The notes beneath the pieces are model-generated. The model had not been told where the DNA came from and made no database searches. It saw nothing but the letters and a program-made list of their open reading frames with translations. This document shows positions 1-50,034 of a stretch of 50,034 bases of DNA, piece by piece (the stretch's first letter is position 1; every line of letters begins with the position of its first letter). The stretch comes from Candidatus Thorarchaeota archaeon (GTDB lineage Archaea; Asgardarchaeota; Thorarchaeia; Thorarchaeales; Thorarchaeaceae). Made by a program: the position numbers and the translations under genes. The stretch is taken from positions 1 to 50,034 of the forward strand of contig WTCK01000070.1 of the NCBI GenBank assembly GCA_013138615.1, in the 5' to 3' direction.

Positions 1-1506
1 TTCTGACTGCTTCTTAACCACCTCACGGTCGCGTTTGATATTCCAGTGATTCTTCTGAGCTACAATATCAAGGCTGTATGTCAACTCGCTCTCTCTGAAC
101 CTCAAGAACTCAACTAGTCGCTCTAGATCCTCTACTCTATCCTCGAAAAGCCTGTTCTCTGCTCGAAGAGCATCTAACTTGGAACGAATTGCATCAAACC
201 GTTCCTGAGTCAATTCTTCTTCAGGGTCATCAGGTTCAGGCTCGATATCGATTGGCTCTGATTCCTCTTGAATCAAACTTGAGATGGCCTCATTCATAGA
301 CATGCCTTTGAGAATCAAGGCTTTGAGATGAGATCGGTCAACAGCAATCTGTTCCTCTCGCACCTTATGCTCTATTTGCTGAAACTTTGGCAGCATGCTC
401 CTGTAGGCGTAAACTGCAGCGGTCAATGCGTCACGTTCATGCGCATTTCTGATTCGAACACCGGATAACTCTCTTGCCAGTTCCTGCTTGTCTGCCACAG
501 GAATCGGTCGGCTAGGAGCGTATATCTTAGCGTTCACTGTCTTGCCAATCTTTTCGACAAAGTGAGGAATACGAGGGACATCTGTAGCCACCATCACCGG
601 GATTCCGTGTTCATACACCAAGCGTATGATGTCAGCCCTGGTGAAACTCTTCTTACTCTTGAGAAGGTGAACGCGACCATCGAGTGACAGAAGGCAAATT
701 GCTGCAGTCGTACCTGGATCGATGCCCAAAATGAAGAATCTAGGCTGAAGTTGGGTAGAAACAGGACCAGACTCTAGTGGAACGAACTCGGTCCGCTTTC
801 TTACAGGTGCGATTATGACGTTGAAATCCCCCCCGCGCTTGCGCTCAACAAGGCGCGTAATAACTGGCAAGGGAGCATACGCGACTATTCGGGAACTAGC
901 ATAGCCGAAGTCTGAGTGTCGGATATCAATATCGTACTCGATGCTTGCTGTCTTTAGTTGAGATTCAATAAAACGGGTCATTTGTTGGACCTCAGAGTGG
1001 ATTTTCCTGCGATATCGATTCGCACTCTGCCCACCTTTTCCCATCTTCCGTCCACGTGTCACCTTGATTTCAGTTTGTTCGCCAAAGCACTCTAGGCTGT
1101 GTCCGACTCCTAGCCACGCAAGATGTGCTGCAAGCCGAGCGGATTCAAGCGGATTTGGTTTCCCGCGAACACTGAGTCCATGTCGTTTGGCAAGTCTCTT
1201 GAGCGCAACTTGACGTGGAGGAACGCCAGTAACCTGAACAAGACGAGTTTCATGAGGTAATTTCTCAACAAATTTGAACAAGGATTTGCTGTCAGGCACT
1301 ATCTCGAAAATGTTGTCTGTGCAGAGCCACTTGGGGCTAATCTCTCGGGTTAGCTTCAACAAGTTTGTGCGCGATATCTCCGGGTATTCGCTCAATATTG
1401 TTCCATTTCGCATTATCACGCAGGCAAACTTTGGAGCTGTTTTCGAGCGAGGACTCTTGGAGGGAAGTATATCGAACCCCATTATGAAAACGCTGTCATC
1501 GCCCAT
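1..1506 (-). CDS. DUF460/COG2433-type protein: predicted RNase H-fold (RuvC/YqgF-like) nuclease domain plus C-terminal coiled coil. The 3' end runs off the window.
   Basis: Absent from the ORF track because the window edge truncates it. My own minus-strand translation gives MGDDSVFIMGFDILPSKSP...RFFILGIDPGTTAAICLLSLDGRVHLLKSKK...GIPVMVATDVPRIP...NAHERDALTAAVYAY, followed by an acidic coiled-coil tail (RLFEDRVEDLERLVEFLRF). The ATG is at 1504-1506, with an in-frame stop just upstream at 1519-1521. The GIDPGTT...ATD...ERDA arrangement is typical of archaeal DUF460 proteins. Confidence 0.6.
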   Translation of the reverse strand, partial: MGDDSVFIMGFDILPSKSPRSKTAPKFACVIMRNGTILSEYPEISRTNLLKLTREISPKWLCTDNIFEIVPDSKSLFKFVEKLPHETRLVQVTGVPPRQVALKRLAKRHGLSVRGKPNPLESARLAAHLAWLGVGHSLECFGEQTEIKVTRGRKMGKGGQSANRYRRKIHSEVQQMTRFIESQLKTASIEYDIDIRHSDFGYASSRIVAYAPLPVITRLVERKRGGDFNVIIAPVRKRTEFVPLESGPVSTQLQPRFFILGIDPGTTAAICLLSLDGRVHLLKSKKSFTRADIIRLVYEHGIPVMVATDVPRIPHFVEKIGKTVNAKIYAPSRPIPVADKQELARELSGVRIRNAHERDALTAAVYAYRSMLPKFQQIEHKVREEQIAVDRSHLKALILKGMSMNEAISSLIQEESEPIDIEPEPDDPEEELTQERFDAIRSKLDALRAENRLFEDRVEDLERLVEFLRFRESELTYSLDIVAQKNHWNIKRDREVVKKQSE

Positions 1507-1776
1507 GAAGCTTAGCACTCAATATGGCCTTCTCGGATTTGGCTATAAGAGTTAACATCGATTCAAGACCGTACGAGCCAGTCCAGTCAGATGATCGCAA
1601 ACGAAGTTTCTGCTCGCTGTGTGGATTCATTGGATATGCATGAAGATGCAACACTGAGCAAGGAATAGACAGAATGCAGAAGTCGCAAGTAGTTGGGTTT
1701 GTTGAAATGTTGAAATGATGGTTGTTATAATGAAGGGATATTCGAAAGAGCCAGTATCAATACAATTATTAAAGCC

Positions 1777-2094
1777 ATGATTAAGAAACGCGTCAATTCA
1801 ACTGAGGTGTGACAGCTGTCAGAATTACTAGAGATAAGCAATGACGACGCGATACTACGCATTGGACGTGCTCTTTCTTCGGGCACTCGCCTAAAAATAC
1901 TGAAGCTCCTGCTTCAGGGAGAAAAGGACGTTACACGGGTTGCTAGGCATCTTGGCGGAACGGAAGCCAATGCCAGTGCACAGATTAAAATTCTACAAGA
2001 AGCTAATCTGCTTGGATGTAGATACGAGCCCGGTCAGCATGGCTTGAGGAAGATTTCAAGAACCAAAATTAAACGCATCGTTATCGATTTGTAA
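1777..2094 (+). pseudogene. ArsR/SmtB-like winged-HTH reading frame interrupted by an in-frame TGA at 1810-1812 (disrupted gene, recoding, or non-canonical start)
   Basis: Translation: MIKKRVNSTEV*QLSELLEISNDDAILRIGRALSSGTRLKILKLLLQGEKDVTRVARHLGGTEANASAQIKILQEANLLGCRYEPGQHGLRKISRTKIKRIVIDL*. The portion after the stop is a clean ArsR-type HTH (xTRLKILKLL...V..VA..LG....A.S.QIKIL.EA.LL). It has no ATG, GTG or TTG until codon 2044, so ORF callers miss it. Confidence 0.4.
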
Positions 2095-2120
2095 TTACTG
2101 ACAAATCAATAATGGGCATT

Positions 2121-2720
2121 TTAGGTGCTTAGTGCTGCTTTCCAGCGGCGAATGCGGGTTAGTATGTTATCGCGTTCCTCTGGGCGTATGGTTCTCTTTT
2201 CCCGTGCTTTCAGGAACTTCAACACAACATCCATGTCGCTAGCCACTTTATTGAATGCTGTTTCATCGCTGAATAGATAATCTTTGGCCGCTTGGAGATA
2301 TTCAGCTAAGACATCTGCAGGTGCTTCACCGGTGCGCAGCTCGTGCGTGATTGGATCCAGCACGCGTGCAACCCGAGCGTCCGAAATTGGCGGATGCGTT
2401 TCGGAGTTTGGCTCTCCGGTTTCCGGCGTATCAATAGCTACAGAAGCAATTGGAGGCGAAACGGGTTCTTTCGCGCTCTCCACCACAGATTGATCAGGTG
2501 AGGAGGCGGTAGGGGGAGAGGGCGTTGAGGAGGTGACAGGTGCCTTTGTTTTCTTAATTTCCGTAAACAATTGAACTGCTGAAGAGGTTGAGCCAGTCAG
2601 TTCGTTATCGATGAGATTTAAACGACGTCGCAATTCACGAAGCTGGTCGAACATCTCAACCATTCCTGCTTGCAGCGAGTCGATTAGTCGACGGATTTCA
2701 TCTGTGTCTTCATCAGTCAC
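2121..2720 (-). CDS. Hypothetical protein: N-terminal coiled coil, Pro/Ser/Thr-rich linker, C-terminal helical domain. Last gene of the pyrG-nurA-herA operon.
   Basis: 199-aa ORF 73 nt downstream of herA on the same strand. It has an N-terminal heptad-like segment (IRRLIDSLQAGMVEMFDQLRELRRRLNLIDNEL) and a low-complexity stretch (TSSTPSPPTASSP). I recognise no family. Confidence 0.55.
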   Translation of the reverse strand: MTDEDTDEIRRLIDSLQAGMVEMFDQLRELRRRLNLIDNELTGSTSSAVQLFTEIKKTKAPVTSSTPSPPTASSPDQSVVESAKEPVSPPIASVAIDTPETGEPNSETHPPISDARVARVLDPITHELRTGEAPADVLAEYLQAAKDYLFSDETAFNKVASDMDVVLKFLKAREKRTIRPEERDNILTRIRRWKAALST

Positions 2721-2792
2721 TTAGTTGCACTCCCAATGCTTGCAATTACGTTTTATTCGGTATAAAACTCCAAAAAAGGTTTCTTCAGAGTT

Positions 2793-4316
2793 CTATCTAT
2801 CCGCTTTCTTGATTGCTCGAAGCAAGTCGTGCGTGGATCCCCGCGGCTCGAAGTGGCGTTTGCGAACTTTCACGAAAGTGGGGACGGAAACGGTTTCGCC
2901 GACAAATAGAGCCTCTCCAACTTCAAGTGTAGTGATTGTATCCAATGATTGACGGTCAATGCCCTCGCTACTTCGACCAATGTGTTCAAGGTCATAAGGA
3001 TTGGTGCATCGGAGTATCGCTTGATTGGTGCATTGACTCAAAACTGTTGTCGATAGCTTCACCGGGCGTTGTGAAATCAGGCACAACATTGCAAAAAACT
3101 TGCGTCCTTCGCGTGCTATTGTTTCGATTCGTGTCTTTGGAAGTGCAAGTTCATGTCGGCTTTCAGGGCAAAATTGATGAGCTTCCTCGAGAACCAACAA
3201 GAATGGCGGTATCCGCCCTTGTCGTCGCAGGTAAAGAAGCTCGCTAGCAAGATGTGAAACGACAATCTGCTTCTTCTTGAGTGAAACAAAGTCGCTCAAA
3301 TCAATAATGGTAAGCTTGCCGGGCCGGATGATTTCCATTAGGTCTGGCACTGGTTCTCGCCCGAAGAGACCGGTGTCATCAAGACCAACTAACCAGCTCA
3401 CCAACGCCTCACGAGTGTTCTTGCCAATCGTTTCATCTTCCTTCACATGGGTGATGAGTTCTCGAAGAGTATAGCCACTATCTGAACTTGCCCTCATTTC
3501 CGAAACACTCCGTCGCAAATCACGGACCTGAACTGCACTCATATCAGCCACAAGTGATCTCAACGCTTCAGCAGACAGGTTCTGGGCAGGGATTTGGATA
3601 TGTGAAGCACGAATGTGTTCGACCTCAAATTGAGCGTCAGGCACTCTCAAATCGCTTGCTGTTATATCCTTCAAGTACTTGTACTCGCCATGAACATCAA
3701 CGATTACTACAGCTAGGCGACCGTTATCTTTCGTACGTGAGAGTAGCTCCTCAAGAAGCACTGATACGAAGTACGATTTGCCAGCACCACTCATTGCCAA
3801 TATTGCTAGATGCTTCGACAGGAGTCTATCGAGCGATGGGGTGAACTCGAGTTCGTGGTGCCCCAGGTGACCTAGTCTAAGACCGCTTTTCGCATCAAGC
3901 CTCAAGAAGGCAGAAAGTATCGCCGCGTCAACCCTTCGGACCACAGCTCCCGGCGAAACAGTGAAGTATGGTCTGACCGTTCGGTTGCCAGTCCAAAATC
4001 CTAGAACACGTGCTTCTGCAACTGTATACTGCCAACGATCAGTGGGAAATATGGAGCGCAGAGGTTCGCCTCGGGATTGATACTCTCTCACAGCCTCGGC
4101 ATGCTGATAGTAACGATTTGTCTTCACTAGGTTCTGAACTCTTGCGATTATTGTTCCGTTTTCTGTCACAACGGAAACAAACTCCCCTCGTCGAACCACA
4201 ATCTCATTGGGGGCTCCCTCTGTCACAAATGAGAACTCTAGGACATTCGGGCCATCTCCTGTGCAGATGACTGTTCCCAGCCTACTTGATTGATGCTCTT
4301 CTTCCAACACATTCAT
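2793..4316 (-). CDS. herA: HerA-type hexameric DNA translocase/helicase (HAS-barrel plus FtsK/HerA ATPase)
   Basis: 507 aa. The N-terminal region is HAS-barrel-like (GTVICTGDGPNVLEFSFV...GEFVSVVTENGTIIARV). Walker A is HLAILAMSGAGKSY and Walker B is LLVLEEAHQFCPE. Its start overlaps the nurA stop by 4 nt (4313-4316). Confidence 0.85.
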   Translation of the reverse strand: MNVLEEEHQSSRLGTVICTGDGPNVLEFSFVTEGAPNEIVVRRGEFVSVVTENGTIIARVQNLVKTNRYYQHAEAVREYQSRGEPLRSIFPTDRWQYTVAEARVLGFWTGNRTVRPYFTVSPGAVVRRVDAAILSAFLRLDAKSGLRLGHLGHHELEFTPSLDRLLSKHLAILAMSGAGKSYFVSVLLEELLSRTKDNGRLAVVIVDVHGEYKYLKDITASDLRVPDAQFEVEHIRASHIQIPAQNLSAEALRSLVADMSAVQVRDLRRSVSEMRASSDSGYTLRELITHVKEDETIGKNTREALVSWLVGLDDTGLFGREPVPDLMEIIRPGKLTIIDLSDFVSLKKKQIVVSHLASELLYLRRQGRIPPFLLVLEEAHQFCPESRHELALPKTRIETIAREGRKFFAMLCLISQRPVKLSTTVLSQCTNQAILRCTNPYDLEHIGRSSEGIDRQSLDTITTLEVGEALFVGETVSVPTFVKVRKRHFEPRGSTHDLLRAIKKADR

Positions 4317-5476
4317 CCTCCACCAAACGGATTTCTGGATCGCCTTTTTTCAAGAACTGTGTATGTGAGTCCGGATAGTGCCATCAAACGATCTATAATC
4401 AGCTGGGCTTCGTGGCCTGTAATCCGTGCTCGTGCGTCAGCTTCTAGGATTGGAGTAGGAATGCCATACTCAGGATGCTGCCAAGACAGAGGGAGTACCG
4501 CTGAGAGCGCCTTATCCAATTTCTTTGTGTCATTGTCGTCTTGATCCATGAGAACCTCAATCCTCAATGGTAAATCATCTTGGGCCGTCTTGAGATATGT
4601 CACCCAAATCGATGATGACCAAATGGCCAGCTCATCACTCGCCGAGTTTACATTGTGTGTTAGTTCTGACGAGTACCTGAAAGCGAAGGTTCTCTCACCT
4701 GGCTCCATGAAGGTATCAAGGAGACCACAATCCCTCGAAACCTTGAGAAGCCAACGGTAGTCGACATCTTGCATGAGTTCGAAAACAGATGAATCCCGAA
4801 TAATGTGTGGAAGCAACTCACCTAGTACTTGGACCATTCGCGTGGAGCGGCTGTCTTTCACTATGCCGACCAAAGTTGTTTTTTTCTTTCGGGATTTATG
4901 ATAGAGCTGCCTGTAGAGAGCCATGACTTCCTGAAACTTCGCAAACGCAGTCGATCCACGCTGTGGACGGTCTCTCGGATGATAAAAGAGACTTCCGTCG
5001 ACAAGAATCAGATCTGTGTGGAACTCGTCGAGTACGGAGATTGTTGCTTCAAGCTCAATCGCAACCCGTTCAAGAGAGGCTAGTTGGTCAAGTTCAGGAC
5101 TTGGCAGTGCAAGCAGCACAGGTGTGATTCTTGGCTCCGGGAAGGCTTCGGGGTAGAACTCCACATCAGGACCGTCTTCACGTCCGAACTGGAATACGAC
5201 TGCAACGGCGCGAGTGAGGAGAATATCCATTGATCTGAAACGCTTCCGGACCAACCCACCGTCAACCCCAGCAATTCGGAGACCGGAGAGGCTTGTTGGT
5301 TCCAGCTTCTTCAAAAGAGAGGTTTCCATTGTATCAGGTACTAATGCGGGAAACCTCGACAGGTCTATGTGCCCTTTTATCTTCTTCATGACCGCACCGA
5401 ATCTCTTGCGGGTGGTTTCGACCCGGTTTATCTCTTCAACAAGTTTGGATAGAGCGTGGTCGAGCCGTTTGTCCAC
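4313..5476 (-). CDS. nurA: NurA 5'-3' nuclease
   Basis: 387 aa with NurA motifs IAGVDGGL and LILVDGSLFY. It is translationally coupled to herA downstream and abuts pyrG upstream (1-nt overlap at 5476). Confidence 0.8.
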   Translation of the reverse strand: MDKRLDHALSKLVEEINRVETTRKRFGAVMKKIKGHIDLSRFPALVPDTMETSLLKKLEPTSLSGLRIAGVDGGLVRKRFRSMDILLTRAVAVVFQFGREDGPDVEFYPEAFPEPRITPVLLALPSPELDQLASLERVAIELEATISVLDEFHTDLILVDGSLFYHPRDRPQRGSTAFAKFQEVMALYRQLYHKSRKKKTTLVGIVKDSRSTRMVQVLGELLPHIIRDSSVFELMQDVDYRWLLKVSRDCGLLDTFMEPGERTFAFRYSSELTHNVNSASDELAIWSSSIWVTYLKTAQDDLPLRIEVLMDQDDNDTKKLDKALSAVLPLSWQHPEYGIPTPILEADARARITGHEAQLIIDRLMALSGLTYTVLEKRRSRNPFGGG

Positions 5477-7152
5477 TAAGTTTCCCTCTCTCTCTTATAG
5501 TCCAAAGCGGCCCTTATTAGCCCGGAATATAGAGGGTGTGGTGCTCCCGGTTGCGATTTGAATTCAGGATGATATTGTACCCCAATCCAAAAGGGGTGAT
5601 TTGTAAGTTCGATTGCATTGATTATCGTCCCTGTTGAGTCATGCGCCGATACAATCATTCCTTCTTCAGCCATACGATTTACATAACGTGAAATGAGGTG
5701 ATACCTATGCCTGAAGCGTTCTCTAGCTTGAGTTGTACGATATATTTTGTGCAGTTTGGTACCCTCTACGATTCGTACTTCATGACCACATAGCCTCATG
5801 GTCCCTCCCTTGTCTTCGGTGCCTTTTTGATCGTCCATCAAGTCTATTACCGGGTAGAGACAGTTGGGGTCGACCTCTGTTGTATGAGCACCTTCCCAGC
5901 CCATTGTTGTTCTAGCGAAGGCAATGGATCCAAGCTGTGCCCCATAGCAGATGCCTAGGAAGGGAATCTTTGACGTAAATGAAATTGCTGCGGCATTGAT
6001 CATTCCTTCAACCCCACGGGAACCGAATCCTGGTGTGAGAAGAATGCCATCAACTTCACGAAGAGCCTCCGTAAGACTCGCTTCGTCACTGCTTTCTTCA
6101 GTTTCAATCCACTTGATTTGAACGCTGACTCCATACTCCGAGGCTGCGTGCGTCAATGCTTCATTGATGCTCTTGTATGAATCGCTCAGTGTTGTGTATT
6201 TCCCAGGCATGGCGATTACTACGGTTTCCGTGATGTTTTCAAATGACTCCACTATCTTGGTCCATGAGTCGGTTTCCGGAGTTCTTGATTCCATGCCAAG
6301 GTGGTCAGTAATTATATCACCGAGTCCATGTTCCTCAAAATGGAGGGGAAGTCGGTAAATGACAGGGATGTCTGGGTTTGAAATAACTCGTTCTTCTGGC
6401 ACATTACAAAATAGTGCAATCTTCTGCCGCGCAGCGTCAGGCAGCTTTGACTCAGCCCTGCACACAACGATATCCGGCTGCAGACCAAGTCCTTGGAGAG
6501 TCCTCACACTATGCTGAGTGGGTTTTGTTTTGAACTCACCAACTGATGCCAGAAATGGCACCAGAGTCACGTGGACCAAGGCAACTCTGTTTCGGCCAAC
6601 CTCACTAATGAACTGCCTGATTGCTTCTAAGAAGGGCATCGCCTCTATATCACCAACAGTTCCACCAATCTCAACAAGTAGAACGTCCGGGATCGGTTCT
6701 TGGTTGACAACTGCCAGGATTCTTGATTTGATTCTCTCGGTTACGTGCGGAATTATCTGCACAGTTCGCCCCAAGAAAGCCCCTTTCCGCTCCCCCAAGA
6801 TTACTGAAATGTAAATTTGCCCAGAAGTTATATTCTGAAACGGGTGGACCTCAGTCCCAGTAAATCTCTCATAGGTGCCGAAATCTTGGTCGATCTCAGA
6901 TATCTTAAACGTGATGTCATCAACTGGCTTGAATATCCATGTCTGGTCGGTAACGAAGACTTCGCCATGTTCGGTGGGATTGAGTGTGCCCGGGTCAATA
7001 TTGAGGTATGGATCAATCTTGATTATTCGTATTGTGTACCCTCGGAACTGAAATGTCTTAGCAATCGATGCAGTTGTAACGCCTTTCCCGATTCCGGAGA
7101 GCACGCCCCCTGTTACAAACACAAACCGAGTTTCTTTTGGGGCTGACTTCAA
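5476..7152 (-). CDS. pyrG: CTP synthase
   Basis: 558 aa. N-terminal synthetase motif [14 protein letters not shown]-terminal class I glutamine amidotransferase with LGICYGAQ and YHPEF. Only a TTG start is available at 7150-7152. Confidence 0.95.
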
Positions 7153-7277
7153 TGGGACTGCCTCGACTGACTAAGTGCGAAGAGAGGTGGCTGTGCAGAG
7201 CCTTGATAGTGCAGCAGATACCTCGGCTCGTATAAAGTAATCGCTAGAATTGACAACCTGGCGATAATTACAGAAAA

Positions 7278-7904
7278 TTATGGAGTCGCTTGTGCCATGG
7301 CGCTTGTACGCATGGATTGCTGGAACAGAAGTTGGAATGCCTCGATTACATTGAAGCCACTCATGGCTACACTTCTGAATACCGGTATTGATAATGGAAG
7401 ATTAAGATGTTCCCTGAGCCGCTCCTCATTGATTGTATCTGGCAAATCCTGTTTATTGAGACAGACAACAATTGGAAGAGGGCGATCCCCTTCAATAATC
7501 ATGGCCATCAATTCATTCCAACTCTCAAGATTCTCATCAAGCAGATGCTCTTGAGAGTCAGCCACAAACACAACACCATCTGCGCCAACCAAAACAACCT
7601 CACGTGTTGATCTGTAGAAGTCCTGACCAGTTGCAGACCAGATATGTGCATTAATTCTCCAGCTGTCACTCAGATTGCAGGGAATTGTTCCGAAATCGCA
7701 GAACATGGTTCTACCCAGCGTGTTCTCTATCGATGTGAGCTTCTCTGTAATGCCTAGCTCCGAAAAAAGCCATCTGATTGTTGTGGTCTTTCCACTCATG
7801 GCTGGTCCGAAAAATACTATTTTGAGCCCAATCGTTCGGTTGCCATAATCTATGATCAAATGACTACCCTCCCACTCTATGTTCCCCACATGCTGTCTAC
7901 CCAA
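7278..7904 (-). CDS. MglA-like small Ras-superfamily GTPase
   Basis: 208 aa. G1 is KIVFFGPAMSGKTT. G3 is WSATGQDFY, which lacks the usual Asp as MglA TVPGQ does. The ADGVVFVADSQ segment and G4 LNKQDL closely track Myxococcus MglA (KIVYYGPGLCGKTT / TVPGQVFY / VDGVVFVADSQ / NKRDL, from memory). Last gene of a three-gene operon. Confidence 0.8.
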   Translation of the reverse strand: MGRQHVGNIEWEGSHLIIDYGNRTIGLKIVFFGPAMSGKTTTIRWLFSELGITEKLTSIENTLGRTMFCDFGTIPCNLSDSWRINAHIWSATGQDFYRSTREVVLVGADGVVFVADSQEHLLDENLESWNELMAMIIEGDRPLPIVVCLNKQDLPDTINEERLREHLNLPLSIPVFRSVAMSGFNVIEAFQLLFQQSMRTSAMAQATP

Positions 7905-8797
7905 GCACCCAAGCCTGAGAGCGCGCCACTCTTGACACAGTCAGAAAAATCTTCGTGCCACTCGGCTCGCATGAACCGTATCAGGTCTGGAAGCTGTCCG
8001 CCGTCCCACCCTATCGCCTCATACAGGTTTCGTGCAGTCAAAGCGGCAGGTGCGCCCAGTTCTCTAGCAAGACGTATCCTTGATAGAAGGGTCACTGCCC
8101 GTCTAGCTGCGTGAACATAGCTGTCTATTTCCTCATCAAACACATCGTGTGTGAGCTTCTCAGCCTCATCGTCGAGCTTCATGACGGAGGTTATGATATG
8201 CTCCGACACATTGAGCCCGCGAAGGGATTTCTTAAGAAGACGCCTGATTCGCTCCAGCGACTGACGCTTTCGTGTGATTATCTTGTCTACGATGCGCTTC
8301 TCGAGGTCTAGACTTCCAGCACTTGGCTGCACAAGCGAGAATCTAATAGATGATGGTGAATCCACTCGAAGTATTCCGCAGTTCTCGGAACTCTGTAGAA
8401 AACGAATGACTGCATCCTGCAATGTTTCTTCAGTCACGTGTACGCCGAGGACAGTTGCACCAAGAGGCATAGCAATAATCCAGCCCGAGAAGCGACTGAT
8501 GCGGTCCAAAGCCAATCTCAGATTGGCTGAAAGGCAGCAGACAATGGTTCTGCTTACTTCATAGTTATGTTTCTCCTCCTCCCACACTGATAGAATCTCT
8601 CCCTCTGATGTGAAATCGCGCCAAAACACAATCTTATGGCGATGAGAGCAGAGCATTGGAATGCTGTTAGCAATGTCATCCACTAACTCGATGTCCTCCC
8701 CAGCTACAATGATTGGAAAACGAGAAAGCACTGCATTCAATAGAAGTGGGAACTCGTCACCCATCATCTCAATCATTCTCATTATGGAATATGTCAT
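7877..8797 (-). CDS. Hypothetical protein, middle gene of the Roadblock-GTPase operon
   Basis: 306-aa ORF. It overlaps the upstream gene by 4 nt (8794-8797) and the GTPase gene by 28 nt, implying co-translation. I recognise no family. The N-terminal PIIVAGEDIELVDDIANSI loosely resembles a degenerate beta1/P-loop region. Confidence 0.6.
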   Translation of the reverse strand: MTYSIMRMIEMMGDEFPLLLNAVLSRFPIIVAGEDIELVDDIANSIPMLCSHRHKIVFWRDFTSEGEILSVWEEEKHNYEVSRTIVCCLSANLRLALDRISRFSGWIIAMPLGATVLGVHVTEETLQDAVIRFLQSSENCGILRVDSPSSIRFSLVQPSAGSLDLEKRIVDKIITRKRQSLERIRRLLKKSLRGLNVSEHIITSVMKLDDEAEKLTHDVFDEEIDSYVHAARRAVTLLSRIRLARELGAPAALTARNLYEAIGWDGGQLPDLIRFMRAEWHEDFSDCVKSGALSGLGAWVDSMWGT

Positions 8798-9741
8798 GGT
8801 TCTCGCCTCGTGAGAAGTAGACTCTCTGTGGAGCCGCTGGACATCAGCAGCTCCTTCAAATCATCAGGAATTGCAGGTTTCATCATTGATGCTGATTCCA
8901 GTATCCGTCGGGTTTCGTCGATATAGTACTTCAATAGGAGTCTCATAAGACCAAGTTTCTGACTGTTACGATCCACCCAAAGGCTGAAGACACCATTCGG
9001 AACTGAGTAGATTACGTGGCGTGTGCGTTCGGTTTCGCACAACACAGTTTGAAGTGAGCTGTTGCGGAGGGTACGGGTTACTCGCTCGGATGCATCGTAT
9101 AGAGCGAAAGACATTGCTGCAAGTCGATCATTTGCGAATGCATCTAGCGAAACGCGAACTCCACCACTTAAGGCTAAGAAGACTGATTCGATATCTGGAA
9201 TGCTATCATGAACCTGTCGCAGAATGGTTCTGAGAGCAAGAGCCTGAGACCGATTCAATGACATTATTGACCGTGAAATGGAATATGTTGCTTGACTACC
9301 TTCAGCTACTGCGAATCTGCTCAGCACCTGCTGTGTTTCGCCCATGTTATACGAGCGGAGTGGCGGAAGTATGCCATCCAAATGCTGTCTCAAAAGGAAG
9401 GATATGCGCGAAAGACTATCCTTCATCTCGATGAATAGGGCTGCAAGGTTGACTCTTGGTGCGGTGGTGATAGCTAAGAAGTAGTCAGGGTCATTCGGGA
9501 GTGATGCCAAGAAGATTTTCGAGGTTTCAGATTCCATTAGAAGATACTTGAAATCCCCATGAATTAGTTTCGCCACGCCAAATATTGCGCAGGTGGATGA
9601 TGCAACCGCAAACACCTCCTCCTTGCTGAACCATACTCCTGCACTAGCAACCGGAAGACCGTCCTTCTGGATCATAACAACATTTTCGACGCCAGATATT
9701 ACCTTGATTGCTTGCAGTGCATCATTGAGGTCGTTGGTCAA
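8794..9741 (-). CDS. Tandem Roadblock/LC7 (MglB-like) domain protein
   Basis: 315 aa. The first domain is ALQAIKVISGVENVVMIQKDGLPVASAG...SKIFLASLPNDPDYFLAITTAPRVNLAALFIEM. The second is LRQVHDSIPDIESVFLALSGGVRVS...HVIYSVPNGVFSLWVDRNSQKLGLMRLLL. Both fit the Roadblock/LC7 pattern (G..ga.l...DGl.va). Confidence 0.75.
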   Translation of the reverse strand: MTNDLNDALQAIKVISGVENVVMIQKDGLPVASAGVWFSKEEVFAVASSTCAIFGVAKLIHGDFKYLLMESETSKIFLASLPNDPDYFLAITTAPRVNLAALFIEMKDSLSRISFLLRQHLDGILPPLRSYNMGETQQVLSRFAVAEGSQATYSISRSIMSLNRSQALALRTILRQVHDSIPDIESVFLALSGGVRVSLDAFANDRLAAMSFALYDASERVTRTLRNSSLQTVLCETERTRHVIYSVPNGVFSLWVDRNSQKLGLMRLLLKYYIDETRRILESASMMKPAIPDDLKELLMSSGSTESLLLTRREP

Positions 9742-10213
9742 GTGTTCAGCTCCAGAGCGGATACTAGATTCAATGTAGAATCCGTGAGGACACTATTTAA
9801 CCTCCACATAGGTTGCACATCATCCAAGGTGAAGCACAAGACTCCAGCTAACTCGTTAGGGGCAATCAGTCAAGCGATTTCTTGTCTGTGTGCAATTCTT
9901 TGTTATGCAAGATGATTGCATAGGGAATGCAACAGCTGCCAAAAACTTGTACAATCTTGGATGTTTTGTAGGTGCTTATAACATACTGCTCAGGATTGAG
10001 CGGTGTGGACGTTCAATGCTGATTGCTAGAACGTGCATGAAATTTGGTCGCCGCCAGTTGGACGGAGACAGAAAACGCCTGTGGAGAGGACGTAAGACTT
10101 GTCGCATATTCAGTAGGATCTGCAGAGCAGACCTCAATGAATCAGGAACCGAACATCAGTCAAGGACGTTAATGTCCAGGATTGTACAAGTTTCGGGCAA
10201 CGGAATACCCAAG

Positions 10214-11509
10214 TCACATGTGAATTAGTGCGGCATCTGGAACTTCTTGAAAGACTTCACGTGCCGCCCTTCCTACTTCTGCCCGGTTCCGATCAAAAGT
10301 GTATACACGAATTACATCAAGGTATACTTTCATCATCTCAGCAATGTTGGAGTATTCTGAGAGGTTGTGTGATACCTTCTTTCCATCGATAACTTGGAAG
10401 ATGCCGATCTCCATTGGATTCACTTGATGCGGATTGTATGGCACGGATGGCAGAGTTGGAACATCAACAATGACCTCATCAGTTGGAACCTTGGCGCTTA
10501 ATGCAATCTCCTCTTGGATACTCTCTCGCACCTTACGTTTGGTCAGTATCTTGGACACAAATCTATCATCTGTATGGAGCACCTTCTCAAATACGGATTT
10601 GTAAAATATTCGTGAGTCCAACATCTGAACCAGTTCAGCAGTTTCCTTGGCTTCATCAGACTCGGACGGATTGACTCCTCGCAGCCTGGAAATTAACGAC
10701 ATATCATCCAACGCCAGAAACTCCTCTGGCGTTGAGAAGGCCGTGAGTTGGAGTAGGTCATCTGCAGCATGCATCAGCTTTACCAGCAGTACTTCAACGC
10801 TACGTACAGTCTTGTGGTAGTATACATTCAAGAACATCTCATACCTTGCCACGAGAAATGATTCTAATGCGCCCCTGGCTGCGATGTCAAACTCTATGAA
10901 GCCATCGCCAGACACTTCGAGACTGTTTATCAGACGGTGAATGTCTACAAGCCCGTAGTTGACGCCGCAGTAGAACGAATCCCGTATCAAGTAATCCATC
11001 TTGTCGGCATCAACTTGACCTGCAACTATTCCGCTCACAACAGCATCTTTCTTAGTCTTCCTGCGGCCACGAACAAGATTTGCAATCCTGTCCCGGGACA
11101 CTCCACCATCCTCCAGTAAGTCACCTAACTCGCCTTTGCGGATTATCCATTCAGTAACATCCTCATGATTCATGCCCCGTTTCTCTACCAGAACTTCCTC
11201 AAACACATGGCTGAAAGGACCATGACCTATATCATGAAGTAGACCGGCTATTCGCACGTCCTGAAGTACGTCTTTTCCAAGACCAAGTTGACCTAGTAAT
11301 CTTCTGCCTGCGAGACCGGCCAAGTACATTGCACCAATACAATGACCAAAGCGATTATGTTCAGCGGTGGGATAGACATAGTGCCCTCCCGAGAGCTGTT
11401 TGATTCTTCGGAGCCGTTGATAGGTTTCCGAGTTAATTATCTTCGACTCTAGCTCAGTCAGGCCAACGAAGCCATGAATCGGGTCGTTGATTTCCATTAT
11501 GAAATCCAA
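10214..11509 (-). CDS. HD-domain phosphohydrolase (SAMHD1/dGTPase-like, COG1078 type)
   Basis: 431 aa with RFGHCIGAMYLAG, LLHDIGHGPFSH and DADKMDYLIRDSFYCG, the classic HD triphosphohydrolase signature. Confidence 0.85.
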   Translation of the reverse strand: MDFIMEINDPIHGFVGLTELESKIINSETYQRLRRIKQLSGGHYVYPTAEHNRFGHCIGAMYLAGLAGRRLLGQLGLGKDVLQDVRIAGLLHDIGHGPFSHVFEEVLVEKRGMNHEDVTEWIIRKGELGDLLEDGGVSRDRIANLVRGRRKTKKDAVVSGIVAGQVDADKMDYLIRDSFYCGVNYGLVDIHRLINSLEVSGDGFIEFDIAARGALESFLVARYEMFLNVYYHKTVRSVEVLLVKLMHAADDLLQLTAFSTPEEFLALDDMSLISRLRGVNPSESDEAKETAELVQMLDSRIFYKSVFEKVLHTDDRFVSKILTKRKVRESIQEEIALSAKVPTDEVIVDVPTLPSVPYNPHQVNPMEIGIFQVIDGKKVSHNLSEYSNIAEMMKVYLDVIRVYTFDRNRAEVGRAAREVFQEVPDAALIHM

Positions 11510-11534
11510 ATCTAATCACCACAGTATGCTGATC

Positions 11535-12371
11535 CTATGTTTCAGGATTAAACTGCTGCACTACGCGGATAATCTCTTCTGCAGACTCGAGTTCTGATAC
11601 ACATAGAGGTAGTTGGATACTATCTGCAATTGCCACTGCGAGGGGGTCAAGCTCTTTGACTCCCTGTAGTATCACAACCGCAGGTTTCACAGCGATAGAT
11701 GTCCCTATTTGACTTGCTTTGATGGCAACCATGGGGGACCGTCCTGACGAAACATTCGTGAGAATGGCAGCTCGTTGCGTTGTGCCACCGTACAGACGAA
11801 GAAGCTGATGGGGTGTGAGTGCAACTATGGCCTTTACGCTGTCAAGCGCAGTGTAGCCATAGATGTCACGATCAAGCAATCGCGGATGTGTCAGTACCTT
11901 GCACTCGAGCTTTTCAACTAGTAATTTTGCAGGAACGGGACTCCCAAACTCGCGACTGTCCAAAATTGCATCGGAGGTAATTTCAGGGGCCATCTGTTTT
12001 TCAAGCGTCAAAGCCACTCGACCACCTCTAGCTGCATCCATTTCTATCAAGCCTTCAACAAACCTGCGGATTGTTTCGACTCTAGGCGATTTCCTTCGCC
12101 CACTCTCATAATCACTGATGACGGAAGGCGAAACCTCCAGGTGTTTTGCCAAATCTTTCTGAGAAATTTCGAAGCGCTCCCGCCACCTTCGCATGACTGC
12201 ACCTGGATTATTCTCTGCAAGGCATATCTCACCAGCCAATGCTTCGGCAAGCCTAAGTAGCGCCTCACCTGCATCCATGTTTGAACTCCAGAAGGTATCG
12301 TAGATAAGAGTTGTGTGGAAGCCAACTTCGATTTCGTCAACTGACGATATATAGCTGTCAAATGATGGCAT
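11535..12371 (-). CDS. XRE-family HTH transcriptional regulator with a C-terminal domain of unknown function
   Basis: 278 aa. The HTH is ISQKDLAKHLEVSPSVISDYESGRRKSP, preceded by a ~55-aa N-terminal extension. The C-terminal ~150 aa are unassigned. Confidence 0.7.
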   Translation of the reverse strand: MPSFDSYISSVDEIEVGFHTTLIYDTFWSSNMDAGEALLRLAEALAGEICLAENNPGAVMRRWRERFEISQKDLAKHLEVSPSVISDYESGRRKSPRVETIRRFVEGLIEMDAARGGRVALTLEKQMAPEITSDAILDSREFGSPVPAKLLVEKLECKVLTHPRLLDRDIYGYTALDSVKAIVALTPHQLLRLYGGTTQRAAILTNVSSGRSPMVAIKASQIGTSIAVKPAVVILQGVKELDPLAVAIADSIQLPLCVSELESAEEIIRVVQQFNPET

Positions 12372-12437
12372 ACAGAGTGTTCTCGCTTCTTGTAAGTGGT
12401 ACCGAAGAACTCAAAGCGCGCTAGGAGTCACACGGAG

Positions 12438-13220
12438 ATGAGTCCACAAATGTTCTTCACATTTCTAGTTGGCACTGCAGGCTCTGGCAAGTCACTACTC
12501 ACCGCATCACTGGAGAAATGGTTGCTTGCCTCTGAGATGAGTGTGACAATAGTAAATCTTGACCCGGGTGTAGAAGAGCCGCCATACACGAGTGATGTTG
12601 ATATTAGAGAGTATGTAGACTATGGCGAAGTCATGCATCAGTTTGGTCTTGGACCAAATGGTGCCTTGGTCGCATCATTAGATATGGCAGTCAGTCACGT
12701 CAATGATTTGAGAGAGGAAATACTGGATACAGGCAGGGACTACGTATTGGTGGACTGCCCGGGGCAGATGGAGCTCTTCGCATATCGCAACTCCGGACCA
12801 ATGTTGGTGTCGAGCCTTAGTGGCAAAGACCCAGCCATTTCGCTATATCTCCTTGATTCAAACATTGCTCGAACTCCCACAGGGTACCTGTCATCAATGC
12901 TGCTTGGAATGTCAATCAACATCCGCTTTGGATTGCCTCAATTGAATGTACTGAGCAAACCAGACATACTGACAGAAGAACAAGTAGACCAGATAGTTGA
13001 GTGGGCAGAAGAACCCCATATCCTAAATGATGCTCTCAACTTATCGGCGAGCGGTCTAGCTCGTGAGTATTCTGGGTCGATACTAAGGATGATGGAGGAC
13101 TTGGGAGGCGTGACACGTATGGTGCCTGTGTCAGCTAAGGAGATGACTGGCATTGAAACCCTTTACGGAGAACTTCAGCGGGTGTTTGCAGGCGGGGAGG
13201 ACTACGTAACATATGAGTAG
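12438..13220 (+). CDS. GPN-loop GTPase (Npa3/XAB1/PAB0955 family)
   Basis: P-loop VGTAGSGKS, the eponymous GLGPNGA motif, VDCPGQMELF and LSKPDIL. The maximal ORF starts at GTG 12396. I prefer ATG 12438 (MSPQMFFTFLVG), which leaves room for the divergent promoter. Confidence 0.85.
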   Translation: MSPQMFFTFLVGTAGSGKSLLTASLEKWLLASEMSVTIVNLDPGVEEPPYTSDVDIREYVDYGEVMHQFGLGPNGALVASLDMAVSHVNDLREEILDTGRDYVLVDCPGQMELFAYRNSGPMLVSSLSGKDPAISLYLLDSNIARTPTGYLSSMLLGMSINIRFGLPQLNVLSKPDILTEEQVDQIVEWAEEPHILNDALNLSASGLAREYSGSILRMMEDLGGVTRMVPVSAKEMTGIETLYGELQRVFAGGEDYVTYE

Positions 13221-14256
13221 GAGTGCGTCGACCAATTGGTACTTCGCAATTGTTTCAGGTGAGAATGCAGAGTTAGCCCGAGTCGAGATCGAAGCCCTTC
13301 TTCAGATGGTAGACTCAAAATACAAGATTTCGTGGCATGAGAGAGTGGCTATCATTGAAGGTTTGCAGGATCCAACTGATTTTTTGCTGCAGAGAGCAGC
13401 CTTATTGAAGGAAGCTGGAACGATAATTTTTGAAACGGATTCACTGGACGGCGCAGCTCTCGAGATCCCAGATGATTTGTTGAAATCATGCGTAGGCAGT
13501 GATGAAACCTTCAGTATCCGAACTAAATCATTTCTGCACGGTAGAACCCCCGAAACCAGAAGAAGTATCGTCGTTGAGCTAGGCGATAAGATTCAACGAA
13601 CTACTGGCGCAAGGGTTCACTTAGAGAACCCGGATATACGAGTCCTTGTTCTGGTAATGTCCGATAGGGTCCTTATCTGTATGTCCAAGGAATCGCAATT
13701 GCGTGGGCAATTAAGGAGGAGAAGACCTGGGAAGAAGCCATTTTTTCATCCAAGCATGATGAACGCCTTATTAGCTAGGACTATGTGCAACTTAGCTCGT
13801 GTCATGCCAAATGAAACTGTGCTCGATCCATTCTGCGGTGGGGGAGGAATACTATGTGAGATTGCTTACATTGGTGCCAGACCGATTGGACTCGAGCTCA
13901 ACTGGCGCCTCCTAAAGGGTGCTTCAATGAATCTTGCCAGTATTCAATACAGTGACTATAGCTTGATTCAGGGAGATGCGAGGTGCTCTCCGATCAGGAA
14001 TTGCCATCATGTGGTTACAGATCCACCATATGGAAGAGCTAGTTCCACCCGAGGGGAAAAGGCTGGGCGATTAGTTACAGCCCTGTTTGAAAACGCTGAA
14101 GAAACCATTCTACCGGGTGGCAGCATGTGTACCTGCCATAGCAGCAGCATGGGAGTTCCAGAGGTCATTCGTCAGCTTGGTTTTGAGATTGAGAATCAGA
14201 TACGATTCCGTGTGCATAGTGGACTAGATCGTGAAGTGATTACAATCGACTTTTAG
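13213..14256 (+). CDS. THUMP-domain tRNA (guanine-N2) methyltransferase (archaeal Trm11/Trm-G10-like)
   Basis: 347 aa. N-terminal THUMP-like region, SAM motif I VLDPFCGGGGILCE and catalytic DPPYG. Overlaps the GPN GTPase gene by 8 nt. Confidence 0.8.
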   Translation: MSRSASTNWYFAIVSGENAELARVEIEALLQMVDSKYKISWHERVAIIEGLQDPTDFLLQRAALLKEAGTIIFETDSLDGAALEIPDDLLKSCVGSDETFSIRTKSFLHGRTPETRRSIVVELGDKIQRTTGARVHLENPDIRVLVLVMSDRVLICMSKESQLRGQLRRRRPGKKPFFHPSMMNALLARTMCNLARVMPNETVLDPFCGGGGILCEIAYIGARPIGLELNWRLLKGASMNLASIQYSDYSLIQGDARCSPIRNCHHVVTDPPYGRASSTRGEKAGRLVTALFENAEETILPGGSMCTCHSSSMGVPEVIRQLGFEIENQIRFRVHSGLDREVITIDF

Positions 14257-14684
14257 TAATCAGCCACCTGATTACTCGAAATACGAGGGGTGAACCAATC
14301 GAGGAAATTCTCAAATTCGGAGGTGTTCTGAAACTTGATAGCAATCTCAATGAAGCCTAATGGAGGGTTTTCTTGGGCATCGTCAACTACTCTAAGTTTA
14401 TCCATGAAAGCAGCCTGCTTTTCGAAACATAAGTGTGTCATTGCGTTCAAGTCATCCCAGTTTGATACCAACCTTTTCCGTACAACGTCGATTATTCGGA
14501 GCTCGTGAATGCGCTGGCGGATTGATGACAATGAGGATGGATCATTCCAGAGTGTTTTCAGTTCAATGTAGGTTTCTGTTTCTTGTTCCTCAGACTCTTG
14601 AATCAGGAATAAGTTGGCAAGAGCAGTTTCAACTAATTGTTTATCCTCTGTGGGAAATACAGGACAGCACACGGTCAGTTCCAT
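14253..14684 (-). CDS. UPF0201/COG1931-type small putative RNA-binding protein
   Basis: The motif VFPTEDKQLVETALANLF matches the PTED..kV..A..N.F signature I associate with UPF0201. The maximal ORF reaches 14753 but would overlap the upstream gene by 68 nt. ATG at 14682-14684 sits 1 nt after that gene's stop. Confidence 0.6.
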   Translation of the reverse strand: MELTVCCPVFPTEDKQLVETALANLFLIQESEEQETETYIELKTLWNDPSSLSSIRQRIHELRIIDVVRKRLVSNWDDLNAMTHLCFEKQAAFMDKLRVVDDAQENPPLGFIEIAIKFQNTSEFENFLDWFTPRISSNQVADY

Positions 14685-14685
14685 C

Positions 14686-15225
14686 TCAAAGGAACCTCTT
14701 GACCACATTCTGCGATAGCTCGTGTAACTCGTCCACGGTGCCCTCGTTGACAAGCATTATGTCACTAAGCGCGATGACTCCGCCAAGACCTACCGATATC
14801 TCTCTAATATCGCGTTCCTTGAAGACGGACCACTCCCTCGGATCGTCATCGCGATTGCGCGCTCTCAATCTCGCGAATCTAGTTGCGGGAGATGCATGTA
14901 CACAGACAGTTATGACCCTCTCAACAAACCCGTCAAAGACTTGAATCTCTGCAACGCTTCGGCAGCCCTCAACGACTACTAGTTCCGCTGTTGTTTGCTT
15001 CAAATCGTCTATGCATTGCATAGCTACTGCCCCAGGACCATTCTCTTCCCTAAGCTCTAGCATTACCTTCTTAGTGTTCACAGGATCGGGTTTGAGTCCT
15101 CTTCTACGGACTTCCTCGCGGATTACATCTCCCATGACAATTACGGGGACATCGGCACTGCGAAATGTATCAGCGACCTCACTCTTCCCAGCTCCGGGCA
15201 TCCCTGTGACAACTATCAGCTTCAT
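14686..15225 (-). CDS. UPF0200-type P-loop nucleotide kinase (dephospho-CoA kinase/adenylate kinase-like)
   Basis: 179 aa starting MKLIVVTGMPGAGKSEV (Walker A at the extreme N-terminus). The size and the pairing with a UPF0201 gene are typical of archaea. Confidence 0.7.
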   Translation of the reverse strand: MKLIVVTGMPGAGKSEVADTFRSADVPVIVMGDVIREEVRRRGLKPDPVNTKKVMLELREENGPGAVAMQCIDDLKQTTAELVVVEGCRSVAEIQVFDGFVERVITVCVHASPATRFARLRARNRDDDPREWSVFKERDIREISVGLGGVIALSDIMLVNEGTVDELHELSQNVVKRFL

Positions 15226-15464
15226 GGTATCTCCACCACTTTGTTAGAGTAAGCTCCAAAAGGCTTTATCATATCGCATAGTCAGGCGCATGCTTTCCAG
15301 TGACGCGAGGGGCAATTCAACTCCAGAGTCTTTGTGTTTCGTCAACTTCTTGTGTGCCACCGACGTGCCGTTCGTTGATGTTCCTTTAAGAGTTACCTTT
15401 GCTACGCCAAATCGCTATGATAATATTGGTGTTGAGAGTCTGAAGCTGTGTTCAAGGTGATGTT

Positions 15465-16037
15465 TTGACTGACACTGTGAGGGTATTCTTGAGCGTGGAT
15501 ATTGAGGATAAAGATCATCTCTCTCGAATAGCATACATCCAGAGTAAGCTGGATCGGGATGCAGCGAAAATGAAGCTGGTTGAACCGGAGAACATCCATT
15601 TCACATGGAGATTCTTTGGAGATACACCGATTTCAAAGGTAGAGTCCATACGCAATGAACTAGAGCAGATTAGGTTCAATCCATTCACGATCCGGATTGG
15701 AGGTGTGGGTGCATTTCCAAGCAAGAGAAGACCCCGAGTAGTATGGATTGGAGTGACGCACAACGCAGACGCTATGCGCGAACTGAAAACTATGACCGAT
15801 GATAGGCTTGGTAATCTCGGGTATCCACCCGAAAGGAGAGAGTTCACACCCCATGCCACAATTGCAAGAGTGCGAATCGTAAGAAACAAAGATGCCATCT
15901 TGAGAAATCTTGAAGCTGTATCACATGAGTCAGTTGGAACCATGATTGTTGATGCAATTAGAATGACGAAAAGCACGCTTACTCCTTCTGGTCCAATCTA
16001 TGAAATGCTATGGGAGATTGGGGCAACAAAGGAATAG
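15465..16037 (+). CDS. thpR: RNA 2',3'-cyclic phosphodiesterase / 2'-5' RNA ligase (2H phosphoesterase)
   Basis: 190 aa with the two H-x-T/S-x motifs of the 2H family (HFTWRF and HATIAR). Confidence 0.85.
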   Translation: MTDTVRVFLSVDIEDKDHLSRIAYIQSKLDRDAAKMKLVEPENIHFTWRFFGDTPISKVESIRNELEQIRFNPFTIRIGGVGAFPSKRRPRVVWIGVTHNADAMRELKTMTDDRLGNLGYPPERREFTPHATIARVRIVRNKDAILRNLEAVSHESVGTMIVDAIRMTKSTLTPSGPIYEMLWEIGATKE

Positions 16038-16058
16038 ATAGAAACAGAGGGAAGAAAG

Positions 16059-16193
16059 TGGGCCGGGGGAGATTTGTTCCGAAGCAGGGCAGTCCTGCCA
16101 CGTTTGAACTCCCGATCTCTTGCATTTTGTGACTCTGAGCCTAAGCTGCGAGTCACCCCAAGCAAGAATCATACCAAGCTAGACTACCGACCC
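16059..16193 (-). tRNA. tRNA-Pro(GGG) with two introns: a canonical 37/38 intron (~16125-16155) and a T-loop intron (~16073-16102)
   Basis: Minus-strand read: GGGTCGG TA GTCT AGCTTGGTA TGAT T CTTGC TTGGGG[31-nt intron]T GCAAG AGATC GGGAG TTCAAA[30-nt intron]T CTCCC CCGGCCC A. The acceptor stem (7 bp, one G-U), anticodon stem (CTTGC/GCAAG) and T stem (GGGAG/CTCCC) all pair. The spliced length is 74 nt. No CCA is encoded. Confidence 0.7.
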
Positions 16194-16220
16194 ATGAGTG
16201 TTCAGGCGATATTTGAGAGT

Positions 16221-16233
16221 AAAATAAAGGTTG
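16221..16233 (-). promoter_or_regulatory. TATA-like box upstream of tRNA-Pro
   Basis: The minus strand reads CCTTTATTTTA, centred about 30 nt upstream of the tRNA 5' end at 16193. Confidence 0.35.
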
Positions 16234-16352
16234 CCACCTGCTTTAAGTTTTAGAACACGTGTTCCAAGTGCAGGGATTTCTCGGATTGCTCTGAATCAGC
16301 CGCATTTCACAAAGAATAGAAGTGCTCAAGTCGATAAATGAAGACGGAGTAA

Positions 16353-17417
16353 GTGCCAATGGCTACTGACTTGATCTATCATGAAACGTTTGCGAAACAT
16401 ATTCTCTCCCCTGGACATCCTGAAAGTCCTGAGAGGTTGAAAGTTGCATTGGCGCGCATTGGCAGCACAGGACTTATTGAGAGCTCAAAGGTCAACATCG
16501 TGAATCCAGAAAAGGCGGACCTGAGTGAAGTGCTCGCTCTGCACGGTGATGCCTATATACAAGAGCTGTATGCGAAGTCAGAGAAGGGAGGGGGTTTTTT
16601 CACACTCGACACGTCCGTAAATGAATACACGTATGATGCGGCTTTGTTAGCCGCAGGCGGGGGCATACTGGCAGTAGACAGGATTCATGATAATGTATCT
16701 GAGAATGCGTATATTCTCTGTCGACCTCCAGGACATCATGCTGAGCATTCGAGGGCATTTGGATTTTGTTTCATCAACAATATCGCAGTAGCTGCTCAAC
16801 ACCTCGTAGAGAAACGCAATCTTGAGCGTGTGCTAATAGTAGACTATGATGCCCACCATGGAAATGGTACACAAAGTGCATTCTATTCTAGCAATCGTGT
16901 ACTATACATTGGATTGCATCAAGATGGGAGAACCTTGTTCCCGGGTTCGGGATTCCCCAATGAAATAGGTTCAGGAAAAGGTGAGGGATACAATGTGAAT
17001 CTGGCAATGCATCCTGGAGCTGGGGATCGGTCTTATGAGATGGCATTTCAAAGGGTTGTCGAGCCAATAGTTGCTTCATTCAATCCAGAATTCATCCTCG
17101 TTTCAGTAGGCTTTGATGGGCACTTTGGTGACCCGCTCACATCTTTGGGTTTGACCACATCAGGACTCTCAACGATGAATGCGAAGCTTCATGCTATGGC
17201 AAGGAAACACTCACACGGACGGCTTGCGTTCTTTCTTGAAGGGGGATACAATCTTGACATTGTCGGAGAGGGTTCGCAGAATCTAGTGGAACAGCTTGCA
17301 GGAGTCCCAATTACACGTTTCGAAGACAGTCATATGGAGAGCGAAAATTGTACCGAGTATACCAAGGCCTTGCTGGATGGCATGGATGGGATGCTGGGTG
17401 GAGTATGGAAACTTTAA
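16353..17417 (+). CDS. Histone deacetylase-family enzyme (HDAC/acetoin utilisation/acetylpolyamine amidohydrolase superfamily)
   Basis: 354 aa with HPESPERL, RPPGHHA, DYDAHHGNGTQ and the GFD...DP catalytic and zinc-binding motifs. Confidence 0.85.
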   Translation: MPMATDLIYHETFAKHILSPGHPESPERLKVALARIGSTGLIESSKVNIVNPEKADLSEVLALHGDAYIQELYAKSEKGGGFFTLDTSVNEYTYDAALLAAGGGILAVDRIHDNVSENAYILCRPPGHHAEHSRAFGFCFINNIAVAAQHLVEKRNLERVLIVDYDAHHGNGTQSAFYSSNRVLYIGLHQDGRTLFPGSGFPNEIGSGKGEGYNVNLAMHPGAGDRSYEMAFQRVVEPIVASFNPEFILVSVGFDGHFGDPLTSLGLTTSGLSTMNAKLHAMARKHSHGRLAFFLEGGYNLDIVGEGSQNLVEQLAGVPITRFEDSHMESENCTEYTKALLDGMDGMLGGVWKL

Positions 17418-19699
17418 TCATCAGAGGATTCGAAGTCCTCTAATAGAGTCTGCATTGGACCCAAATCGCCTTCATCATCTGAGGAGGCTTGAGTAGACTG
17501 GCCCATTGTGCCAACCTCAATGCCCAGTTGTTTCTTGATTGAAGTTGCCACACCGGTCCCTATCGTTGCCACACGTGCAAGCTCCTCAAGGGGTGTATGA
17601 TACAAATCAGCCATTGTACGCAGTCCATGGTTATGTAGCATTCTTCCTCTGATGCGCCCAACTCCTCTGAGCGTAACAAGTTCAAGTAGCTCCTGACGTA
17701 CACCATATTTCATTCTCGAATGGAGTGTATGCAAAATCGGCACATGATGAGTTGCCCCTGTGACTCGGGCAATCTCTGATGCTGAATAAAGCAGCCATCC
17801 AGCAGTTTCGATATAGCGACGAACGTCGCCTAAGCCGACACTATAGTCCTCAGTAATATCTCTCTCTGACCGCTCCGAGAGCCAATCTTGCAGCATGCGA
17901 GCGGTTTTGACTTGGGCCAGAAATGAAGAGTAGTCATCTGGGCTCGCCCAGCTGTCTGGCGGGTCTATGAGAAAGTCATCAAGGTGACCTTCGACATAGT
18001 ATTCATAATCCTCAATCTCAGAACGGGCTACGTAAGTGGTAGGCTGGTCTGGAGTATGACAAATGAGGTGAAGCACTCCAATTGATGAGAGAGTTTGCGC
18101 TTCAGAAAGAGCATCTCGAAGCAGGATGGCCGTGTATGGATCTATGTACAACCTGGAAGCTCTTTGACCCAAAGGAGTGGCCTCCAGTGTGCCATGCCCA
18201 TTGCACTCCAGCAAGCCTCCATTCTCAAGAAAAGCTAAAGCAGCTGAGATATGATCTTCGATTTCCCAGCTTTCAAATTGGGACGAGAAGAAAGTGCCAC
18301 TAATCAGACCGTCTATCTCATCACGGTTATGGGTCATCTCCGCGGCAACTGAGGCCAACAGATGAGAGCGTAATGCAGAGGGAGAAGCCAACTTGGAAGT
18401 GATTGATTCGGGTTCTGAAAGCACGTAATGGTCCATCAGGGACTCCTGTTCTTGTTCAGTCTTAGCGATTAGTATTGCCTCGCCATAATTGTCGTACTTA
18501 GGTCGTCCTGCACGGCCTGCCATCTGCTTGTATTCAAGTATGGGGATTGTGTAGTTTCCTCGACTTTTTTCAAAACGATGATAGTCGCGTATTATTACCC
18601 TTCTTGCGGGCAAGTTTACGCCAGCAGCGAGTGTGGGGGTGGCAATGATTACCTTCAACTGGTCCGTCTTGAAGCATTCTTCAACTTGAGATCGCTCACG
18701 ATTCGCCAAACCAGCATGGTGAAAGGCCACGCCCATACTCATTACTCGAGCAAGAGTCTTGGAAGATTCAGGAACTGACTCGCCACTCCCGATTCGATTA
18801 GCTATTCTGGAGAGATCTGTAAGAGTGTCTTTGGTAACGTATGGACGTACACTGGACGCTAGTTTCTTGGCGACTGATACTGTGGACCTTCGGCTTGATA
18901 CAAACACCAAAACTTGGCCTTTCTCATCAAGGATGTCACAAACAAGGTCAGTTAATTCCTCTCTGCGAGCTCGCTTAATTCCCCTCGTTGATCCGTCATT
19001 GAACAGAATTGTGCCATCGAGTAGGACTCCTTCACGTAATGGTACAGGACGCCAATCACTTCTCACAAGTTTTGCGTCCAGCCAGTCAGCTATCTCTCCG
19101 GCATTTGATATTGTTGCGCTTAGTGCTACAATCTGGATCTCCGGGATTATTTGCAATAGCTTTGCTAATACCATTTCAACTGTGGGACCTCTTGATGGAT
19201 CGTTCACGAGATGGACTTCGTCAATTGTAATGATTCCGACTTCGCTCAACCAATTTGTACCATGACGAATGAGTGAATCTGCTCTTTCCGTTGTCAGTAT
19301 GATAATGTCGGCATCATGCAGACGTGTGCCTGGTGAGTCATAATCTCCCACTGACATCGCCGTCGTGATTCCAAGCTGCTCATATTTCTTAAATTCAACA
19401 TACTTTTCATGGGCAAGAGAACGTAGTGGGACTAAGTAGAGAGCTTTGCCTTTCCCCTCTAAAATTGTCTTGAGCATGCAGATCTCAGCAACAAGTGTTT
19501 TTCCTGAGCTTGTGGGGATTGCAAGTACAAGGTTTTTGCCTTCAAGTACACCTGTTTCAAAAGCATGTTCTTGAGGGGGAAAGAGCTTGCTTATGCCGAA
19601 ACTATGAAGGAGATCGATAATCTTCCGATTGATTGGAAGGCTTTCCAGGGTCTTTTTCTTCCTTGTCATTGGGACACCTGTTGTGAATTCTGTGTTCAA
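17414..19699 (-). CDS. hel308: Hel308/Hjm Ski2-like DNA helicase
   Basis: 761 aa. Motif I AIPTSSGKT, motif II DEVH, motif III SAT, and ATPTLAAGVNLPARRVII. It also has a C-terminal HhH-like domain and an acidic tail. Overlaps the mcm stop by 4 nt. Confidence 0.9.
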   Translation of the reverse strand: MNTEFTTGVPMTRKKKTLESLPINRKIIDLLHSFGISKLFPPQEHAFETGVLEGKNLVLAIPTSSGKTLVAEICMLKTILEGKGKALYLVPLRSLAHEKYVEFKKYEQLGITTAMSVGDYDSPGTRLHDADIIILTTERADSLIRHGTNWLSEVGIITIDEVHLVNDPSRGPTVEMVLAKLLQIIPEIQIVALSATISNAGEIADWLDAKLVRSDWRPVPLREGVLLDGTILFNDGSTRGIKRARREELTDLVCDILDEKGQVLVFVSSRRSTVSVAKKLASSVRPYVTKDTLTDLSRIANRIGSGESVPESSKTLARVMSMGVAFHHAGLANRERSQVEECFKTDQLKVIIATPTLAAGVNLPARRVIIRDYHRFEKSRGNYTIPILEYKQMAGRAGRPKYDNYGEAILIAKTEQEQESLMDHYVLSEPESITSKLASPSALRSHLLASVAAEMTHNRDEIDGLISGTFFSSQFESWEIEDHISAALAFLENGGLLECNGHGTLEATPLGQRASRLYIDPYTAILLRDALSEAQTLSSIGVLHLICHTPDQPTTYVARSEIEDYEYYVEGHLDDFLIDPPDSWASPDDYSSFLAQVKTARMLQDWLSERSERDITEDYSVGLGDVRRYIETAGWLLYSASEIARVTGATHHVPILHTLHSRMKYGVRQELLELVTLRGVGRIRGRMLHNHGLRTMADLYHTPLEELARVATIGTGVATSIKKQLGIEVGTMGQSTQASSDDEGDLGPMQTLLEDFESSDD

Positions 19700-21828
19700 C
19701 TCTGGGCACGTCTAACCTTGCCCTCCCTAGGATGAAAGAGGATGCCTTCTGCAACTAGCTTTTTAATTACTTGTTCCGCTCTATCGCGCGGAAGACCCAT
19801 TGACTGCACTCGTTGAAGCAGTGCCTCTTCATCAATAGTGGAAGTTCCTTCAGATTCCATGTCCCTCATCACTTTGAGGATAATATCAGAAGAACTACGT
19901 TGGGCTGCGCTCATTTTTGATACTAGACGGTCTATGTCAATTTTGCCAGTGATACTATCGAGCGCAACCATTCGCAGCGACGCTTCCATTAGCCGCACTG
20001 CAGCTTGCGCATCTTCCTTGTTCACCTTGGACCTTAACGCCATCCGAGCTCTTGACTCAGCAAGACGAACCAAGGATTCCAGCTGACGTGCAGTTATGGG
20101 GACAGGTGCTGCGCCACCCTCTGCAGTCTTTCGAAGATCAACATAGAAGTTTTCAATCACTTCTGCGGCTTCAGAAGTGAGTTGAGGCACAACGTATCGA
20201 TTGGCATAGCCAATGTACTTCTTCAGAAATGCCGGCGGGAGTGGCGGCGTTGCAGACTCGGTTGATATTTTTTTCCTCTGATGCAACCCAAGAATGAACT
20301 GTGCCAGCTTTCGGTCTTTGGTGACTTCTACTGTATCAACCATAATCCACATTAGATCAAACCTCGAGAGGATTGTGAATGGGAGCCGTATATTATCTTG
20401 TACAGAGAGCGAAGGCTCATACCTGCCAAGTGTCGGATTTGCTGCTGCCAGTATTGATGTTCTTGCATTCAATGTTGCTATGATTCCAGCCTTCGCGATA
20501 CTAACTGTGTGTTGTTCCATGGCCTCGTGAATTGCATTCCTATCATTCGGGTCCATTTTGTCAAACTCGTCGATACATGCGATTCCTTGGTCAGCCAATA
20601 CTAATGCCCCTGCTTCCAGAGTCATGGCGCCTGTTTCGGTATCATGGATTACTGCAGCAGTAAGACCTGCAGCAGTAGTACCTTTGCCAGAAGTGTACAA
20701 CGCTCGTGCAGCCAAACCGGAAACGAACTTGAGAATCTGACTCTTCCCGGTGCCTGGGTCTCCAATCATCAGAATGTTTGATTTACCTCTGAGGCGGGTG
20801 CCGTCTGGCAGCTGTTTCGCAACTCCACCAAAGAGAAGAAGTGCGATTGACTCCTTAATTTGTTCGTGACCATGAATGGAGGGTGCAATTGAAGCGTATA
20901 TCCTCTCGTAAACATACTGATCTTCCGCCAGCTCCCGTATCTTTTTCTCATCTTCCTCAGAGATTTCCAACTGCTCGTATTCTTTCTCTGTAATCTCTAC
21001 GCCGTTTGCATCGATAAATACATTGAACGTTGCCAGTCTGCCGCCACGTCTGGAGAAATCGGGTGTTGTTTCAAGAAGCCCTGTTACTTTAACGAAGTCG
21101 CCCGGTCTTGATATGTCAACGATGTCACCTTCAAGAATGACATCAACAGACCGCGGCATCTGACCGGGAGGCAGCTCCTCGGGGGATTCTTGAATTCTCA
21201 CCTTTTGCCAATCGATGAAATGGGATAGCTCTGGAATAAGCCGCATGGCTGTCTTCTTTCCACAAACAGGACAGAGTGCCGGCTCTGTGTATCTTCCGTC
21301 CTCTTGAGTCTGAGGAATATCGCCCCCACAGATGCGACATCTGAACATTGCTTCAACTAGAAGCGGTTTGACTATACTCGCCCGCATCATGATGCCACTG
21401 ATGTGTAACAGTCGTCCGATATGTTTTGAACGAATGGCCCTGAGCGGAATATGCTCAGGGTAATCAATAATTCTAACTTTTAGCATATTCGTGTCGATGG
21501 TGCTAACATACTCTGGGTCCTCAATCTTCAAAACTGAAACCAAGGCGCCATTAATCATCTTCAAGAATTGTGAAGGATCCTCTGTGGCTAGCGTTATGAA
21601 CACACTGTCAAAACTGGCCAAATCTTGAAAGTTTACAACAATTGATGACTCGTCGTTAATCGACATTTGCTGTAAACGTGACCAATAAGCAAGCTTGCCT
21701 TCCTCATCCTTGTAGGTGCGAAGAAACTCTTCGAATCGTTCTTGTGGACCTTCATCGTTAAGCCCGGACATCAAACTGCGCCTCGAAGTTATTGCATTAA
21801 AGGGGGATTCGGCCGAGCATCTGCTCAA
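19696..21828 (-). CDS. mcm: Minichromosome maintenance replicative helicase
   Basis: 710 aa. C4 zinc motif CRICGG...CPVCG, Walker A GDPGTGKSQ, Walker B CIDEFDKM and arginine finger SRFDL. The length indicates no intein. Confidence 0.95.
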   Translation of the reverse strand: MSRCSAESPFNAITSRRSLMSGLNDEGPQERFEEFLRTYKDEEGKLAYWSRLQQMSINDESSIVVNFQDLASFDSVFITLATEDPSQFLKMINGALVSVLKIEDPEYVSTIDTNMLKVRIIDYPEHIPLRAIRSKHIGRLLHISGIMMRASIVKPLLVEAMFRCRICGGDIPQTQEDGRYTEPALCPVCGKKTAMRLIPELSHFIDWQKVRIQESPEELPPGQMPRSVDVILEGDIVDISRPGDFVKVTGLLETTPDFSRRGGRLATFNVFIDANGVEITEKEYEQLEISEEDEKKIRELAEDQYVYERIYASIAPSIHGHEQIKESIALLLFGGVAKQLPDGTRLRGKSNILMIGDPGTGKSQILKFVSGLAARALYTSGKGTTAAGLTAAVIHDTETGAMTLEAGALVLADQGIACIDEFDKMDPNDRNAIHEAMEQHTVSIAKAGIIATLNARTSILAAANPTLGRYEPSLSVQDNIRLPFTILSRFDLMWIMVDTVEVTKDRKLAQFILGLHQRKKISTESATPPLPPAFLKKYIGYANRYVVPQLTSEAAEVIENFYVDLRKTAEGGAAPVPITARQLESLVRLAESRARMALRSKVNKEDAQAAVRLMEASLRMVALDSITGKIDIDRLVSKMSAAQRSSSDIILKVMRDMESEGTSTIDEEALLQRVQSMGLPRDRAEQVIKKLVAEGILFHPREGKVRRAQS

Positions 21829-21882
21829 CCCTCATTGTAAAGTCCTTTGGAGTTATATTTAAGCTCCTGTATTTCATGAAGT

Positions 21883-22440
21883 CTATTCCATTACTTTTGT
21901 GCGCCAAACAGAGAGTATCTCTGCCATCTCCTCACACAACCATCGTTCTTCATTCGTCATCTGCTTTCGCTTTTCTTGGTAGGCACCTGATTTGGCCACG
22001 CGGATTATTTTAGAAAGTCGGGTTTCCACTAAGAATGGAATCATGCGCTGCATCCTCTCAATCTCTTCGTATCTACGAGGATCGATTGAGGTTCTGTCCT
22101 CTTGGAGTCGATGCATCTTGCGATTGAGCGCAGCATACAGAAACGGATGAAACGTCTGAAGCTTATGAGGCTGTTTTTCCTCCTCTCGATGAAGATTCAG
22201 AAGGCGTCTCAATGATTCGTAGGCATCCTCAGGAGCTATGTTAGCCAATCCATGTGTCACGAATTGCTCTACAACCCAGTTAGGTAGATTTGCCTGCTCA
22301 CCGGATTGAAAAGGGCCTAGTTTTCGGCCTCCGACTATTAGCTCGGGGGCTTGTTCCTTGAATGTGCATGTTCGGGAGTCATTCATGAATAACATTCTGA
22401 AGCGGTCAATAGCTTCTGTAGATTCGCTGCGGAGCTTCAT
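21883..22440 (-). CDS. GINS complex subunit (subtype undetermined)
   Basis: ~185 aa, helical, immediately upstream of mcm on the same strand (a known archaeal gins-mcm arrangement). The LPNWVVEQFVTHGLA segment resembles the GINS LP.W.A..L...G.A motif. The maximal ORF begins at 22467; ATG 22440 (MKLRSES) seems likelier. Confidence 0.55.
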   Translation of the reverse strand: MKLRSESTEAIDRFRMLFMNDSRTCTFKEQAPELIVGGRKLGPFQSGEQANLPNWVVEQFVTHGLANIAPEDAYESLRRLLNLHREEEKQPHKLQTFHPFLYAALNRKMHRLQEDRTSIDPRRYEEIERMQRMIPFLVETRLSKIIRVAKSGAYQEKRKQMTNEERWLCEEMAEILSVWRTKVME

Positions 22441-22691
22441 GATGGTTGCACTACACGCAACTCGCATCCCAATGTGATAAAGACATTGCCGTAAAATGGC
22501 TCAGTGAATTATGACAAAGACAAGGTTGTTTGTATTAGGATGTCAGATTAGTCGCAGTTCATAAGCATAAGGAACGTAATAGAGTTGCCAAGACTCTCCG
22601 GTGAATCTTTTAAAGGTCTTACAGAATGTGTTTACCGTTCCTCTCTGCGGAAGGCAGAAATTTCAACTTCGTATTCAGGAAGGGATTTTGA

Positions 22692-23636
22692 ATGGATGTC
22701 GATCTATGGACTGAAAAGTATCGCCCGCGGACACTGAATGATATCATCGGGCAAGAGCCTGTAGTCGACAGGTTAGTCAGGTTCGTTAAAGCAAGAGCGG
22801 TACCTCACTGCCTATTCGCAGGTCCCCCGGGGACTAGTAAGACCACTGCGGTCGTGGCAATGGCCAGGGATCTCTTTGGTGAATCTTTCGATCGTAACTT
22901 CATGGAACTGAATGCAAGTGATGAGAGGGGCATCGATGTTGTGAGGAATCAGATTAAGAACTTCGCAAGGGCAATGCCAGCTGGTGATGCCCCATTCAGG
23001 ATTCTTGCCTTAGATGAGGCGGATCATTTGACTGGAGATGCTCAGCATGCTCTGAGACGAACTATGGAGTCATACGCGGCGTCCTGCAGAATGATTCTGC
23101 TATGTAACTACTCAAGCCGGATAATTCCGCCGATTCAGTCAAGATGTGCCATCTTCAAGTTCGCTCGACTTAGCGATGAAGCGATATCAGGGAGACTGAA
23201 GTATATCGCAAAGGCAGAAGGAGTCAAGCTGAGCACCAAGGGAATTGATGCGATTCTCTACCTTTCTAATGGTGATATGAGAGCTGCAATCAATTTGTTG
23301 CAAGCATCATCATCTACAGGTGAGAAAATCACCGACGATGTTATCTATGCCATTTCTGGACGTGCTGATCCTGAGAGAATCAGGAGTATGCTGAGTGCAT
23401 CCCAAGAGAAAAGATACCACGAAGCCCTTGATATCTTGAAAGACCTGACGTATTATCAAGGTGTTTCACCCGTAGATTTGGTTCGACAAATTCACCGAGA
23501 AGTACTATCATCCGAACTCCCTGAGCAACGAAAAATGAATGTGCTGGAAAGAACTGCAGAGGCAGAGTTTAGAATATCAGAGGGAGCAGATGGGGAAATT
23601 CAGCTGGCTGCATTACTTGCCTTTATGGGGCTGTGA
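22692..23636 (+). CDS. rfcS: Replication factor C small subunit
   Basis: 314 aa. WTEKYRP, Walker A GPPGTSKTT, LDEADHLT and the SRC motif (QSRCAIFKF). No intein. Confidence 0.95.
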   Translation: MDVDLWTEKYRPRTLNDIIGQEPVVDRLVRFVKARAVPHCLFAGPPGTSKTTAVVAMARDLFGESFDRNFMELNASDERGIDVVRNQIKNFARAMPAGDAPFRILALDEADHLTGDAQHALRRTMESYAASCRMILLCNYSSRIIPPIQSRCAIFKFARLSDEAISGRLKYIAKAEGVKLSTKGIDAILYLSNGDMRAAINLLQASSSTGEKITDDVIYAISGRADPERIRSMLSASQEKRYHEALDILKDLTYYQGVSPVDLVRQIHREVLSSELPEQRKMNVLERTAEAEFRISEGADGEIQLAALLAFMGL

Positions 23637-23642
23637 CTGAAC

Positions 23643-24863
23643 GTGAGCAAGGAAAGTCTCCCATGGCCAGAGAGATACAGACCAATAAGCCAAGAGCAAC
23701 TTGTGGGGAATATTGACACAATTCACGCGCTGAGGGAGTGGATATCATCTTGGAGGAGAGGGATTCCTAAGAAAAGGGCAATACTCCTTATCGGTCCGCC
23801 AGGAGTAGGAAAGACAGCATCCATTTGTGCATTGAGCCACGACCTAAACATGGAACTAGTTGAATTCAATGCGAGTGATAAGCGCAACAAGGGGAGTATA
23901 GAAACAACCGTCTGGATAGCTGCCACTCAACAGACTATTGATGGACGTTTGAGGATAATTATGCTCGACGAAGTAGATGGGCTTTCGGGAACAAGTGATC
24001 GTGGAGGAGTTGGCGCAATACTAAGTGTGATTGCAGAGTCTGTACATCCAATTGTGATGACAGCAAATGATCCCAGTAGTCCCCGTTTGAAAGACTTGAG
24101 AAAGAATTCCCTTGTGTTGGTCTTTAGACCTCTAGAACCCAGTGATGTTATGGGTGTGTTGAGGCGGATAGCTGGTAGTCAAAATGTGATTGTGAAAGAT
24201 GAGATTCTAGAGGATATAACGGACCGCTCTGCTGGAGACCTTCGTGCTGCGATATCAGACTTGGAAGTTATCCTGAAGGGGGGATCTCTTCTAGAGGGAG
24301 AGCTTCCCTCACGGGACATCAAGCGCAATGTGAAGGAGGCACTTCGTCGACTCTTCATGACCACCGACTCAGCTGCAGCACGGAGAATTGTGTCTGAGGC
24401 TGATATCGATTATGAGAGCCTACTGCTATGGCTTGAGCAGAATATGCATCTCCATCTTAGGAGTGCCAAGGAATTGGACTTGGGATTTGAGGCGCTATCT
24501 CTCGGAGACCTTACTCTGGGACGAATAATGCGAAAGCAGAACTGGAAACTGCTCTCTTACGTCTATGACTTCCTCTCTGCAGGAGTAGCGACTAGTCGAC
24601 AAGAATCGCCATTTCGGCATGTTGACTATGCTGAACCCACTTGGCCACTGCTGGTCTGGCAAGGAAACAGAAAGAGGGATAAAAAGACGCAGATTCTCAC
24701 GAAACTAGCGAAGTTCACAGGTGTTTCTGTTAAAAGAGGCGCTCACACGCATCATGATACAATTGAGAGAATGCTTGAGAGAGAGCCGAAGTTGAAAGAA
24801 GCCTTTGCCAGCTGGCTTGAAATCAAGAGTGTTGCCTTCAGCCGGAGTCGAAGCCCTCGGTAA
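23643..24863 (+). CDS. rfcL: Replication factor C large subunit
   Basis: 406 aa. WPERYRP, GPPGVGKTA, IMLDEVDG and GDLRAAISDLE. GTG start 6 nt after rfcS. Confidence 0.85.
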   Translation: MSKESLPWPERYRPISQEQLVGNIDTIHALREWISSWRRGIPKKRAILLIGPPGVGKTASICALSHDLNMELVEFNASDKRNKGSIETTVWIAATQQTIDGRLRIIMLDEVDGLSGTSDRGGVGAILSVIAESVHPIVMTANDPSSPRLKDLRKNSLVLVFRPLEPSDVMGVLRRIAGSQNVIVKDEILEDITDRSAGDLRAAISDLEVILKGGSLLEGELPSRDIKRNVKEALRRLFMTTDSAAARRIVSEADIDYESLLLWLEQNMHLHLRSAKELDLGFEALSLGDLTLGRIMRKQNWKLLSYVYDFLSAGVATSRQESPFRHVDYAEPTWPLLVWQGNRKRDKKTQILTKLAKFTGVSVKRGAHTHHDTIERMLEREPKLKEAFASWLEIKSVAFSRSRSPR

Positions 24864-25653
24864 GAGCGGAAAGAGTCATTGTAGAACGGTGAAGATAGCC
24901 AAGTCGTCTTGCGAGTTCTTTCTGCATTCTTCTTCTGCCGTGTTTGCTCACGTTCATGCGAATCGGCACTACTACGTCCAACAAAACAAGACTCTCTGGT
25001 GGAGCGGGGGCAATCCCCCCGGGAAGTACATTGGTTTGTTCCAAGAGCTTGCGTATTGTGTTCAGCTGAAGTTCGCCAGTTCCAATCCTGATCAATAGGG
25101 AAACTATCTTTCGAACAAGTTTCCAGAGAAAACTAATGCCATAGACATCAATCGTGAGAGTCCCGTCTGACGCCCTCAAACTCATATTCAGGATTGTTGC
25201 AGACGTGCCACGGTTTCCATCGGGCTTTGACAATAGCGAGAAATTGTGTGATCCCGTTAGGAGCTGTGTAGCTTGTTTCATCAAGGAAAGGTCAAGATTG
25301 AGTTCGGTGGTGTCAAGGTAGTATCTGTAATGCCTCATGAGTATACTATAGCGCGGTTTGAAATCTTCGGGAGCTTTGGCATGCGCCCACAGTCTGATGT
25401 CATCTGGTAGGTACTTGTTTACACCATCAACATCAAAACGCTTGTTCGTCTTAACTAACACTATCTGACCGACGCTGTGCACCCCTTTGTCAGTCCTGCC
25501 AGCAAGCTGAACCGTGGAGGATGAATGGGTTTCTCCACTCCATGCGGCCAAGGCATCGATGAGTTCGCCTTGAACTGTACGTAGACCGGGTTGCCACTGG
25601 GATCCATGATATTCATCCCCGAGATAGAAGAGTCGTCCAATGTAAGATGTCAA
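24838..25653 (-). CDS. truA: tRNA pseudouridine synthase A
   Basis: GRTDKGVHSVGQ holds the catalytic Asp motif. The N-terminus YLGDEYHGSQWQPG is TruA-like. The maximal ORF extends to 25770 but overlaps the upstream wHTH gene by ~100 nt. TTG at 25651-25653 (MTSYIGRLFYLG) follows that gene's stop. Confidence 0.8.
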   Translation of the reverse strand: MTSYIGRLFYLGDEYHGSQWQPGLRTVQGELIDALAAWSGETHSSSTVQLAGRTDKGVHSVGQIVLVKTNKRFDVDGVNKYLPDDIRLWAHAKAPEDFKPRYSILMRHYRYYLDTTELNLDLSLMKQATQLLTGSHNFSLLSKPDGNRGTSATILNMSLRASDGTLTIDVYGISFLWKLVRKIVSLLIRIGTGELQLNTIRKLLEQTNVLPGGIAPAPPESLVLLDVVVPIRMNVSKHGRRRMQKELARRLGYLHRSTMTLSALTEGFDSG

Positions 25654-25669
25654 TTGACTCAGGGCTCCA

Positions 25670-25966
25670 TTATGATTCCCACAAATCGATGAGATTCCTA
25701 AGAGAACGGGCACGCATATCCTCGATGCGATATCTATAGATTTTGATTCGTCCAAAAACCTTCTCTTCAATAAGGCCTGTTTTCATAAGAACCTCGAGGT
25801 GTTGCTTCGTTGAGCTATGATTAAGGCCAACGCGTTTGCATAGTTCTGTGATGTTTAACTCGCTTGATGTTGCGAGTTCCCGGATTATCTTGATCCGTCC
25901 CCTCGAAGAGAACAGTTCTTCAATAGGAATCTTCGTCTGTGTTTGTAAATCCATAGGGGTCACCAC
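25670..25966 (-). CDS. ArsR-family winged-HTH transcriptional regulator
   Basis: 98 aa: RGRIKIIRELATSSELNITELCKRVGLNHSSTKQHLEVLMKTGLIEEKVFGRIKIYR. It lies 8 nt downstream of orc1/cdc6. Confidence 0.7.
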   Translation of the reverse strand: MVTPMDLQTQTKIPIEELFSSRGRIKIIRELATSSELNITELCKRVGLNHSSTKQHLEVLMKTGLIEEKVFGRIKIYRYRIEDMRARSLRNLIDLWES

Positions 25967-25974
25967 ATCGTTGA

Positions 25975-27168
25975 CTATTTTAGCAGTTCCAAAAGAAATC
26001 GTTCTAGCATCTCAGCGGGCACGTCAGAGAGGCCAATGAGTGTGGTCTGTCCTCTTTGCCCCGCTCCAGAGCGCTTCGTATCTAGTACGCCATGTGCATT
26101 AAGGTTTTGAACCCATTCCCAGACTTGCGTGTGTGCCCGTGGCTCTTCGTCATATTCCTCACAGACTGCTCGATACATCTCTTCAACCTCCCCCATTGTC
26201 ACATAGGCACTCCTAACTTCCTTAAGTTGTCTAGCTGCGGCTAGAAGGACTAGTTTGTTGTGAATTGGAAGTGTAGCGAAAATCTCCTTTCGGAGCTCGG
26301 GATGTGTGTCGACCTTTGCTTGGCGGGCATAGTCAGGGATTACGATTTTTGCGCGGTTACGATCAGCTTGCTTTCCTGCTCGCCATAGTAGTTCGATGGC
26401 GTATCTGGCATCTCCTTGCTCCGATGCGATGTCAGAAATAACTTGCAGTGTTTCATCCATTACCGCGTCATTCTCGAAAGCAATCTTTACTCTATCTTCT
26501 AGAATAGCACAGAGAGCTTCTGAACTGTATCTCTCGAATCGCATAAGATTCCGCTGGAGAGTGCTCAAAATGCTTGAATCAAGGACGTCTCCATCGAGAG
26601 GTATATTTCGTCCCACTGCAATCATGGAGAGTCGTTGTGGTGCGTTCAATCGATCATCCATCAAACGTGTAAGGTCATATAGAATGTTACCTCCCCTCTG
26701 ATTGATGAAATAGTCAAGTTCGTCTAGAATCAGGAGCAGATAACGGTCCTCCGCATCTAGGATTTCTACTAACATCTGCAAAAGTTCTTCAGGCGAGTGG
26801 CCTCGCCGGGGGAATTTCGGTTTGAATTCTCTTAACATTCGCAAATACACTAGATACTCGCTCTTGTTAATCCTGCAGTTGATGTGAAGCTTATGCAGGT
26901 GAATTCCGCGTCTCTCGGCAGCTTGAACCATTTGTTCTGTGAATCGCTTTGCAACCGCCGTCTTGCCCGTCCCAACTGGTCCTTCAATTATAAATCGCTG
27001 ACTGGTGCGTCCTGGAGTTGTTATGAGTGTCTTGAAGCTCTGTGCCAAGGCCCTTAGTTCTAGTTCTCGATGTGGAAGAGCTTCAGGAACATAGTCGATG
27101 GATAGAAATTGCTCTGACTTGAACACACTGCGCCGACCCAGTTCTTCCTCAACATAATCGTGGGGCAT
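25975..27168 (-). CDS. cdc6: Orc1/Cdc6 replication initiator
   Basis: 397 aa. Walker A GPVGTGKTA, Walker B LLILDELDYF, the initiator-specific region, and a C-terminal winged helix (GRGQTTLIGL). Confidence 0.95.
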   Translation of the reverse strand: MPHDYVEEELGRRSVFKSEQFLSIDYVPEALPHRELELRALAQSFKTLITTPGRTSQRFIIEGPVGTGKTAVAKRFTEQMVQAAERRGIHLHKLHINCRINKSEYLVYLRMLREFKPKFPRRGHSPEELLQMLVEILDAEDRYLLLILDELDYFINQRGGNILYDLTRLMDDRLNAPQRLSMIAVGRNIPLDGDVLDSSILSTLQRNLMRFERYSSEALCAILEDRVKIAFENDAVMDETLQVISDIASEQGDARYAIELLWRAGKQADRNRAKIVIPDYARQAKVDTHPELRKEIFATLPIHNKLVLLAAARQLKEVRSAYVTMGEVEEMYRAVCEEYDEEPRAHTQVWEWVQNLNAHGVLDTKRSGAGQRGQTTLIGLSDVPAEMLERFLLELLK

Positions 27169-27435
27169 CTTGTTGTTTGCTCACTTATGGATGCATAAAA
27201 GGATTACGTGCAGTGTGCGATTAAATGTACACTGACGGCAGAGGTTACCGAAAGTAATTGTGGCGAGCTCCTCACTCAAGATCCATATCATCGTCATGTT
27301 TGACTCATCGGGGTCATAGCAATCATCACTCGCCAAGTATAGATTCATCCTAATGCCCTTAAACTTGACTGCAGGAACATGATATGACATGTACAAATGA
27401 TAACGCATCTGGGATGGAATATAGGAACAAAAGTG

Positions 27436-27509
27436 TGCGGCCACCGGGATTTGAACCCGGGCAAGAAGCTTGGGAAGCTTCCATCCTAACCAAACTAGAC
27501 CATGGCCGC
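27436..27509 (-). tRNA. tRNA-Gly(CCC)
   Basis: Minus strand: GCGGCCA TG GTCT AGTTTGGTTA GGAT G GAAGC TTCCCAA GCTTC TTGC CCGGG TTCAAAT CCCGG TGGCCGC A. 74 nt, all four stems pair, no CCA encoded. The track ORF 27181..27555 overlaps it and is spurious. Confidence 0.85.
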
Positions 27510-27533
27510 TTGGCAGCCCGCATTGTATCACAG

Positions 27534-27546
27534 GATAAAAAAAAGG
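27534..27546 (-). promoter_or_regulatory. TATA-like box upstream of tRNA-Gly
   Basis: The minus strand reads CCTTTTTTTTATC, about 27-35 nt upstream of the tRNA 5' end. Confidence 0.35.
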
Positions 27547-27637
27547 TATCGGCATAGGGAATCTGTGCGACGTTTGAAGTGCCGCAAGAATATCCTTATC
27601 TTGTGTTTATGGAGTTGAAATTCCTGAGATTGATCAT

Positions 27638-28771
27638 ATGTCGTCCCAAGAGCAGTCTGTGAATTTTTGGCAAGGAAACCATGCTTGTGCGAGGGCTGCA
27701 ATCGCCGCAGGATGCAGATTCTTTGCAGGCTATCCGATAACTCCTGCTTCGGAGATTGCAGAAATAATGGCGCGTCGTTTGCCAGAGGTGGGAGGCGTTT
27801 ATCTCCAGATGGAGGACGAGATTGGAGCGATTTCAGCAATAATTGGTAGTTCGTGGGGTGGAAAGCTCACGATGACTGCCACTTCGGGACCCGGCTTCAG
27901 TCTGATGCAGGAGAACATAGGATATGCCATTATGACTGAAACCCCCTGTGTAATTGTTAATGTGCAACGTGCTGGACCTAGTACAGGACAAGCTACGAAA
28001 GCAGCCCAAGGTGACTTCATGCAATCCAGATGGGGAACACACGGGGATCATGAAAGCATTGTCTTGGCACCAAGCTCCGCTCAAGAAACTTACGAGCTTA
28101 CAATAAGGGCATTTGAATTATCAGAACATCTCCGACATCCGGTGATACTTCTCTCCGATGAGATAGTGGCACATTCCCGAGAGAGAGTGGTTGTGGATCC
28201 CAACCTAAATGTTACCATCAAGAGAAGACTAGCAAGAGTCGGTGAGCTGCCGTATGGAGCGGTGGACAAGGAAGGCAGGTCAATGATGTTGAGATTTGGA
28301 GATGGTCACAATCTACTTGTCACTGGTTCCACTCATGATGACCATGGCGTCAGGAAGACCGCTGATCCCAAAGTACATGATAGACTTGTACGCAGGTTAG
28401 CAATGAAAATTCAAGAGAATCGCGATTTCCTAGCGGATGTTGTCGTTGCCGGCCCCTCCGAAGCTGAATGGGGCATCGTTTCATTTGGCTGCACTTCAAG
28501 GTCAGTTGATGAAGTTATGACCACTGATACCAGTGCAAGCTCAATCAAATCTCTAAGACTGCGTACTCTTTGGCCGTTCCCAGATAAGGAAATGAAGGAG
28601 TTCGCCCAAACTGTGAAGCGATTGCTCGTGCCGGAGCTCAACTTGGGGCAGTTGGCCGGAGAGGTGTCGCGTGCAGTTGGCGAATCCGTTGATGTGGTAT
28701 CCCTTAACAAGATTGGAGGAGGACTCATGATTGAGCCTAATGAGATAGTTGCTGCGATGGCGTCAATCTGA
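27638..28771 (+). CDS. korA: 2-oxoacid:ferredoxin oxidoreductase, alpha subunit
   Basis: 377 aa. The N-terminus GNHACARAAIAAGCRFFAGYPITPASEI is the KorA/PorA signature, and the length is normal for an alpha subunit. No beta, gamma or delta subunit gene follows. Confidence 0.85.
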   Translation: MSSQEQSVNFWQGNHACARAAIAAGCRFFAGYPITPASEIAEIMARRLPEVGGVYLQMEDEIGAISAIIGSSWGGKLTMTATSGPGFSLMQENIGYAIMTETPCVIVNVQRAGPSTGQATKAAQGDFMQSRWGTHGDHESIVLAPSSAQETYELTIRAFELSEHLRHPVILLSDEIVAHSRERVVVDPNLNVTIKRRLARVGELPYGAVDKEGRSMMLRFGDGHNLLVTGSTHDDHGVRKTADPKVHDRLVRRLAMKIQENRDFLADVVVAGPSEAEWGIVSFGCTSRSVDEVMTTDTSASSIKSLRLRTLWPFPDKEMKEFAQTVKRLLVPELNLGQLAGEVSRAVGESVDVVSLNKIGGGLMIEPNEIVAAMASI

Positions 28772-31065
28772 GCACTAAACTGTTCTACACTCGATTGGCC
28801 GTCCTGTCCGTGTCCGTCCACTGAGATTGTGAGTGTTAGATTCGTTCGCATCCAGATGATTATGGCTAGAAACCTGTTCGTGGTTTCGAGCCATGGACTA
28901 CTCACTTCGAATGTGATGTTGTGAGCTCCAGGATTAATCCAAAGAGGCAATGGAATCGAGCTAGGTACGTGCGGATTCAGATTAATCCATACGAAGAACG
29001 GACCTACAACATGATCTACAAAGACACTGACATTGATTGAACTTGGAATGCTGCCATTGTCATCGTGGATATCTAGATTCATGACGATGGTTTCTCCATA
29101 GAATGCCTCCATAATCACAATGTCTACATCCATTATTCCATAGATAATTAGGTCGAAATCGAATGGCCCTATTGCGATGTATTCTGTGTCGGTGATGCTT
29201 ACAGTAATCGTATGTACACCGAGACTCACATTGTGAGCTATTGCAAACGTGAGATTCACAGTCGTATCAGTTAGGATGAGTTCAGTTGTGGAAACCTGGT
29301 CTTCGCCGTCATTAAGAGTTGTCCCAATGGTCTGTTGGAGAGCCCATTCGGACTCTATCATGAAACTAACAGTTACATTGTGACCACGCATGACGCCCCA
29401 TATTGCTTGAGCAGAGGAGAATGTAAGAGGATAATATGTCATGAACTCAATGAGAAGTGTTGTTTCATAGACATGCTTTGAAGGCTCGCCAAGGATGATT
29501 AATGAGTAGTTTTTCAATCCCACTTGTGTTGTTTGCGTTGTGTACCATTGCAGCAGAATCAGACCCGTCACATCGCTCGAACCGGTTGCCAATGCATAGC
29601 CAGTGGAATTGCAAAATACGACAGAGATACCTCCAGCATCAGCATCCAGTGGGTTTGTCAGATGTAGCAATATCTCAGTTTCATAGCCAAGAACCGAAGG
29701 AAACAGTATCTCATAGGTGACTGCTGGGATGAATGAAATATTGAGTAATTCTTGGTAATGCATCTGGACGTAGTGAGTTGTTTCATTTGTTTGAACTGAA
29801 ATTACTCCTGTGCCCCAGCTTGTTTCCGGAATCAGAAAGGAGAGCCTAAAGCAGCCGGATTCATTGGTCGCTCCTTGGGCTACGAGTTCTGTACTGTTTC
29901 CGATTGTAAGAATAACAGATAGAGGAATGGCATTGATTGTAGTATTGGCTGCTTGATCTGTCACAACAACATCAATGCTAATTGACTGCCCACATATAGC
30001 AGGCTGTGCACTCTCGACATTGACAATCACATCTCGTTGGAGCGCGGTAATCAACACAGAAGCTGAAGCTACTTGATACGAGGGGGCGGTCGCAGTTACA
30101 TTGACACAGTAGAGGCCCGGGTCTACTGCAAAAGTGATTGTGGAACTGTATGTACCGTTTCCCAGGTTGGTCATGTTTCCATTTGTAAATTCAGTACTCC
30201 ATCTAACTATGCTATCGTTTATCGGCTCAGAGAGATGATTAAGATGTTTCACAAGCAATTCTGCCAAGTCAGCATGGCTCCCGTCGTGTGACTGGCAGTA
30301 TACTGAGTCAGAATGCGAGATTACTATCAAGCTAGATTCCGGGGGTTGAACAGTGAGTGTGAGAGATTTCGAAAGCGGATGAAATGCATCGGTGCCATTA
30401 CATGAAACTGTAAGGTTGTAGTCCCCGGGTGGCCCAAGCGATGAAGTCCAGTTCACTGTGACTACACCGTTATTGTCTGTTGTATCATTTGAGTGCATCA
30501 CTAATTGGCTGTTTGAGTCATAGATATCTATTGAAACTGGATTATTCGAGAGAGTTAAGTTGCTGTTGTGCGCGCTCACAATCTCAAGATCGAAACTCTT
30601 GTTTGTGCCATAAGGGACAGATAGTGGCTCCAGTGCGTATACTGTTAGTGGGCCCTTGGTTATGTTGATTTCTATGGTTTCACTCGCTCCTTGGGAATAA
30701 CCATCGAAGGTTTCGATATTGAAGATGACAAAGCCATTGGTCCCATTGATGCCTGGGAATGTATGTTCAGGCTGGATTGTGTATGAGGATGTGAGAATCC
30801 TAGTTTCTGGTGATGGCGGTATGAAATAGTCGTCATCAAAAACAGGTCCAAAGTCTGTGACTATTGCGAAAGAAACATAGCACCATCCATCCTCGCTGAA
30901 GTCAGCAGTGACCTTGGCTACCATGTGAATGGTTTCGCCAACCTCGTACGTTAGCTTGTCGGTTTCGAAGGAGTCAAACTCGAAGTAAAAGGCGCTAACT
31001 GGCGACATAAGACCAAAGGTAAGGAATACTGCGGCTGCGACGATAACTAGTGCGTTTCGATTCAA
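28411..31065 (-). CDS. Large secreted protein with repeated beta-rich (Ig-like) modules and many N-x-S/T sequons. The last ~120 codons are antisense to korA.
   Basis: 884-aa ORF with a TTG start (a TGA lies immediately upstream in frame). The signal peptide is MNRNALVIVAAAVFLTFGLMSPVSA. The composition is T/S/N/V/I-rich and no C-terminal anchor is recognisable. The reading frame stays open through 28771-28411, opposite the korA 3' end. Confidence 0.7.
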   Translation of the reverse strand: MNRNALVIVAAAVFLTFGLMSPVSAFYFEFDSFETDKLTYEVGETIHMVAKVTADFSEDGWCYVSFAIVTDFGPVFDDDYFIPPSPETRILTSSYTIQPEHTFPGINGTNGFVIFNIETFDGYSQGASETIEINITKGPLTVYALEPLSVPYGTNKSFDLEIVSAHNSNLTLSNNPVSIDIYDSNSQLVMHSNDTTDNNGVVTVNWTSSLGPPGDYNLTVSCNGTDAFHPLSKSLTLTVQPPESSLIVISHSDSVYCQSHDGSHADLAELLVKHLNHLSEPINDSIVRWSTEFTNGNMTNLGNGTYSSTITFAVDPGLYCVNVTATAPSYQVASASVLITALQRDVIVNVESAQPAICGQSISIDVVVTDQAANTTINAIPLSVILTIGNSTELVAQGATNESGCFRLSFLIPETSWGTGVISVQTNETTHYVQMHYQELLNISFIPAVTYEILFPSVLGYETEILLHLTNPLDADAGGISVVFCNSTGYALATGSSDVTGLILLQWYTTQTTQVGLKNYSLIILGEPSKHVYETTLLIEFMTYYPLTFSSAQAIWGVMRGHNVTVSFMIESEWALQQTIGTTLNDGEDQVSTTELILTDTTVNLTFAIAHNVSLGVHTITVSITDTEYIAIGPFDFDLIIYGIMDVDIVIMEAFYGETIVMNLDIHDDNGSIPSSINVSVFVDHVVGPFFVWINLNPHVPSSIPLPLWINPGAHNITFEVSSPWLETTNRFLAIIIWMRTNLTLTISVDGHGQDGQSSVEQFSAQIDAIAATISLGSIMSPPPILLRDTTSTDSPTARDTSPANCPKLSSGTSNRFTVWANSFISLSGNGQRVRSLRDLIELALVSVVITSSTDLEVQPNETMPHSASEGPATTTSARKSRFS

Positions 31066-31186
31066 TCAGCACACCAAATGTCAGTCATCATGTCACCTAA
31101 AAAACGGCACTTGATATAGCGACAGGTTTAATTCAAGACCGCTTAGCCTCAGTGCGACGCTGAAGGAACACGGAGTGCTGTAAGCG

Positions 31187-31552
31187 ATGGTCATTAGGTT
31201 GAGGAATGCTACAATCAAGGCAATTGAAGATACAGAAACAAAAAGGTTGAAGCTTCTGAGAATTGTATCCAAGGCTGAAGGAGCCAAATTGACATTGGAA
31301 CTTCCAGAAGCACTTTGCGATAAGATGAATGTGCGTGATGGCATCGTGGTTATTGTCGATTCGAAACCAATTGCGAAAGGAGACAAAAGCAAACTCTATG
31401 CAGAGGGCGAAATCTTCAAGATTGGAGAGGGTGGCGACTTTGAGGTGGTGGGAGCGATAGGTGGTTTGAGGTTCGTCCTTACTCTTGCTAATCCAACGCC
31501 AGCGAAGAAGAAGGTTTTTGCTGCTGATAGATTCTATTTGATGCTCTTATAG
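31187..31552 (+). CDS. Putative RNA polymerase subunit Rpo8 (RpoG), RPB8-like
   Basis: 121 aa. By eye it aligns with yeast Rpb8. LRIVSKAEGAKLTLELPEAL...DGIVVIVDS matches CRIEAAS...CKLTLDINVELFP..DSLTVTIAS. LYAEGEIFKIG...VVGAIGGLRFVLTL......ADRFYLMLL matches YVMYGTAYKF....YYSFGGLLMRLEG.....ENAYLLIRR. It lies next to a TFB gene. Confidence 0.45.
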   Translation: MVIRLRNATIKAIEDTETKRLKLLRIVSKAEGAKLTLELPEALCDKMNVRDGIVVIVDSKPIAKGDKSKLYAEGEIFKIGEGGDFEVVGAIGGLRFVLTLANPTPAKKKVFAADRFYLMLL

Positions 31553-31757
31553 CGATCTAGCACGGTAACAAATTGGGGTTTCTGAGTTTTTCGTCAATGG
31601 ATTTCTGGCAGGCGGGAGTGCCAGTGTTGAATAGTTTCAGTGACCTCTCATTCTGAGGAGGCCATCAGTAACTGCTTGGCCTCTGTGCAAGTCCATTTGA
31701 GTAGACGAATAATTTCTGTGAACGTATTGAATCCTTCTGAAACTCAGTTATGAGTTG

Positions 31758-32816
31758 ATGCCTAATTCGATACGGGTGTGGTCATTGACTGATGGAATGA
31801 TTGAATCATCAAGTTTGACGTCTTGGTCTTGTCCTGATTGTAGCGGGCGATTGCTACACAGTCAAGGATACATAGTCTGTTCTGAATGCGGTATTGCAAT
31901 CTCGAGAAAGTATGTCAATCCCACTTACCAGATGGGTGAGAAAGTGCGTAGCGATGCTCCGGATGCGACCATGTACGTTTCTCTCGGTAATAGAATGCAC
32001 ATTGTTGATGGGCTTGGTAGTTACATAGGGTTTCACAAGGACTGGTATTTTCGTGATGCACACGGCCATTCACTATCCGCGGTAAGCCAGAAGAGATTCA
32101 AGCGTCTGAAGAGAATATACAGTACTCAAGTGCGAATTGGAGGGAATGAGGCAAAATATCGTGCTCTTAGAACACTGAATCATGTGTCAAAGCTATTGAT
32201 GCTGAATGAACAAGTGCGTGATCGCACTGCATACCTATACAAGAAAGTGGTTTCGGAATCTTCTGACAGGGTGACCAACAACATTCTGCTCATGGCAGTA
32301 TGTCTCTTGATGGCAGTGAGGGAATTCAAAGATGGCGCACCGATAACACTTGAAGAAATTGCTGATGTTTTCGAGAAATGCGGACATAGAGTGAGCGTAA
32401 GATCAATGGTTAGAGAGGCACTTAGACTCAAGTCTATGATGGGATATGCTCCCGCGATTCGTAAGCCAAGGGACTATGTGCCTCGAATCTTGTCAATGTT
32501 AATGAATAATCAGAGAGTCACAAGCAAAGTAAGGCTTCGTGGATGGGACTTGAAGGCCTATGAGAGTGCCCTTAGAGATAGAATCTTTGAAATTCTTGAG
32601 TTGATTCCTGCGTCTAAACGTGGGGGACGGAATCCATTCATCTTCACCGTATCAGCAGCCTACGCTAGCGATCGGTTAATTGCTAATGAATATGGTAGAC
32701 GGACAGTATTGACTCAAAAGCTGGCGTCCACAGCAACGCAGGTTGCTGAATACAGTATTCGTGACCATTTTGGTATGATGAAGAAACTTATTCAGCCTGT
32801 AGAAAAGGCAGTCTAG
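31758..32816 (+). CDS. tfb: Transcription initiation factor B (TFIIB family), divergent paralog
   Basis: Zn ribbon CPDCSGRLLHSQGYIVCSECGIAIS followed by two cyclin-like repeats (RTAYLYKKVV...ILLMAVCLLMAVRE; FIFTVSAAYASDRL). ATG at 31758 is preceded by an in-frame TTG at 31755. There is a ~25-aa N-terminal extension before the ribbon. Confidence 0.85.
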   Translation: MPNSIRVWSLTDGMIESSSLTSWSCPDCSGRLLHSQGYIVCSECGIAISRKYVNPTYQMGEKVRSDAPDATMYVSLGNRMHIVDGLGSYIGFHKDWYFRDAHGHSLSAVSQKRFKRLKRIYSTQVRIGGNEAKYRALRTLNHVSKLLMLNEQVRDRTAYLYKKVVSESSDRVTNNILLMAVCLLMAVREFKDGAPITLEEIADVFEKCGHRVSVRSMVREALRLKSMMGYAPAIRKPRDYVPRILSMLMNNQRVTSKVRLRGWDLKAYESALRDRIFEILELIPASKRGGRNPFIFTVSAAYASDRLIANEYGRRTVLTQKLASTATQVAEYSIRDHFGMMKKLIQPVEKAV

Positions 32817-32981
32817 AAATGTCAGGGCGAACTCGAAACGACACTATTGAACAGCGTGTTTTCGGCAGCATATGGTGATGCTAGTGGATGGATTCGTGGC
32901 ACTGAGTAGGGGAATGAGTCGTTTCGACTAGGTGCTTAAATTTCCAACAAAGAGAGTATCATTCGACTGATGTAAGGTAGG

Positions 32982-34679
32982 ATGTGTCTTTTGGTGACTA
33001 GTCATGATGTACTCATTGTAGAGTGTCCCAATACACGATGCAATGGCTGTCGCTACTTTTCAGCCCCGATATGTGGCAAGCTTGAATCTCTACGGGACAC
33101 CTCAAATCATCAAGCAAGGGCGATTATTTTGGAAACTGAAAAGAATCTTGTCCATCTTGGAGGGCATAACATAGGACGCCCACTAGAACCCCCTTGGCAT
33201 GCTGAGGGCTGGGAATCCGTGTACATAGGCGAAAATGAATCTGATCTTCGGAATGTTGTGGATGCCTATGTTGTTGGACCATATTTAGCTGTATTCTATC
33301 TGCAAGGAAAGAATCAGATTATGTATAGGTCATATCCATTAGTTAGAACATCTCTTGAATATGCGCTTCTAGATGAATTGTCTGGCAAGACGGGGGACCT
33401 TGCAAATAGCTATTCGGACTTTAGAGTTAGCATTTCTGAAAGAATCAGTGTCACGTCATCCCGGGTTTCATCAAGTATCACTGAGTCACTTCCTGAGATA
33501 AGTGAATCAACCAAGAAAAGGATTTCAGATGTTGTTGCCCATAGAATGACTGTATTGGGATTGTTCTTCTCATTATTGCTGGACGATGAAGTCGAAGAGG
33601 TCTTTCTGGACAGGCCAGGAGCAGTGCTATACTTTGATCATCAGAGGTTTGGTCGATGTCATTCCAATTTCACTTTAACTGACAATATGGTGTCACGCCT
33701 TGTTACACTGATGCGAGCAGAGAGCAATCTACATCTGGATCGAGCAAATCCTTCATTAAAAACCGACATGCGAATAGCCGGCACGCTTCTTCGTTTTTCT
33801 GCATGTGTACCACCATTAAGTCCAGACGGCCTGCACCTTGAAATTCGAAGAGCACGATCGAGTCCGTACACCATTTTGGATTTGATAATTAATGGTACAT
33901 TGACCGTTGGCGCAGCAGCAACACTACTTGCTGCAATAGCTGGACGCTTCAACATTACTATTACTGGAGGGCCGGGTTCTGGCAAGACTACTTTATTGAA
34001 CGCACTGGATATGGTTACACCAACCACTTGGAGAAAAATCTACATCGAGGATGCTGTTGAGAGTAGATTAGTTGAAGGGCACCATCAAATCAGGATAAAG
34101 GTCGACCCAGTGGATGAAAAAAGCAAACAATCTGACAAGAGTATTGAGATAGTGAAGAGCTTGCATCGATCACCTGACTATCTGATTCTAGGTGAGATTC
34201 AGACAGCTGAACACAGCCAAGCATTGTTTCAAGCGGTAGCAGCAGGACTGCGTACAATTCAGACATGTCACAGCGACTCAGCAGCAAGTCTCATGTCCCG
34301 GTGGATAATAGGACACAAAGTTGATTCATCCAGCATTGCTTTGATGGATGTCATAGTTACTCTCGACCGGCCAGTGCCTGGACAGTCAAGACGTCATGTG
34401 AAGGAAATTGTCGAAGTGAGGAGAGATATTGACCACCGCGGTGTGGTCTTTGTGGGACTTAACAAGGTCTTTGATTTGCGAAGCTCAGGGACCGAGGTCA
34501 GAGAGTGGGCTAAGGACGGAGCTTTCAGATTGCGTGCACAGACTGCCAGTTGTAAGGATTACGTTCAAGTGTTTGAAAGGGCAGCGGACGGCCTCAGATT
34601 TGCACTTGAAGAAGATTCCATTGACTCGGTTACCTCACTGGTCGGGGAATTGTGGTGCAATGAGCACGATATAGTTTAG
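32982..34679 (+). CDS. Type II/IV secretion-family ATPase (VirB11/FlaI/PilB/TadA-like)
   Basis: 565 aa. Walker A ITGGPGSGKTTLLNAL (nt ~33963-33992), Asp box IYIEDAVE, Walker B DYLILGEIQTAE and His box TCHSDSA. The N-terminus is Cys-rich (C2, C15-x4-C20-x2-C23, C31). Confidence 0.8.
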   Translation: MCLLVTSHDVLIVECPNTRCNGCRYFSAPICGKLESLRDTSNHQARAIILETEKNLVHLGGHNIGRPLEPPWHAEGWESVYIGENESDLRNVVDAYVVGPYLAVFYLQGKNQIMYRSYPLVRTSLEYALLDELSGKTGDLANSYSDFRVSISERISVTSSRVSSSITESLPEISESTKKRISDVVAHRMTVLGLFFSLLLDDEVEEVFLDRPGAVLYFDHQRFGRCHSNFTLTDNMVSRLVTLMRAESNLHLDRANPSLKTDMRIAGTLLRFSACVPPLSPDGLHLEIRRARSSPYTILDLIINGTLTVGAAATLLAAIAGRFNITITGGPGSGKTTLLNALDMVTPTTWRKIYIEDAVESRLVEGHHQIRIKVDPVDEKSKQSDKSIEIVKSLHRSPDYLILGEIQTAEHSQALFQAVAAGLRTIQTCHSDSAASLMSRWIIGHKVDSSSIALMDVIVTLDRPVPGQSRRHVKEIVEVRRDIDHRGVVFVGLNKVFDLRSSGTEVREWAKDGAFRLRAQTASCKDYVQVFERAADGLRFALEEDSIDSVTSLVGELWCNEHDIV

Positions 34680-34752
34680 ATTCATCCAGAGCAGCACAAC
34701 CCTCGGTAAATGCGAGTTCCTGAAGGAGTTAAAATAGCGCTCAAAGAGATTA

Positions 34753-34974
34753 GTGATTAGGTGCATATTGATGGCTGATAATGATGACCTTCTTCACGAT
34801 ACTCACGCAGGCCCATTAGTGGAGGAGAGCCTGCTACTAGGCATAGCGGTAGTGACTGTTTCTATCGTAATCGCAGTAATCCTGCAAGCCACTGGTTGGG
34901 CTCAAGATGTAGTCACTAGCCTTCTTCAGCTTTTAGAGAATAGCTGGAGTGATTTTGCTGGGCTGGTCCCGTAG
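34753..34974 (+). CDS. Small Flp-like / class III signal peptide pilin candidate
   Basis: 73 aa from GTG 34753, or 67 aa from ATG 34771. The sequence is MADNDDLLHDTHAG|PLVEESLLLGIAVVTVSIVIAVIL...: a Gly, then Glu at +4/+5, then a ~22-aa hydrophobic helix and a short C-terminal tail. This is the architecture of Flp/Tad and archaeal class III signal peptide mini-pilins. A TTAAAATA box lies at ~34727. Confidence 0.5.
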   Translation: MIRCILMADNDDLLHDTHAGPLVEESLLLGIAVVTVSIVIAVILQATGWAQDVVTSLLQLLENSWSDFAGLVP

Positions 34975-35088
34975 ATTCCGCTTGCGTGTCCGAGTCGTTC
35001 CCATGGAGTTACTCGTTCTGGTTCGGCCCACATCATGTATGCAGCAAGAATTGCTTTTCGGAATGAAATAAATCAAATCGTGGGAAAG

Positions 35089-35099
35089 CCTTATTTATA
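35089..35099 (+). promoter_or_regulatory. TATA-like box upstream of tRNA-Glu
   Basis: CCTTATTTATA lies 38-48 nt upstream of the tRNA 5' end, which implies a short leader. Confidence 0.3.
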
Positions 35100-35136
35100 G
35101 TTGGAGAGGTTTCGCGCTTCGGACTCGACTAGGATG

Positions 35137-35213
35137 GCTCCGGTAGTGTAGTCCGGCCAGCATGGGGGACTCTCGATCCCCCGACCCGGGTTCAAATCCC
35201 GGCCGGAGCACCA
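35137..35213 (+). tRNA. tRNA-Glu(CUC), CCA encoded
   Basis: GCTCCGG TA GTGT AGTCCGGCCA GCAT G GGGGA CTCTCGA TCCCC CGAC CCGGG TTCAAAT CCCGG CCGGAGC A CCA. 77 nt and all stems pair. Confidence 0.85.
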
Positions 35214-35223
35214 CCTCTTTCTT

Positions 35224-37170
35224 TCAAGTTAACATATATCGACGCCTGATTAATGGTATGCTAACTAGGCTAATTGACAAACAAGAACCAATAGCTAGGG
35301 CGACTATTCCGATGCCTTGAGCCGCTGAAACATCGGCTTCTCCAATCACAATTACAGCTGATCCTGCGTATGATTGAAGAGAGCCTGATGCTTCAGATTC
35401 GTACGATAGAAGATAGCTACCCGCTGTGGAGGGAATCGCTAGGTGCAGACTGATCAAACCATGATTACTGCTATCTATTTCCATATTAGCTGATAGCCAT
35501 CCGTAACTTATTGGAATGCTTCTTAGTAATGACCCATTCAACCCTTGAATGGTAAGTTGAACGTATATCTCCTTGAGCTGCGGTATTATTTCGTAGTAAT
35601 CGAAAATAATTATGACAGGTATCGTTTTGGCTACAGTGAAACTATACTCCAGGATGACCGAGAGTTCGTATGCTGACTCATTTCCGCTGCATACAATTAG
35701 GAAAACAAAGTGGCCTTCACTGGAAGGTGCCAAGAAAGCCATAGTTGCAATGCCGACCTGATTAGTTATCGACTGTGAAATGAGAGTGCTATTAATCGAG
35801 TGGACTTCCACTAGTTTGTTGGAATAGTTGGCATTGTTATTGATAAGGTGGACTACAAGCAATATCTCTTGTTGGGGAGATGCAAATCCCAAGATGTTGC
35901 TCTGATTCAGTGACAACGTAGGACGAAACCATATTGGTTCACTGAACCAGTAAGTTCCATTGGTGACGTATTGTGCATCATTGACCGTAATGATGAATTC
36001 CCTGATTCCTTTAGGTCCTGTTATGGGTAGAAAGAGCTGAGTTGAGTTGCTGTTGCCAGTCAGGGGTTCTGTAACTGCTTTTTCAGTTAGTGTATCGAGA
36101 ATAGTAATGGATGCACCGGGAATCGGTCGATTCAGAATGTCCTGCACCACCACTGAGATCTCAAGTTCGGTCCCAGTGACAATGTACTCTGGTAAGAACG
36201 CTTCAATCAGCACAGGGCTTGTGACAATGAAATGAATTTGAAGAATTGAAATGCTGTATCGGTCAGTTCCCGTGTATTCAATTATCAGTGTGTGGTTGTT
36301 CAGAGAGATTCCTTCATTGATTCGTAAATCAAGAGTTGCTACGCCTGAGCCGTTGGTCGTTATCGAGGATTGTGTTGTGCCATCAAGCGATACCATCATG
36401 AGGCCGTTGGGCAATGTTTCTTCGTTGGCCCAAAGCGTGAGGGAGAGAGTAATTGAATCGTTCAAAGTGACAATATCAGATAGAGCATTGTCGTGTTTGA
36501 TGAGGGTCGCAATCTGCTCTACTGTTATGGAAAACGATGTTTCTACGCCTTTTTGAAAAAGCGCCAAGTTCCCTTCATAGACAACAGAAACAGTATTCGC
36601 ACCTAGCTGTGCCCAAGAAGTGTTACAGTGGAAAGAGAAACTGACACAGCCGGTGTCATTGGTGATACCAGAGCCAAGTGGCAATGAATCACTGAACACC
36701 ATAAGAGAAGCGCCTGAAAGCGATTCGTTCATGTCGTTAAGGAGGCGGACTATGAGATTCAGATCGTCACCTGGCGCCAAATCACTGTCCTTGACTTGAA
36801 TCTCCATTGTTGTTGCTGAAACAACTGTAAGTGGCATCCACTGGCAGGAAGGCGAGAGTGAAAGTGATTGATTGCCGCGAAAAGTCGCATTAATCATCAT
36901 AAAACCCAGTGGATGTTCGGAGGGGAGAGGCCAATCGATGTATGCTAAGCCATTTGAATCGGTCATGTCCGAACCAAGAAACGAATCGTGGGTCTGGTCG
37001 AAGAATTCTATTCTCTGGTTGACAACTGGGTCCCCATAGGTTCCATTTTGCAATAACTGAGCAGTAATGGTTATGGTTTCCCCTCTGGAAACAACATTTT
37101 CGCCTTCAGCGGAAACGGTAGTCATGCTGCTTATGAATAGAAGAGAAACAGCAGCTAAAACAATCAGCAA
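35224..37170 (-). CDS. Large secreted surface protein, Ig-like repeats, C-terminal transmembrane anchor
   Basis: 648 aa with a TTG start. The signal peptide is LIVLAAVSLLFISSMTTVSA|EGEN. It has numerous N-x-S/T sequons and repeated D.NG.A modules (TDSNGLAYI, NDTGCVSF, TNGSGVATL, TNQVGIATM). The C-terminus is GIGIVALAIGSCLSISLVSIPLIRRRYMLT (TM plus basic tail). Confidence 0.75.
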   Translation of the reverse strand: MLIVLAAVSLLFISSMTTVSAEGENVVSRGETITITAQLLQNGTYGDPVVNQRIEFFDQTHDSFLGSDMTDSNGLAYIDWPLPSEHPLGFMMINATFRGNQSLSLSPSCQWMPLTVVSATTMEIQVKDSDLAPGDDLNLIVRLLNDMNESLSGASLMVFSDSLPLGSGITNDTGCVSFSFHCNTSWAQLGANTVSVVYEGNLALFQKGVETSFSITVEQIATLIKHDNALSDIVTLNDSITLSLTLWANEETLPNGLMMVSLDGTTQSSITTNGSGVATLDLRINEGISLNNHTLIIEYTGTDRYSISILQIHFIVTSPVLIEAFLPEYIVTGTELEISVVVQDILNRPIPGASITILDTLTEKAVTEPLTGNSNSTQLFLPITGPKGIREFIITVNDAQYVTNGTYWFSEPIWFRPTLSLNQSNILGFASPQQEILLVVHLINNNANYSNKLVEVHSINSTLISQSITNQVGIATMAFLAPSSEGHFVFLIVCSGNESAYELSVILEYSFTVAKTIPVIIIFDYYEIIPQLKEIYVQLTIQGLNGSLLRSIPISYGWLSANMEIDSSNHGLISLHLAIPSTAGSYLLSYESEASGSLQSYAGSAVIVIGEADVSAAQGIGIVALAIGSCLSISLVSIPLIRRRYMLT

Positions 37171-37472
37171 GGGAACTGCACTGCTTTTCAGGATAGATTC
37201 CTCCTCGATTTGGGGTTTGAGCTCCGTTTGCCTGTGTTTTGCTTGCTGTGGTGCGAAGTAACAGGTCTGGATTACTCTAAAGTGAGTCGCGAACCGGGGT
37301 TATTAACCTCCTACAGTTACTGCGTTGTTTCTCAATGAACCAAGTTGTAAGATAACTGGGGGAGTTCTTATGGAGAAATCTGAAACTATGAACTGACCGC
37401 ATATCTATGCTGAAGGAATTGAGTATTGTCATCTGCAACAGACGAAATCCGCTCTATCATACGGCCTAGAAT

Positions 37473-40400
37473 ATGACAAAGAGAGATGAGAAGGTGATAC
37501 AGATATTCAGTCGCACGCATCTAGGACTGTGGACCTTGGTCAGAACAATGTGGATTGGTGGCACGATTATATGTGGTATCTACATGATGTTCGTGTACTT
37601 GTTACCTCTTGTCGGTTTGATCCAACAGCCGCCTGTGCCTTTGAAACTGACTGTCGAGGTCATTGTTTGTGCAATACCAATCCTGTCAGGTGGGTTGCTG
37701 ACCAGTGAGAGAATTCGTAATGACGAATTGTCAGTTCTTATCGATGAAAAGTTCCTTGTTATTCAGCTGGATAGGCATGTTGTTGTGACTTGCGCACTAG
37801 AACTTGCTTCTGTGCCTAGCTCAATTGTTGTTTTTCCGGGTAAGGAGCCTAGGTATAATGCCGCACTGCTATTAGCACTGCGTGCAGGCTTGGATAGCAG
37901 AGTTTCCATGGCCTATGAGGTGGGAGTAGAGAAAGGGGAACCATTCCTGCGGTTGTTCATAACTGCATCTGGAAAGAATCTAACGGAAATCAAGGAGATT
38001 TTGAGGCGAGAAGCCACTCGAACGGAAGCTATTCTTTTGGCTTCTTTGAACGGGGTTGAGGTGCATCAGCTAGGAGAAGACAAGCTGAGGGGAGCGAGTG
38101 AAATAGTGCATCGTTTAGACTCGTTGAGAAAGCCTTCAGCATTGGTTCATGATGACGGGATGCTTCAGTCACTCACATTCATTGTGGGAATCCCCAGAGT
38201 TGCGCCTTCGATTGATGCCTCGCAGGTTGGCACATTCATCTCTACTGCAATCAAACAGAGATACTCTGTCACACTTACTTGTGTATTCTCAAGTGCAAAA
38301 GCGGGCAGAGAGAGGAAAAGAATGGAAGGAGAATGGAAAAACATTCGCGCAAAGGAGCTAAGGAATGAGGATTCCTTGACTGATCATGCCAACAAGAGAA
38401 AACTTCTAGATCAACATGAGAGAATGCATGGTGATTCTGGATGGTTTGATAACTCCGTGTACGTTCTTGCTAAGGCCAAGAATACTGCTGAACTTGAAAG
38501 GGTGACGAATGGTGTAAACGGTCTTATCGCCTCAATTTGGGGTGGGGAAGGAAACATTTCCTTGAAAAAAAGAGGAATTCGAGGCAGAACTGTATGTAGA
38601 CTTATCACCAGACGCCATTTCAAACGTCAGAAAATCCATGTGAGTTCCTTAGTGGGCTACGTAAACACCCCTATACAACAGCTTCCTGTGATTGCAGCGA
38701 CCGTGGCTCCAGTTTTTCCAGTTCCGCTAAGGAAGCTGATAGATAATGATCTAATCATTGGAGAGACAATCTACGGAGGGCGACGCATTAGTGATATCGG
38801 GATTAGACCGGAGTGGCTGCGAGAACATGTTGCAGTTCTCGGCGCTACGGGCACGGGTAAGACAAATCTTGTGAAGAAATTGATGCTTGAATTGAGTTTG
38901 AAGACTGATGTTCCTTGGTGGGTGTTTGATATCAAAGGATCTGAGTATGCGGACCTTGCTGGATGGGACTCCGACATTCTCATACTCAGTCCGGGAAAGG
39001 ATGCCTCTTTCGTGATGGATTTGTTAGACATTGAAATGGATTCAAGTGAGGTAGATGCGCATGCAACTTTTGCGATACTAAGGGAGCTCATAAATGAAAG
39101 AGGCGTGTCATCTGAGCTTTCACCTGCCATGGAGAAGCTCTTACGAGAGTCAGTAATGGAGTTAGCGGAATCAAGGCATGCAACGAAGTCAGTCCAAGTC
39201 CTCAACCAGATTATCTCGAAGTTGGCTGGCAATGATCGCTTTGGAAGCATGACTAGGGATGCGCTTCTTAACCGTCTTGAGATATTATCACGTGAACCCC
39301 TTGGGTCCATACTGAAAGGGGGAGCAGAAGCACTCAAGATTTCTACTTTGTTGAACAAGCGTGTGGTATTCGACATGCGCCACATTGCAAGGGTAGGTGG
39401 GATGGATGCGGTTCGAATCCTCTACAATCTTGTCGCCAAGAGAATATTCGACAGTGCCATGAAACGCGGAATAAAGCCTGGACTGCATCATGTGGTAGTT
39501 CTTGAGGAGGCGAGCAATTTGGTGCCTGAGAGCTACACAAGGCATTCCGCAGCAGATGTCACCACTGGTGAGTCGATGGTTATGCTTCAACGGGCCACCG
39601 GACAAGGAGTCATTGTTGTATCAACAAGACCGAACATTTCCTCGAACATTTTAGCCAATACTGCAACTAAGATTACATTTCGTCTGCCGTACGACAGCTC
39701 CATTGGGTCTAAGTATATGGCTCTCAATGCTGAACAGGAAGAGTACCTCAAATCACTGAAATGCGGCAGAGCCCTCATTCATGTTCCAAGTTCTAGTACT
39801 TTCGAAATTGCCACTAAGCTGTTTGTACCCATGTCTGGAATCTTAGGAAAGGATGCCAAAGAAGCTGTCACTCAAGGCTGTGAGAAAGCTGAATTAAAGA
39901 CAGTCGTGCACGAAGCGTCTGTTATTATCAAACCTGAGAGGGTGGTGTCTGATCGACTAGGTGAGCTGGCAAACCATGTAGTTGCTTTTCTCGCATCTAG
40001 AGATATGGCCACTGAGATTGAGATTAGGAGCCTATTGATGACTCTGGATTCGCAATTTGCTGAAAATGACATTGCTGAGATAATCCGCGACCTTGTTTCT
40101 CTGGGAGCTATTGCACGCGAAGCGCTTTCACTTGTACCTGGGGGTTTTGTGTTTACAGTACCAGGCAGAGAATTGGAAGCTGTTAGGAACGTCATTATGA
40201 ATTACATGACTCGCCGCCTGGACTCGGTTCATAACCTTGAATATCAGAAGCTGGATTCGAATGGAGCACAATTGATTGCCTGCAATCATGCTATACTCAT
40301 CTTGCCAAACCATCTGAAAGCATCTTCCATTGAATCGGTTTTAGGACAGATTGGAGCGTGCATGAGTGAGCTCGGGAATAATATCAACAAGTTGGTGGTT

Positions 40401-41225
40401 GTGGTGAGAGGAAGCATCGCCGCAGCCAAATTAAGAGAACTCATTGACCGTTCAGAAACATTTGATGCTGTGACTGTAATCTCAGCTTTTCCCAGCTCTC
40501 TAAACAAGGTAGTGGATGAACTTGTCCATGGAAAGCCACATAGGAGCGAAGTGGTTGAAGAGCAGCTTGGTGTGGTTGCCAAATTCTCCAAATCAGAAAG
40601 GGTTGATTTACGAGGAGCTGTGCATGATGTCGGTTCGGCTACGAGTCGTGCAGTCCAAATGCGTCTCTGGTTTGGTTTGATCGAAGACTTCGTTGATTTG
40701 TCGAATGGACATATTGTGTGGGATGCCCTTCTAGAATTCATCGACACTACTGCGTTGCAGTCACTCAAAGGGAGGTCGGCCCCCATGAGTGTCGAGGAAG
40801 GCAAACGTGCTCTCACAGAACTCCTTGCTGATGAGGTGCTTGTGGCGTTACGTGTTGGAGCCGAGAAGCGATATACTGATTTCGAGAAGAACCTCTGGAT
40901 TGTAAATTCATCAGTGCTGAAAGAACTCAAGGAGAGAGCTATTAATCTATTAATTGAAGAGAGTGGGAAACAGAATGAATCTATTTCTCAAGGCCATGAA
41001 TACTATGATTTCTGTGTTGGTAAAAAATCTTATGTTGTATTTCCAACACAGCAACAGCTTAACACGCTTCTGAATCTTCATAGTGATGTGGCATGCCGGA
41101 TTTGCGGGTCAACGCAAGTGATATGCCTCCTAACAGCAGCTGAGTATCTTGATGATGGTGCCATAGTTCCAGCGAATTTGATCATGAAAACGATGGATGA
41201 TGCGATTGCAGAAATGTTAGTATAG
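37473..41225 (+). CDS. Membrane-anchored giant HerA/VirB4/FtsK-superfamily ATPase (DUF87-like core) with long unassigned N- and C-terminal regions
   Basis: 1250 aa. There are two N-terminal hydrophobic helices (MWIGGTIICGIYMMFVYLLPLVGLI; LTVEVIVCAIPILSGGLLT). Walker A is HVAVLGATGTGKTNLVKKLM (nt ~38841). Walker B is HHVVVLEEASNLVPE (nt ~39487). The sensor region VIVVSTRPNISSNILANTATKITFRL is HerA-like. About 350 aa before the core and 450 aa after it match nothing I recognise. Confidence 0.75.
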   Translation: MTKRDEKVIQIFSRTHLGLWTLVRTMWIGGTIICGIYMMFVYLLPLVGLIQQPPVPLKLTVEVIVCAIPILSGGLLTSERIRNDELSVLIDEKFLVIQLDRHVVVTCALELASVPSSIVVFPGKEPRYNAALLLALRAGLDSRVSMAYEVGVEKGEPFLRLFITASGKNLTEIKEILRREATRTEAILLASLNGVEVHQLGEDKLRGASEIVHRLDSLRKPSALVHDDGMLQSLTFIVGIPRVAPSIDASQVGTFISTAIKQRYSVTLTCVFSSAKAGRERKRMEGEWKNIRAKELRNEDSLTDHANKRKLLDQHERMHGDSGWFDNSVYVLAKAKNTAELERVTNGVNGLIASIWGGEGNISLKKRGIRGRTVCRLITRRHFKRQKIHVSSLVGYVNTPIQQLPVIAATVAPVFPVPLRKLIDNDLIIGETIYGGRRISDIGIRPEWLREHVAVLGATGTGKTNLVKKLMLELSLKTDVPWWVFDIKGSEYADLAGWDSDILILSPGKDASFVMDLLDIEMDSSEVDAHATFAILRELINERGVSSELSPAMEKLLRESVMELAESRHATKSVQVLNQIISKLAGNDRFGSMTRDALLNRLEILSREPLGSILKGGAEALKISTLLNKRVVFDMRHIARVGGMDAVRILYNLVAKRIFDSAMKRGIKPGLHHVVVLEEASNLVPESYTRHSAADVTTGESMVMLQRATGQGVIVVSTRPNISSNILANTATKITFRLPYDSSIGSKYMALNAEQEEYLKSLKCGRALIHVPSSSTFEIATKLFVPMSGILGKDAKEAVTQGCEKAELKTVVHEASVIIKPERVVSDRLGELANHVVAFLASRDMATEIEIRSLLMTLDSQFAENDIAEIIRDLVSLGAIAREALSLVPGGFVFTVPGRELEAVRNVIMNYMTRRLDSVHNLEYQKLDSNGAQLIACNHAILILPNHLKASSIESVLGQIGACMSELGNNINKLVVVVRGSIAAAKLRELIDRSETFDAVTVISAFPSSLNKVVDELVHGKPHRSEVVEEQLGVVAKFSKSERVDLRGAVHDVGSATSRAVQMRLWFGLIEDFVDLSNGHIVWDALLEFIDTTALQSLKGRSAPMSVEEGKRALTELLADEVLVALRVGAEKRYTDFEKNLWIVNSSVLKELKERAINLLIEESGKQNESISQGHEYYDFCVGKKSYVVFPTQQQLNTLLNLHSDVACRICGSTQVICLLTAAEYLDDGAIVPANLIMKTMDDAIAEMLV

Positions 41226-41229
41226 TGTT

Positions 41230-42033
41230 TCAGCATTCCATTCTGGTACAAGTAGTTGATTTATCTGCGAGAAGAGCAGTTAGACGTCCTGGAACCGTTA
41301 GGTTGAAGATTGCAACTTGAGTTGTCTGACTAGCTAGTTCAAGAAGCTCCTGTGCCTTCCGGGCCATACCTCCTGTTACATCTGTGGCAGCAGAAGTCCC
41401 TGCACCTGCCAGAACGGAGTCCTTGTTGGAACTATCAATCACAGACACAAGAGTGGCATTCGGGTTGACACGGGGATCTTCTTCGAATATGCCATCTACA
41501 TCTGTGCCAATGAATACTCTCTGGATATCCAATGCTTTTGCTAGGTAGACAGAAATGGTATCACCACTTAAAATGGAGGCCCCTTGTACATCGTCAAGGC
41601 ACACATCTCCGTGGATGATGACGGCACAGTGCGCCTCTAGGGTCCATTTGATTATGTCTATTGGAAAGTTCATTATCTCGCCATCGTGCATGCTAACTGA
41701 GGAATATGGCGGAATTACAACAGATGGGATTCCATTGGCGTTTAGCGCTTGTTCGACTTCAAGTGAAAGCAGTGTCATATTGTGACGTATTGATGGTATG
41801 CCTGCAAGAAGTTTCTCTAGTGGAGTAGATGGATCTCCAAATCCATAAATGTGTGCAGCTTGGTGACCATGTGCGCCCCCCCCCAGAACGACTATTAGTG
41901 GTCCTTGGTGAGTTCGGAGCTCTTTAGCAATACGACTAATTGCCATCATGTTGACAGTAGGTGGAGAAACTTGTTTCTGAGTTATTACTGAACCGCCCAG
42001 TTTTACAAGTGTAAGAGATTTCAAATGCAACAC
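41230..42033 (-). CDS. ipk: Isopentenyl phosphate kinase (amino-acid kinase fold; archaeal mevalonate pathway)
   Basis: 267 aa. LVKLGGSVITQK, VLGGGAHGH, IIHGDV..DD...ILSGD, TDVDGIFEEDP and TDVTGGM are collinear with M. jannaschii IPK as I remember it. Confidence 0.8.
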   Translation of the reverse strand: MLHLKSLTLVKLGGSVITQKQVSPPTVNMMAISRIAKELRTHQGPLIVVLGGGAHGHQAAHIYGFGDPSTPLEKLLAGIPSIRHNMTLLSLEVEQALNANGIPSVVIPPYSSVSMHDGEIMNFPIDIIKWTLEAHCAVIIHGDVCLDDVQGASILSGDTISVYLAKALDIQRVFIGTDVDGIFEEDPRVNPNATLVSVIDSSNKDSVLAGAGTSAATDVTGGMARKAQELLELASQTTQVAIFNLTVPGRLTALLADKSTTCTRMEC

Positions 42034-42222
42034 TTGGGTACCGAGAGAAAATGCGTGCTTATTGATATGCCGTACATTGAATTCTGGCTAGATTCTACGA
42101 TTATACTGTCATCCATCTGGAAGATGCACCATACTTCGCAGACGTACTCCACAAGACAATCTTTTTATCAGGATGCAAGACGGTTGCCTTGGATGCCTTA
42201 CCGAGTGGAGCTGTAATTCCAA

Positions 42223-42534
42223 ATGACTCAGAAAGCGAGAATTCGACTATCAAGCACAAGTACAGAAGATCTTGATGGTGTTTGCAATCAAATTAAGCGC
42301 ATAACACGCAAGACAGGTGTTCGAATGGCGGGTCCTATTCCGCTGCCAACTCGACGAATGGTAGTGCCAACTCGCAAGACCCCATGTGGTCAAGGCACCG
42401 AATCGTGGGATAAATGGGAAATGAGGGTTCATAAACGTCTAATAGATATTGATGCAGATGAACGTGCAATACGTCAGATAATGCGTGTAAGAATTCCAGA
42501 CTCGGTATATATCGAGATTGAGTTAACTGGTTAG
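42223..42534 (+). CDS. rps10: 30S ribosomal protein S10 (uS10)
   Basis: 103 aa: [41 protein letters not shown]...HKRLIDI, the canonical uS10 sequence. Confidence 0.95.
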
Positions 42535-42619
42535 TTGGTCAACATTTATCTCTTTCACAAACTCTTTCAAGTTAGTGTAAGTAAGGTCGGTAATAGCATT
42601 TTCTTGGGGCATCTTTGAG

Positions 42620-44443
42620 ATGTGCGGAATAATCGGTGTTGTTCAAGGGCGAGGCGAGGTTGCCTCATTTCTTCATCAAGCCCTGAAACGTCTTGAGTAT
42701 AGGGGATACGATTCCGTAGGCATTACCACTATTGCCGACAATCGTTTGCACACCAAGAAGGACAAAGGCAAGGTTGATGCTGTTCACAGAAGTCTGAACC
42801 TTGATGACCTTCCAGGATTCATTGGAATAGGTCACACTCGCTGGGCAACACATGGTGTTCCATCGCTCATGAATTCGCATCCACATTTTGATTGCAAGAA
42901 TGAGATAGCTGTAATACATAATGGAGTGATAGACAATTTCCTCCGATTAAGAAAGGACTTGCATTCACGAAGTCATAAGTTCAAGTCTGAAACAGATACA
43001 GAAGTAATTCCACATTTGATTGAGGAGTATATGAAAGAAGGGATGGACCTTGCGGCTGCTCTCAAAGAGGTTACGAAGCAGATTGAAGGTACTTATGCCA
43101 TAGTAGCAATGTCAACAAAGGAACCTGAGAAGATTGTATGCACACGTAACGGAAACCCACTTGTTCTTGGAAGGGAAGATGGTGTATCGTATGTTTCCTC
43201 GGATATTCCAGCATTCTTGCCGAGGACCAGCAACATGATTCTCCTGCTAGATGGCGAGATAGCCACATTAACAGTGGATGGTGTTGAAATCAGGAAACTC
43301 AGTGATAACACGCTTGTGAATCGGGAAACAATCAAGATAAGCTGGACAGCAGATCAAGCTCAGAAGAGTGGATTTCCGCATTTCATGTTGAAAGAAATAC
43401 ATGAACAGCCCGATGCCATAAGGAATACACTTCAATTGAAACCGGGGATAATTGAGGACGCTGCCAAGCTTATACACAATGCACGACGAGTCTATCTGCT
43501 TGCAATGGGAACGTCTGGACATGCTGCAATGGCATCACGTCACATGTTTGCATCAATCGCTGGAATCCTTCCGACCTTTGAACTGGCTAGTGATTTTCCA
43601 GACATAGTCTATGGTGCCTTATCCAAAGATGATTGCATAGTTGCAATCACACAGTCTGGGGAAACAACTGACACGATTACCGCTGTTAAGTACGCACAAA
43701 AATTCGGTGTCAAGGTACTTGCAATAACAAATGTGGTGGGCAGCTCCATCACGAGAATGGCTGATTATACCGTTATCACACAAGCAGGACCTGAGATTGG
43801 CGTGGCTGCTACAAAGACGTTCATGGTCCAGCTCACTTCGCTTGCTCAGATTGCACTTGCCCTAGGAGAGCTTACGGAGTTCATCGATTCTGAAGAGATA
43901 GAGAAAAAACGTCAATCATTGCAAGGAATTCCTGAAATTGTTTCAAATGTCATCTCAACACAAGAGGAGCGGGCAAGGCGATTAGCTGGCATTCTCTATA
44001 ACAAGCCGAGCCTTCTGTTCTTGGGGCGAGGGGTTTCTATGGCCACAGCCTACGAAGGAGCCCTTAAGCTCAAGGAGATTGCTTACAATCATGCGGAAGG
44101 ATATTCTGCAGGCGAATCCAAACATGGACCAATCGCCCTTGTTCAGAGTGACTATCCGGTCATATTCGTGGTGCCCAATGATGGAACCAGAAGTCGCGTT
44201 ATTGGAAACATCATGGAGATGAAGGCAAGAGGAGCATCCATTATTTCTGTCATCGAGGAAGGCGATACGGACTTGGATAGCTTATCAGACCATACGTTTA
44301 CGGTCCCTGCGGGGGTTGAGCCAGAATTCTCAACAATGGTGTATGTAGTTCCTTTGCAACTGTTTAGTTACTATATGGCAACAAGAAATGGTTATGATCC
44401 CGATAAACCTCGAAACCTTGCCAAGTCAGTTACTGTGCTTTAA
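42620..44443 (+). CDS. glmS: Glutamine--fructose-6-phosphate aminotransferase
   Basis: 607 aa. The N-terminal nucleophile is MCGIIGV. There are two SIS domains (GTSGHAA, SQSGETTDT) and the C-terminus ends KPRNLAKSVTV. Confidence 0.95.
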   Translation: MCGIIGVVQGRGEVASFLHQALKRLEYRGYDSVGITTIADNRLHTKKDKGKVDAVHRSLNLDDLPGFIGIGHTRWATHGVPSLMNSHPHFDCKNEIAVIHNGVIDNFLRLRKDLHSRSHKFKSETDTEVIPHLIEEYMKEGMDLAAALKEVTKQIEGTYAIVAMSTKEPEKIVCTRNGNPLVLGREDGVSYVSSDIPAFLPRTSNMILLLDGEIATLTVDGVEIRKLSDNTLVNRETIKISWTADQAQKSGFPHFMLKEIHEQPDAIRNTLQLKPGIIEDAAKLIHNARRVYLLAMGTSGHAAMASRHMFASIAGILPTFELASDFPDIVYGALSKDDCIVAITQSGETTDTITAVKYAQKFGVKVLAITNVVGSSITRMADYTVITQAGPEIGVAATKTFMVQLTSLAQIALALGELTEFIDSEEIEKKRQSLQGIPEIVSNVISTQEERARRLAGILYNKPSLLFLGRGVSMATAYEGALKLKEIAYNHAEGYSAGESKHGPIALVQSDYPVIFVVPNDGTRSRVIGNIMEMKARGASIISVIEEGDTDLDSLSDHTFTVPAGVEPEFSTMVYVVPLQLFSYYMATRNGYDPDKPRNLAKSVTVL

Positions 44444-44467
44444 GGACCTTAAATCCTTCATTGATAA

Positions 44468-44737
44468 GTGGACTACTGTGAGAAGCCAATGCTCTTCGAG
44501 TTGCTAAGCCCACTTACTGATTTTGCGATTCTCATTGCAGGGTACTTTGCCGAAATATGGGAATTTTTGATTTTCATTGGTCGCGTTTCAGCAAGCGTCA
44601 TTGTGCTTATCGGAGCAATACTATGGTTTACAGAGGCCAATATGAAGAGAGGTAAGGGATTAGTGTTTAGTGGCATACTCTTGGCAATCGTAATTCAGTA
44701 CTTTGTTATGTATCCTCCAGCGTTCAGCCTCGGTTAA
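44468..44737 (+). CDS. Small integral membrane protein (2-3 TM), unknown function
   Basis: 89-aa ORF (GTG start; an alternative ATG gives MLFELLSP). The hydrophobic segments are DFAILIAGYFAEIWEFLIFIG, VSASVIVLIGAILWF and LVFSGILLAIVIQYFVMY. Confidence 0.45.
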   Translation: MDYCEKPMLFELLSPLTDFAILIAGYFAEIWEFLIFIGRVSASVIVLIGAILWFTEANMKRGKGLVFSGILLAIVIQYFVMYPPAFSLG

Positions 44738-44757
44738 TGAATTGCATTTAGTCCACG

Positions 44758-45975
44758 TCAGAGCAAATGCTCACATATCAAATGGAGACCGTCTATCAAA
44801 CGATCAACTGCTTCAAGGGAATTATAGACATGTAGGGACGCCTGTACAATTCCTTCTGGTGATATGGGCCTGATTAGGGGATGAGCACAAACAAGTCCGC
44901 TTCTTACAGCTATGTTGGACTCATCCAGAAAGAGAGCGACATCATGACAGCTCATGCTGCCGTTGTGTCCTAGATTGAATCCAAAGATGGTGGTTCTGTC
45001 GGTTGGCGTACCATATACGGTCAAGCATTTCATGTCATTCAACCGATCAACCATATGACGAGAGAGCATCCTCATGTGGCTATGAATGTCATTTTGATGG
45101 AGATTGGATAGATAATCGATTGCTGCTCCTAGGCCAGCAATAGCAGGAATATTGATTGTTCCCGATTCAAATTTGTCAGGTTGAAATGAGGACTCGAATG
45201 AGGTTTTCTCTACGTTTGCCACTGAAGACCCCCCTACGATTCCAGGAATGTGTTTGGTGCCTAGTGCCTTTGTGATCCATTGAACTGAAAGACCTGGAGG
45301 ACCCATTAGCCCAATATTGCCCGAGAATAGCAGAATGTCGGCCTTGAGTGAAGTAGGTGGTGTATCAAGGAAAGCAACAGAACGCGAAATATCAGTCATG
45401 AGCAAGGATTCATTCTCGTGGACGATTTTTGCGACTTCTTCAATTGGGTTGGACACACCGATGCCCACAGTCACATGACCAACTGCGACAAGTCCTGTCT
45501 TCTCGTCAATTGTATCTTTAACCGCTTCTACGTCTAGAATGCCGTTTTTGTCTACAGGGATTGTTTCGACCTGAAGATTAAGAACTTGGGCTGCTCTCAG
45601 AAGTGCAACTAATACTGAATGTTCCTCGCTCTGAGAGATGATGATTTTGTTTCGTTGTTCTTTTTTCCAGTCAATGCCGTACACAAAAGAAGCGACTGCT
45701 GATGGAATTGACTTCTGAAAGGAAACCTGCTCCTTGTCAGTATTTAGGAATGTAGCTAGCTTTGCACGAACATCTTCAACTACGGCGCTTCCATTGACTG
45801 CTAGTTTGTAGGCTCCACGTCGTGAAGACACCACCGTTGATGTTAGAAACGTGGTCATCGCATCTATGGCAGTCTTTGGAACCAAAGTGGTGCTTGCAGA
45901 ATCGAAATAGGCAAGGTCCGGATAGTTGTCATAGATGCTAAATTCCTTCTTTACGTCATCCGGATTGATTGGCAT
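44758..45975 (-). CDS. Class V aminotransferase-fold, SufS/CsdA-like protein lacking the PLP-binding lysine
   Basis: Collinear with E. coli SufS by eye (FDSASTT; ...AIAGLGAAIDYL; VRSGLVCAHPL versus VRTGHHCAMPL). However, FSGHK is FSGNI here (codons 45313-45318). The maximal ORF starts at 46008; ATG 45975 (MPINPDD) is likelier. Confidence 0.75.
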   Translation of the reverse strand: MPINPDDVKKEFSIYDNYPDLAYFDSASTTLVPKTAIDAMTTFLTSTVVSSRRGAYKLAVNGSAVVEDVRAKLATFLNTDKEQVSFQKSIPSAVASFVYGIDWKKEQRNKIIISQSEEHSVLVALLRAAQVLNLQVETIPVDKNGILDVEAVKDTIDEKTGLVAVGHVTVGIGVSNPIEEVAKIVHENESLLMTDISRSVAFLDTPPTSLKADILLFSGNIGLMGPPGLSVQWITKALGTKHIPGIVGGSSVANVEKTSFESSFQPDKFESGTINIPAIAGLGAAIDYLSNLHQNDIHSHMRMLSRHMVDRLNDMKCLTVYGTPTDRTTIFGFNLGHNGSMSCHDVALFLDESNIAVRSGLVCAHPLIRPISPEGIVQASLHVYNSLEAVDRLIDGLHLICEHLL

Positions 45976-46031
45976 GGTTCGGCATTGTTTGCTACACGTT
46001 TTTAACATCGCGCTATGGTGGGTGTTTCTGA

Positions 46032-47042
46032 TTGGTATTGAATCTCCAAGCTATCGAGGGTTTTTTCCTAATTACCGATGACGATCATATCTTTGAGGTG
46101 AAAGATGTTGTTCACCCCAAGAATCGAGTTGTTGCATACCTGAGGTATTTGCCTACCCAGGATGGAGACCATGTTTCTTCTGGGGGAGTTCGGTATAGAA
46201 AAATTACTTCATTGAAAGAACGTGAAAACTATCTGCAAAAAGAGCATAGTGAATACCTTTGGTTTGATGAAACCCGTGGACGGCTTTTACAGGGTGTGCC
46301 CTTGAATAGGATTGCATTTGCCCTCGATCCAGTTGACTGTCTGCGTCAATTTAGAGACATGGGACGACATTCAAGCCCATTGCAGCAGGCATCTTTAGAC
46401 TTGGCCCAAACATTGATTGACAGAACGGGAATTGAATGGGAATCTATTGGACTTACAGGGTCTCAACTGGTTGGGCTTGCCTCAAGTGAATCTGACATTG
46501 ACCTCGTGATTTACGGTGAAAAGCCAGCTAGGAAGGTACACTCCATTCTGAAGGAGCAGTTTCACGGGATTGAAGATTTGGGTTGGTATGCAGGTGCGCT
46601 ATTGGATAAGCATACAACATTCAGATGGGGCGAAACACCTCGATGGCGTGATGTCTTACGGAAAGTTGAATCAGGCAAGGTTTTACAAGGACTCTTCGGT
46701 GGGTACGAGTTCTTCATTCGGATGGTTAAGTCACTGGATGAAATTGGATACGAATACGAGGATTTTAGGATTCATAATGAAGGAACGCTAACAATCAAGT
46801 GTCATGTGATTGATGATCATGAGTCAATCTTCACTCCGTGTGTGTATGGAGTTCAATGCGATAAACTTGGCAATCTAAGAAGACTTGTGAGCTACCGAGG
46901 ACGTTTCACAGAACAGGTTTCAAAGGGAATGGACGTGGAAGCCAAAGGACGACTTGAATCCGTTACAGATACACGGTCTGGAGAAAAGTTCGGTCAGTTA
47001 GTGCTTGGAGAGAATTGGGATGACTACCTAATACCCCTTTGA
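46032..47042 (+). CDS. Pol-beta-superfamily nucleotidyltransferase-domain protein with C-terminal OB-like region (archaeal COG1665-like)
   Basis: 336 aa with a TTG start. The nucleotidyltransferase signature is GLTGSQLVGLASSESDIDLVIYG. The C-terminal beta-rich segment (TIKCHVIDD...VEAKGRLESV) looks OB-like. The family assignment is tentative. Confidence 0.5.
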   Translation: MVLNLQAIEGFFLITDDDHIFEVKDVVHPKNRVVAYLRYLPTQDGDHVSSGGVRYRKITSLKERENYLQKEHSEYLWFDETRGRLLQGVPLNRIAFALDPVDCLRQFRDMGRHSSPLQQASLDLAQTLIDRTGIEWESIGLTGSQLVGLASSESDIDLVIYGEKPARKVHSILKEQFHGIEDLGWYAGALLDKHTTFRWGETPRWRDVLRKVESGKVLQGLFGGYEFFIRMVKSLDEIGYEYEDFRIHNEGTLTIKCHVIDDHESIFTPCVYGVQCDKLGNLRRLVSYRGRFTEQVSKGMDVEAKGRLESVTDTRSGEKFGQLVLGENWDDYLIPL

Positions 47043-47068
47043 TTATCAAATTCACTGTATTAACACTA

Positions 47069-47482
47069 ATTCACACTATTCTGTTGTGAATGGCGCCATA
47101 ATTGTGAATCATTAAGAGAAATCGGGGATTATAGGCCTCCATTGTATGCAAAAGGAGTCCATAATGCTGCTCATCCTTGTGAATGGACACACCCCTCCGT
47201 TTCCACTGGAACTGAGTAGGAAGAGTTCTTTATCCCTTGTAGGCTATTCACAAGCCGTATATTTTAGTGAATGCTTGAAGATATGGAGTAATGGCTTATT
47301 TTTTCATTTAAAGGTCTATCCGGCCTTATTATGCACAATATGGAGTGTACAGCATGTTACTACAAGAAAATCGTGATGGGGAGGTCTTGAACGTATACAG
47401 ACGCAATATCTTGCGCTTACCTAGGTATAGGCAATTCACATACTCACATTTATCTGCAAAATGTGTGTAGTTCATTGTGAAT
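47069..47482. repeat. Dispersed octamer TTGTGAAT / ATTCACAA array in an intergenic region
   Basis: Exact TTGTGAAT occurs at 47084-47091, 47102-47109, 47177-47184 and 47475-47482. The exact reverse complement ATTCACAA occurs at 47246-47253. The 7-mer ATTCACA occurs at 47069-47075 and 47434-47440. All lie within a 480-bp non-coding gap. Confidence 0.7.
47191..47214 (-). promoter_or_regulatory. Origin recognition box (ORB)-like Orc1/Cdc6 binding element
   Basis: The minus strand reads CAGTTCCAGTGGAAACGGAGGGGT. This is a TTCCA-G-TGGAA dyad followed by AAC and a GGGG(T) G-string. As I recall it, this matches the ORB consensus defined at Sulfolobus, Pyrococcus and Aeropyrum origins. Confidence 0.55.
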
Positions 47483-47523
47483 AGAGGTAGTTTGGACCCC
47501 CTATTCGGAATGTTGATGGGATC

Positions 47524-48150
47524 ATGGCGGAAGGCGAAAGGACCAATTACGTTTACGAGTTCACCTACAGCTCTGGACCCGGTCTACGCGAGATCTTTCA
47601 ATGCAAGTACGTCAGACCAGATGAAGCTCTCAATCGCTTTCAAAAGATTCTTTCACTTACCCAATCACCTTTTGACTTCAAGATTCTGGTTTCTGATGAG
47701 TCGACTGGAGAAGAGTCTAGCTTCCAAGTAAAAGGGAACCCCGAAGAGATGGTTGGAAAGTTTAAGGTGTTCTTGGAAACTAGTACAGGCTACACATTTG
47801 CCCCAACAATTGAAGAGTTGGCAGATGCGGATTTCGAAGACATTAGCTATGAATCTATGAGCAACTATGATAAAGTGCAGATGATAATCTATGCCTCGTT
47901 CAAACATGGTAAGTTTTCATCATTAGATGTAGCAGAAATCTATGAGTCTACGTTTGAGGAAGACCTGCCGAAAAGCACTGCATCAACGTACCTCGCACGG
48001 ATGTGGAACAACGGCGAAGCCCATCTAGAGAGACATGGCAACAGATCGGGCTATACATACCGTCTCAAGACAGAGCTACCAGAAGTTCAAAGTGATATTG
48101 AAAGAGCGGAAGAAGTACTGGCAGCGATTCAGATACGAATTGGCAAGTAA
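47524..48150 (+). CDS. Hypothetical acidic protein with C-terminal winged-helix-like domain
   Basis: 208 aa. The C-terminal segment DKVQMIIYASFKHGKFSSLDVAEIYESTF...KSTASTYLARMWNNGEAHLERHGNRSGYTYRL has the H1-H2-H3-wing pattern of wHTH proteins. I recognise no family. Confidence 0.55.
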   Translation: MAEGERTNYVYEFTYSSGPGLREIFQCKYVRPDEALNRFQKILSLTQSPFDFKILVSDESTGEESSFQVKGNPEEMVGKFKVFLETSTGYTFAPTIEELADADFEDISYESMSNYDKVQMIIYASFKHGKFSSLDVAEIYESTFEEDLPKSTASTYLARMWNNGEAHLERHGNRSGYTYRLKTELPEVQSDIERAEEVLAAIQIRIGK

Positions 48151-48236
48151 GTTGTTTTTCAGAGCAACTATGCTGCATGGATTGTTCTGTTCTTGAGGGT
48201 GTAGTTTGTAAGTGGCCCCGAGTTGGGGGCTCTAGC

Positions 48237-49553
48237 TCACAGTGCTGTAATGCGATCCTCAAGCTTGATTCCAAGGCTTTCAAGTTCGCTTAGAATCGGC
48301 TCGTATAGCTCAGACATGATTGGTCTGTGGACTCCGGTTAGGGTGCTTCGCCCTTCAAGTATCATTCTGCTTGCTACCGCTACAGGTAGTGCAACAGTTC
48401 GTGACATTGAGCTGTCCCCATTTGGAATACCATAATCAATCAGTGTTGATGTTATCTTCTCCTTCTTGTCGCTGTACTCTGCTATGAACTCGTGATGCAT
48501 GACTATCATATCACGCTCTCCAGGAGCATACTGCATCTTCTCTTCAAAGAGATGACATAGTGCATCAAGATATGTTGTGATGTTCGAAGGAACCTTTGTA
48601 TCATTGAAGAGGCCAAGCCAGTCCAGACGGGTAATGATTGGGTCACTCTTCTTGAGACCGGCTGCTTCAGCAACTGCACCCTGTATATCGCCATTTTTGG
48701 AATCTATCAGCTTTCGCATCATGTCTGCGTATGTCATGTTTTCAAAGACATGTTCATCAAGTTCTAGTAAGCCCAAATCTGCGATTTTCTTGAGCGTGGT
48801 GCACCAACCGGGGTTTCTGAAAGTTCCACGTAGCATTGTTTTTGTTTCTGATACATTGTAGATGTCAATGTAGGATGTACTATCCCTGTTGGGATATCCT
48901 TCAAACTTCCCCATACCTGGAACCTCCATCATCTCATAATTATCAAAGAGTTCAGGACCCGGAATCACTACATCCTTGCCATCACGCAGGAAGTGAGCAT
49001 CGTTCCTACCTGCAAGAAGAACGCCTCTTGGACTCCAAGAGAGTTTGTAACCAAATGGATTGTTGTTGGCATCAGGAGCAGGAAGTCCTCCAGTGAAAGA
49101 TGTGAAACTTATGACTTTGCCGTCTTTGTTGTGAATGTCATCGATTATCTTCATGGCACTCATGTGGTCGATTCCAGGATCAACTCCACACTCATTCAGT
49201 ACCAAGACTCCTGCTTTCTTTGCCTCATCATCCAGGGCTTGCATTTCGTCGGAAATGTATGAAGTTGTGCAGAATGGCTTGCGATATTTGATTGCTAGTT
49301 TCGCAGCTTTCACGTGGTAGGTGTAAGGTAGCAATGAACAAGTCAAATCAGCTTCGGCAATTAGCTTGTCAAGTAGTTCATCATCGGTCTTGATATTTAG
49401 AGTGACAGCTTCTGCGCTCTCACATCCTTCAATCAATCGCTCGGCCTTGCTCTTTGTTCGACTGGCCACAATGACATGATATCCATGTTTGCACAAGTAT
49501 TGAATGTACGGGCGGGCTACGAGACCCGCACCAAGACAGAGTACTTTCTGCAT
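48237..49553 (-). CDS. Saccharopine dehydrogenase/reductase (LYS9/AASS-SDH-like)
   Basis: 438 aa. The N-terminal Rossmann motif is KVLCLGAGLVARP. CGVDPGIDHM and the overall length are typical of the saccharopine dehydrogenase (glutamate-forming) family. Confidence 0.8.
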   Translation of the reverse strand: MQKVLCLGAGLVARPYIQYLCKHGYHVIVASRTKSKAERLIEGCESAEAVTLNIKTDDELLDKLIAEADLTCSLLPYTYHVKAAKLAIKYRKPFCTTSYISDEMQALDDEAKKAGVLVLNECGVDPGIDHMSAMKIIDDIHNKDGKVISFTSFTGGLPAPDANNNPFGYKLSWSPRGVLLAGRNDAHFLRDGKDVVIPGPELFDNYEMMEVPGMGKFEGYPNRDSTSYIDIYNVSETKTMLRGTFRNPGWCTTLKKIADLGLLELDEHVFENMTYADMMRKLIDSKNGDIQGAVAEAAGLKKSDPIITRLDWLGLFNDTKVPSNITTYLDALCHLFEEKMQYAPGERDMIVMHHEFIAEYSDKKEKITSTLIDYGIPNGDSSMSRTVALPVAVASRMILEGRSTLTGVHRPIMSELYEPILSELESLGIKLEDRITAL

Positions 49554-49555
49554 TA

Positions 49556-50034
49556 TTATTTCTCCTTGGTTAGTAAGTGTTTTTTGAGATATTCGTAATT
49601 CTTGGTCAGTTCTCCGTTATACACAATTGTTGCATCCTTGAGCTCTCTGGGAAGCGTGAGCTGACCAAAAGGAACTGTGAAATCAGCGTTTGCTAGAGCA
49701 GGTATGAAATCTAGCAGAGTTTCGCTGAATGAAGTGGATGATTCGCGTGGAAGCTCTGTGGGGAGATTGTCTACTGCCATGACAACTGGCCCATTGCCTT
49801 CTACGCCCAAAACCGCACGATCTTCGTCCACGAGGTAGATGAATGCGGGCTCGCCAGCATCAGTACACTGAAGAGTGAATTCCATTGCGCCGTTAACATC
49901 ACACGATATATCTCCGACAATTCGTAGGCGGCGAGTAGGATCATTCCAGTGCTTTTGGATGAAGTCCTTTGTAACTAGACGTGGGGACTTCTTCGTCCAG
50001 TAGATGCAGTTCATTAGCATCGCTAGATGAGAAA
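49556..50034 (-). CDS. Lysine-ketoglutarate reductase / alanine dehydrogenase-fold protein (AASS-LKR-like), C-terminal part. The N-terminus lies outside the window.
   Basis: The frame stays open to the window edge (..SHLAMLMNCIYW). NCIYW.....PRLVT and VGDISCDVNGAMEF resemble the LKR domain of eukaryotic AASS (I.GIYW....PRLLT / ISDISAD.GGSIEF, from memory). It ends 2 nt before the SDH gene. Confidence 0.7.
   Translation of the reverse strand, partial: SHLAMLMNCIYWTKKSPRLVTKDFIQKHWNDPTRRLRIVGDISCDVNGAMEFTLQCTDAGEPAFIYLVDEDRAVLGVEGNGPVVMAVDNLPTELPRESSTSFSETLLDFIPALANADFTVPFGQLTLPRELKDATIVYNGELTKNYEYLKKHLLTKEK

Follow-up and report, generated by a model that had tools for sequence, protein, structure and literature searches.

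The three genes described here lie co-directionally on the minus strand of contig WTCK01000070.1 of a Candidatus Thorarchaeota archaeon (assembly GCA_013138615.1), within a stretch of 50,034 nt that was analysed as a whole and is called the window below (Table 1). They correspond to open reading frames at 9741..8794, 8797..7877 and 7904..7278, and encode, in order, a tandem Roadblock/LC7 protein (A), a protein with a predicted DENN fold (B) and a small GTPase of MglA type (C). An earlier reading of the DNA, made without database searches (the sequence-only reading), had proposed a three-gene operon with overlaps of 4 and 28 nt. The operon itself is upheld, all three reading frames being present and their order conserved in related loci, and so is the shorter overlap: the stop codon of A and the start codon of B share ATGA at 8794–8797, and the same 4-nt overlap recurs in 58 of 67 homologous loci. 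The 28-nt overlap between B and C, however, is an artefact of choosing the longest reading frame, with its start at 7904. Eighty related loci were collected by an anchoring search on C in GTDB genomes, and in every one of them the GTPase start codon lies at the equivalent of position 7859; it falls 1–20 nt past the B stop codon in 68 of 69 B-containing loci (25 nt in the other), and in several loci a longer GTPase reading frame is impossible. For these reasons gene C is taken to be 7859..7278, the corrected N-terminus of its 193 aa product reading MIIDYGNRTIGLK... A GGAGG-like motif usually precedes the GTPase start, and a spacer equivalent to that between B and C is found in most of the 80 loci. 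Upstream of gene A, a putative promoter with BRE-like and TATA sequences lies approximately 53–59 nt before the start codon; its motif, CTGTGTGG(A/T)G(A/G)TTA(A/T)ATAGT, recurs near −59 in some 60 loci of Thorarchaeota. The conserved GGATTCTACATTGAA element likely represents the transcription start or 5' UTR. Apart from two distant tRNAs, an Rfam scan of the window returned nothing.

Table 1. Features of the A–B–C operon (positions are those of the window)
Feature	Coordinates	Strand	Description
Putative archaeal promoter	9792..9808	−	Purine-rich BRE-like TGTGGAGG and TATA box TTAAATA at 9800–9794
Conserved GGATTCTACATTGAA element	9768..9782	−	Between TATA box and start codon; fixed distance across Thorarchaeota loci
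Gene A	8794..9741	−	315 aa, TTG start; tandem Roadblock/LC7 (MglB/LAMTOR-like)
A, Roadblock domain 1	9385..9741	−	Residues 1–119; most conserved part; 7f8m match
A, inter-domain linker	9253..9384	−	Residues 120–163; invariant PPL (126–128), one short helix
A, Roadblock domain 2	8887..9252	−	Residues 164–285; conserved KLGLxR motif
Gene B	7877..8797	−	306 aa, ATG start; predicted DENN fold (core DENN and d-DENN, without longin)
B, alpha/beta core-DENN-like domain	8333..8797	−	Residues 1–155
B, all-helical d-DENN-like domain	7889..8308	−	Residues 164–303; helices in AF2 model
B–C spacer	7860..7876	−	17 nt with Shine–Dalgarno-like GGGAGG
Gene C	7278..7859	−	193 aa, TTG start; MglA-family (group-1-like) small GTPase
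C, P-loop GPAMSGKTT	7782..7808	−	Residues 18–26; invariant in operon GTPases
C, switch I R50-T51	7707..7712	−	Arg next to G2 Thr; aligns to MglA 'RT' pair
C, G3 motif SATGQ	7623..7637	−	Residues 75–79; no Asp, Gln retained
C, G4 motif NKQD	7446..7457	−	Residues 135–138

Judged by its sequence, C is an MglA-type GTPase with group-1-like features. A phmmer search of PDB sequences matched MglA structures at E 1.5e-30 (109 bits) and the next family, Arf, at 7e-9, a gap of 22 orders of magnitude, and BLASTP against Myxococcus xanthus MglA gave 35% identity over the full length (E 3e-38). The closeness to MglA and the loss of the G3 Asp had both been noticed in the sequence-only reading and are borne out by these matches; SATGQ, in the place of DxxGQ or TVPGQ, is a variant of the canonical TVPGQ that differs from it at the first three positions (Ser-Ala-Thr for Thr-Val-Pro), with the Asp gone and the Gln kept. 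The G-R50-T51 segment aligns to E/D-R-T of MglA, and an Arg directly before the conserved G2 Thr is a feature of group 1 MglA (MglA1; PMC4316618). R50-T51, D55 and SATGQ are invariant among the operon GTPases. No paralogue of C was found in the window.

Protein A carries two Roadblock/LC7 domains in one chain, as had been claimed from the sequence, on the evidence of Pfam, of PDB matches to both halves and of a predicted topology that occurs twice. Pfam Robl_LC7 (PF03259) matched two stretches (E 8e-8; 32.3 bits against a cut-off of 23), and phmmer aligned residues 3–108 with a Thor Roadblock (7f8m) and residues 171–279 with an MK-D1 Roadblock (9jue). The AF2 model, predicted with homologues from the protein search, consists of two alpha-beta-beta-alpha-beta-beta-beta-alpha units, and with a pTM of 0.77 over both domains it points to a defined pairing. 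Foldseek comparison with LAMTOR2, Asgard Roadblocks and MglB gave TMt values of 0.75–0.86, the individual domains superposing on LAMTOR2 and MP1/p14 at about 0.8. Invariant residues of the first domain are Q25, D27, G28, P30, G35, W37, S39, E42 and F44; within the linker, pLDDT falls below 50 at residues 146–157. At source, homologues of A are annotated as 'roadblock/LC7 domain-containing protein' or 'predicted regulator of Ras-like GTPase activity (Roadblock/LC7/MglB family)'.

Protein B had been described as having no recognisable family. This holds at the level of sequence thresholds, Pfam and NCBIfam having given no match above threshold for the window protein, and profile HMMs built from close (A1) and from diverse (A2) homologues having yielded, against PDB sequences, only spurious helical matches (Rip1, ferritin). 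It does not hold for the predicted fold. The best Foldseek match of the AF2 model (pLDDT 92, pTM 0.87) is the DENN region of FLCN (3v42_B; TMt 0.54, probability 1.0), followed by two further FLCN chains (6nzd_H and 8dhb_J, probability 1.0) and then by DENND10, SMCR8/C9orf72 and DENND1A/B; the alignments to FLCN chains span 286–291 columns, with modest E-values (3e-3) and a query-normalised TM-score of only 0.38–0.41. In three B homologues, Pfam Folliculin_C (E 4.8e-4 and 0.015) and DENN (0.093) fall on the same N-terminal motif, in sub-threshold matches of about 55 residues (20.2 bits for the best homologue against a cut-off of 27) that align Folliculin_C positions 4–62 and DENN positions 90–132 to the core region of B. 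As modelled, B is a core DENN plus d-DENN of folliculin type without a longin. An N-terminal longin (uDENN) is absent from B, whose chain begins at the core-DENN helix and strand, and the operon encodes longin-related domains solely in protein A, a separate chain, as its Roadblock pair. The core strands of the AF2 model comprise residues 29–33, 54–58, 84–88, 106–111, 141–147 and 150–155, and the core carries the family-invariant residues R26, P28 and R53 in the pattern R-x-P-I-x-V-x-G ... L-x-P-x-R ... F-x-x-D-F; the C-terminal tail, of GDxxxxLWG type, is conserved and modelled with low confidence. Fusions of DENN with Roadblock or GTPase domains were not found within the B family. One member, P0131, carries merely a low-complexity insert.

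The order A-B-C is found in 67 of the 80 GTPase-anchored loci, and two more loci are cut by contig ends; it occurs in Thor, Odin, Baldr and Loki-type lineages, across which the identity of gene B drops to 19–32%, and three metagenome contigs (L002, L005 and L006) likewise show it. Gene B lies directly upstream of the GTPase gene in 69/80 loci, in agreement with its earlier description as a conserved partner. Gene A shares an operon with the GTPase, as ABC or AC, in 74/80, which supports the combination of an MglA-type GTPase with a fused Roadblock pair of MglB/LAMTOR type. The three genes need not occur together: seven Hermod-type (Hermodarchaeota-type) loci have A-C without B, and in four loci the GTPase stands alone. 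Constancy of the middle gene across syntenic loci, on which the sequence-only reading had staked its interpretation, is thus partial. Additional Ras/Rab-like GTPases are encoded close by in Hermod-type loci. All B family members with a named source come from Asgard archaea, and the A2 profile, run against a set of 5.8 billion proteins, returned only Thorarchaeota near-duplicates. A bacterial origin was rejected for the one locus labelled 'Planctomycetia' (L083), because its architecture and upstream sequence match those of the Baldr locus L082; the architecture also matches the Odin locus L078, and the label is probably the result of mis-binning.

The sequence-only reading had also treated the third component as unknown. 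However, a Roadblock (LAMTOR-like)/small GTPase/DENN operon in most Asgard archaea was reported by Liu, Makarova, Koonin, Li et al. (bioRxiv 2020, 10.1101/2020.10.19.343400, Fig. 5b), who proposed an FLCN-like role, termed the GTPase 'Rab-like' and raised the possibility that the module targets other GTPases (Rab or Rag). We equate the operon in the window with theirs by the published description rather than by the figure or accessions: in both, a protein of the Roadblock superfamily, one with a DENN domain and a small GTPase other than Rag are encoded adjacently, with a spread over most Asgard lineages. On that description the operon is already known from comparative genomics and is not new. 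To it the present analysis adds that the GTPase, 'Rab-like' there, is clearly MglA-type (group-1-like) here, that the Roadblock protein is predicted to be a tandem pseudo-dimer, that the DENN protein is without a longin and that the DENN gene is missing in Hermod-type loci; the part of the text of Liu et al. that concerns the operon makes no mention of a fused tandem Roadblock, a longin-less DENN or DENN-less Hermod-type loci. We found no experimental data on the Asgard Roadblock–DENN–GTPase operon in the literature.

Proteins A and C resemble the MglA–MglB systems of Myxococcus xanthus and Thermus thermophilus, in which GTPase and Roadblock protein are likewise encoded as neighbours and the GTPase has the same G2-adjacent Arg, catalytic Gln and Asp-less G3. 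MglB works as a dimer on a single MglA, and the fused tandem Roadblock of A would mimic this arrangement; MglB, though, is a homodimer, whereas A is one chain with two diverged domains. The systems differ further in the G3 sequence, in the DENN gene that is inserted here between the Roadblock and GTPase genes, and in RomR/RomX and MglC, which are not present here. Unlike the MglA–MglB bacteria, the host is an archaeon for which we know of no gliding motility.

Among eukaryotic DENN regulators, FLCN–FNIP is a GAP for RagC/D, C9orf72–SMCR8 is an Arf/Rab GAP and DENND1 is a Rab35 GEF. Protein B shares with these, and with DENND10, the succession of an alpha/beta core DENN and a helical d-DENN, and its gene is grouped with those for a small GTPase and for a pair of longin-related (Roadblock) domains. 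In the eukaryotic proteins, longin and DENN lie in one polypeptide, usually forming longin–DENN heterodimers, whereas here they are separate proteins; moreover, the platform here has Roadblock rather than longin topology, the predicted client is an MglA-type GTPase and not Rab, Rag or Arf, and the sequence similarity of B stays below Pfam thresholds. In Ragulator (LAMTOR2/3, LAMTOR4/5) and in the C-terminal Roadblock dimers of the Rags, paired Roadblock domains serve as GTPase platforms, as is predicted for A, but the operon has neither a LAMTOR1-like wrapping subunit nor a Rag-type GTPase with its own C-terminal Roadblock, and its Roadblock pair is a single chain.

Our current interpretation, to which we assign a probability of about 0.6, is that the locus is the Thorarchaeota orthologue of a conserved Asgard operon that most likely encodes a self-contained GTPase switch. 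The two domains of protein A would pair within the chain into an MglB-like pseudo-dimer for a single C-GTP, and would stimulate GTP hydrolysis in the manner of MglB on MglA, bringing Arg50 and Gln79 of the GTPase itself into position. Protein B would dock on A, so that the Roadblock pair and the DENN protein rebuild from separate polypeptides the longin–DENN–dDENN module of the eukaryotic DENN, FLCN–FNIP and C9orf72–SMCR8 complexes, and it may tune the GTPase cycle, either through exchange of the nucleotide or by making one nucleotide state more stable, or may link the cycle to a target. As Hermod-type loci keep A-C without B, A and C would form the core pair and B would be an accessory regulator. 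We infer the contacts A–B, A–C and B–C from homology and gene order. The sequence-only reading had suggested B as the effector; since DENN domains belong to regulators of GTPases (in GEF or GAP complexes), a co-regulator seems more likely. In the eukaryotic FLCN and SMCR8 GAP complexes the catalytic Arg sits in the longin and not in the DENN domain, so the role of B could be that of a GEF, a scaffold or an effector.

Other arrangements of the same parts can be envisaged. In essentially the proposal of Liu et al., A and B would form a folliculin/Ragulator-like GEF/GAP platform acting in trans on other Asgard GTPases (Rag/Gtr-like or Ras/Rab-like), with the co-encoded GTPase only a component or anchor. 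This would suit the best structural match of B, FLCN, which is a subunit of a RagC/D GAP, as well as the likeness of A to LAMTOR2 and MP1/p14 and the extra GTPases near Hermod-type loci; we nevertheless regard it as unlikely, since the tightly coupled GTPase is of MglA type and co-evolves in the operon, a Roadblock gene coupled to an MglA gene is as a rule that of its cognate partner (PMC4316618), and no Rag- or Rab-like gene was found within the 50-kb window. It is also conceivable that A is the GAP for C and that C-GTP recruits or activates B as an output directed to a target such as membrane or cytoskeleton. That B and the GTPase are conserved to the same degree within Thorarchaeota (approx. 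75% against 73% identity), that the strongly conserved C-terminal peptide motif of B suits partner binding and that B is dispensable where A-C stand alone would all be in keeping with such a role, but characterized DENN-fold proteins are all parts of GTPase regulators and not downstream enzymes (PMC3521125), and B has no additional domain for an output, which makes this quite improbable.

The idea in the sequence-only reading that B is a degenerate G-domain or pseudo-GTPase drew on its N-terminus, and the N-terminal domain is indeed alpha/beta and Rossmann-like, with AAA+, VirB11 and PilT ATPases lower in the Foldseek list. These P-loop matches, however, reach probabilities of 0.1–0.7 and TM-scores of 0.2–0.29, against probabilities of 0.8–1.0 for the best DENN proteins; neither B nor its family consensus contains a Walker A motif (GxxxxGK[ST]), and the sole co-linear Pfam matches are Folliculin_C and DENN. 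With no Walker A and such low structural scores, a P-loop NTPase identity was rejected as extremely improbable.

In eukaryotes, membrane traffic and mTORC1 signalling are governed by small-GTPase regulators built from DENN, longin and Roadblock domains, and how these regulators originated is relevant to eukaryogenesis. In the operon, separate, translationally coupled genes bring together the prokaryotic MglA–MglB switch, a Roadblock pair fused in one chain and a DENN domain. In the scenario of Zhang et al. (2012; PMC3521125), the longin of the DENN module derives from MglB-like Roadblocks, and an unfused arrangement of A, B and C is what would be expected for a precursor of the eukaryotic longin–DENN module. 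We tentatively speculate, at less than even odds, that the unfused, ancestral form of that module survives in the operon: DENN would have arisen in Asgard archaea as an accessory (possibly a GEF) to an MglA–MglB switch, where it worked alongside a fused Roadblock pseudo-dimer on a GTPase of MglA type, and a Roadblock-derived domain would later have been fused to DENN to give FLCN/FNIP, C9orf72/SMCR8 and the DENND proteins, retargeted to Rab, Rag or Arf. The A-B-C system is small, soluble-looking and well suited to reconstitution in vitro, and if the speculation is correct, a single operon would provide a complete cycle of GAP, GEF and GTPase that could be reconstituted in this way.

The middle gene product, B, which the sequence-only reading had left without a family and guessed to be a pseudo-GTPase, emerges from structure comparison as a DENN-domain protein. 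Pfam and NCBIfam searches of B gave nothing above threshold. The AF2 model from a diverse alignment (pLDDT 92, pTM 0.87) comprises an alpha/beta domain (residues 1–155) followed by an all-helical domain (164–303), and in a Foldseek search of the PDB DENN-fold proteins ranked top: the folliculin (FLCN) C-terminal DENN domain (3v42_B, probability 1.0, TMt 0.54), FLCN of the lysosomal and active complexes (6nzd_H, 8dhb_J), DENND10 (8p0v_M), SMCR8/C9orf72 (7mge_C, 7o2w_A) and DENND1A/B (6ekk, 3tw8). Independently, three B-family members gave sub-threshold, co-linear Pfam matches at the N-terminal motif: Folliculin_C at positions 4–62 (E 4.8e-4) and, in another homologue, 6–55 (E 0.015), and DENN at 90–132 in a third (E 0.093). 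Together with the Foldseek matches these indicate that B is a predicted core DENN plus d-DENN protein lacking the longin (uDENN) domain found N-terminal to DENN in eukaryotes. The family is small (65 clusters at 50% identity among 1.84 billion representatives, nearly all about 300 aa), and its source-named members are all Asgard (Thor, Hod, Odin, Asgardarchaeia or Promethearchaeota). Within Thorarchaeota, B is about 75% identical, a conservation on a par with that of the GTPase; R26, P28 and R53 are invariant family-wide, and the motif reads R-x-P-I-x-V-x-G ... L-x-P-x-R ... F-x-x-D-F. Among Thorarchaeota the extreme C-terminus, SGLGAWVDSMWG (window 7880–7916, residues ~294–305; family pattern GDxxxxLWG), does not vary; its pLDDT in the model is about 50, and it may serve as a short linear motif for interaction. 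In one Thorarchaeota MAG (L055:2942–3977) a frameshift breaks the DENN-like gene into two overlapping ORFs, which is either a pseudogene or an assembly error.

The proposal that A is a tandem Roadblock, a built-in pseudo-dimer, was borne out at the domain level. Pfam Robl_LC7 matches two stretches above threshold. Each half also matches a solved Roadblock: residues 3–108 that of Thorarchaeota (7f8m), residues 171–279 that of MK-D1 (9jue). The AF2 model (25-sequence alignment; pLDDT 79.5, pTM 0.77) has two alpha-beta-beta-alpha-beta-beta-beta-alpha units (residues 1–119 and 164–285), as modelled of Roadblock and not longin topology, and Foldseek comparison with single Roadblock chains gave TMt 0.75–0.86 (LAMTOR2, MP1/p14, Asgard Roadblocks, Streptomyces Roadblock, MglB). 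Homologues are annotated at source as 'roadblock/LC7 domain-containing protein' or 'predicted regulator of Ras-like GTPase activity (Roadblock/LC7/MglB family)'. The linker between the units holds an invariant PPL motif, and AF2 predicts a disordered tail with a short helix after the second unit. This conserved amphipathic helix (DDLKELL), at the end of the tail, calls to mind the C-terminal regulatory helix of MglB.

For C, Pfam gave only generic small-GTPase matches (Arf, Roc, Ras and weak Gtr1/RagA). Against PDB sequences the top four matches were all MglA (T. thermophilus, M. xanthus; E ~2e-30, 109 bits), the next family being Arf (7e-9), and BLASTP with M. xanthus MglA showed 35% identity over the whole domain, G1–G2 region included, with small gaps only. 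Group 1 MglA is defined by an intrinsic Arg adjoining the G2 Thr, a second hallmark being a G3 motif, TVPGQ, without Asp (Wuichet and Sogaard-Andersen, PMC4316618). C shares this Arg (G-R50-T51), and its G3 motif, SATGQ, has lost the Asp and kept the Gln but differs in its other residues; R50-T51, SATGQ, D55 and the P-loop GPAMSGKTT are invariant among operon GTPases of distant Asgard lineages. Judged by sequence, these features mark C as an MglA-type, group-1-like GTPase; 'MglA1' already figures in a published list of Asgard GTPase groups.

The window is archaeal, with a G+C of ~47%, and its proteins find their close homologues in Candidatus Thorarchaeota MAGs, the nearest locus being that of Thorarchaeota CSMAG_3034 (protein identity 97–98%). 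The three ORFs are co-directional. The 4 nt A/B overlap noted earlier holds, an ATGA being common to the A stop and B start, and recurs in 58 of 67 homologous loci; the 28 nt B/C overlap was rejected. Of 575 relatives from a GTDB species-genome scan anchored on the GTPase, the best 80 were kept, and all 80 have a start codon (ATG, GTG or TTG) at the equivalent of window 7859; in 68 of the 69 that keep B, C starts 1–20 nt past the B stop (25 nt in the other), usually behind a GGAGG-like motif, and in several loci a stop codon blocks upstream extension of the GTPase ORF. We have therefore revised gene C, whose N-terminus parallels that of MglA (MSFINYSSREINCK). The two elements upstream of A, at fixed spacing, form a putative BRE/TATA promoter and transcription-start region, and with the gene coupling and a T-rich stretch 3' of the C stop they argue for a single A-B-C transcription unit. 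The promoter-like element accounts only for the proximal part (9768–9808) of a non-coding gap of ~470 bp 5' of A (9742–10213); the remainder has no Rfam match, and its ORFs are short and probably spurious. Neighbours are housekeeping genes, upstream for an HD phosphohydrolase, an HTH protein, a GPN-loop GTPase (unrelated to the operon) and a methyltransferase, and downstream for CTP synthase, NurA and HerA.

Coordinates of the operon, its flanking elements and the divergent DENN-like pairs
Feature	Sequence	Position	Strand	Remarks
Gene A	window	9741..8794	minus	315 aa, TTG start (ORF finder)
Gene B	window	8797..7877	minus	306 aa, ATG start (ORF finder)
GTPase ORF, longest form	window	7904..7278	minus	extent given by ORF finder
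B-C spacer	window	7876-7860	minus	reads AGTGGGAGGGTAGTCAT
Gene C, revised	window	7859..7278	minus	193 aa, begins MIIDYGNRTIGLK
Motif upstream of A	window	9808-9792		TGTGGAGGTTAAATAGT; conserved, ~60 Thorarchaeota loci
Block upstream of A	window	9782-9768		GGATTCTACATTGAA; conserved, ~60 Thorarchaeota loci
NurA	window	4313-5476		just beyond CTP synthase
HerA	window	2793-4316		just beyond CTP synthase
GPN-loop GTPase gene	window	12396-13220	opposite to operon	Pfam ATP_bind_1, E 3e-61; 2.6 kb upstream
DENN-like paralogue pair	L003	5052-5966, 6001-6936		Promethearchaeota MAG GCA_054681365.1
DENN-like paralogue pair	L004	1126-2052, 2055-2744		metagenome contig

Annotation of the same best 80 of 575 loci by HMM and phmmer found A-B-C in 67 (Thorarchaeota, Odin L078, Baldr L082, Promethearchaeia L084, L074, L086), B-C in two where a contig end cuts off the rest, A-C without B in seven of Hermodarchaeota type (L072, L073, L075–77, L079, L080) and C alone in four (L085, plus L067, L068 and L070, where it is a second Thor paralogue). 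Linkage of the trio is thus strong but not universal, and A-C looks like the core pair, with B accessory. Among metagenome contigs of distant B homologues, L002 has the A-B-C order, and L005 and L006 have a 120-aa ORF, then B, then C. In L005 (1–5640, Asgardarchaeia-type) this ORF, without a Pfam match, takes the place of the ~315-aa tandem Roadblock, and the operon lies directly 3' of a ribosomal-protein/SecY/adenylate kinase/methionine aminopeptidase/eIF-1A cluster. In L003 and L004 the B-family members that diverge most lie side by side as paralogue pairs, and neither a GTPase nor a Roadblock gene adjoins them, an arrangement reminiscent of an FLCN/FNIP-style DENN-DENN pair. The MglA-like GTPase gene comes immediately after the tandem-Roadblock gene in the A-C loci (e.g. 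L075:3025–3993, 4001–4567), several of which belong to MAGs bearing a Hermodarchaeota label; L075 also encodes a separate 120-aa single Roadblock protein (22–384) and, downstream, two DxxGQ Ras/Rab-like GTPases (6022–6573, 6771–7298). The solo GTPase paralogue of some Thorarchaeota genomes (e.g. isolates TM1S.149, AMARA_8; 60–64% identity) has no Roadblock or DENN neighbours, and in L067 (4001–4561) is preceded by two large ORFs that by eye resemble NurA and HerA. L083 (CAZWON010000051.1), a contig from a bin named 'uncultured Planctomycetia bacterium', carries an A-B-C operon like that of Baldr L082, with an identical 20 nt stretch 5' of the GTPase start, and Odin L078 has the same architecture; L083 is almost certainly a mis-binned Asgard contig.

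From the observed domain identities, gene coupling and conservation, we infer the following contacts and activities. A would be an intramolecular MglB-like pseudo-dimer binding one C-GTP and, like MglB acting on MglA, would promote hydrolysis by positioning R50 and Q79 of C itself. B would dock onto A, rebuilding a split Roadblock/longin-DENN-dDENN module that may link the GTPase cycle to a target, or modulate it by exchange or by stabilizing a single state. As less likely rivals, A and B may be an in-trans FLCN-like regulator acting on other GTPases, or B may be the effector, the part it was given from sequence. A third rival reading takes B for a pseudo-NTPase; P-loop ATPases do occur further down the Foldseek ranking, at much lower probability and TM ~0.2, but B lacks a Walker A motif, and on this ground the pseudo-GTPase idea was dropped.

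Apart from the 28 nt overlap the original observation holds, and its interpretation holds in part: the locus encodes a predicted switch of MglA/MglB type whose third partner is conserved, but that partner is a DENN-domain protein, and comparative genomics had already predicted the operon in published work. By description the locus fits the Roadblock/small GTPase/DENN operon that Liu et al. (bioRxiv 10.1101/2020.10.19.343400) described in most Asgard archaea, and whose account sets its GTPase apart from Rag and proposes an FLCN-like GEF role. Zhang et al. (2012) trace the longin of the DENN module to MglB-like Roadblocks. A later paper than that of Liu et al. lists DENN domains among known Asgard homologues, and Tran et al. 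(2024), who solved Asgard Roadblock structures, mention MglA-like GTPases and not the A-B-C operon; our literature search found no experimental work on the module. The refinements added here are the MglA-type, not Rab-like, GTPase, the tandem Roadblock, a DENN protein predicted to lack the longin domain and the A-C variant of Hermod-type loci, and the A-B-C module lends itself to asking where eukaryotic DENN/longin regulators came from.

Follow-up and report, generated by a model that had tools for sequence, protein, structure and literature searches.

In this stretch of a Thorarchaeota genome (the window, 50 kb in length), the findings speak for two gene sets, and a single machine is unproven. 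We put it at about an even chance that the interval was inherited vertically as part of the chromosome and combines two separable sets, one of which (Set A) is the counterpart of the archaeal filament subsystem 4D and the other (Set B) a Ced/Ted-like module; neither has been characterised so far. Set A comprises rpo8, a TFB paralog, a filament-type ATPase with a Cys motif and a 67-aa protein, all on one strand, with an 884-aa glycoprotein perhaps as a further member. Set B comprises a 648-aa anchored glycoprotein, a 1250-aa VirB4/CedD-like ATPase and an 82-aa two-helix protein. Neighbourhoods were compared across fetched relatives of the locus (L001-L021). The coordinates of a previous sequence-only reading all held on recheck, and three elements that it had missed (rpo8, the tRNA-Glu gene and the 82-aa gene) are included here. 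The features of the window are as follows:

25975..27168, minus strand: Orc1/Cdc6 (context), found near the VirB4-like gene in Thorarchaeota, L018 and Ranarchaeia
27638-28771: pyruvate/2-oxoacid:ferredoxin oxidoreductase alpha gene, which overlaps the tail of the 884-aa ORF in antisense
28411..31065, minus strand: 884-aa secreted Ig-like/MG-domain glycoprotein without anchor (signal peptide, sequons, weak domain matches)
31187..31552, plus strand: rpo8 (rpoG), RNA polymerase subunit Rpo8/Rpb8, 121 aa (Pfam and fold)
31755..32816, plus strand: divergent TFB/TFIIB paralog (Zn ribbon CPDC...CSEC and cyclin fold)
32982..34679, plus strand: hexameric ATPase of the type-IV-filament superfamily (T2SSE), 565 aa (Pfam, solved relatives, Cys motif)
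34771..34974, plus strand: 67-aa acidic single-TM protein, mini67 (codon conservation, no family match)
35137..35213, plus strand: tRNA-Glu(CUC), between the mini67 gene and the 648-aa gene
35224..37170, minus strand: 648-aa Ig-repeat N-glycoprotein (signal peptide, 16 sequons, C-terminal TM anchor)
37473..41225, plus strand: 1250-aa membrane-anchored VirB4/CedD-like ATPase (TM helices, HerA core, VirB4 fold)
44489..44737, plus strand: 82-aa protein in which a basic loop connects two hydrophobic helices, beyond the interval first reported

The listed ORFs are genuine conserved genes. They belong to a Thorarchaeota chromosome and not to a mobile element, since GC content is uniform and the housekeeping flanks are syntenic. 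PADLOC returned generic P-loop (mad8/HerA) matches only and no recognisable defence system. In agreement with the sequence-only reading, the 884-aa ORF encodes a signal peptide, is rich in N-x-S/T sequons (27) and lacks an anchor; it has weak Pfam matches to MG2/CarboxypepD_reg. However, a read-through tail makes up its C-terminal ~125 aa (28411-28771): this part is the antisense of the 3′ end of the oxidoreductase alpha gene, holds one sequon (26 lie within the first 760 aa) and is missing from the L003 ortholog (551 aa), which ends before the alpha gene. Orthologs ranged from 551 to 884 aa, and no homolog was detected in L018 or the non-Thor loci.

The signal peptide, the sequon richness and the C-terminal TM anchor of the 648-aa protein were all borne out. 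Its gene is transcribed divergently from the VirB4-like gene, and homologs adjoin the VirB4-like gene in the rearranged L018 (on the same strand) and in L021 (divergent, with unrelated flanks; BLASTP 1e-21), so the proposed co-conservation of the glycoprotein with the 1250-aa ATPase is found in three arrangements (Thorarchaeota, L018 and L021). In L009 the homolog lies 8 kb upstream of the VirB4-like gene; furthermore, in L009 and L010 a 7-TM protein with weak likeness to T2SSF comes after the glycoprotein homolog, both at most 8 kb from the VirB4-like gene, which ties the glycoprotein family equally to filament machinery and to the VirB4-like ATPase. The co-conservation of the 1250-aa ATPase with the pilus-type ATPase and the supposed mini-pilin did not extend outside Thorarchaeota. 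No Set A gene was found within 10 kb of the VirB4-like gene in 11 of 11 non-Thor loci (Baldr-, Odin-, Ran-, Hel- and Freyarchaeota plus L019, labelled Asgardarchaeia, L020 and L021), and the VirB4-like gene adjoins a pilus-type ATPase solely within Thorarchaeota. The absence of Set A near non-Thor VirB4-like genes indicates that the two sets are separable. Synteny inside Thorarchaeota says little on this point because the housekeeping flanks (Cdc6, S10, GlmS and IPK) are equally syntenic there.

It is unlikely, on these data, that both sets work as a single apparatus for DNA exchange on contact, like Ups plus Ced of Sulfolobales. In such a case the contact filaments would be made by the filament ATPase with the 67-aa protein as pilin, and recognition would fall to the glycoproteins; DNA would be moved by the VirB4/CedD-like ATPase, and the TFB paralog, like TFB3, would activate the whole set. 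Such an apparatus would account for the grouping of the ATPase, rpo8, 648-aa homolog, VirB4-like and two-helix genes in Thorarchaeota and even in the rearranged L018, and for the T2SSF-like gene near the VirB4-like gene (within 8 kb) in L009/L010. It also has a precedent in Sulfolobales, where cedD is described apart from cedA/A1/A2/cedB but is required along with the Ups pili, and where the DNA-damage response with Ups and Ced is controlled by tfb3 and Orc1-2. However, the filament ATPase, TFB paralog, rpo8 and 67-aa gene are all absent near the VirB4-like gene outside the Thor lineage, the synteny within that lineage is not specific, the upstream regions showed no common motif, and the fetched L018 locus holds no mini67 homolog.

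Within Set A, the identity of the 121-aa ORF as Rpo8 is established. Pfam PF16992 (RpbG family) was matched by 35 of its 63 orthologs, and the AlphaFold model (pLDDT 92.6) gave Rpo8/Rpb8 for all of the best 49 matches in a Foldseek search of the PDB, with a TM-score of 0.79 to chain G of Sulfolobus acidocaldarius RNA polymerase (7oq4_G, 7ok0_G). The TFB paralog, which probably starts at the ATG at 31758, had been correctly recognised from sequence as divergent: in addition to the Zn ribbon, it carries a TFIIB cyclin repeat (PF00382; 27.9 bits vs a cutoff of 23.6) and matches TFIIB in the PDB at E 0.0075. Against the TFB subfamily model it scored 56.7 bits, far under the cutoff of 384, and it was therefore treated as a paralog. 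It is 74-76% identical across Thorarchaeota, on par with GlmS. In the rearranged L018 it lies 5 kb away from rpo8 and the filament-type ATPase, which are still neighbours of each other.

The 565-aa ATPase matched Pfam T2SSE at 7.9e-20. Its Walker A (GGPGSGKT), DYLILGEIQ box and CHS box are invariant among orthologs, and an N-terminal C-x4-C-x2-C-x8-C motif is kept in the window, L001 and L018. Its best solved relatives were afGspE (2OAP, 1.6e-28), to whose residues 36-416 it aligns, leaving ~85 further residues, and CpaF (5e-17), with FlaI also close. The previous assignment to a VirB11/FlaI/PilB family thus stands as to the filament type and the signature boxes, but VirB11 proper (~1e-4) was rejected.

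The 67-aa protein (counted from the ATG at 34771) is among the region's most strongly constrained genes and belongs to no known family. Its 34-codon core showed 19-22 synonymous vs 1 non-synonymous codon differences between the window and relatives whose other proteins are ~50% identical to the window's, and the invariant core reads GPLVEESLLLG[IL]AVVTVSIVIAVILQATGWAQDV. The protein has one hydrophobic helix, 9 acidic and 0 basic residues and no sequon; near-invariance spans its entire length, beyond the N-terminal helix, and a TATA-like box and a GGTG motif of its own precede the gene. The 120 homologs listed among 375 matches were each at least 68% identical, and all those named were labelled Thorarchaeota. 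The mini-pilin reading of this protein is unproven: the ORF is real and conserved, but no match was obtained to pilin families (Pfam, E<=10) or to solved pilins (PDB). At G14/PLVEES, Glu falls at +5 (and +4), Ser at +6 and Pro at the putative +1, so that Glu +5 is shared with the Flp motif G/XXXXEY while Ser replaces Tyr at +6. The leader also fails the archaeal class III pattern that FlaFind is said to use (reportedly set out by Szabo in 2007), having no basic residue, Pro at +1 and Glu at +4.

These features bear on whether the ATPase and the 67-aa protein build an ordinary adhesion pilus of Tad/Flp or Epd type, with platform and peptidase encoded elsewhere and the VirB4-like gene a mere neighbour. 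The Glu at +5, the Flp-like size and helix layout, the position of the gene directly 3′ of the ATPase with its own strong promoter-like signals, the TadA-family model as the best NCBIfam match of the ATPase, the closeness of CpaF and the T2SSF-like gene beside a 648-aa homolog in another Asgard lineage would all suit such a pilus. We consider it improbable, however, given a leader that breaks this class III pattern, a protein that resembles no pilin by HMM or structure and is almost invariant throughout without a sequon, and a 50-kb window that encodes no polytopic membrane protein and neither a platform nor a prepilin peptidase, just as the sequence-only reading had stated. Moreover, a 2026 census finds filament systems nearly absent from Asgard archaea, and the coupling to rpo8 and a TFB paralog fits the pilin-less 4D type.

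In Set B, the 1250-aa protein starts with two hydrophobic (TM) helices and a VirB4-like N-terminal domain, followed by a HerA/VirB4 P-loop core (Walker A GATGTGKT, residues 457-464; DUF87/HerA in Pfam, 5.5e-16). Foldseek ranked TrwK/VirB4 first (E 1.7e-19, ~800 aligned columns), ahead of HerA (1.9e-12) and TrwB (4e-9), and the TM-score to the VirB4 C-terminal domain 4ag6 was 0.72. The best NCBIfam match was CedD (43 vs a 600-bit cutoff), and CedB (21.8 vs 700 bits) and VirB4_CagE (18.2 vs 643) scored lower. These results confirm the two-TM HerA/VirB4-type ATPase and support the likeness to Ced and conjugation ATPases proposed earlier. Relatives were found in at least 6 other Asgard lineages, and those named were all Asgard (Baldr-, Hel-, Ran-, Frey-, ‘Asgardarchaeia’ and Odin). 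A ~450-aa C-terminal extension contains, in the model, two alpha1-beta1-alpha2-alpha3-beta2-beta3 (winged-helix-like) units. HMM searches gave no support for DNA binding by these domains; their secondary-structure topology suggests that they may bind DNA. A HerA-NurA repair helicase was rejected, as the P-loop core alone matches (DUF87; NF040937, 26.8 vs 800 bits) and an adjacent NurA/Mre11/Rad50 operon is absent beside the gene in every locus.

Homologs of the 82-aa protein lie immediately upstream of the VirB4-like gene in five non-Thor loci (L008-L011 and L017), at 0.7 kb in L018 and within 3.3 kb in Thorarchaeota, and no small partner was detectable beside the gene in Hel, Frey, L019, L020 or L021. 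TrbC/VirB2 matches in Pfam were below threshold and confined to Baldr-/Odin-type copies, and hhalign to VirB2 was null. By its architecture and position, the 82-aa protein is a candidate VirB2/VirB3/CedA1-like partner of the ATPase. No VirB6/CedA-like channel, relaxase or coupling protein was found in the window or the fetched loci.

The 1250-aa protein might instead be an FtsK/SpoIIIE-like segregation or division pump, or an ATPase that exports or assembles the neighbouring glycoprotein, and not a motor for DNA exchange. FtsK is built as TM, linker, motor and winged helix. This order is that of the 1250-aa protein, whose gene keeps its position in every fetched Thorarchaeota locus, is constantly paired with a surface protein and has replication genes as neighbours (Cdc6 in Thor, L018 and Ran; GINS and RFC in L018; an OapC-like gene in Baldr), but we regard these alternatives as quite improbable because VirB4 leads the fold matches with no FtsK structure among the best 50, FtsK_SpoIIIE (PF01580) reached 17 bits vs a cutoff of 24, the small two-helix gene directly upstream repeats the virB3/virB2-virB4 pattern and the winged-helix-like domains argue for a nucleic-acid substrate.

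Returning to the two-set reading, Set B looks like an Asgard-wide, domesticated and minimal conjugation-type (Ced/Ted-like) envelope module. In this module the ATPase would be held at the membrane by its own two helices and the small partner, the C-terminal winged-helix-like domains would bind DNA, ATP would power DNA movement across or along the membrane, and the glycoprotein would serve as the contact or adhesin part. Set A, from gene content and order, is the Thorarchaeota counterpart of the uncharacterised subsystem 4D; it may be an ATP-driven membrane module of 67-aa protein oligomers, which would either extrude a tiny Flp-like filament via a platform encoded elsewhere or, as proposed for 4D, be repurposed for a transcription-linked role. 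Tentatively, and with considerable doubt, the two may be joined: a vertically inherited, domesticated conjugation-type machine (a VirB4/CedD-like membrane ATPase with DNA-reading winged-helix domains, a two-helix protein resembling VirB2/VirB3 and an anchored Ig-repeat adhesin) might exchange chromosomal DNA between Asgard cells, and in Thorarchaeota might be linked to an ATPase module of filament origin, which brings a TFB paralog of its own and lies beside rpo8.

Among known organisms, Asgard archaea are the nearest relatives of eukaryotes. Should Set B prove to move DNA, these archaea would have their first candidate system for DNA transfer between cells. Such a system would also widen the Ced/Ted concept, that of domesticated conjugation machinery, to archaea outside Thermoproteota, and would bear on gene exchange in the lineage ancestral to eukaryotes. 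Set A puts the 4D combination of filament-type ATPase, TFIIB homolog and Rpo8 into a second phylum. Rpo8 has been reported from two archaeal groups only, Thermoproteota and Asgard archaea; that these are the groups showing the 4D combination adds credibility to a functional connection of the transcription machinery with a secretion-type ATPase, one that is now open to comparative testing.

The sequence-only reading held that the combination fits no described archaeal system, which proved wrong on two counts, 4D and CedD. Subsystem 4D is a type-IV-filament subclade of Pyrobaculum/Thermoproteus with unknown function (Makarova, Koonin & Albers 2016, PMC4858521; revisited in bioRxiv 10.64898/2026.04.22.720090), and it consists of a T2SSE ATPase with a small N-terminal Cys-rich region, a membrane protein, a TFIIB homolog in what is predicted to be one operon with them, and an adjacent RPB8 (PMC4858521). 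Set A shares the ATPase with N-terminal Cys motif, the TFIIB homolog in the operon and rpo8 (in the order rpo8, TFB paralog, ATPase), a likeness of gene content by description. However, the 4D ATPases (arCOG05558) are 335-343 aa long without a C-terminal domain, whereas that of Set A has 565 aa and a C-terminal region; the 4D partner is a 4-5-TM protein (arCOG05557/13890) and not a 67-aa single-helix protein; 4D loci hold no pilins or secreted proteins, whereas two signal-peptide Ig-like glycoproteins flank Set A; and the host is an Asgard archaeon instead of Pyrobaculum/Thermoproteus. Compared with Tad/Flp and Epd pili, Set A has a related ATPase and a short protein with one hydrophobic helix and Gly then Glu at +5, but no TadB/TadC platform or peptidase nearby, and its small protein has an acidic leader and no family match.

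For Set B, FtsK/SpoIIIE share with the 1250-aa protein an N-terminal anchor, a RecA-type hexameric motor of the FtsK-HerA class and a C-terminal winged-helix module, but its fold is nearer VirB4, it has a large VirB4-like N-terminal domain and its Pfam match to them is below threshold. CedD of Sulfolobales, as published, combines TM, a VirB4-like N-terminal domain and an ATPase, and the same architecture with a HerA/VirB4-type ATPase is common to CedD/CedB, TedB, TrwK (R388) and the 1250-aa protein. Set B differs from Ced and VirB4 systems in the C-terminal extension, in having no CedA/VirB6-like channel, in scores far under the equivalog cutoffs and in an 82-aa candidate partner without detectable VirB2 similarity, but Ced and Set B are both chromosomal and domesticated, and each has a small hydrophobic-helix protein nearby, which in Set B is a candidate partner. 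Relative to the Sulfolobales UV/DNA-damage regulon, the Thorarchaeota genes are clustered, their TFB paralog is full length whereas TFB3 is truncated, and there is no UpsF-like platform, no UpsA/B-type pilin and no CedA among them; nevertheless, the cast is the same, with a Cdc6/Orc1 paralog, a TFB paralog, a filament ATPase and a VirB4-like TM ATPase.

All open reading frames listed in the sequence-only reading were recovered at the same coordinates, which confirmed that the elements it had observed are present; its interpretation was borne out in part. The genes of the window that are considered here are as follows.

25975-27168: Orc1/Cdc6, near the VirB4-like gene
27638-28771: oxidoreductase alpha gene, on the strand opposite to the next entry
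28411-31065, (-) strand: 884-aa ORF, a secreted Ig-like glycoprotein
31187-31552, (+) strand: rpo8, a 121-aa ORF passed over by the sequence-only reading (Set A)
31755-32816, (+) strand: TFB paralog (Set A)
32982-34679, (+) strand: 565-aa filament ATPase (Set A)
34771-34974, (+) strand: 67-aa gene (Set A)
35224-37170, (-) strand: 648-aa glycoprotein (Set B)
37473-41225, (+) strand: 1250-aa VirB4/CedD-like ATPase (Set B)
44489-44737, (+) strand: 82-aa two-helix protein (Set B)

The best-supported reading, held with middling confidence, is that Set A and Set B are two modules and not one machine. The window is part of a Thorarchaeota-type Asgard chromosome. Full-length homologs of the 1250-aa protein with 50-93% identity were found, among the best 120 matches listed, in MAGs labelled Thorarchaeota, Promethearchaeota or Sifarchaeia. 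Four Thor loci with proteins ~50% identical to those of the window show the same gene order, and in them the conserved block is bounded by Cdc6/oxidoreductase alpha on one side and by IPK/S10/GlmS on the other. Because GC content is flat across the window, the housekeeping flanks are syntenic in all Thor loci and the position of tRNA-Glu (window 35137-35213) is conserved, a mobile element or conjugative island was rejected. A defence system was also without support, as the PADLOC matches were to the generic mad8/HerA P-loop only. In two Thor loci, the tRNA-Glu(CUC) gene (L001, ~7700-7800; L003, ~7680-7770) carries an intron-like insertion of ~32 nt after GCTCCGGTAG, which is absent from the window and its close relatives. 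No paper describing Set A or Set B in Asgard archaea was found in the literature searched.

The last ~125 residues of the 884-aa ORF are antisense to the oxidoreductase alpha gene (window 28411-28771), hold only one of its 27 sequons and are missing from the 551-aa ortholog in L003; therefore, the functional protein effectively ends near residue 760, with no anchor. This convergent overlap with the oxidoreductase alpha gene, ~290-360 nt of antisense sequence, is shared by the orthologs of L001 and of close relatives, and in two relatives the gene caller retained the long ORF and omitted the oxidoreductase gene. The 884-aa gene and rpo8 diverge from a 122-nt spacer (window 31066-31186), in which the blocks CCTAAAAAACGGCAC and GACAGGTTTAATTCAAGACC are conserved in all four genomes compared; this spacer is probably a bidirectional promoter.

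The 121-aa protein that opens Set A is Rpo8, since Pfam RNA_pol_RpbG was matched by 35 of its 63 orthologs and the first 49 structural matches of its AlphaFold model (pLDDT 92.6) were all Rpo8/Rpb8 (TM 0.79 to the Sulfolobus subunit); at the sequence level, a PDB profile search for an Rpb8 link and an hhalign comparison with yeast Rpb8 were both null. NCBI assigns two Thorarchaeota-typical Rpo8 orthologs (P0436 and P0452, 55-57% identical) to 'Thermoplasmata archaeon M9B2D', a MAG that may be mis-binned or mislabelled. The TFB paralog, the ATPase and the 67-aa gene lie downstream of rpo8 on the same strand. A Zn ribbon and a single cyclin repeat can be recognised in the TFB paralog, which scores 56.7 bits against a TFB cutoff of 384 bits, yet is 74-76% identical across Thorarchaeota; inspection by eye showed no common motif upstream of the genes for a dedicated TFB to read. 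The nearest solved relatives of the 565-aa ATPase are archaeal GspE 2OAP (1.6e-28), CpaF and FlaI, with VirB11 at just ~1e-4, and its N-terminal C-x4-C-x2-C-x8-C motif is conserved. Three homolog searches each gave the best 120 matches, filled by Thor-type sequences, and every locus returned by a metagenome scan for Set A was Thor.

The 67-aa gene is real and under very strong constraint. Its core GPLVEESLLLG[IL]AVVTVSIVIAVILQATGWAQDV is invariant save for an Ile/Leu alternation in the four Thor genomes compared, whereas a fifth (L013) has WAQEV, and it shows 19-22 synonymous codon changes versus one non-synonymous change; the gene also has its own upstream TATA-like box and GGTG motif. It was not found in the rearranged relative L018, though the ATPase is kept there. 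The sequence-only reading had called the product a mini-pilin, and a reading of Set A as a plain Flp-type pilus whose missing parts are encoded elsewhere would agree with the small size, with the presence of just one hydrophobic helix and with a Glu at +5 after Gly14. However, the protein matched no pilin family or solved pilin even at E ≤ 10, has Pro at +1, nine acidic and no basic residues and no sequon, and no platform or peptidase gene lies in the 50 kb of the window, so the mini-pilin claim stays unproven and we consider such a pilus unlikely. A C-terminal half conserved nearly as well as the helix and the absence from L018 also count against a pilin. Homology to the 82-aa two-helix protein was rejected (hhalign probability 0.2%). 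The 67-aa protein could be either a minimal filament subunit or a membrane docking partner.

In the 1250-aa protein of Set B, the P-loop core alone was recognisable by sequence (DUF87, 5.5e-16), and the best NCBIfam match was CedD (2.5e-11). For a model of residues 85-1250 (pLDDT 73.8), the top structural match was TrwK/VirB4 from the R388 secretion system (E 1.7e-19, ~800 columns), in an alignment that spans the N-terminal domain and the motor and outranks HerA, DndH-C and TrwB. The protein combines two N-terminal TM helices, a VirB4-like N-terminal domain and an ATPase, and its earlier likening to DNA pumps holds. A further ~450 residues are predicted to form two units of alpha1-beta1-alpha2-alpha3-beta2-beta3 topology, which suggests a winged-helix-like fold; an HMM search with these C-terminal domains gave no support. 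Full-length orthologs fell into just a handful of 50%-identity clusters in an exhaustive search, and a wider family (25-32% identity) has the N-terminal domain and the motor in common, its named members being all Asgard (Baldr-, Hel-, Ran-, Frey-, 'Asgardarchaeia', Odin). Some 100-115 nt before the start codon of the VirB4-like gene (window ~37355-37370), L001, L003 and L005 share with the window a conserved GGGG[AT]GTTCTTATG element that may be a promoter or mark a leader.

Features near the VirB4-like gene in related loci include the following.

L009 (2100-3578) and L010 (352-1821), Odin-/Baldr-type: 7-TM protein of 489-492 aa with two cytoplasmic helical regions, directly after an Ig-repeat glycoprotein
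L011 (2934-3827), Baldrarchaeota: 297-aa protein with ~10 TM, Pfam Presenilin 3.3e-9, just above cutoff
L011 (14740-15126), Baldrarchaeota: OapC-like gene
L018 (401-4857 and 13976-14542), rearranged relative: replication genes (Cdc6, RFC small and large subunits, GINS Sld5-like)

That Sets A and B form one Ups/Ced-like apparatus, along the lines of the earlier single-system claim, is improbable and unproven, since the filament ATPase, the TFB paralog, rpo8 and the 67-aa gene were all absent within 10 kb of the VirB4-like gene in 11 non-Thor loci. The partners of Set B recur more widely. The 648-aa glycoprotein has homologs adjoining the VirB4-like gene in three settings: divergently in Thorarchaeota, on the same strand in L018, and in a further relative, L021, where a 647-aa homolog (BLASTP 1e-21) with a signal peptide, sequon-rich repeats and a C-terminal anchor is divergent from the ATPase. 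All other neighbours in L021 differ, so general synteny does not explain the adjacency, and the surface-protein link of the sequence-only reading stood. In L009/L010, a glycoprotein homolog 8 kb upstream of the VirB4-like gene is followed by the 7-TM protein, which has a weak match to T2SSF (PilC/TadC/FlaJ; E 0.0064, below cutoff) and is a candidate Asgard filament platform; therefore, the glycoprotein family may also connect to filament machinery. In Ranarchaeia and in four Baldr-/Odin-type loci, the gene directly preceding the VirB4-like gene encodes a member of the two-helix family (79-83 aa, with a basic loop between two hydrophobic helices). A homolog lies 0.7 kb from the VirB4-like gene in L018, and that of the window is 3.3 kb past the ATPase (tblastn 1e-12), outside the interval first reported. 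By architecture and position, the two-helix protein is a candidate VirB2/VirB3/CedA1-like protein; hhalign against VirB2 (VirB2 sequence possibly inexact) and a PDB profile search with the family were null.

The Presenilin-like gene of L011 lies ~6 kb upstream of the VirB4-like gene. In the Freyarchaeota-type locus L015 (1-9000), the VirB4-like gene is beside HamA and a DEAD-box helicase (Hachiman-like), a DUF1156 methyltransferase and an EVE-domain gene, in what looks like a defence island, and the Ranarchaeia Rpo1 fragment (L017, 19123-21561) carries an intein (PF14890) within its Rpb1_5 domain.

That the 1250-aa ATPase acts like FtsK, or exports the glycoprotein, is quite unlikely. The FtsK-like idea gains some weight from replication genes, which are repeatedly found a few kb or less from the VirB4-like gene across different Asgard lineages: Cdc6 in Thor, L018 and Ran, GINS together with RFC in L018, and an OapC-like gene in Baldr. 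Under the two-module reading, Set B resembles a minimal conjugation-type module that is fixed in the chromosome; its likeliest job would be to use ATP to translocate DNA at the membrane, together with a surface adhesin.

The earlier statement that the region fits no described system was wrong, as the content of Set A is that of a described type-IV-filament subclade and the 1250-aa architecture is that of CedD. Published CedD, which is essential to DNA import in Saccharolobus, likewise has TM helices, a VirB4-like N-terminal domain and an ATPase in this order, and the 1250-aa protein differs by its additional ~450 residues. Set A-type gene content was described as subclade 4D in Pyrobaculum/Thermoproteus, with the proposal that 4D may have moved from pilus biogenesis to a transcription-related role (Makarova et al., 2016; PMC4858521). 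In a 2026 census, 4D is still restricted to Pyrobaculum/Thermoproteus and filament systems are nearly absent from Asgard archaea (bioRxiv 10.64898/2026.04.22.720090). Set A is best read as a putative variant of this uncharacterised 4D module in the Thor lineage, which it matches in part. The 4D ATPases are 335-343 aa long (Makarova et al., 2016) versus 565 aa in Set A, and their membrane partner has 4-5 TM helices versus one; furthermore, 4D loci are without secreted proteins, whereas the Set A operon is flanked by two.

Follow-up and report, generated by a model that had tools for sequence, protein, structure and literature searches.

A Membrane-Anchored HerA-Clade ATPase with a Winged-Helix Tail Encoded on the Thorarchaeota Chromosome

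The ATPase Gene and Its Locus

The window analyzed here is a stretch of 50,034 nucleotides of Candidatus Thorarchaeota archaeon (GCA_013138615.1 WTCK01000070.1:1-50034). It carries, at 37473..41225 on the plus strand, an uninterrupted ORF that starts with ATG and encodes a membrane-anchored HerA-clade ATPase of 1250 aa. This gene has as neighbors the genes for a surface protein and for an amino-acid kinase. The surface protein (35224..37170, minus strand; 648 aa) displays a signal-like N-terminus, Ig-like (MG/Big) repeats, and a C-terminal transmembrane (TM) anchor; it is described as context, its functional link with the ATPase being putative. Also as context, and as a lead, we note a small protein of 82 aa, encoded 3.2 kb downstream of the ATPase gene (44489..44737, plus strand), in which two TM helices are accompanied by a basic loop (KRGK) and for which sequence searches of PDB and Pfam gave no pilin. 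Located 2.5-4.5 kb upstream are a gene whose product is a TadA/VirB11-like ATPase and an ORF for a pilin-like protein. As an earlier note on this DNA had recorded, a canonical HerA gene (2793-4316, minus strand) is present in the same window, paired with an adjoining NurA gene (4313-5476, minus strand).

The ATPase gene is real and conserved in Thorarchaeota. About 120 database proteins (1150-1290 aa) span 91-100% of the 1250-aa query, and full-length orthologues with 39-93% identity were found in 73 Thorarchaeota-type species genomes, the 73 loci being archaeal species-representative ones. Conservation is strong from end to end. The earlier note had asked whether the ORF could be a fusion artefact of two genes caused by a frameshift, and one may also think of a decaying pseudogene. 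Beyond a few shorter database entries, nothing speaks for such a reading, and most of these fragments are on short contigs or flagged partial. On the contrary, the same length and domain order are kept in about 120 protein clusters and in the 73 species genomes, which excludes a frameshift or fusion artefact and leaves the whole reading with a negligible probability.

Transmembrane Hairpin and N-Domain

The protein starts with a TM hairpin (37521..37718, plus strand), delimited by hydropathy, AlphaFold2 helices, and conservation. Hydropathy locates two N-terminal hydrophobic segments at residues ~25-52 and 53-79, and in the AlphaFold2 model the corresponding helices span residues 17-47 and 58-82; both approaches thus agree with the two TM helices first proposed. 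A third hydrophobic stretch (residues 102-122) is modeled as a beta strand and not as a TM helix. The loop between the two helices is short (QQPPVPLK), and the N-terminus is probably cytoplasmic, as is everything that follows the hairpin. Conserved positions in the hairpin region are Y37, Y42, P45, P56, E62, P69, and G73; the conservation of E62, P69, and G73 in the second helix suggests intramembrane contacts.

The hairpin is followed by an alpha/beta N-domain of ~340 aa (residues 85-420; 37725..38732, plus strand), which was delineated from the AlphaFold2 model, Foldseek, and an N-domain profile, and which is closed by a conserved linker motif, L..Y.H.P..P.P....P.FEIP. When residues 1-800 were submitted to Foldseek, full-length TrwK/VirB4 chains were the best matches (E=3.9e-20, ~800 aligned columns), these whole-chain alignments having a low global TM-score (0.25-0.32) and an rmsd of about 20 A. 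Judged from such alignments, with their low global scores, the N-domain would resemble by its fold the N-terminal domain of VirB4. At the sequence level, no family match was obtained for the N-domain or for the C-terminal tail, and the N-domain, which is the hallmark of the Asgard family, forms its own Asgard-specific sequence family. Hence, the initial description of about 800 aa as unassigned holds for sequence families but not for folds, since a putative VirB4-like N-domain and two winged helices in the tail can be assigned on the models.

The ATPase Core

Residues 427-785 (38751..39827, plus strand) form a HerA-clade RecA-like ATPase domain, recognized by Pfam DUF87, a PDB profile, Foldseek, and alignment to the HerA of the window. 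Motif and conservation place Walker A (GATGTGKT, residues 457-464) at 38841..38864 and Walker B (VVVLEEA, residues 674-680) at 39492..39512, both on the plus strand. In Walker A, G457, T459, G460, G462, K463, and T464 are invariant and A458 and T461 nearly so (at least 90%); E678 and E679 of Walker B are invariant, as is R719. The arginine motif is TRP, and both VVVLEEA and VSTRPN...TKITFRL are invariant across 120 homologues. By its sequence, the domain is catalytically intact and belongs to the HerA clade.

The only Pfam domain found is the DUF87/HerA central domain (residues 429-608, E=5.5e-16, 59.8 bits). The E-values of a family profile searched against PDB were 4e-12 to 1e-8 for HerA proteins and 1e-4 or weaker for FtsK-type proteins, and neither VirB4 nor TrwB was retrieved up to E=1. 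The alignment with the HerA of the window is limited to residues 449-769 (25% identity, E=5e-11) and includes the common motifs LEEAxxxxPES and (T/Q)RP; the two paralogs therefore have only the ATPase core in common, as had been supposed. By structure, Foldseek matched the domain to the VirB4 C-terminal domain, DndH, HerA, and TrwB. VirB4 C-terminal domains taken alone gave E=1e-10 and target-normalized TM-scores of 0.72-0.76, and the TrwB structure gave a target-normalized TM-score of 0.62.

Models of the related families match far less well. PF10412 (TrwB_AAD_bind) reaches 20.6 bits for a cut-off of 20.5, over residues 439-519 only of a 387-position model; as regards type IV coupling proteins (VirD4/TraG/TrwB), this match is thus marginal and partial. 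With 17 bits, PF01580 (FtsK_SpoIIIE) stays below its cut-off of 24 and covers the P-loop only (residues 451-477). No VirB4 Pfam family (CagE_TrbE_VirB / AAA_10) is listed for the ATPase, and the VirB4 model TIGR00929, with its cut-off of 643, gives 18.2 bits. Among NCBIfam models, CedD is the best, while those for CedB and VirB4 match weakly: CedD (NF053655) scores 43 for a cut-off of 600 and CedB (NF041017) 21.8 for a cut-off of 700. The ATPase is thus not a CedD or CedB orthologue. Among 31 Asgard relatives, the lowest E-value with the CedD model was 1e-27, which we take as far under the 600-bit cut-off. With the HerA equivalogs, NF040937 reaches 26.8 bits where 800 are required, and no match to NF040819 was reported. 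Altogether, DUF87, Foldseek, and the TM helices bear out the proposal that the protein belongs to the HerA/FtsK/VirB4 superfamily and is anchored in the membrane.

The C-Terminal Tail

Beyond the core, the protein carries a 450-aa tail made of two modules, each consisting of a winged helix and then a small alpha/beta domain. Module 1 (39942..40532, plus strand), defined by the model, Foldseek, and conservation, comprises a winged helix (residues 824-895) and an alpha-beta-beta-beta-alpha-beta domain (900-1020) that bears the invariant motif VVVRGSxAAAKLRE. Module 2 (40638..41222, plus strand), defined by the model and conservation, comprises a winged helix (1056-1145) and a helix and beta-rich domain (1146-1250). 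The Cys pair pointed out earlier in CRICGS is present and belongs to a larger conserved His/Cys cluster of module 2 (H1175, C1181, C1208-x2-C1211-x6-C1218), likely a metal site. Both winged helices are modeled at a pLDDT of around 90, and Foldseek relates the tail to winged helices of the MarR/PadR/RTP/RPC type; neither Pfam nor Foldseek returned an FtsK-gamma family or structure among its matches. The modeled tail may thus be DNA-binding-like. Winged helices can also serve protein-protein contacts. No sequence relatives of the tail were found outside Thorarchaeota-type genomes, to which it is restricted; long homologues of other, untyped lineages gave winged-helix Pfam matches in their own tails, at scores below threshold.

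The tail could also be read as an effector. The protein would then be an anti-virus defense HerA, the nuclease-like alpha/beta domains of which would be activated by the ring, as in SIR2-HerA and DUF4297-HerA. The HerA and mad8 models of PADLOC match the ATPase core, NCBIfam anti-phage HerA models match weakly, a Hachiman-like pair adjoins the Freyarchaeota homologue, and Foldseek matched the tail weakly to FokI, Can2, XPF-ERCC1, and a phage PD-(D/E)XK protein. However, these tail matches are not significant (E > 1e-3), the alpha/beta domains show neither conserved nuclease-type acidic residues nor a conserved catalytic D/E/K set, and all the PADLOC and NCBIfam matches are confined to the generic ATPase core. 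Moreover, no separate effector gene is present, and the locus is fixed and syntenic, among housekeeping genes, in the 73 species, and not in variable islands. We therefore disfavor this reading and consider it very improbable.

Distribution and Genomic Neighborhood

Matches to the N-domain profile show that the family made of the N-domain and the ATPase is present in at least 10 Asgard lineages. The gene is stand-alone, chromosomal, and apparently present once per genome, with no conserved operon partner; we found no published description of the family. IMG/VR viral contigs contained no relatives, and the plasmids and phages searched contained only generic DUF87 ATPase cores (23-29% identity). 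Housekeeping neighborhoods (S10, EF, GlmS, Orc1/Cdc6, PCNA/primase) are conserved around the gene in Thor, Sif, Ran, Hel, Loki, Baldr, and Jord. The gene is thus cellular rather than mobile.

Such a setting would suit an analogue of FtsK/SpoIIIE, i.e., a membrane-anchored pump for dsDNA which would clear or segregate the chromosome at the division site and whose winged helices would read DNA as FtsK-gamma does. The stand-alone, apparently single-copy gene in housekeeping contexts across Asgard lineages is in line with this, as are Orc1/Cdc6 within 6-10 kb at the loci of Thor, Sif, Ran, and Loki, PCNA/primase/GINS genes beside the Baldr homologue, and the lack of T4SS-type partner genes nearby. 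The order of parts, from TM anchor to motor to C-terminal winged helix, also parallels that of FtsK. But the motor is of the HerA clade, as the PF01580 score and the far weaker PDB matches to FtsK-type proteins indicate, FtsK is devoid of a VirB4-like N-domain, and the tail gave no FtsK-gamma match. Moreover, a core role in segregation should need the tail everywhere, yet only Thor-type proteins have it. We regard this role as rather unlikely. In terms of mechanism, it is a variant of the explanation that we retain below, with another biological role.

The closest neighbors lead to another reading. The surface-protein gene is directly upstream of the ATPase gene in all 73 Thorarchaeota-type loci with upstream sequence, and divergent from it in 72, being on the same strand in the remaining one (L070). 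The Asgardarchaeia homologue is likewise flanked by two surface proteins with a C-terminal TM anchor. In bacteria, VirB4 energizes pilus biogenesis (T4SS). The ATPase could thus be a VirB4-like assembly factor acting on proteins, extracting or inserting pilins or surface-anchored proteins and building a filament or adhesin layer, and would not move DNA. Full-length VirB4 as the top structural match, the small hydrophobic pilin-like ORFs nearby, and the conserved residues of the second TM helix are consistent with this possibility. Several observations weigh against it: the ATPase is HerA-like by sequence and the characterized HerA proteins are DNA translocases, the tail consists of winged helices, and surface-protein neighbors are absent at the Hel, Ran, Baldr, Loki, and Jord loci. 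We judge a role in assembly to be decidedly unlikely.

The linkage to the pilus-like block may itself be plain synteny, because inversions split this block from the ATPase block at two loci (L034 and L067) and because it is absent near the homologues of other Asgard lineages. As for the 82-aa two-TM protein, its gene is located 1-6 kb from the ATPase gene in Thor genomes, and a homologue is found 82 bp upstream of the ATPase homologue of a Ranarchaeia genome, the two being adjacent in Ranarchaeia only. No VirB6/CedA-like polytopic membrane protein is encoded in the 50-kb window, nor is one annotated in the surroundings of those homologues from other Asgard lineages that were examined; neither CedA (VirB6-like) nor CedA1 (VirB2-like) was found within 8-10 kb of the ATPase gene.

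Proposed Function

Our preferred reading, to which we give a probability of about one half, is that the ATPase is a membrane-docked HerA-clade translocase of the FtsK-HerA superfamily, with the layout of CedB, CedD, and VirB4, that moves DNA at the membrane. It would most likely function as a hexamer, either in a Ced-like transfer or in an FtsK-like chromosome clearance, and of the two we slightly favor the first, with cells taking up DNA or exchanging it in the Ced manner. The pumping of DNA or protein substrates across membranes, which the earlier note had mentioned as usual for such tethered ATPases, would be plausible here. According to this model, the TM hairpin would anchor the protein in the cytoplasmic membrane, the remainder staying in the cytoplasm. 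The N-domain would lie beneath the membrane and ensure docking or oligomerization, and the ATPase domains would assemble into a hexameric ring, ATP hydrolysis threading DNA through its pore. The two tail modules of the Thorarchaeota protein would hang under the ring, where either DNA itself or a partner attached to it would be bound or selected by them, a role that may be comparable to that of the gamma domain of FtsK. The TadA/VirB11-like ATPase with the pilin-like ORF, the surface protein, and the two-TM protein are kept as leads to a surface or DNA-transfer apparatus.

Comparison with Known Systems

To the SIR2-HerA and DUF4297-HerA defense proteins, the similarity is that of the ATPase core only. 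These proteins are soluble and go with a separate effector gene in variable islands, while the Asgard ATPase is a membrane protein encoded at a fixed locus with no effector gene. With canonical HerA, the DSB-repair helicase that partners NurA, it shares the DUF87 core, the 25% identity with the HerA of the window and the LEEA..PES and (T/Q)RP motifs, HerA proteins also being its best sequence-profile matches in PDB. Unlike canonical HerA, it is anchored in the membrane, carries a C-terminal tail, and is not beside nurA/mre11/rad50. Moreover, the HerA model aligns to it only from position 117 on; the first ~116 positions, the place of the HAS-barrel, are unmatched, and the ~340-aa alpha/beta N-domain is modeled instead.

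With FtsK/SpoIIIE, the common features are a membrane anchor at the N-terminus, a motor from one and the same superfamily of ring-forming ATPases, and, as modeled for the Asgard protein, a winged helix at the C-terminus. FtsK/SpoIIIE nevertheless differ by the clade of the motor and by four TM helices instead of two, and the Asgard protein adds the putatively VirB4-like N-domain. FtsK has one gamma domain, whereas the Asgard ATPase has two winged-helix/alpha-beta modules and a Cys cluster.

VirB4/TrwK, a type IV secretion ATPase, is the best structural match over the 800 N-terminal residues, and its C-domains superpose on the ATPase domain. The TM hairpin preceding the N-domain presumably recalls VirB3-VirB4 fusions. 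However, the protein has no sequence-level membership in VirB4, its Walker B is LEEA as in HerA, and its gene is devoid of a T4SS operon and was not found on plasmids.

Finally, the DNA-import ATPases CedB and CedD of the Crenarchaeal exchange-of-DNA (Ced) system of Sulfolobales (TedD/TedB in Thermoproteales) present the same order of parts, i.e., TM, N-domain (probably VirB4-like in the Asgard protein), and HerA-clade ATPase (PMC11868833, PMC11823120). CedD, composed of TM, N-domain, and HerA/VirB4-like ATPase, is essential for DNA import, and the N-domains of CedB and CedD can be superposed on portions of that of VirB4 (PMC11868833, PMC11823120). CedD provides the best-scoring NCBIfam model, both it and the Asgard ATPase get a marginal TrwB_AAD_bind match, and CedB/CedD are, like the Asgard ATPase, chromosomal and not plasmid-borne. 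They differ in that they are without the 450-aa winged-helix tail, and in that the Asgard N-domain, of ~340 aa, is a sequence family of its own; the Asgard gene also has no CedA/CedA1 nearby. The domain order, which the earlier note had held to be unusual, is thus not so for its first three parts, TM helices, ~350-aa N-domain, and HerA-type ATPase being the known layout of VirB4 and CedB/CedD (PMC11868833, PMC11823120), with VirB4 as the best structural match to residues 1-800. What sets the protein apart is its Thor-restricted 450-aa winged-helix tail and its belonging to a stand-alone chromosomal family in many Asgard lineages.

The ATPase Gene and Its Conservation

The ATPase gene lies at window positions 37473–41225 (+), starts with an ATG, and encodes 1250 amino acids. 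The earlier note had seen in it a membrane-tethered HerA paralog of unusual build, and its description of the ORF, the hydrophobic segments, the Walker A and CRIC motifs, the HerA-like ATPase core, and the separate HerA–NurA pair proved correct in the ORF, hydropathy, motif, and Pfam results and in the alignment with the window HerA. The cluster-representative homology search used residues 51–1250 as query; in a search of 5.8 billion proteins, about 120 clusters of 1150–1290 aa were recovered at 91–100% query coverage and 50–93% identity, the named members being Thorarchaeota, 'Promethearchaeota', or Sifarchaeia. Moreover, a scan of GTDB species representatives with a profile from a Thor-only alignment (Thor-type meaning Thorarchaeota-type) retrieved 73 archaeal loci with the gene (39–93% identity), one of them on a complete Thorarchaeota chromosome. 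Across 120 homologs, 278 positions show an identity of 97% or more; many fall in the C-terminal 450 aa, and conservation spans the whole protein. The frameshift-derived fusion artifact considered in the earlier note is thus excluded by full-length homologs in about 120 clusters and 73 loci.

Five Thorarchaeota MAGs carry two ATPase loci each. In E44_bin77 (loci L048/L079) and HM6_B34 (L015/L033), the short contig is 86–93% and the long contig about 53–55% identical to the query, and the gene of a 648-aa surface protein stands upstream of both loci; these two cases look like mixed bins, not paralogs. For the three remaining pairs (L057/L069, L031/L074, L023/L075), both loci share about 52–55% identity with the query, which makes the case for a mixed bin less clear.

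The window is otherwise that of an ordinary Thorarchaeota chromosome, with MCM, Orc1/Cdc6, a Hel308-like helicase, HerA–NurA, an Arf-like GTPase with Roadblock, S10, and GlmS. At 7278–9741 (−), an Arf/Ras-like small GTPase is found near a Roadblock/LC7-domain protein, both being typical Asgard 'eukaryotic signature' genes. The ORF of an 884-aa surface protein (28411–31065, −) overlaps the 3′ end of the pyruvate-ferredoxin oxidoreductase gene (27638–28771, +) by 361 nt (28411–28771); its C-terminal stretch looks low-complexity, and the overlap could be a read-through or a frameshift at the end of the surface-protein gene.

A Family Extending across Asgard Archaea

Searched exhaustively with HMMER, 1.84 billion cluster representatives yielded nine full-length representatives at 40–55% identity, together with many proteins of 800–1440 aa (22–32% identity) whose match spans the N-domain (residues 85–420) and the ATPase. 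Their named sources are Helarchaeota, Lokiarchaeota, Odinarchaeota, Hodarchaeota, Freyarchaeota, Jordarchaeales, Baldrarchaeia, Ranarchaeia, and 'Asgardarchaeia'. From 14 diverse members, we built a profile of the N-domain; among sequences outside that set, it detects relatives in Hodarchaeota (3.5e-45), Lokiarchaeota (2.4e-44), Jordarchaeales (1.3e-39), and Odinarchaeota (9e-21); in the same comparison, a Korarchaeota relative gives an ATPase match only. Most family members possess N-terminal hydrophobic segments. Against the 5.8-billion-protein database, the N-domain profile finds only fragments of the same family, and neither this profile nor that of the tail (residues 791–1250) reveals other domain architectures. 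A full-text literature search found no paper describing this Asgard ATPase family. The new part is the undescribed, sister-type family that the gene defines, which occurs in ten or more Asgard lineages and is passed on together with the core genome, and the Thorarchaeota-specific C-terminal module.

The N-Terminal Part and the Motor

Hydropathy marks two N-terminal hydrophobic segments, modeled as a hairpin of helices 17–47 and 58–82, and a third hydrophobic stretch (residues 102–122) is modeled as a beta strand. The model of residues 1–800 (120 homologs, pLDDT 79, pTM 0.70) further predicts an alpha/beta domain at residues 85–420 and a RecA-like ATPase at 427–785, with the Walker A motif GATGTGKT at residues 457–464. 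DUF87/HerA central domain is the sole domain recognized by Pfam (residues 429–608, E = 5.5e-16); marginal matches to TrwB_AAD_bind, HerA_C, and FtsK_SpoIIIE are centered on the P-loop.

The motor was placed by ranking HMM and PDB-profile scores. A profile of 31 family members matches HerA in the PDB at E = 4e-12 to 1e-8 and DndH/DptH at 2e-5; none of its matches to FtsK/EssC-type proteins is better than 1e-4. Among NCBIfam models, the best is CedD, with 43 bits vs a cut-off of 600, followed by HerA, CedB, and VirB4, all far below their cut-offs. Judged from this ranking and these sub-cut-off scores, the motor belongs to the HerA clade, outside every curated family. The canonical HerA of the window (2793–4316, −), followed by NurA (4313–5476, −), is alignable with the ATPase over residues 449–769 only (25% identity, E = 5e-11) and has the motifs LEEAxxxxPES and (T/Q)RP in common with it. 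The HerA–NurA pair (region 2121–7152, −) is without adjacent Mre11/Rad50; its neighbors are CTP synthase and a 199-aa protein without family match.

In a Foldseek search of the PDB with residues 1–800, full-length TrwK/VirB4 chains from the type IV secretion system of R388 rank first (E = 3.9e-20 to 1e-15, with about 800 columns aligned), and HerA hexamers come next (1e-15 to 1e-10). When only the ATPase domain is considered, target-normalized TM-scores are 0.72–0.76 with VirB4 C-domains, 0.71 with DndH-C, 0.62 with TrwB, and 0.53 with HerA. The likeness of the modeled N-domain to the VirB4 N-domain fold is supported but not proven, because the full-length VirB4 matches reach low global TM-scores of about 0.3. 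These matches bear on the main alternative to a DNA motor, namely, a VirB4-like assembly ATPase handling proteins; in the sequence comparison with the 31-member profile, VirB4 and TrwB gave no PDB match at E up to 1. For the flanks that the earlier note called unassigned, the models suggest a VirB4-like fold of the N-domain and two winged helices in the tail, and neither region matches a known sequence family.

The C-Terminal Tail

In the structure model of the tail (pLDDT 81), two modules are predicted. Module 1 comprises a winged helix (residues 824–895) and an alpha-beta-beta-beta-alpha-beta domain (900–1020); after a disordered linker (1022–1053), module 2 comprises a second winged helix (1056–1145) and then a helix followed by a beta-rich domain (1146–1250). 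The whole tail has no significant Foldseek match in PDB or BFVD, and many of its sub-threshold matches are generic winged-helix proteins (MarR, PadR, RTP, RPC subunits, Nse1/3, ORC). The tail profile matches no PDB sequence and, in the 5.8-billion-protein database, only fragments of the same family. Comparing module 1 with module 2 by hhalign gives E = 0.02–0.04 at a probability of 1–3%, with a similar order of secondary structures, which is at most suggestive of an internal duplication.

Module 1 contains the invariant motif VVVRGSxAAAKLRE. In module 2, H1175, C1181, C1208, C1211, and C1218 are kept even in the most divergent members, and the CRIC near the C-terminus is the sole CxxC of the protein; this conserved His/Cys cluster suggests a likely metal site. 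We rejected a nuclease activity of the two alpha/beta domains, since the homolog alignment shows no conserved nuclease-type D/E/K set in either of them. The two modules occur in the Thor-type subfamily only. A 937-aa protein carries the module-1 alpha/beta domain alone, and the tails of long homologs from other, untyped lineages give sub-threshold winged-helix Pfam matches.

Genomic Neighborhoods

In Thor-type genomes, the conserved gene order is a surface protein (−), a 121-aa protein, a TFB paralog, a TadA/VirB11/FlaI-like ATPase, a 67–73-aa pilin-like protein, (tRNA-Glu), a 648-aa surface-anchored Ig-repeat protein (−), the ATPase (+), an amino-acid kinase (−), S10, GlmS, and an 82-aa two-TM protein. 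The 648-aa protein (35224–37170, −) has a signal-like N-terminus, Ig-like repeats, and a C-terminal TM anchor; in each of the 73 loci with upstream sequence, its gene is the immediate upstream neighbor of the ATPase gene, and in 72 the two are divergent (same strand in locus L070). In one Thorarchaeota lineage (loci L001/L002, 8536–9808), an IS605 OrfB/TnpB-type gene sits between the two.

Elsewhere, the neighbors differ. Downstream of the Helarchaeota and Ranarchaeia homologs come a UPF0020 methyltransferase, a metallo-beta-lactamase-fold protein, and genes of translation (EF-G-type in the former, S10 and EF-1alpha in the latter). The Lokiarchaeota homolog has a radical-SAM gene on one side and L2/L23 on the other, with Orc1/Cdc6 at a distance of 7 kb; that of Baldrarchaeia lies between PPDK and a DRG GTPase, with PCNA, primase, and GINS nearby; and that of Jordarchaeales stands amid metabolic genes, 6 kb from S10. 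The 'Asgardarchaeia' homolog sits between two C-terminally anchored surface proteins, a beta-helix protein upstream (locus L007, 7912–9786) and an 861-aa protein of no family downstream (12876–15461). In Thorarchaeota and 'Asgardarchaeia', and in none of the other lineages examined, the gene adjoins large surface proteins whose N-terminus is signal-like and which end in a TM anchor. From these neighborhoods, we conclude that the ATPase gene is a vertically inherited, stand-alone chromosomal gene. IMG/VR viral contigs hold no relatives, and tblastn against plasmids and phages returned generic DUF87 ATPase cores only. Location of the Helarchaeota homolog on a mobile element, considered for several contigs of about 22.4 kb, was rejected on account of housekeeping neighbors.

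The gene may be near a replication origin, as Orc1/Cdc6 is also 6–10 kb from the homolog in Sifarchaeia, Ranarchaeia, and Lokiarchaeota genomes (loci L003, L009, L087). In the window, a replication cluster of Hel308-like helicase, MCM, and Orc1/Cdc6 spans 17414–27168, and cumulative GC skew climbs steadily from about 21 kb onwards.

Candidate Partners

Ahead of the pilus-like genes lies the 121-aa protein of no known family (31187–31552, +), which always precedes the divergent TFB paralog (31755–32816, +; Zn ribbon CPDC..CSEC, cyclin repeat; 57 bits vs the TFB cut-off of 384). Then come the TadA/TrbB/VirB11/FlaI-like secretion ATPase with a Cys-rich N-terminus (32982–34679, +) and, 3′ of it, the Flp/type-IV-pilin-like ORF (34753–34974, +; HAG|PLVEESLLLGIAVV..., Glu at +5), 58–94% identical in 65 fetched loci. 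In loci L034 and L067, an inversion moves the block of surface-protein, ATPase, GlmS, and two-TM genes away from the TadA/pilin/TFB block, which shows that the pilus-like genes are a separate unit. An operon of the ATPase with the TadA/VirB11-like ATPase, the pilin, and TFB is unsupported, given these inversions and the absence of this linkage in the other Asgard lineages examined, where no pilus ATPase is found near the homologs.

The 82-aa two-TM protein (44489–44737, +), encoded after GlmS, consists of hydrophobic helices joined by a KRGK loop and is 59–94% conserved in 62 fetched loci. It is homologous (33–42% identity, significant with composition correction) to a 79-aa ORF located 82 bp upstream of the Ranarchaeia ATPase homolog, on the same strand (L009, 8058–8297); among the lineages examined, only Ranarchaeia has a small two-TM ORF directly upstream. 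In topology, the 82-aa protein is compatible with VirB2/CedA1-type pilins or VirB3; it gives no match to CedA1/TedC/VirB2/VirB3 in the PDB and none in any Pfam family. Within the 50-kb window, there is no polytopic membrane protein fit for a VirB6/CedA-type channel or a PilC-type platform, and no PilC/TadB-type platform gene.

Proposed Mechanism and Significance

The analysis shows a conserved protein, anchored in the membrane, whose HerA-clade ATPase domain is intact and whose family-specific N-domain is modeled with a VirB4-like fold; the modeled Thor-specific tail holds a pair of winged helices and a probable metal site. We infer hexamer formation, DNA as the substrate, and the biological process. 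The mechanism that we consider most likely, with a probability of about one half, is that of a membrane-docked DNA translocase. Characterized HerA-clade motors move DNA; CedB/CedD, the closest characterized proteins of the same layout, import it; and the extra tail consists of folds of a DNA-binding type. Docked at the membrane, such a motor would move DNA either in a Ced-like intercellular transfer or in an FtsK-like chromosome clearance. If it acts on proteins instead, it would still mark an unrecognized Asgard surface-assembly machine. A defense role is unlikely, PADLOC returning generic ATPase matches only for this protein.

If the ATPase moves DNA, this would bear on how Asgard cells exchange or segregate chromosomes, on the age of host-encoded (vs plasmid-encoded) DNA-transfer motors, and on the membrane-associated DNA transactions open to the archaeal ancestor of eukaryotes. 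A bolder version, which we regard as doubtful, would give Asgard archaea, the closest prokaryotic relatives of eukaryotes, a vertically inherited, membrane-anchored Ced/VirB4-type DNA pump independent of mobile elements, to which Thorarchaeota fused their own DNA-recognition module of two winged-helix/metal-binding units. This would provide a built-in route for chromosomal DNA across or along the membrane, for cell-to-cell exchange or clearance of the division site. The family is testable, with homologs in Lokiarchaeia, a class with cultured strains, and the tail offers a conserved region of 450 aa without sequence relatives.

Comparison with Known Systems

To our knowledge, Ced and Ted are the only archaeal systems of chromosomal DNA exchange; their engines are membrane-bound HerA/VirB4-type ATPases, and we know of studies in Thermoproteota only. 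The combination of a TFB paralog, pilus-like genes, and a membrane ATPase recalls the TFB3/Ups/Ced set of Sulfolobales, and may equally be plain synteny. Asgard archaea are unmentioned in the CedB/CedD papers (PMC11868833, PMC11823120) and in the Ced-pilus paper. In Sulfolobales, CedD and CedB, both essential for DNA import, consist of a TM segment, then an N-domain that superposes on a portion of that of VirB4, then a HerA/VirB4-like ATPase (PMC11868833, PMC11823120). This is the layout of residues 1–790 of the Thorarchaeota protein. The interpretation in the earlier note was partly right, and the domain order that it had found unusual, i.e., TM helices, N-domain, and ATPase, is the known Ced/VirB4 layout.

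Follow-up and report, generated by a model that had tools for sequence, protein, structure and literature searches.

Replication in archaea starts, in its simplest described form, from an inverted pair of origin recognition boxes (ORBs) arranged around an unwinding element (PMC12141716; Ori-Finder-Arch preprint). Consensus sequences for the ORB have been published for archaea (CTTCCAGTGGAAACGAAAGGGGT; PMC4153887), for the Methanomassiliicoccales (GTTCCAGTGGAAATGG-AGGGGT; PMC4153887, Table 2) and for the euryarchaea (PMC1868953). In Pyrococcus and Thermococcus, a second ORB cluster, consisting of ORB3 and mini-ORBs in dp1, lies 1.5 kb from oriC and is bound by Cdc6 both in vivo and in vitro (PMC1904270; Matsunaga et al., 2007). 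A single full ORB is a high-affinity Cdc6 site in Pyrococcus, where looping between the two clusters has been proposed (PMC1904270). Short motifs other than ORBs are known as well: in the Sulfolobales the ucm motif occupies a place inside the DUE, flanked by the ORBs, and UBP, a basic nucleoid protein of high abundance, has about 330 sites (PMC12141716). Our literature search returned no paper mapping an Asgard origin or describing an ORB together with a TGTGAAT array.

Here we describe such a combination in a 50,034-nucleotide stretch of DNA from a Candidatus Thorarchaeota archaeon (GCA_013138615.1, WTCK01000070.1:1-50034), which was analysed as a whole and is referred to below as the window. 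Annotated homologues of the proteins encoded in the window come almost exclusively from Thorarchaeota. The features of the locus are collected in Table 1. It occupies the gap between a weakly nucleotidyltransferase-like gene (46032-47042, plus strand, 336 aa) and a gene encoding a 208-aa protein, and had been flagged, in a sequence-only reading, as a candidate replication origin with a near-canonical ORB, a repeat array and an A/T-rich stretch.

Table 1. Features of the ORB-plus-box locus and associated genes (positions counted from the first nucleotide of the window; strand given as + or -, or as a point where none applies).
Feature	Position	Strand	Description
orc1/cdc6	25975..27168	-	Cdc6_C, Cdc6_lid and AAA_22 domains; presumed reader of ORB-A
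Non-coding gap	47043..47523	.	Flanked by the 336-aa nucleotidyltransferase-like gene and the 208-aa gene
Box 1 (ATTCACA on +)	47069..47075	-	Everted pair with box 2, 16 bp off; 66/68 loci; offset -141/-142 from ORB-A
Box 2 TGTGAAT, then conserved palindrome GGCGCC (47092-47097)	47085..47097	+	67/68 loci
Box 3 TGTGAAT	47103..47109	+	67/68 loci; 18 bp from box 2 in 66/66
Box 4 TGTGAAT	47178..47184	+	66/68 loci; offset -32; 6 bp from the end of the ORB-A G-string
ORB-A, lone origin recognition box	47191..47211	-	TTCCAGTGGAAAC-GGA-GGGGT, dyad and G-string; predicted to bind a single Orc1/Cdc6 monomer
Moderately A/T-rich stretch	47231..47321	.	Dyad side of ORB-A; proposed as unwinding element by the sequence-only reading
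Box 5 (ATTCACA on +)	47246..47252	-	68/68 loci; everted pair with box 6, 20 bp off
Box 6 AGTGAAT	47266..47272	+	68/68 loci; 20 bp spacing in 68/68
Spacer, boxes 6 to 7	47273..47433	.	Sequence barely conserved, length fixed
Box 7 (ATTCACA on +), then near-invariant block TACTCACAYTTATYTG	47434..47456	-	66/68 loci
Box 8 TGTGAAT	47476..47482	+	66/68 loci; 42 bp from box 7 in 57 loci, 41 bp in 7
208-aa protein gene	47524..48150	+	Acidic, Thorarchaeota-restricted; candidate TGTGAAT-box binder

The single ORB of the gap, ORB-A, reads TTCCAGTGGAAACGGAGGGGT on the minus strand of 47191-47211 (over 47191-47214 this strand reads CAGTTCCAGTGGAAACGGAGGGGT). Its 13-nt core, TTCCAGTGGAAAC, occurs exactly once in the 50 kb window, and a 21-nt ORB weight matrix, applied with a cut-off of at least 14 bits, returned ORB-A at 36.5 bits as the only match. 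Compared with the archaeal consensus CTTCCAGTGGAAACGAAAGGGGT, ORB-A has the same 13-nt core and the same GGGGT, with one nucleotide fewer in the spacer; the resulting 3-nt spacer (AAAC-GGA-GGGGT) has the spacing of the Methanomassiliicoccales ORBs (PMC4153887). On the count of a near-canonical ORB, the sequence-only reading was thus correct. A scan of one genome per species yielded 68 loci that encode the 208-aa protein, and ORB-A was kept in 67 of them, on the minus strand every time and 293-378 bp upstream of the 208-aa start codon; in the single locus without it, the contig ends before the ORB position. Within the dyad, TTCC and GGAA were fixed while the central 3 nt varied among relatives, and the GGGG(T) string was retained in 67/67 ORB-bearing loci. 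By the measure of its sequence, ORB-A is a genuine ORB under strong purifying selection, and it should bind a monomer of the genome's own Orc1/Cdc6.

ORB-A stands alone. Searches of the gap for a second ORB, inverted or degenerate, gave best scores equal to background (median -19.6 bits for both; maximum 1.4), and a degenerate partner was dropped as a candidate because it scored no better than random DNA. Likewise, a search for mini-ORB repeats found no further ORB-like sequence in the gap, the accompanying repeats being TGTGAA(T) boxes. With its dyad and G-string ORB-A resembles the elements of canonical Orc1/Cdc6-type origins such as Sulfolobus oriC1; unlike these, the gap has one ORB, no inverted partner, a modest A/T content and no adjacent initiator gene. 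The orc1/cdc6 gene is 20.4 kb away and, as had been noticed previously, no ORB adjoins it in a matrix scan of the window. It belongs to a replication-gene island at 17.4-27.2 kb that encodes Orc1/Cdc6, MCM, a Hel308-like helicase and the small and large RFC subunits, and its distance of ~20 kb from the 208-aa gene was the same in two distant genomes.

The A/T-rich stretch beside ORB-A is real but modest. Over 40-nt segments the A+T content of the gap reached a maximum of 0.73 near 47291, compared with a window mean of 0.54, and in 66 loci the mean A+T excess beside ORB-A over each genome's background was +0.07 to +0.12, which is within the range of ordinary intergenic DNA and below that of the ORB-pair core described further below. 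The gap is indeed non-coding, as the earlier reading had it: no frame is open throughout in the 68 relatives, and each of the six frames has at least two stops (median 7-12).

To the right and left of ORB-A, the gap is occupied by the TGTGAA(T) boxes. The octamer TTGTGAAT is present in four copies on the plus strand (47084, 47102, 47177 and 47475) and in one inverted copy (47246-47253), and two extra 7-mers (ATTCACA at 47069 and 47434) complete the repeats, all of which the sequence-only reading had listed. Across the window there are 10 copies of TTGTGAAT (3.2 expected; 0/100 shuffles reach 10), and seven of the 18 TGTGAAT/ATTCACA heptamers fall in the 480-bp gap. Among the relatives, the density of GTGAAT was 14.8 per kb in the gap versus 0.73 per kb outside it, in the remaining 1.25 Mb. 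Apart from one pair, box clusters were found neither within 10 kb on either side nor near the ORB pair of the relatives. In 15 loci, an extra box pair lies ~700 bp upstream of the 208-aa start codon.

Conservation of the array extends to its geometry. The full set of eight boxes was found in 59/68 loci, and 67/68 have seven or more. Their offsets from ORB-A, about -141(-), -125(+), -107(+), -32(+), +37(-), +57(+), +225(-) and +267(+), varied by at most 1-2 bp among relatives, and the successive box-to-box distances of 16/18/75/69/20/168/42 bp were constant to within 1 bp. Even for the longest of these, between boxes 6 and 7, 62 of 66 loci had exactly 168 bp and the remaining four differed by no more than 1 bp. 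In an alignment of the relatives, conserved blocks alternated with spacers that diverge freely, to near-random identity; at least 90% conservation was seen for the box 2 consensus TGTGAATGGCGCC, and ATTCACATACTCACACTTAT, in the block after box 7, was almost invariant. The conserved, rigid ORB-plus-box module covers ~410 bp of the gap (47069-47482), and the distance from the array to the start codon is variable, unlike the spacing inside the array. A rigid segment of ~410 bp in which selection acts on motif identity and on spacing is the pattern expected of a DNA-protein assembly.

For the most part the boxes are arranged in everted pairs (1-2, 5-6 and 7-8), and box 4 is coupled to the ORB. The composite element formed by ORB-A and box 4, GGGGTG-N5/6-ATTCACA, was retained in all ORB-bearing loci, and in the window six bases lie between the box end at 47184 and the ORB, in line with the proximity pointed out before. 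In Sulfolobus oriC2, a mini-ORB reportedly has a C3 site directly next to it, to which a second Orc1 paralogue binds, an arrangement said to have been described by Dueber et al. in 2007. By analogy with this composite site, the fixed 6 bp between box 4 and ORB-A may suggest two proteins side by side. Unlike in oriC2, the second motif of the Thorarchaeota element recurs seven more times without an ORB, and its candidate reader is a PadR/MecI-like winged-helix (wHTH) protein rather than an Orc1 paralogue.

Between boxes 7 and 8, 45-90 bp before the 208-aa start codon, lies a near-invariant TATA-like block. From its position, this block (TACTCACAYTTATYTG) is a candidate BRE/TATA promoter of the 208-aa gene, and box 8 roughly coincides with the expected start of transcription from this candidate TATA. 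A sigma-70 promoter and terminator scan was also run; it is uninformative for archaea. At ~265 bp upstream, ORB-A is too distant from the candidate promoter to act by simple occlusion.

Homologues of the 208-aa protein number 306, at about 75% identity. The full-length sequences fall into one 50%-identity cluster, and with a median identity of about 73% the protein is conserved on a par with GlmS. It had been described from the sequence as acidic with a winged helix, and both attributes hold. Its pI is 4.7 (5.15 for the C-domain), an acidity that is unusual in a DNA binder. The N-terminal domain has the order beta-beta-alpha-beta-beta-alpha, and the C-terminal half, in a model built with remote homologues (pLDDT 88.3, pTM 0.79), has three helices, a beta wing and a long terminal helix. 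Foldseek searches with this C-domain model returned PadR, RosR and MecI/BlaI regulators at a probability of 1.00 and TM of 0.45-0.54, and Penicillinase_R gave weak matches in 14/41 remote relatives. The 208-aa protein itself matched nothing in Pfam, NCBIfam or the PDB sequence profile; a model of the whole protein was poor (pLDDT 62) and gave no significant Foldseek match, and a protein search with the C-domain alone recovered only close relatives. The C-domain is confidently modelled as a PadR/RosR/MecI-like winged helix.

Regulators of the PadR/MecI type are dimers that read paired half-sites. Everted box pairs would be the kind of site suited to a dimeric winged-helix regulator, and the predicted recognition helix of the 208-aa protein is invariant, as is the box sequence. 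On such circumstantial grounds, the 208-aa protein is the most likely reader of the TGTGAAT boxes. The adjacency of its gene to the boxes is weak evidence of binding, because the whole region is syntenic: genes for GlmS, a desulfurase, the nucleotidyltransferase and a saccharopine dehydrogenase were co-linear in 57-67 loci. The region upstream of glmS was considered as a non-coding control and discarded, since it contains the uS10 gene. A mobile-element or viral origin of the locus was rejected as well, neither the box pattern nor the 208-aa protein having a match in IMG/VR.

With the operators of PadR, RosR and BlaI/MecI regulators, the locus shares a winged helix with a dimerisation helix and inverted or everted short motifs near the regulator gene; it differs from them in that the 208-aa protein has no Pfam membership and carries an extra N-terminal domain, and in that eight sites, with an ORB included, are spread over 410 bp. 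In the Sulfolobales, ucm is read by UBP, a small, dedicated DNA-binding protein that modulates the origin (PMC12141716); the Thorarchaeota boxes are likewise a short non-ORB motif in an origin region and would be read by the 208-aa protein. Unlike ucm, these boxes form a single cluster that lies outside the ORB pair; the candidate protein, in contrast to UBP, is acidic.

To place the locus on the chromosome, we rely on the relatives whose contigs reach further. In the Thorarchaeota genome CP070658.1 the locus lies at about 1.81 Mb. Every relative reaching far enough has an inverted ORB pair with outward-pointing G-strings, 118-130 bp apart, an exact fit to the ORB(-)/A+T-rich/ORB(+) pattern (for example L004:13886-14048, containing TTTTATTATATTATATATATAA). 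Over the ~120 bp core of the pair, A+T content was 0.61-0.81 against a background of 0.47-0.64, with 40-nt maxima of 0.68-0.90. In most loci the pair lies 3.75-4.25 kb downstream of the 208-aa start codon; it is found at +5.3 kb in locus L034, after an insertion, and at -3.5 kb in the rearranged locus L067. Measured from ORB-A, the pair was 3.1-5.6 kb away in 53/53 loci that extend far enough. This includes L067, in which ORB-A, the boxes and the gene were relocated as one unit and are still 3.1 kb from the pair, the orientation of ORB-A following the 208-aa gene and not the ORB pair. Across 1.25 Mb of relatives, ORB-A and the inverted pair were the only matches of at least 14 bits. L001-L006 run collinear with the window right to its last base, with 89-95% identical DNA, and the pair is therefore expected at ~51.4 kb, 1.4 kb past the window end at 50034, over about 51.40-51.57 kb. 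We infer from these relatives that the window genome should have an ORB pair of its own. Lying beyond the window end, the pair could not have been seen by the earlier reader.

Replication polarity was assessed by GC3 skew, i.e. the excess of G versus C at third codon positions on the plus strand, taken for genes of each strand separately; the per-strand measurement removes the effect of gene orientation. In 53 loci the skew was +0.12 to +0.17 in every 2-kb bin to the left of the pair and -0.02 to -0.08 to the right, a difference (right minus left) of -0.20 (-0.23 to -0.17 by bootstrap). Genes between ORB-A and the pair retained the left-hand skew, at +0.10 to +0.13. In RDOC01000002.1, extended to 42 kb, 24/24 ORFs to the left of the pair were positive and 5/5 to the right negative, with values of +0.05 to +0.41 over 35 kb followed by -0.08 to -0.33, a clean sign flip at the pair. 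In SHMX01000002.1 the step was absent and no pattern was seen. Within the window the GC3 skew was strong over about 28-50 kb and weaker further left, fading ~24 kb to the left. The sign of the step is opposite to the bacterial rule. Its polarity is that reported for the Haloferax volcanii origin, which has been mapped and coincides with the maximum of the cumulative third-position skew (PMC12999951). With the caveats of its unusual sign and of one negative genome, the GC3 step lends independent support to the pair, and not the gap, as the switch of replication polarity. No skew inflection was seen at the gap itself, where a candidate origin would have it; in the relatives the step is displaced 4.2 kb to the right and coincides with their inverted ORB pair.

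Collectively, these observations lead us to favour, on balance, the view that the gap serves the Thorarchaeota origin region as a nucleoprotein module, accessory or regulatory in function: a satellite Orc1/Cdc6 site combined with an operator-like array, and not the initiation site. ORB-A would hold one Orc1/Cdc6 monomer within eight phased boxes over ~410 bp, the everted box pairs would be read by the 208-aa protein, and the candidate promoter of the 208-aa gene would lie between boxes 7 and 8. Initiation proper would take place ~4.2 kb to the right, just past the window, at the ORB pair with its ~120 bp A+T-rich core. The module may keep an additional Orc1/Cdc6 close to the origin, in the manner of the second ORB cluster of the Thermococcales, perhaps with a loop to the ORB pair, or it may link Orc1 occupancy to the expression of the wHTH protein or to its action; the two roles could apply alone or together. 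Like the second cluster of the Thermococcales, ORB-A is an ORB that lies kilobases from an inverted oriC pair, with genes between the two and an organisation conserved in the lineage. Unlike that cluster, at 1.5 kb, the Thorarchaeota satellite is 3.1-5.6 kb from the pair; the genes in between are not orc1/cdc6, ORB-A is intergenic, and it is surrounded not by mini-ORBs but by TGTGAA(T) boxes unrelated to the ORB core.

Less likely, and advanced here tentatively, is a Thorarchaeota-specific origin-control device, in which Orc1/Cdc6 and the PadR/MecI-like protein would co-assemble on the rigid 410-bp scaffold ~4 kb from oriC. Such a complex would gate initiation, for instance through sequestration of Orc1 or through a loop to the ORB pair.

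Rather unlikely, in our assessment, is a purely transcriptional function, with the boxes as local operators and ORB-A as the site at which Orc1/Cdc6 acts as a transcription factor on the 208-aa gene. The placement of boxes 7 and 8 around a near-invariant TATA-like block, 45-90 bp before the start codon, speaks for it, as does the PadR/MecI-like regulator fold encoded next door, such regulators typically being autoregulatory, and the orientation of ORB-A in L067, which tracks the gene rather than the ORB pair. However, ORB-A and six of the boxes are placed 200-450 bp ahead of the candidate promoter, where no divergent gene requires them, and the operator of one gene rarely requires 410 bp with base-pair-fixed spacing. 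Moreover, full ORBs occur in 1.25 Mb only here and at the pair 3-5.6 kb away, a proximity that has outlasted rearrangement.

That the gap itself is a working origin, as first proposed from the sequence, now appears improbable. Orc1 bound at ORB-A and a TGTGAAT-binding co-initiator would then open the A/T-rich DNA at 47231-47321. A canonical ORB, an A/T-rich stretch on its dyad side, with the polarity of the left ORB of a pair, and a rigid, iteron-like repeat array are in place, and archaea offer a precedent for a non-Orc initiator in the WhiP-type oriC3 of Sulfolobus (PMC12141716; Ori-Finder-Arch preprint). Against this, the ORB is alone, an inverted partner not being found above background, whereas the inverted ORBs of Sulfolobus are each individually required for origin activity (PMC12141716). 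The A/T excess does not go beyond what intergenic DNA usually has and stays below that of the pair's core. The skew, too, steps at the pair, 4.2 kb off, and the intervening genes have left-hand skew. What stands of the original proposal is that the locus lies within the chromosomal origin region; with one ORB, modest A/T and a skew step elsewhere, a role of the gap as the origin itself is not supported.

We regard it as very improbable that the gap is a centromere-like segregation site by the origin, its boxes bound by a wHTH adaptor in the manner of AspA/ParB-type systems or SegB. The centromere-binding protein AspA of pNOB8 has a PadR-like fold, and a PadR-like fold of the 208-aa protein together with a cluster of short repeats near an origin would suit such a role; yet neither the window nor the loci inspected have an adjacent gene for a ParA/SegA-type ATPase.

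Scarcely credible, finally, is a structured non-coding RNA or small protein, to which the length, conservation and constrained length of the region might point: Rfam searches of the gap gave nothing at the gathering threshold and nothing at E<=1, RNAalifold on the alignment (637 columns) gave -13.5 kcal/mol with a covariation term of +0.42, 1/29 compensatory pairs and predicted pairs that join only invariant boxes to each other, a small conserved ORF was rejected on account of stops in all six frames of every locus, and conservation is confined to short motifs on both strands.

The inverted ORB pair, its A+T-rich core and the skew step together constitute a sharply defined candidate oriC for the whole class. 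Its conserved companion was unexpected: one ORB in an eight-box array with base-pair-exact spacing, beside a lineage-specific winged-helix gene. Because the origin is not beside orc1/cdc6 and has only two ORBs intergenically, a rule-based predictor (Ori-Finder-Arch preprint rules) could miss it. Orc1/Cdc6, MCM and the 208-aa protein can be tested as recombinants without a cultured organism, which makes the specification of Asgard origins experimentally approachable. If the locus does act as an origin-control device, origin regulation in the archaea nearest to eukaryotes would have a second layer, one that is sequence-specific.

At a locus of a relative that encodes the 208-aa winged-helix protein (L004), positions 13886-14048 hold a textbook ORB(-)/A+T-rich/ORB(+) arrangement, i.e. 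a putative origin core bounded by two inverted predicted Orc1/Cdc6 sites (the ORB pair), which is flanked by a 101-aa ORF and iorA. Its equivalent in the genome of the window is expected at ∼51.40-51.57 kb, past the window's end. The same core was found in 53 relatives; its inner part spans 118-130 bp and contains the conserved motifs AAGTATAAATA and ATCTCCATTTT. Relative to the 208-aa gene, the module was flipped in 12 of these 53 loci. The ORB pair is also bordered by a GAACA(C/T)GTGTTC palindrome with an E-box-like CACGTG centre. Copies lie on both sides in L004, and in the 53-locus consensus conservation reached at least 90% on one side only.

Across window positions ∼28000-50034, the plus strand showed a third-codon-position excess of G over C of +0.05 to +0.27 in genes of both strands, except the 208-aa gene (-0.04). 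Left of ∼27 kb this skew was near zero in most genes; thus, an orientation-independent skew domain seems to start near orc1/cdc6 in this genome. The orc1/cdc6 gene belongs to a replication-gene island (17414-27168), which in two distant Thorarchaeota genomes again lies ∼20 kb from the 208-aa gene, the distance seen in the window.

Genes of the window and palindrome copies at the L004 ORB pair
Feature	Position	Strand	Context
Hel308-like helicase	17414-19699	-	replication-gene island
MCM	19696-21828	-	replication-gene island
RFC small subunit	22692-23636	+	replication-gene island
RFC large subunit	23643-24863	+	replication-gene island
Orc1/Cdc6	25975-27168	-	replication-gene island
Pyruvate:ferredoxin oxidoreductase alpha	27638-28771	+	
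GAACA(C/T)GTGTTC palindrome	L004:13833-13846 and 14110-14124		both sides of ORB pair

Elsewhere in the window, a long minus-strand ORF (28411-31065; 884 aa) with weak alpha-2-macroglobulin-type matches overlaps the pyruvate:ferredoxin oxidoreductase alpha gene by 360 nt, in the 3' portion of the latter; a relative (SHMX01000002.1) has gene calls for both. Upstream of glmS, what appears to be a 586-bp gap includes a 103-aa ORF (42223-42534) that looks like ribosomal protein uS10, which accounts for the high conservation of this seemingly intergenic region.

In some relatives (L008, L010, L012, L013, L015, L016, L020, L022 and others), an additional ATTCACA-N3-TGTGAAT pair precedes the start codon of the 208-aa gene by ∼700 bp and lies within the upstream gene or directly after it; the window lacks such a pair. 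Among the TGTGAA(T) boxes in the gap preceding the 208-aa gene, boxes 6 and 7 were exactly 168 bp apart in 62 of 66 genomes, with an unconserved spacer sequence (window 47273-47433). Because this spacer is nevertheless kept at 168 bp, i.e. 16 helical turns, the fixed spacing suggests wrapping or looping between putative factors on either side.
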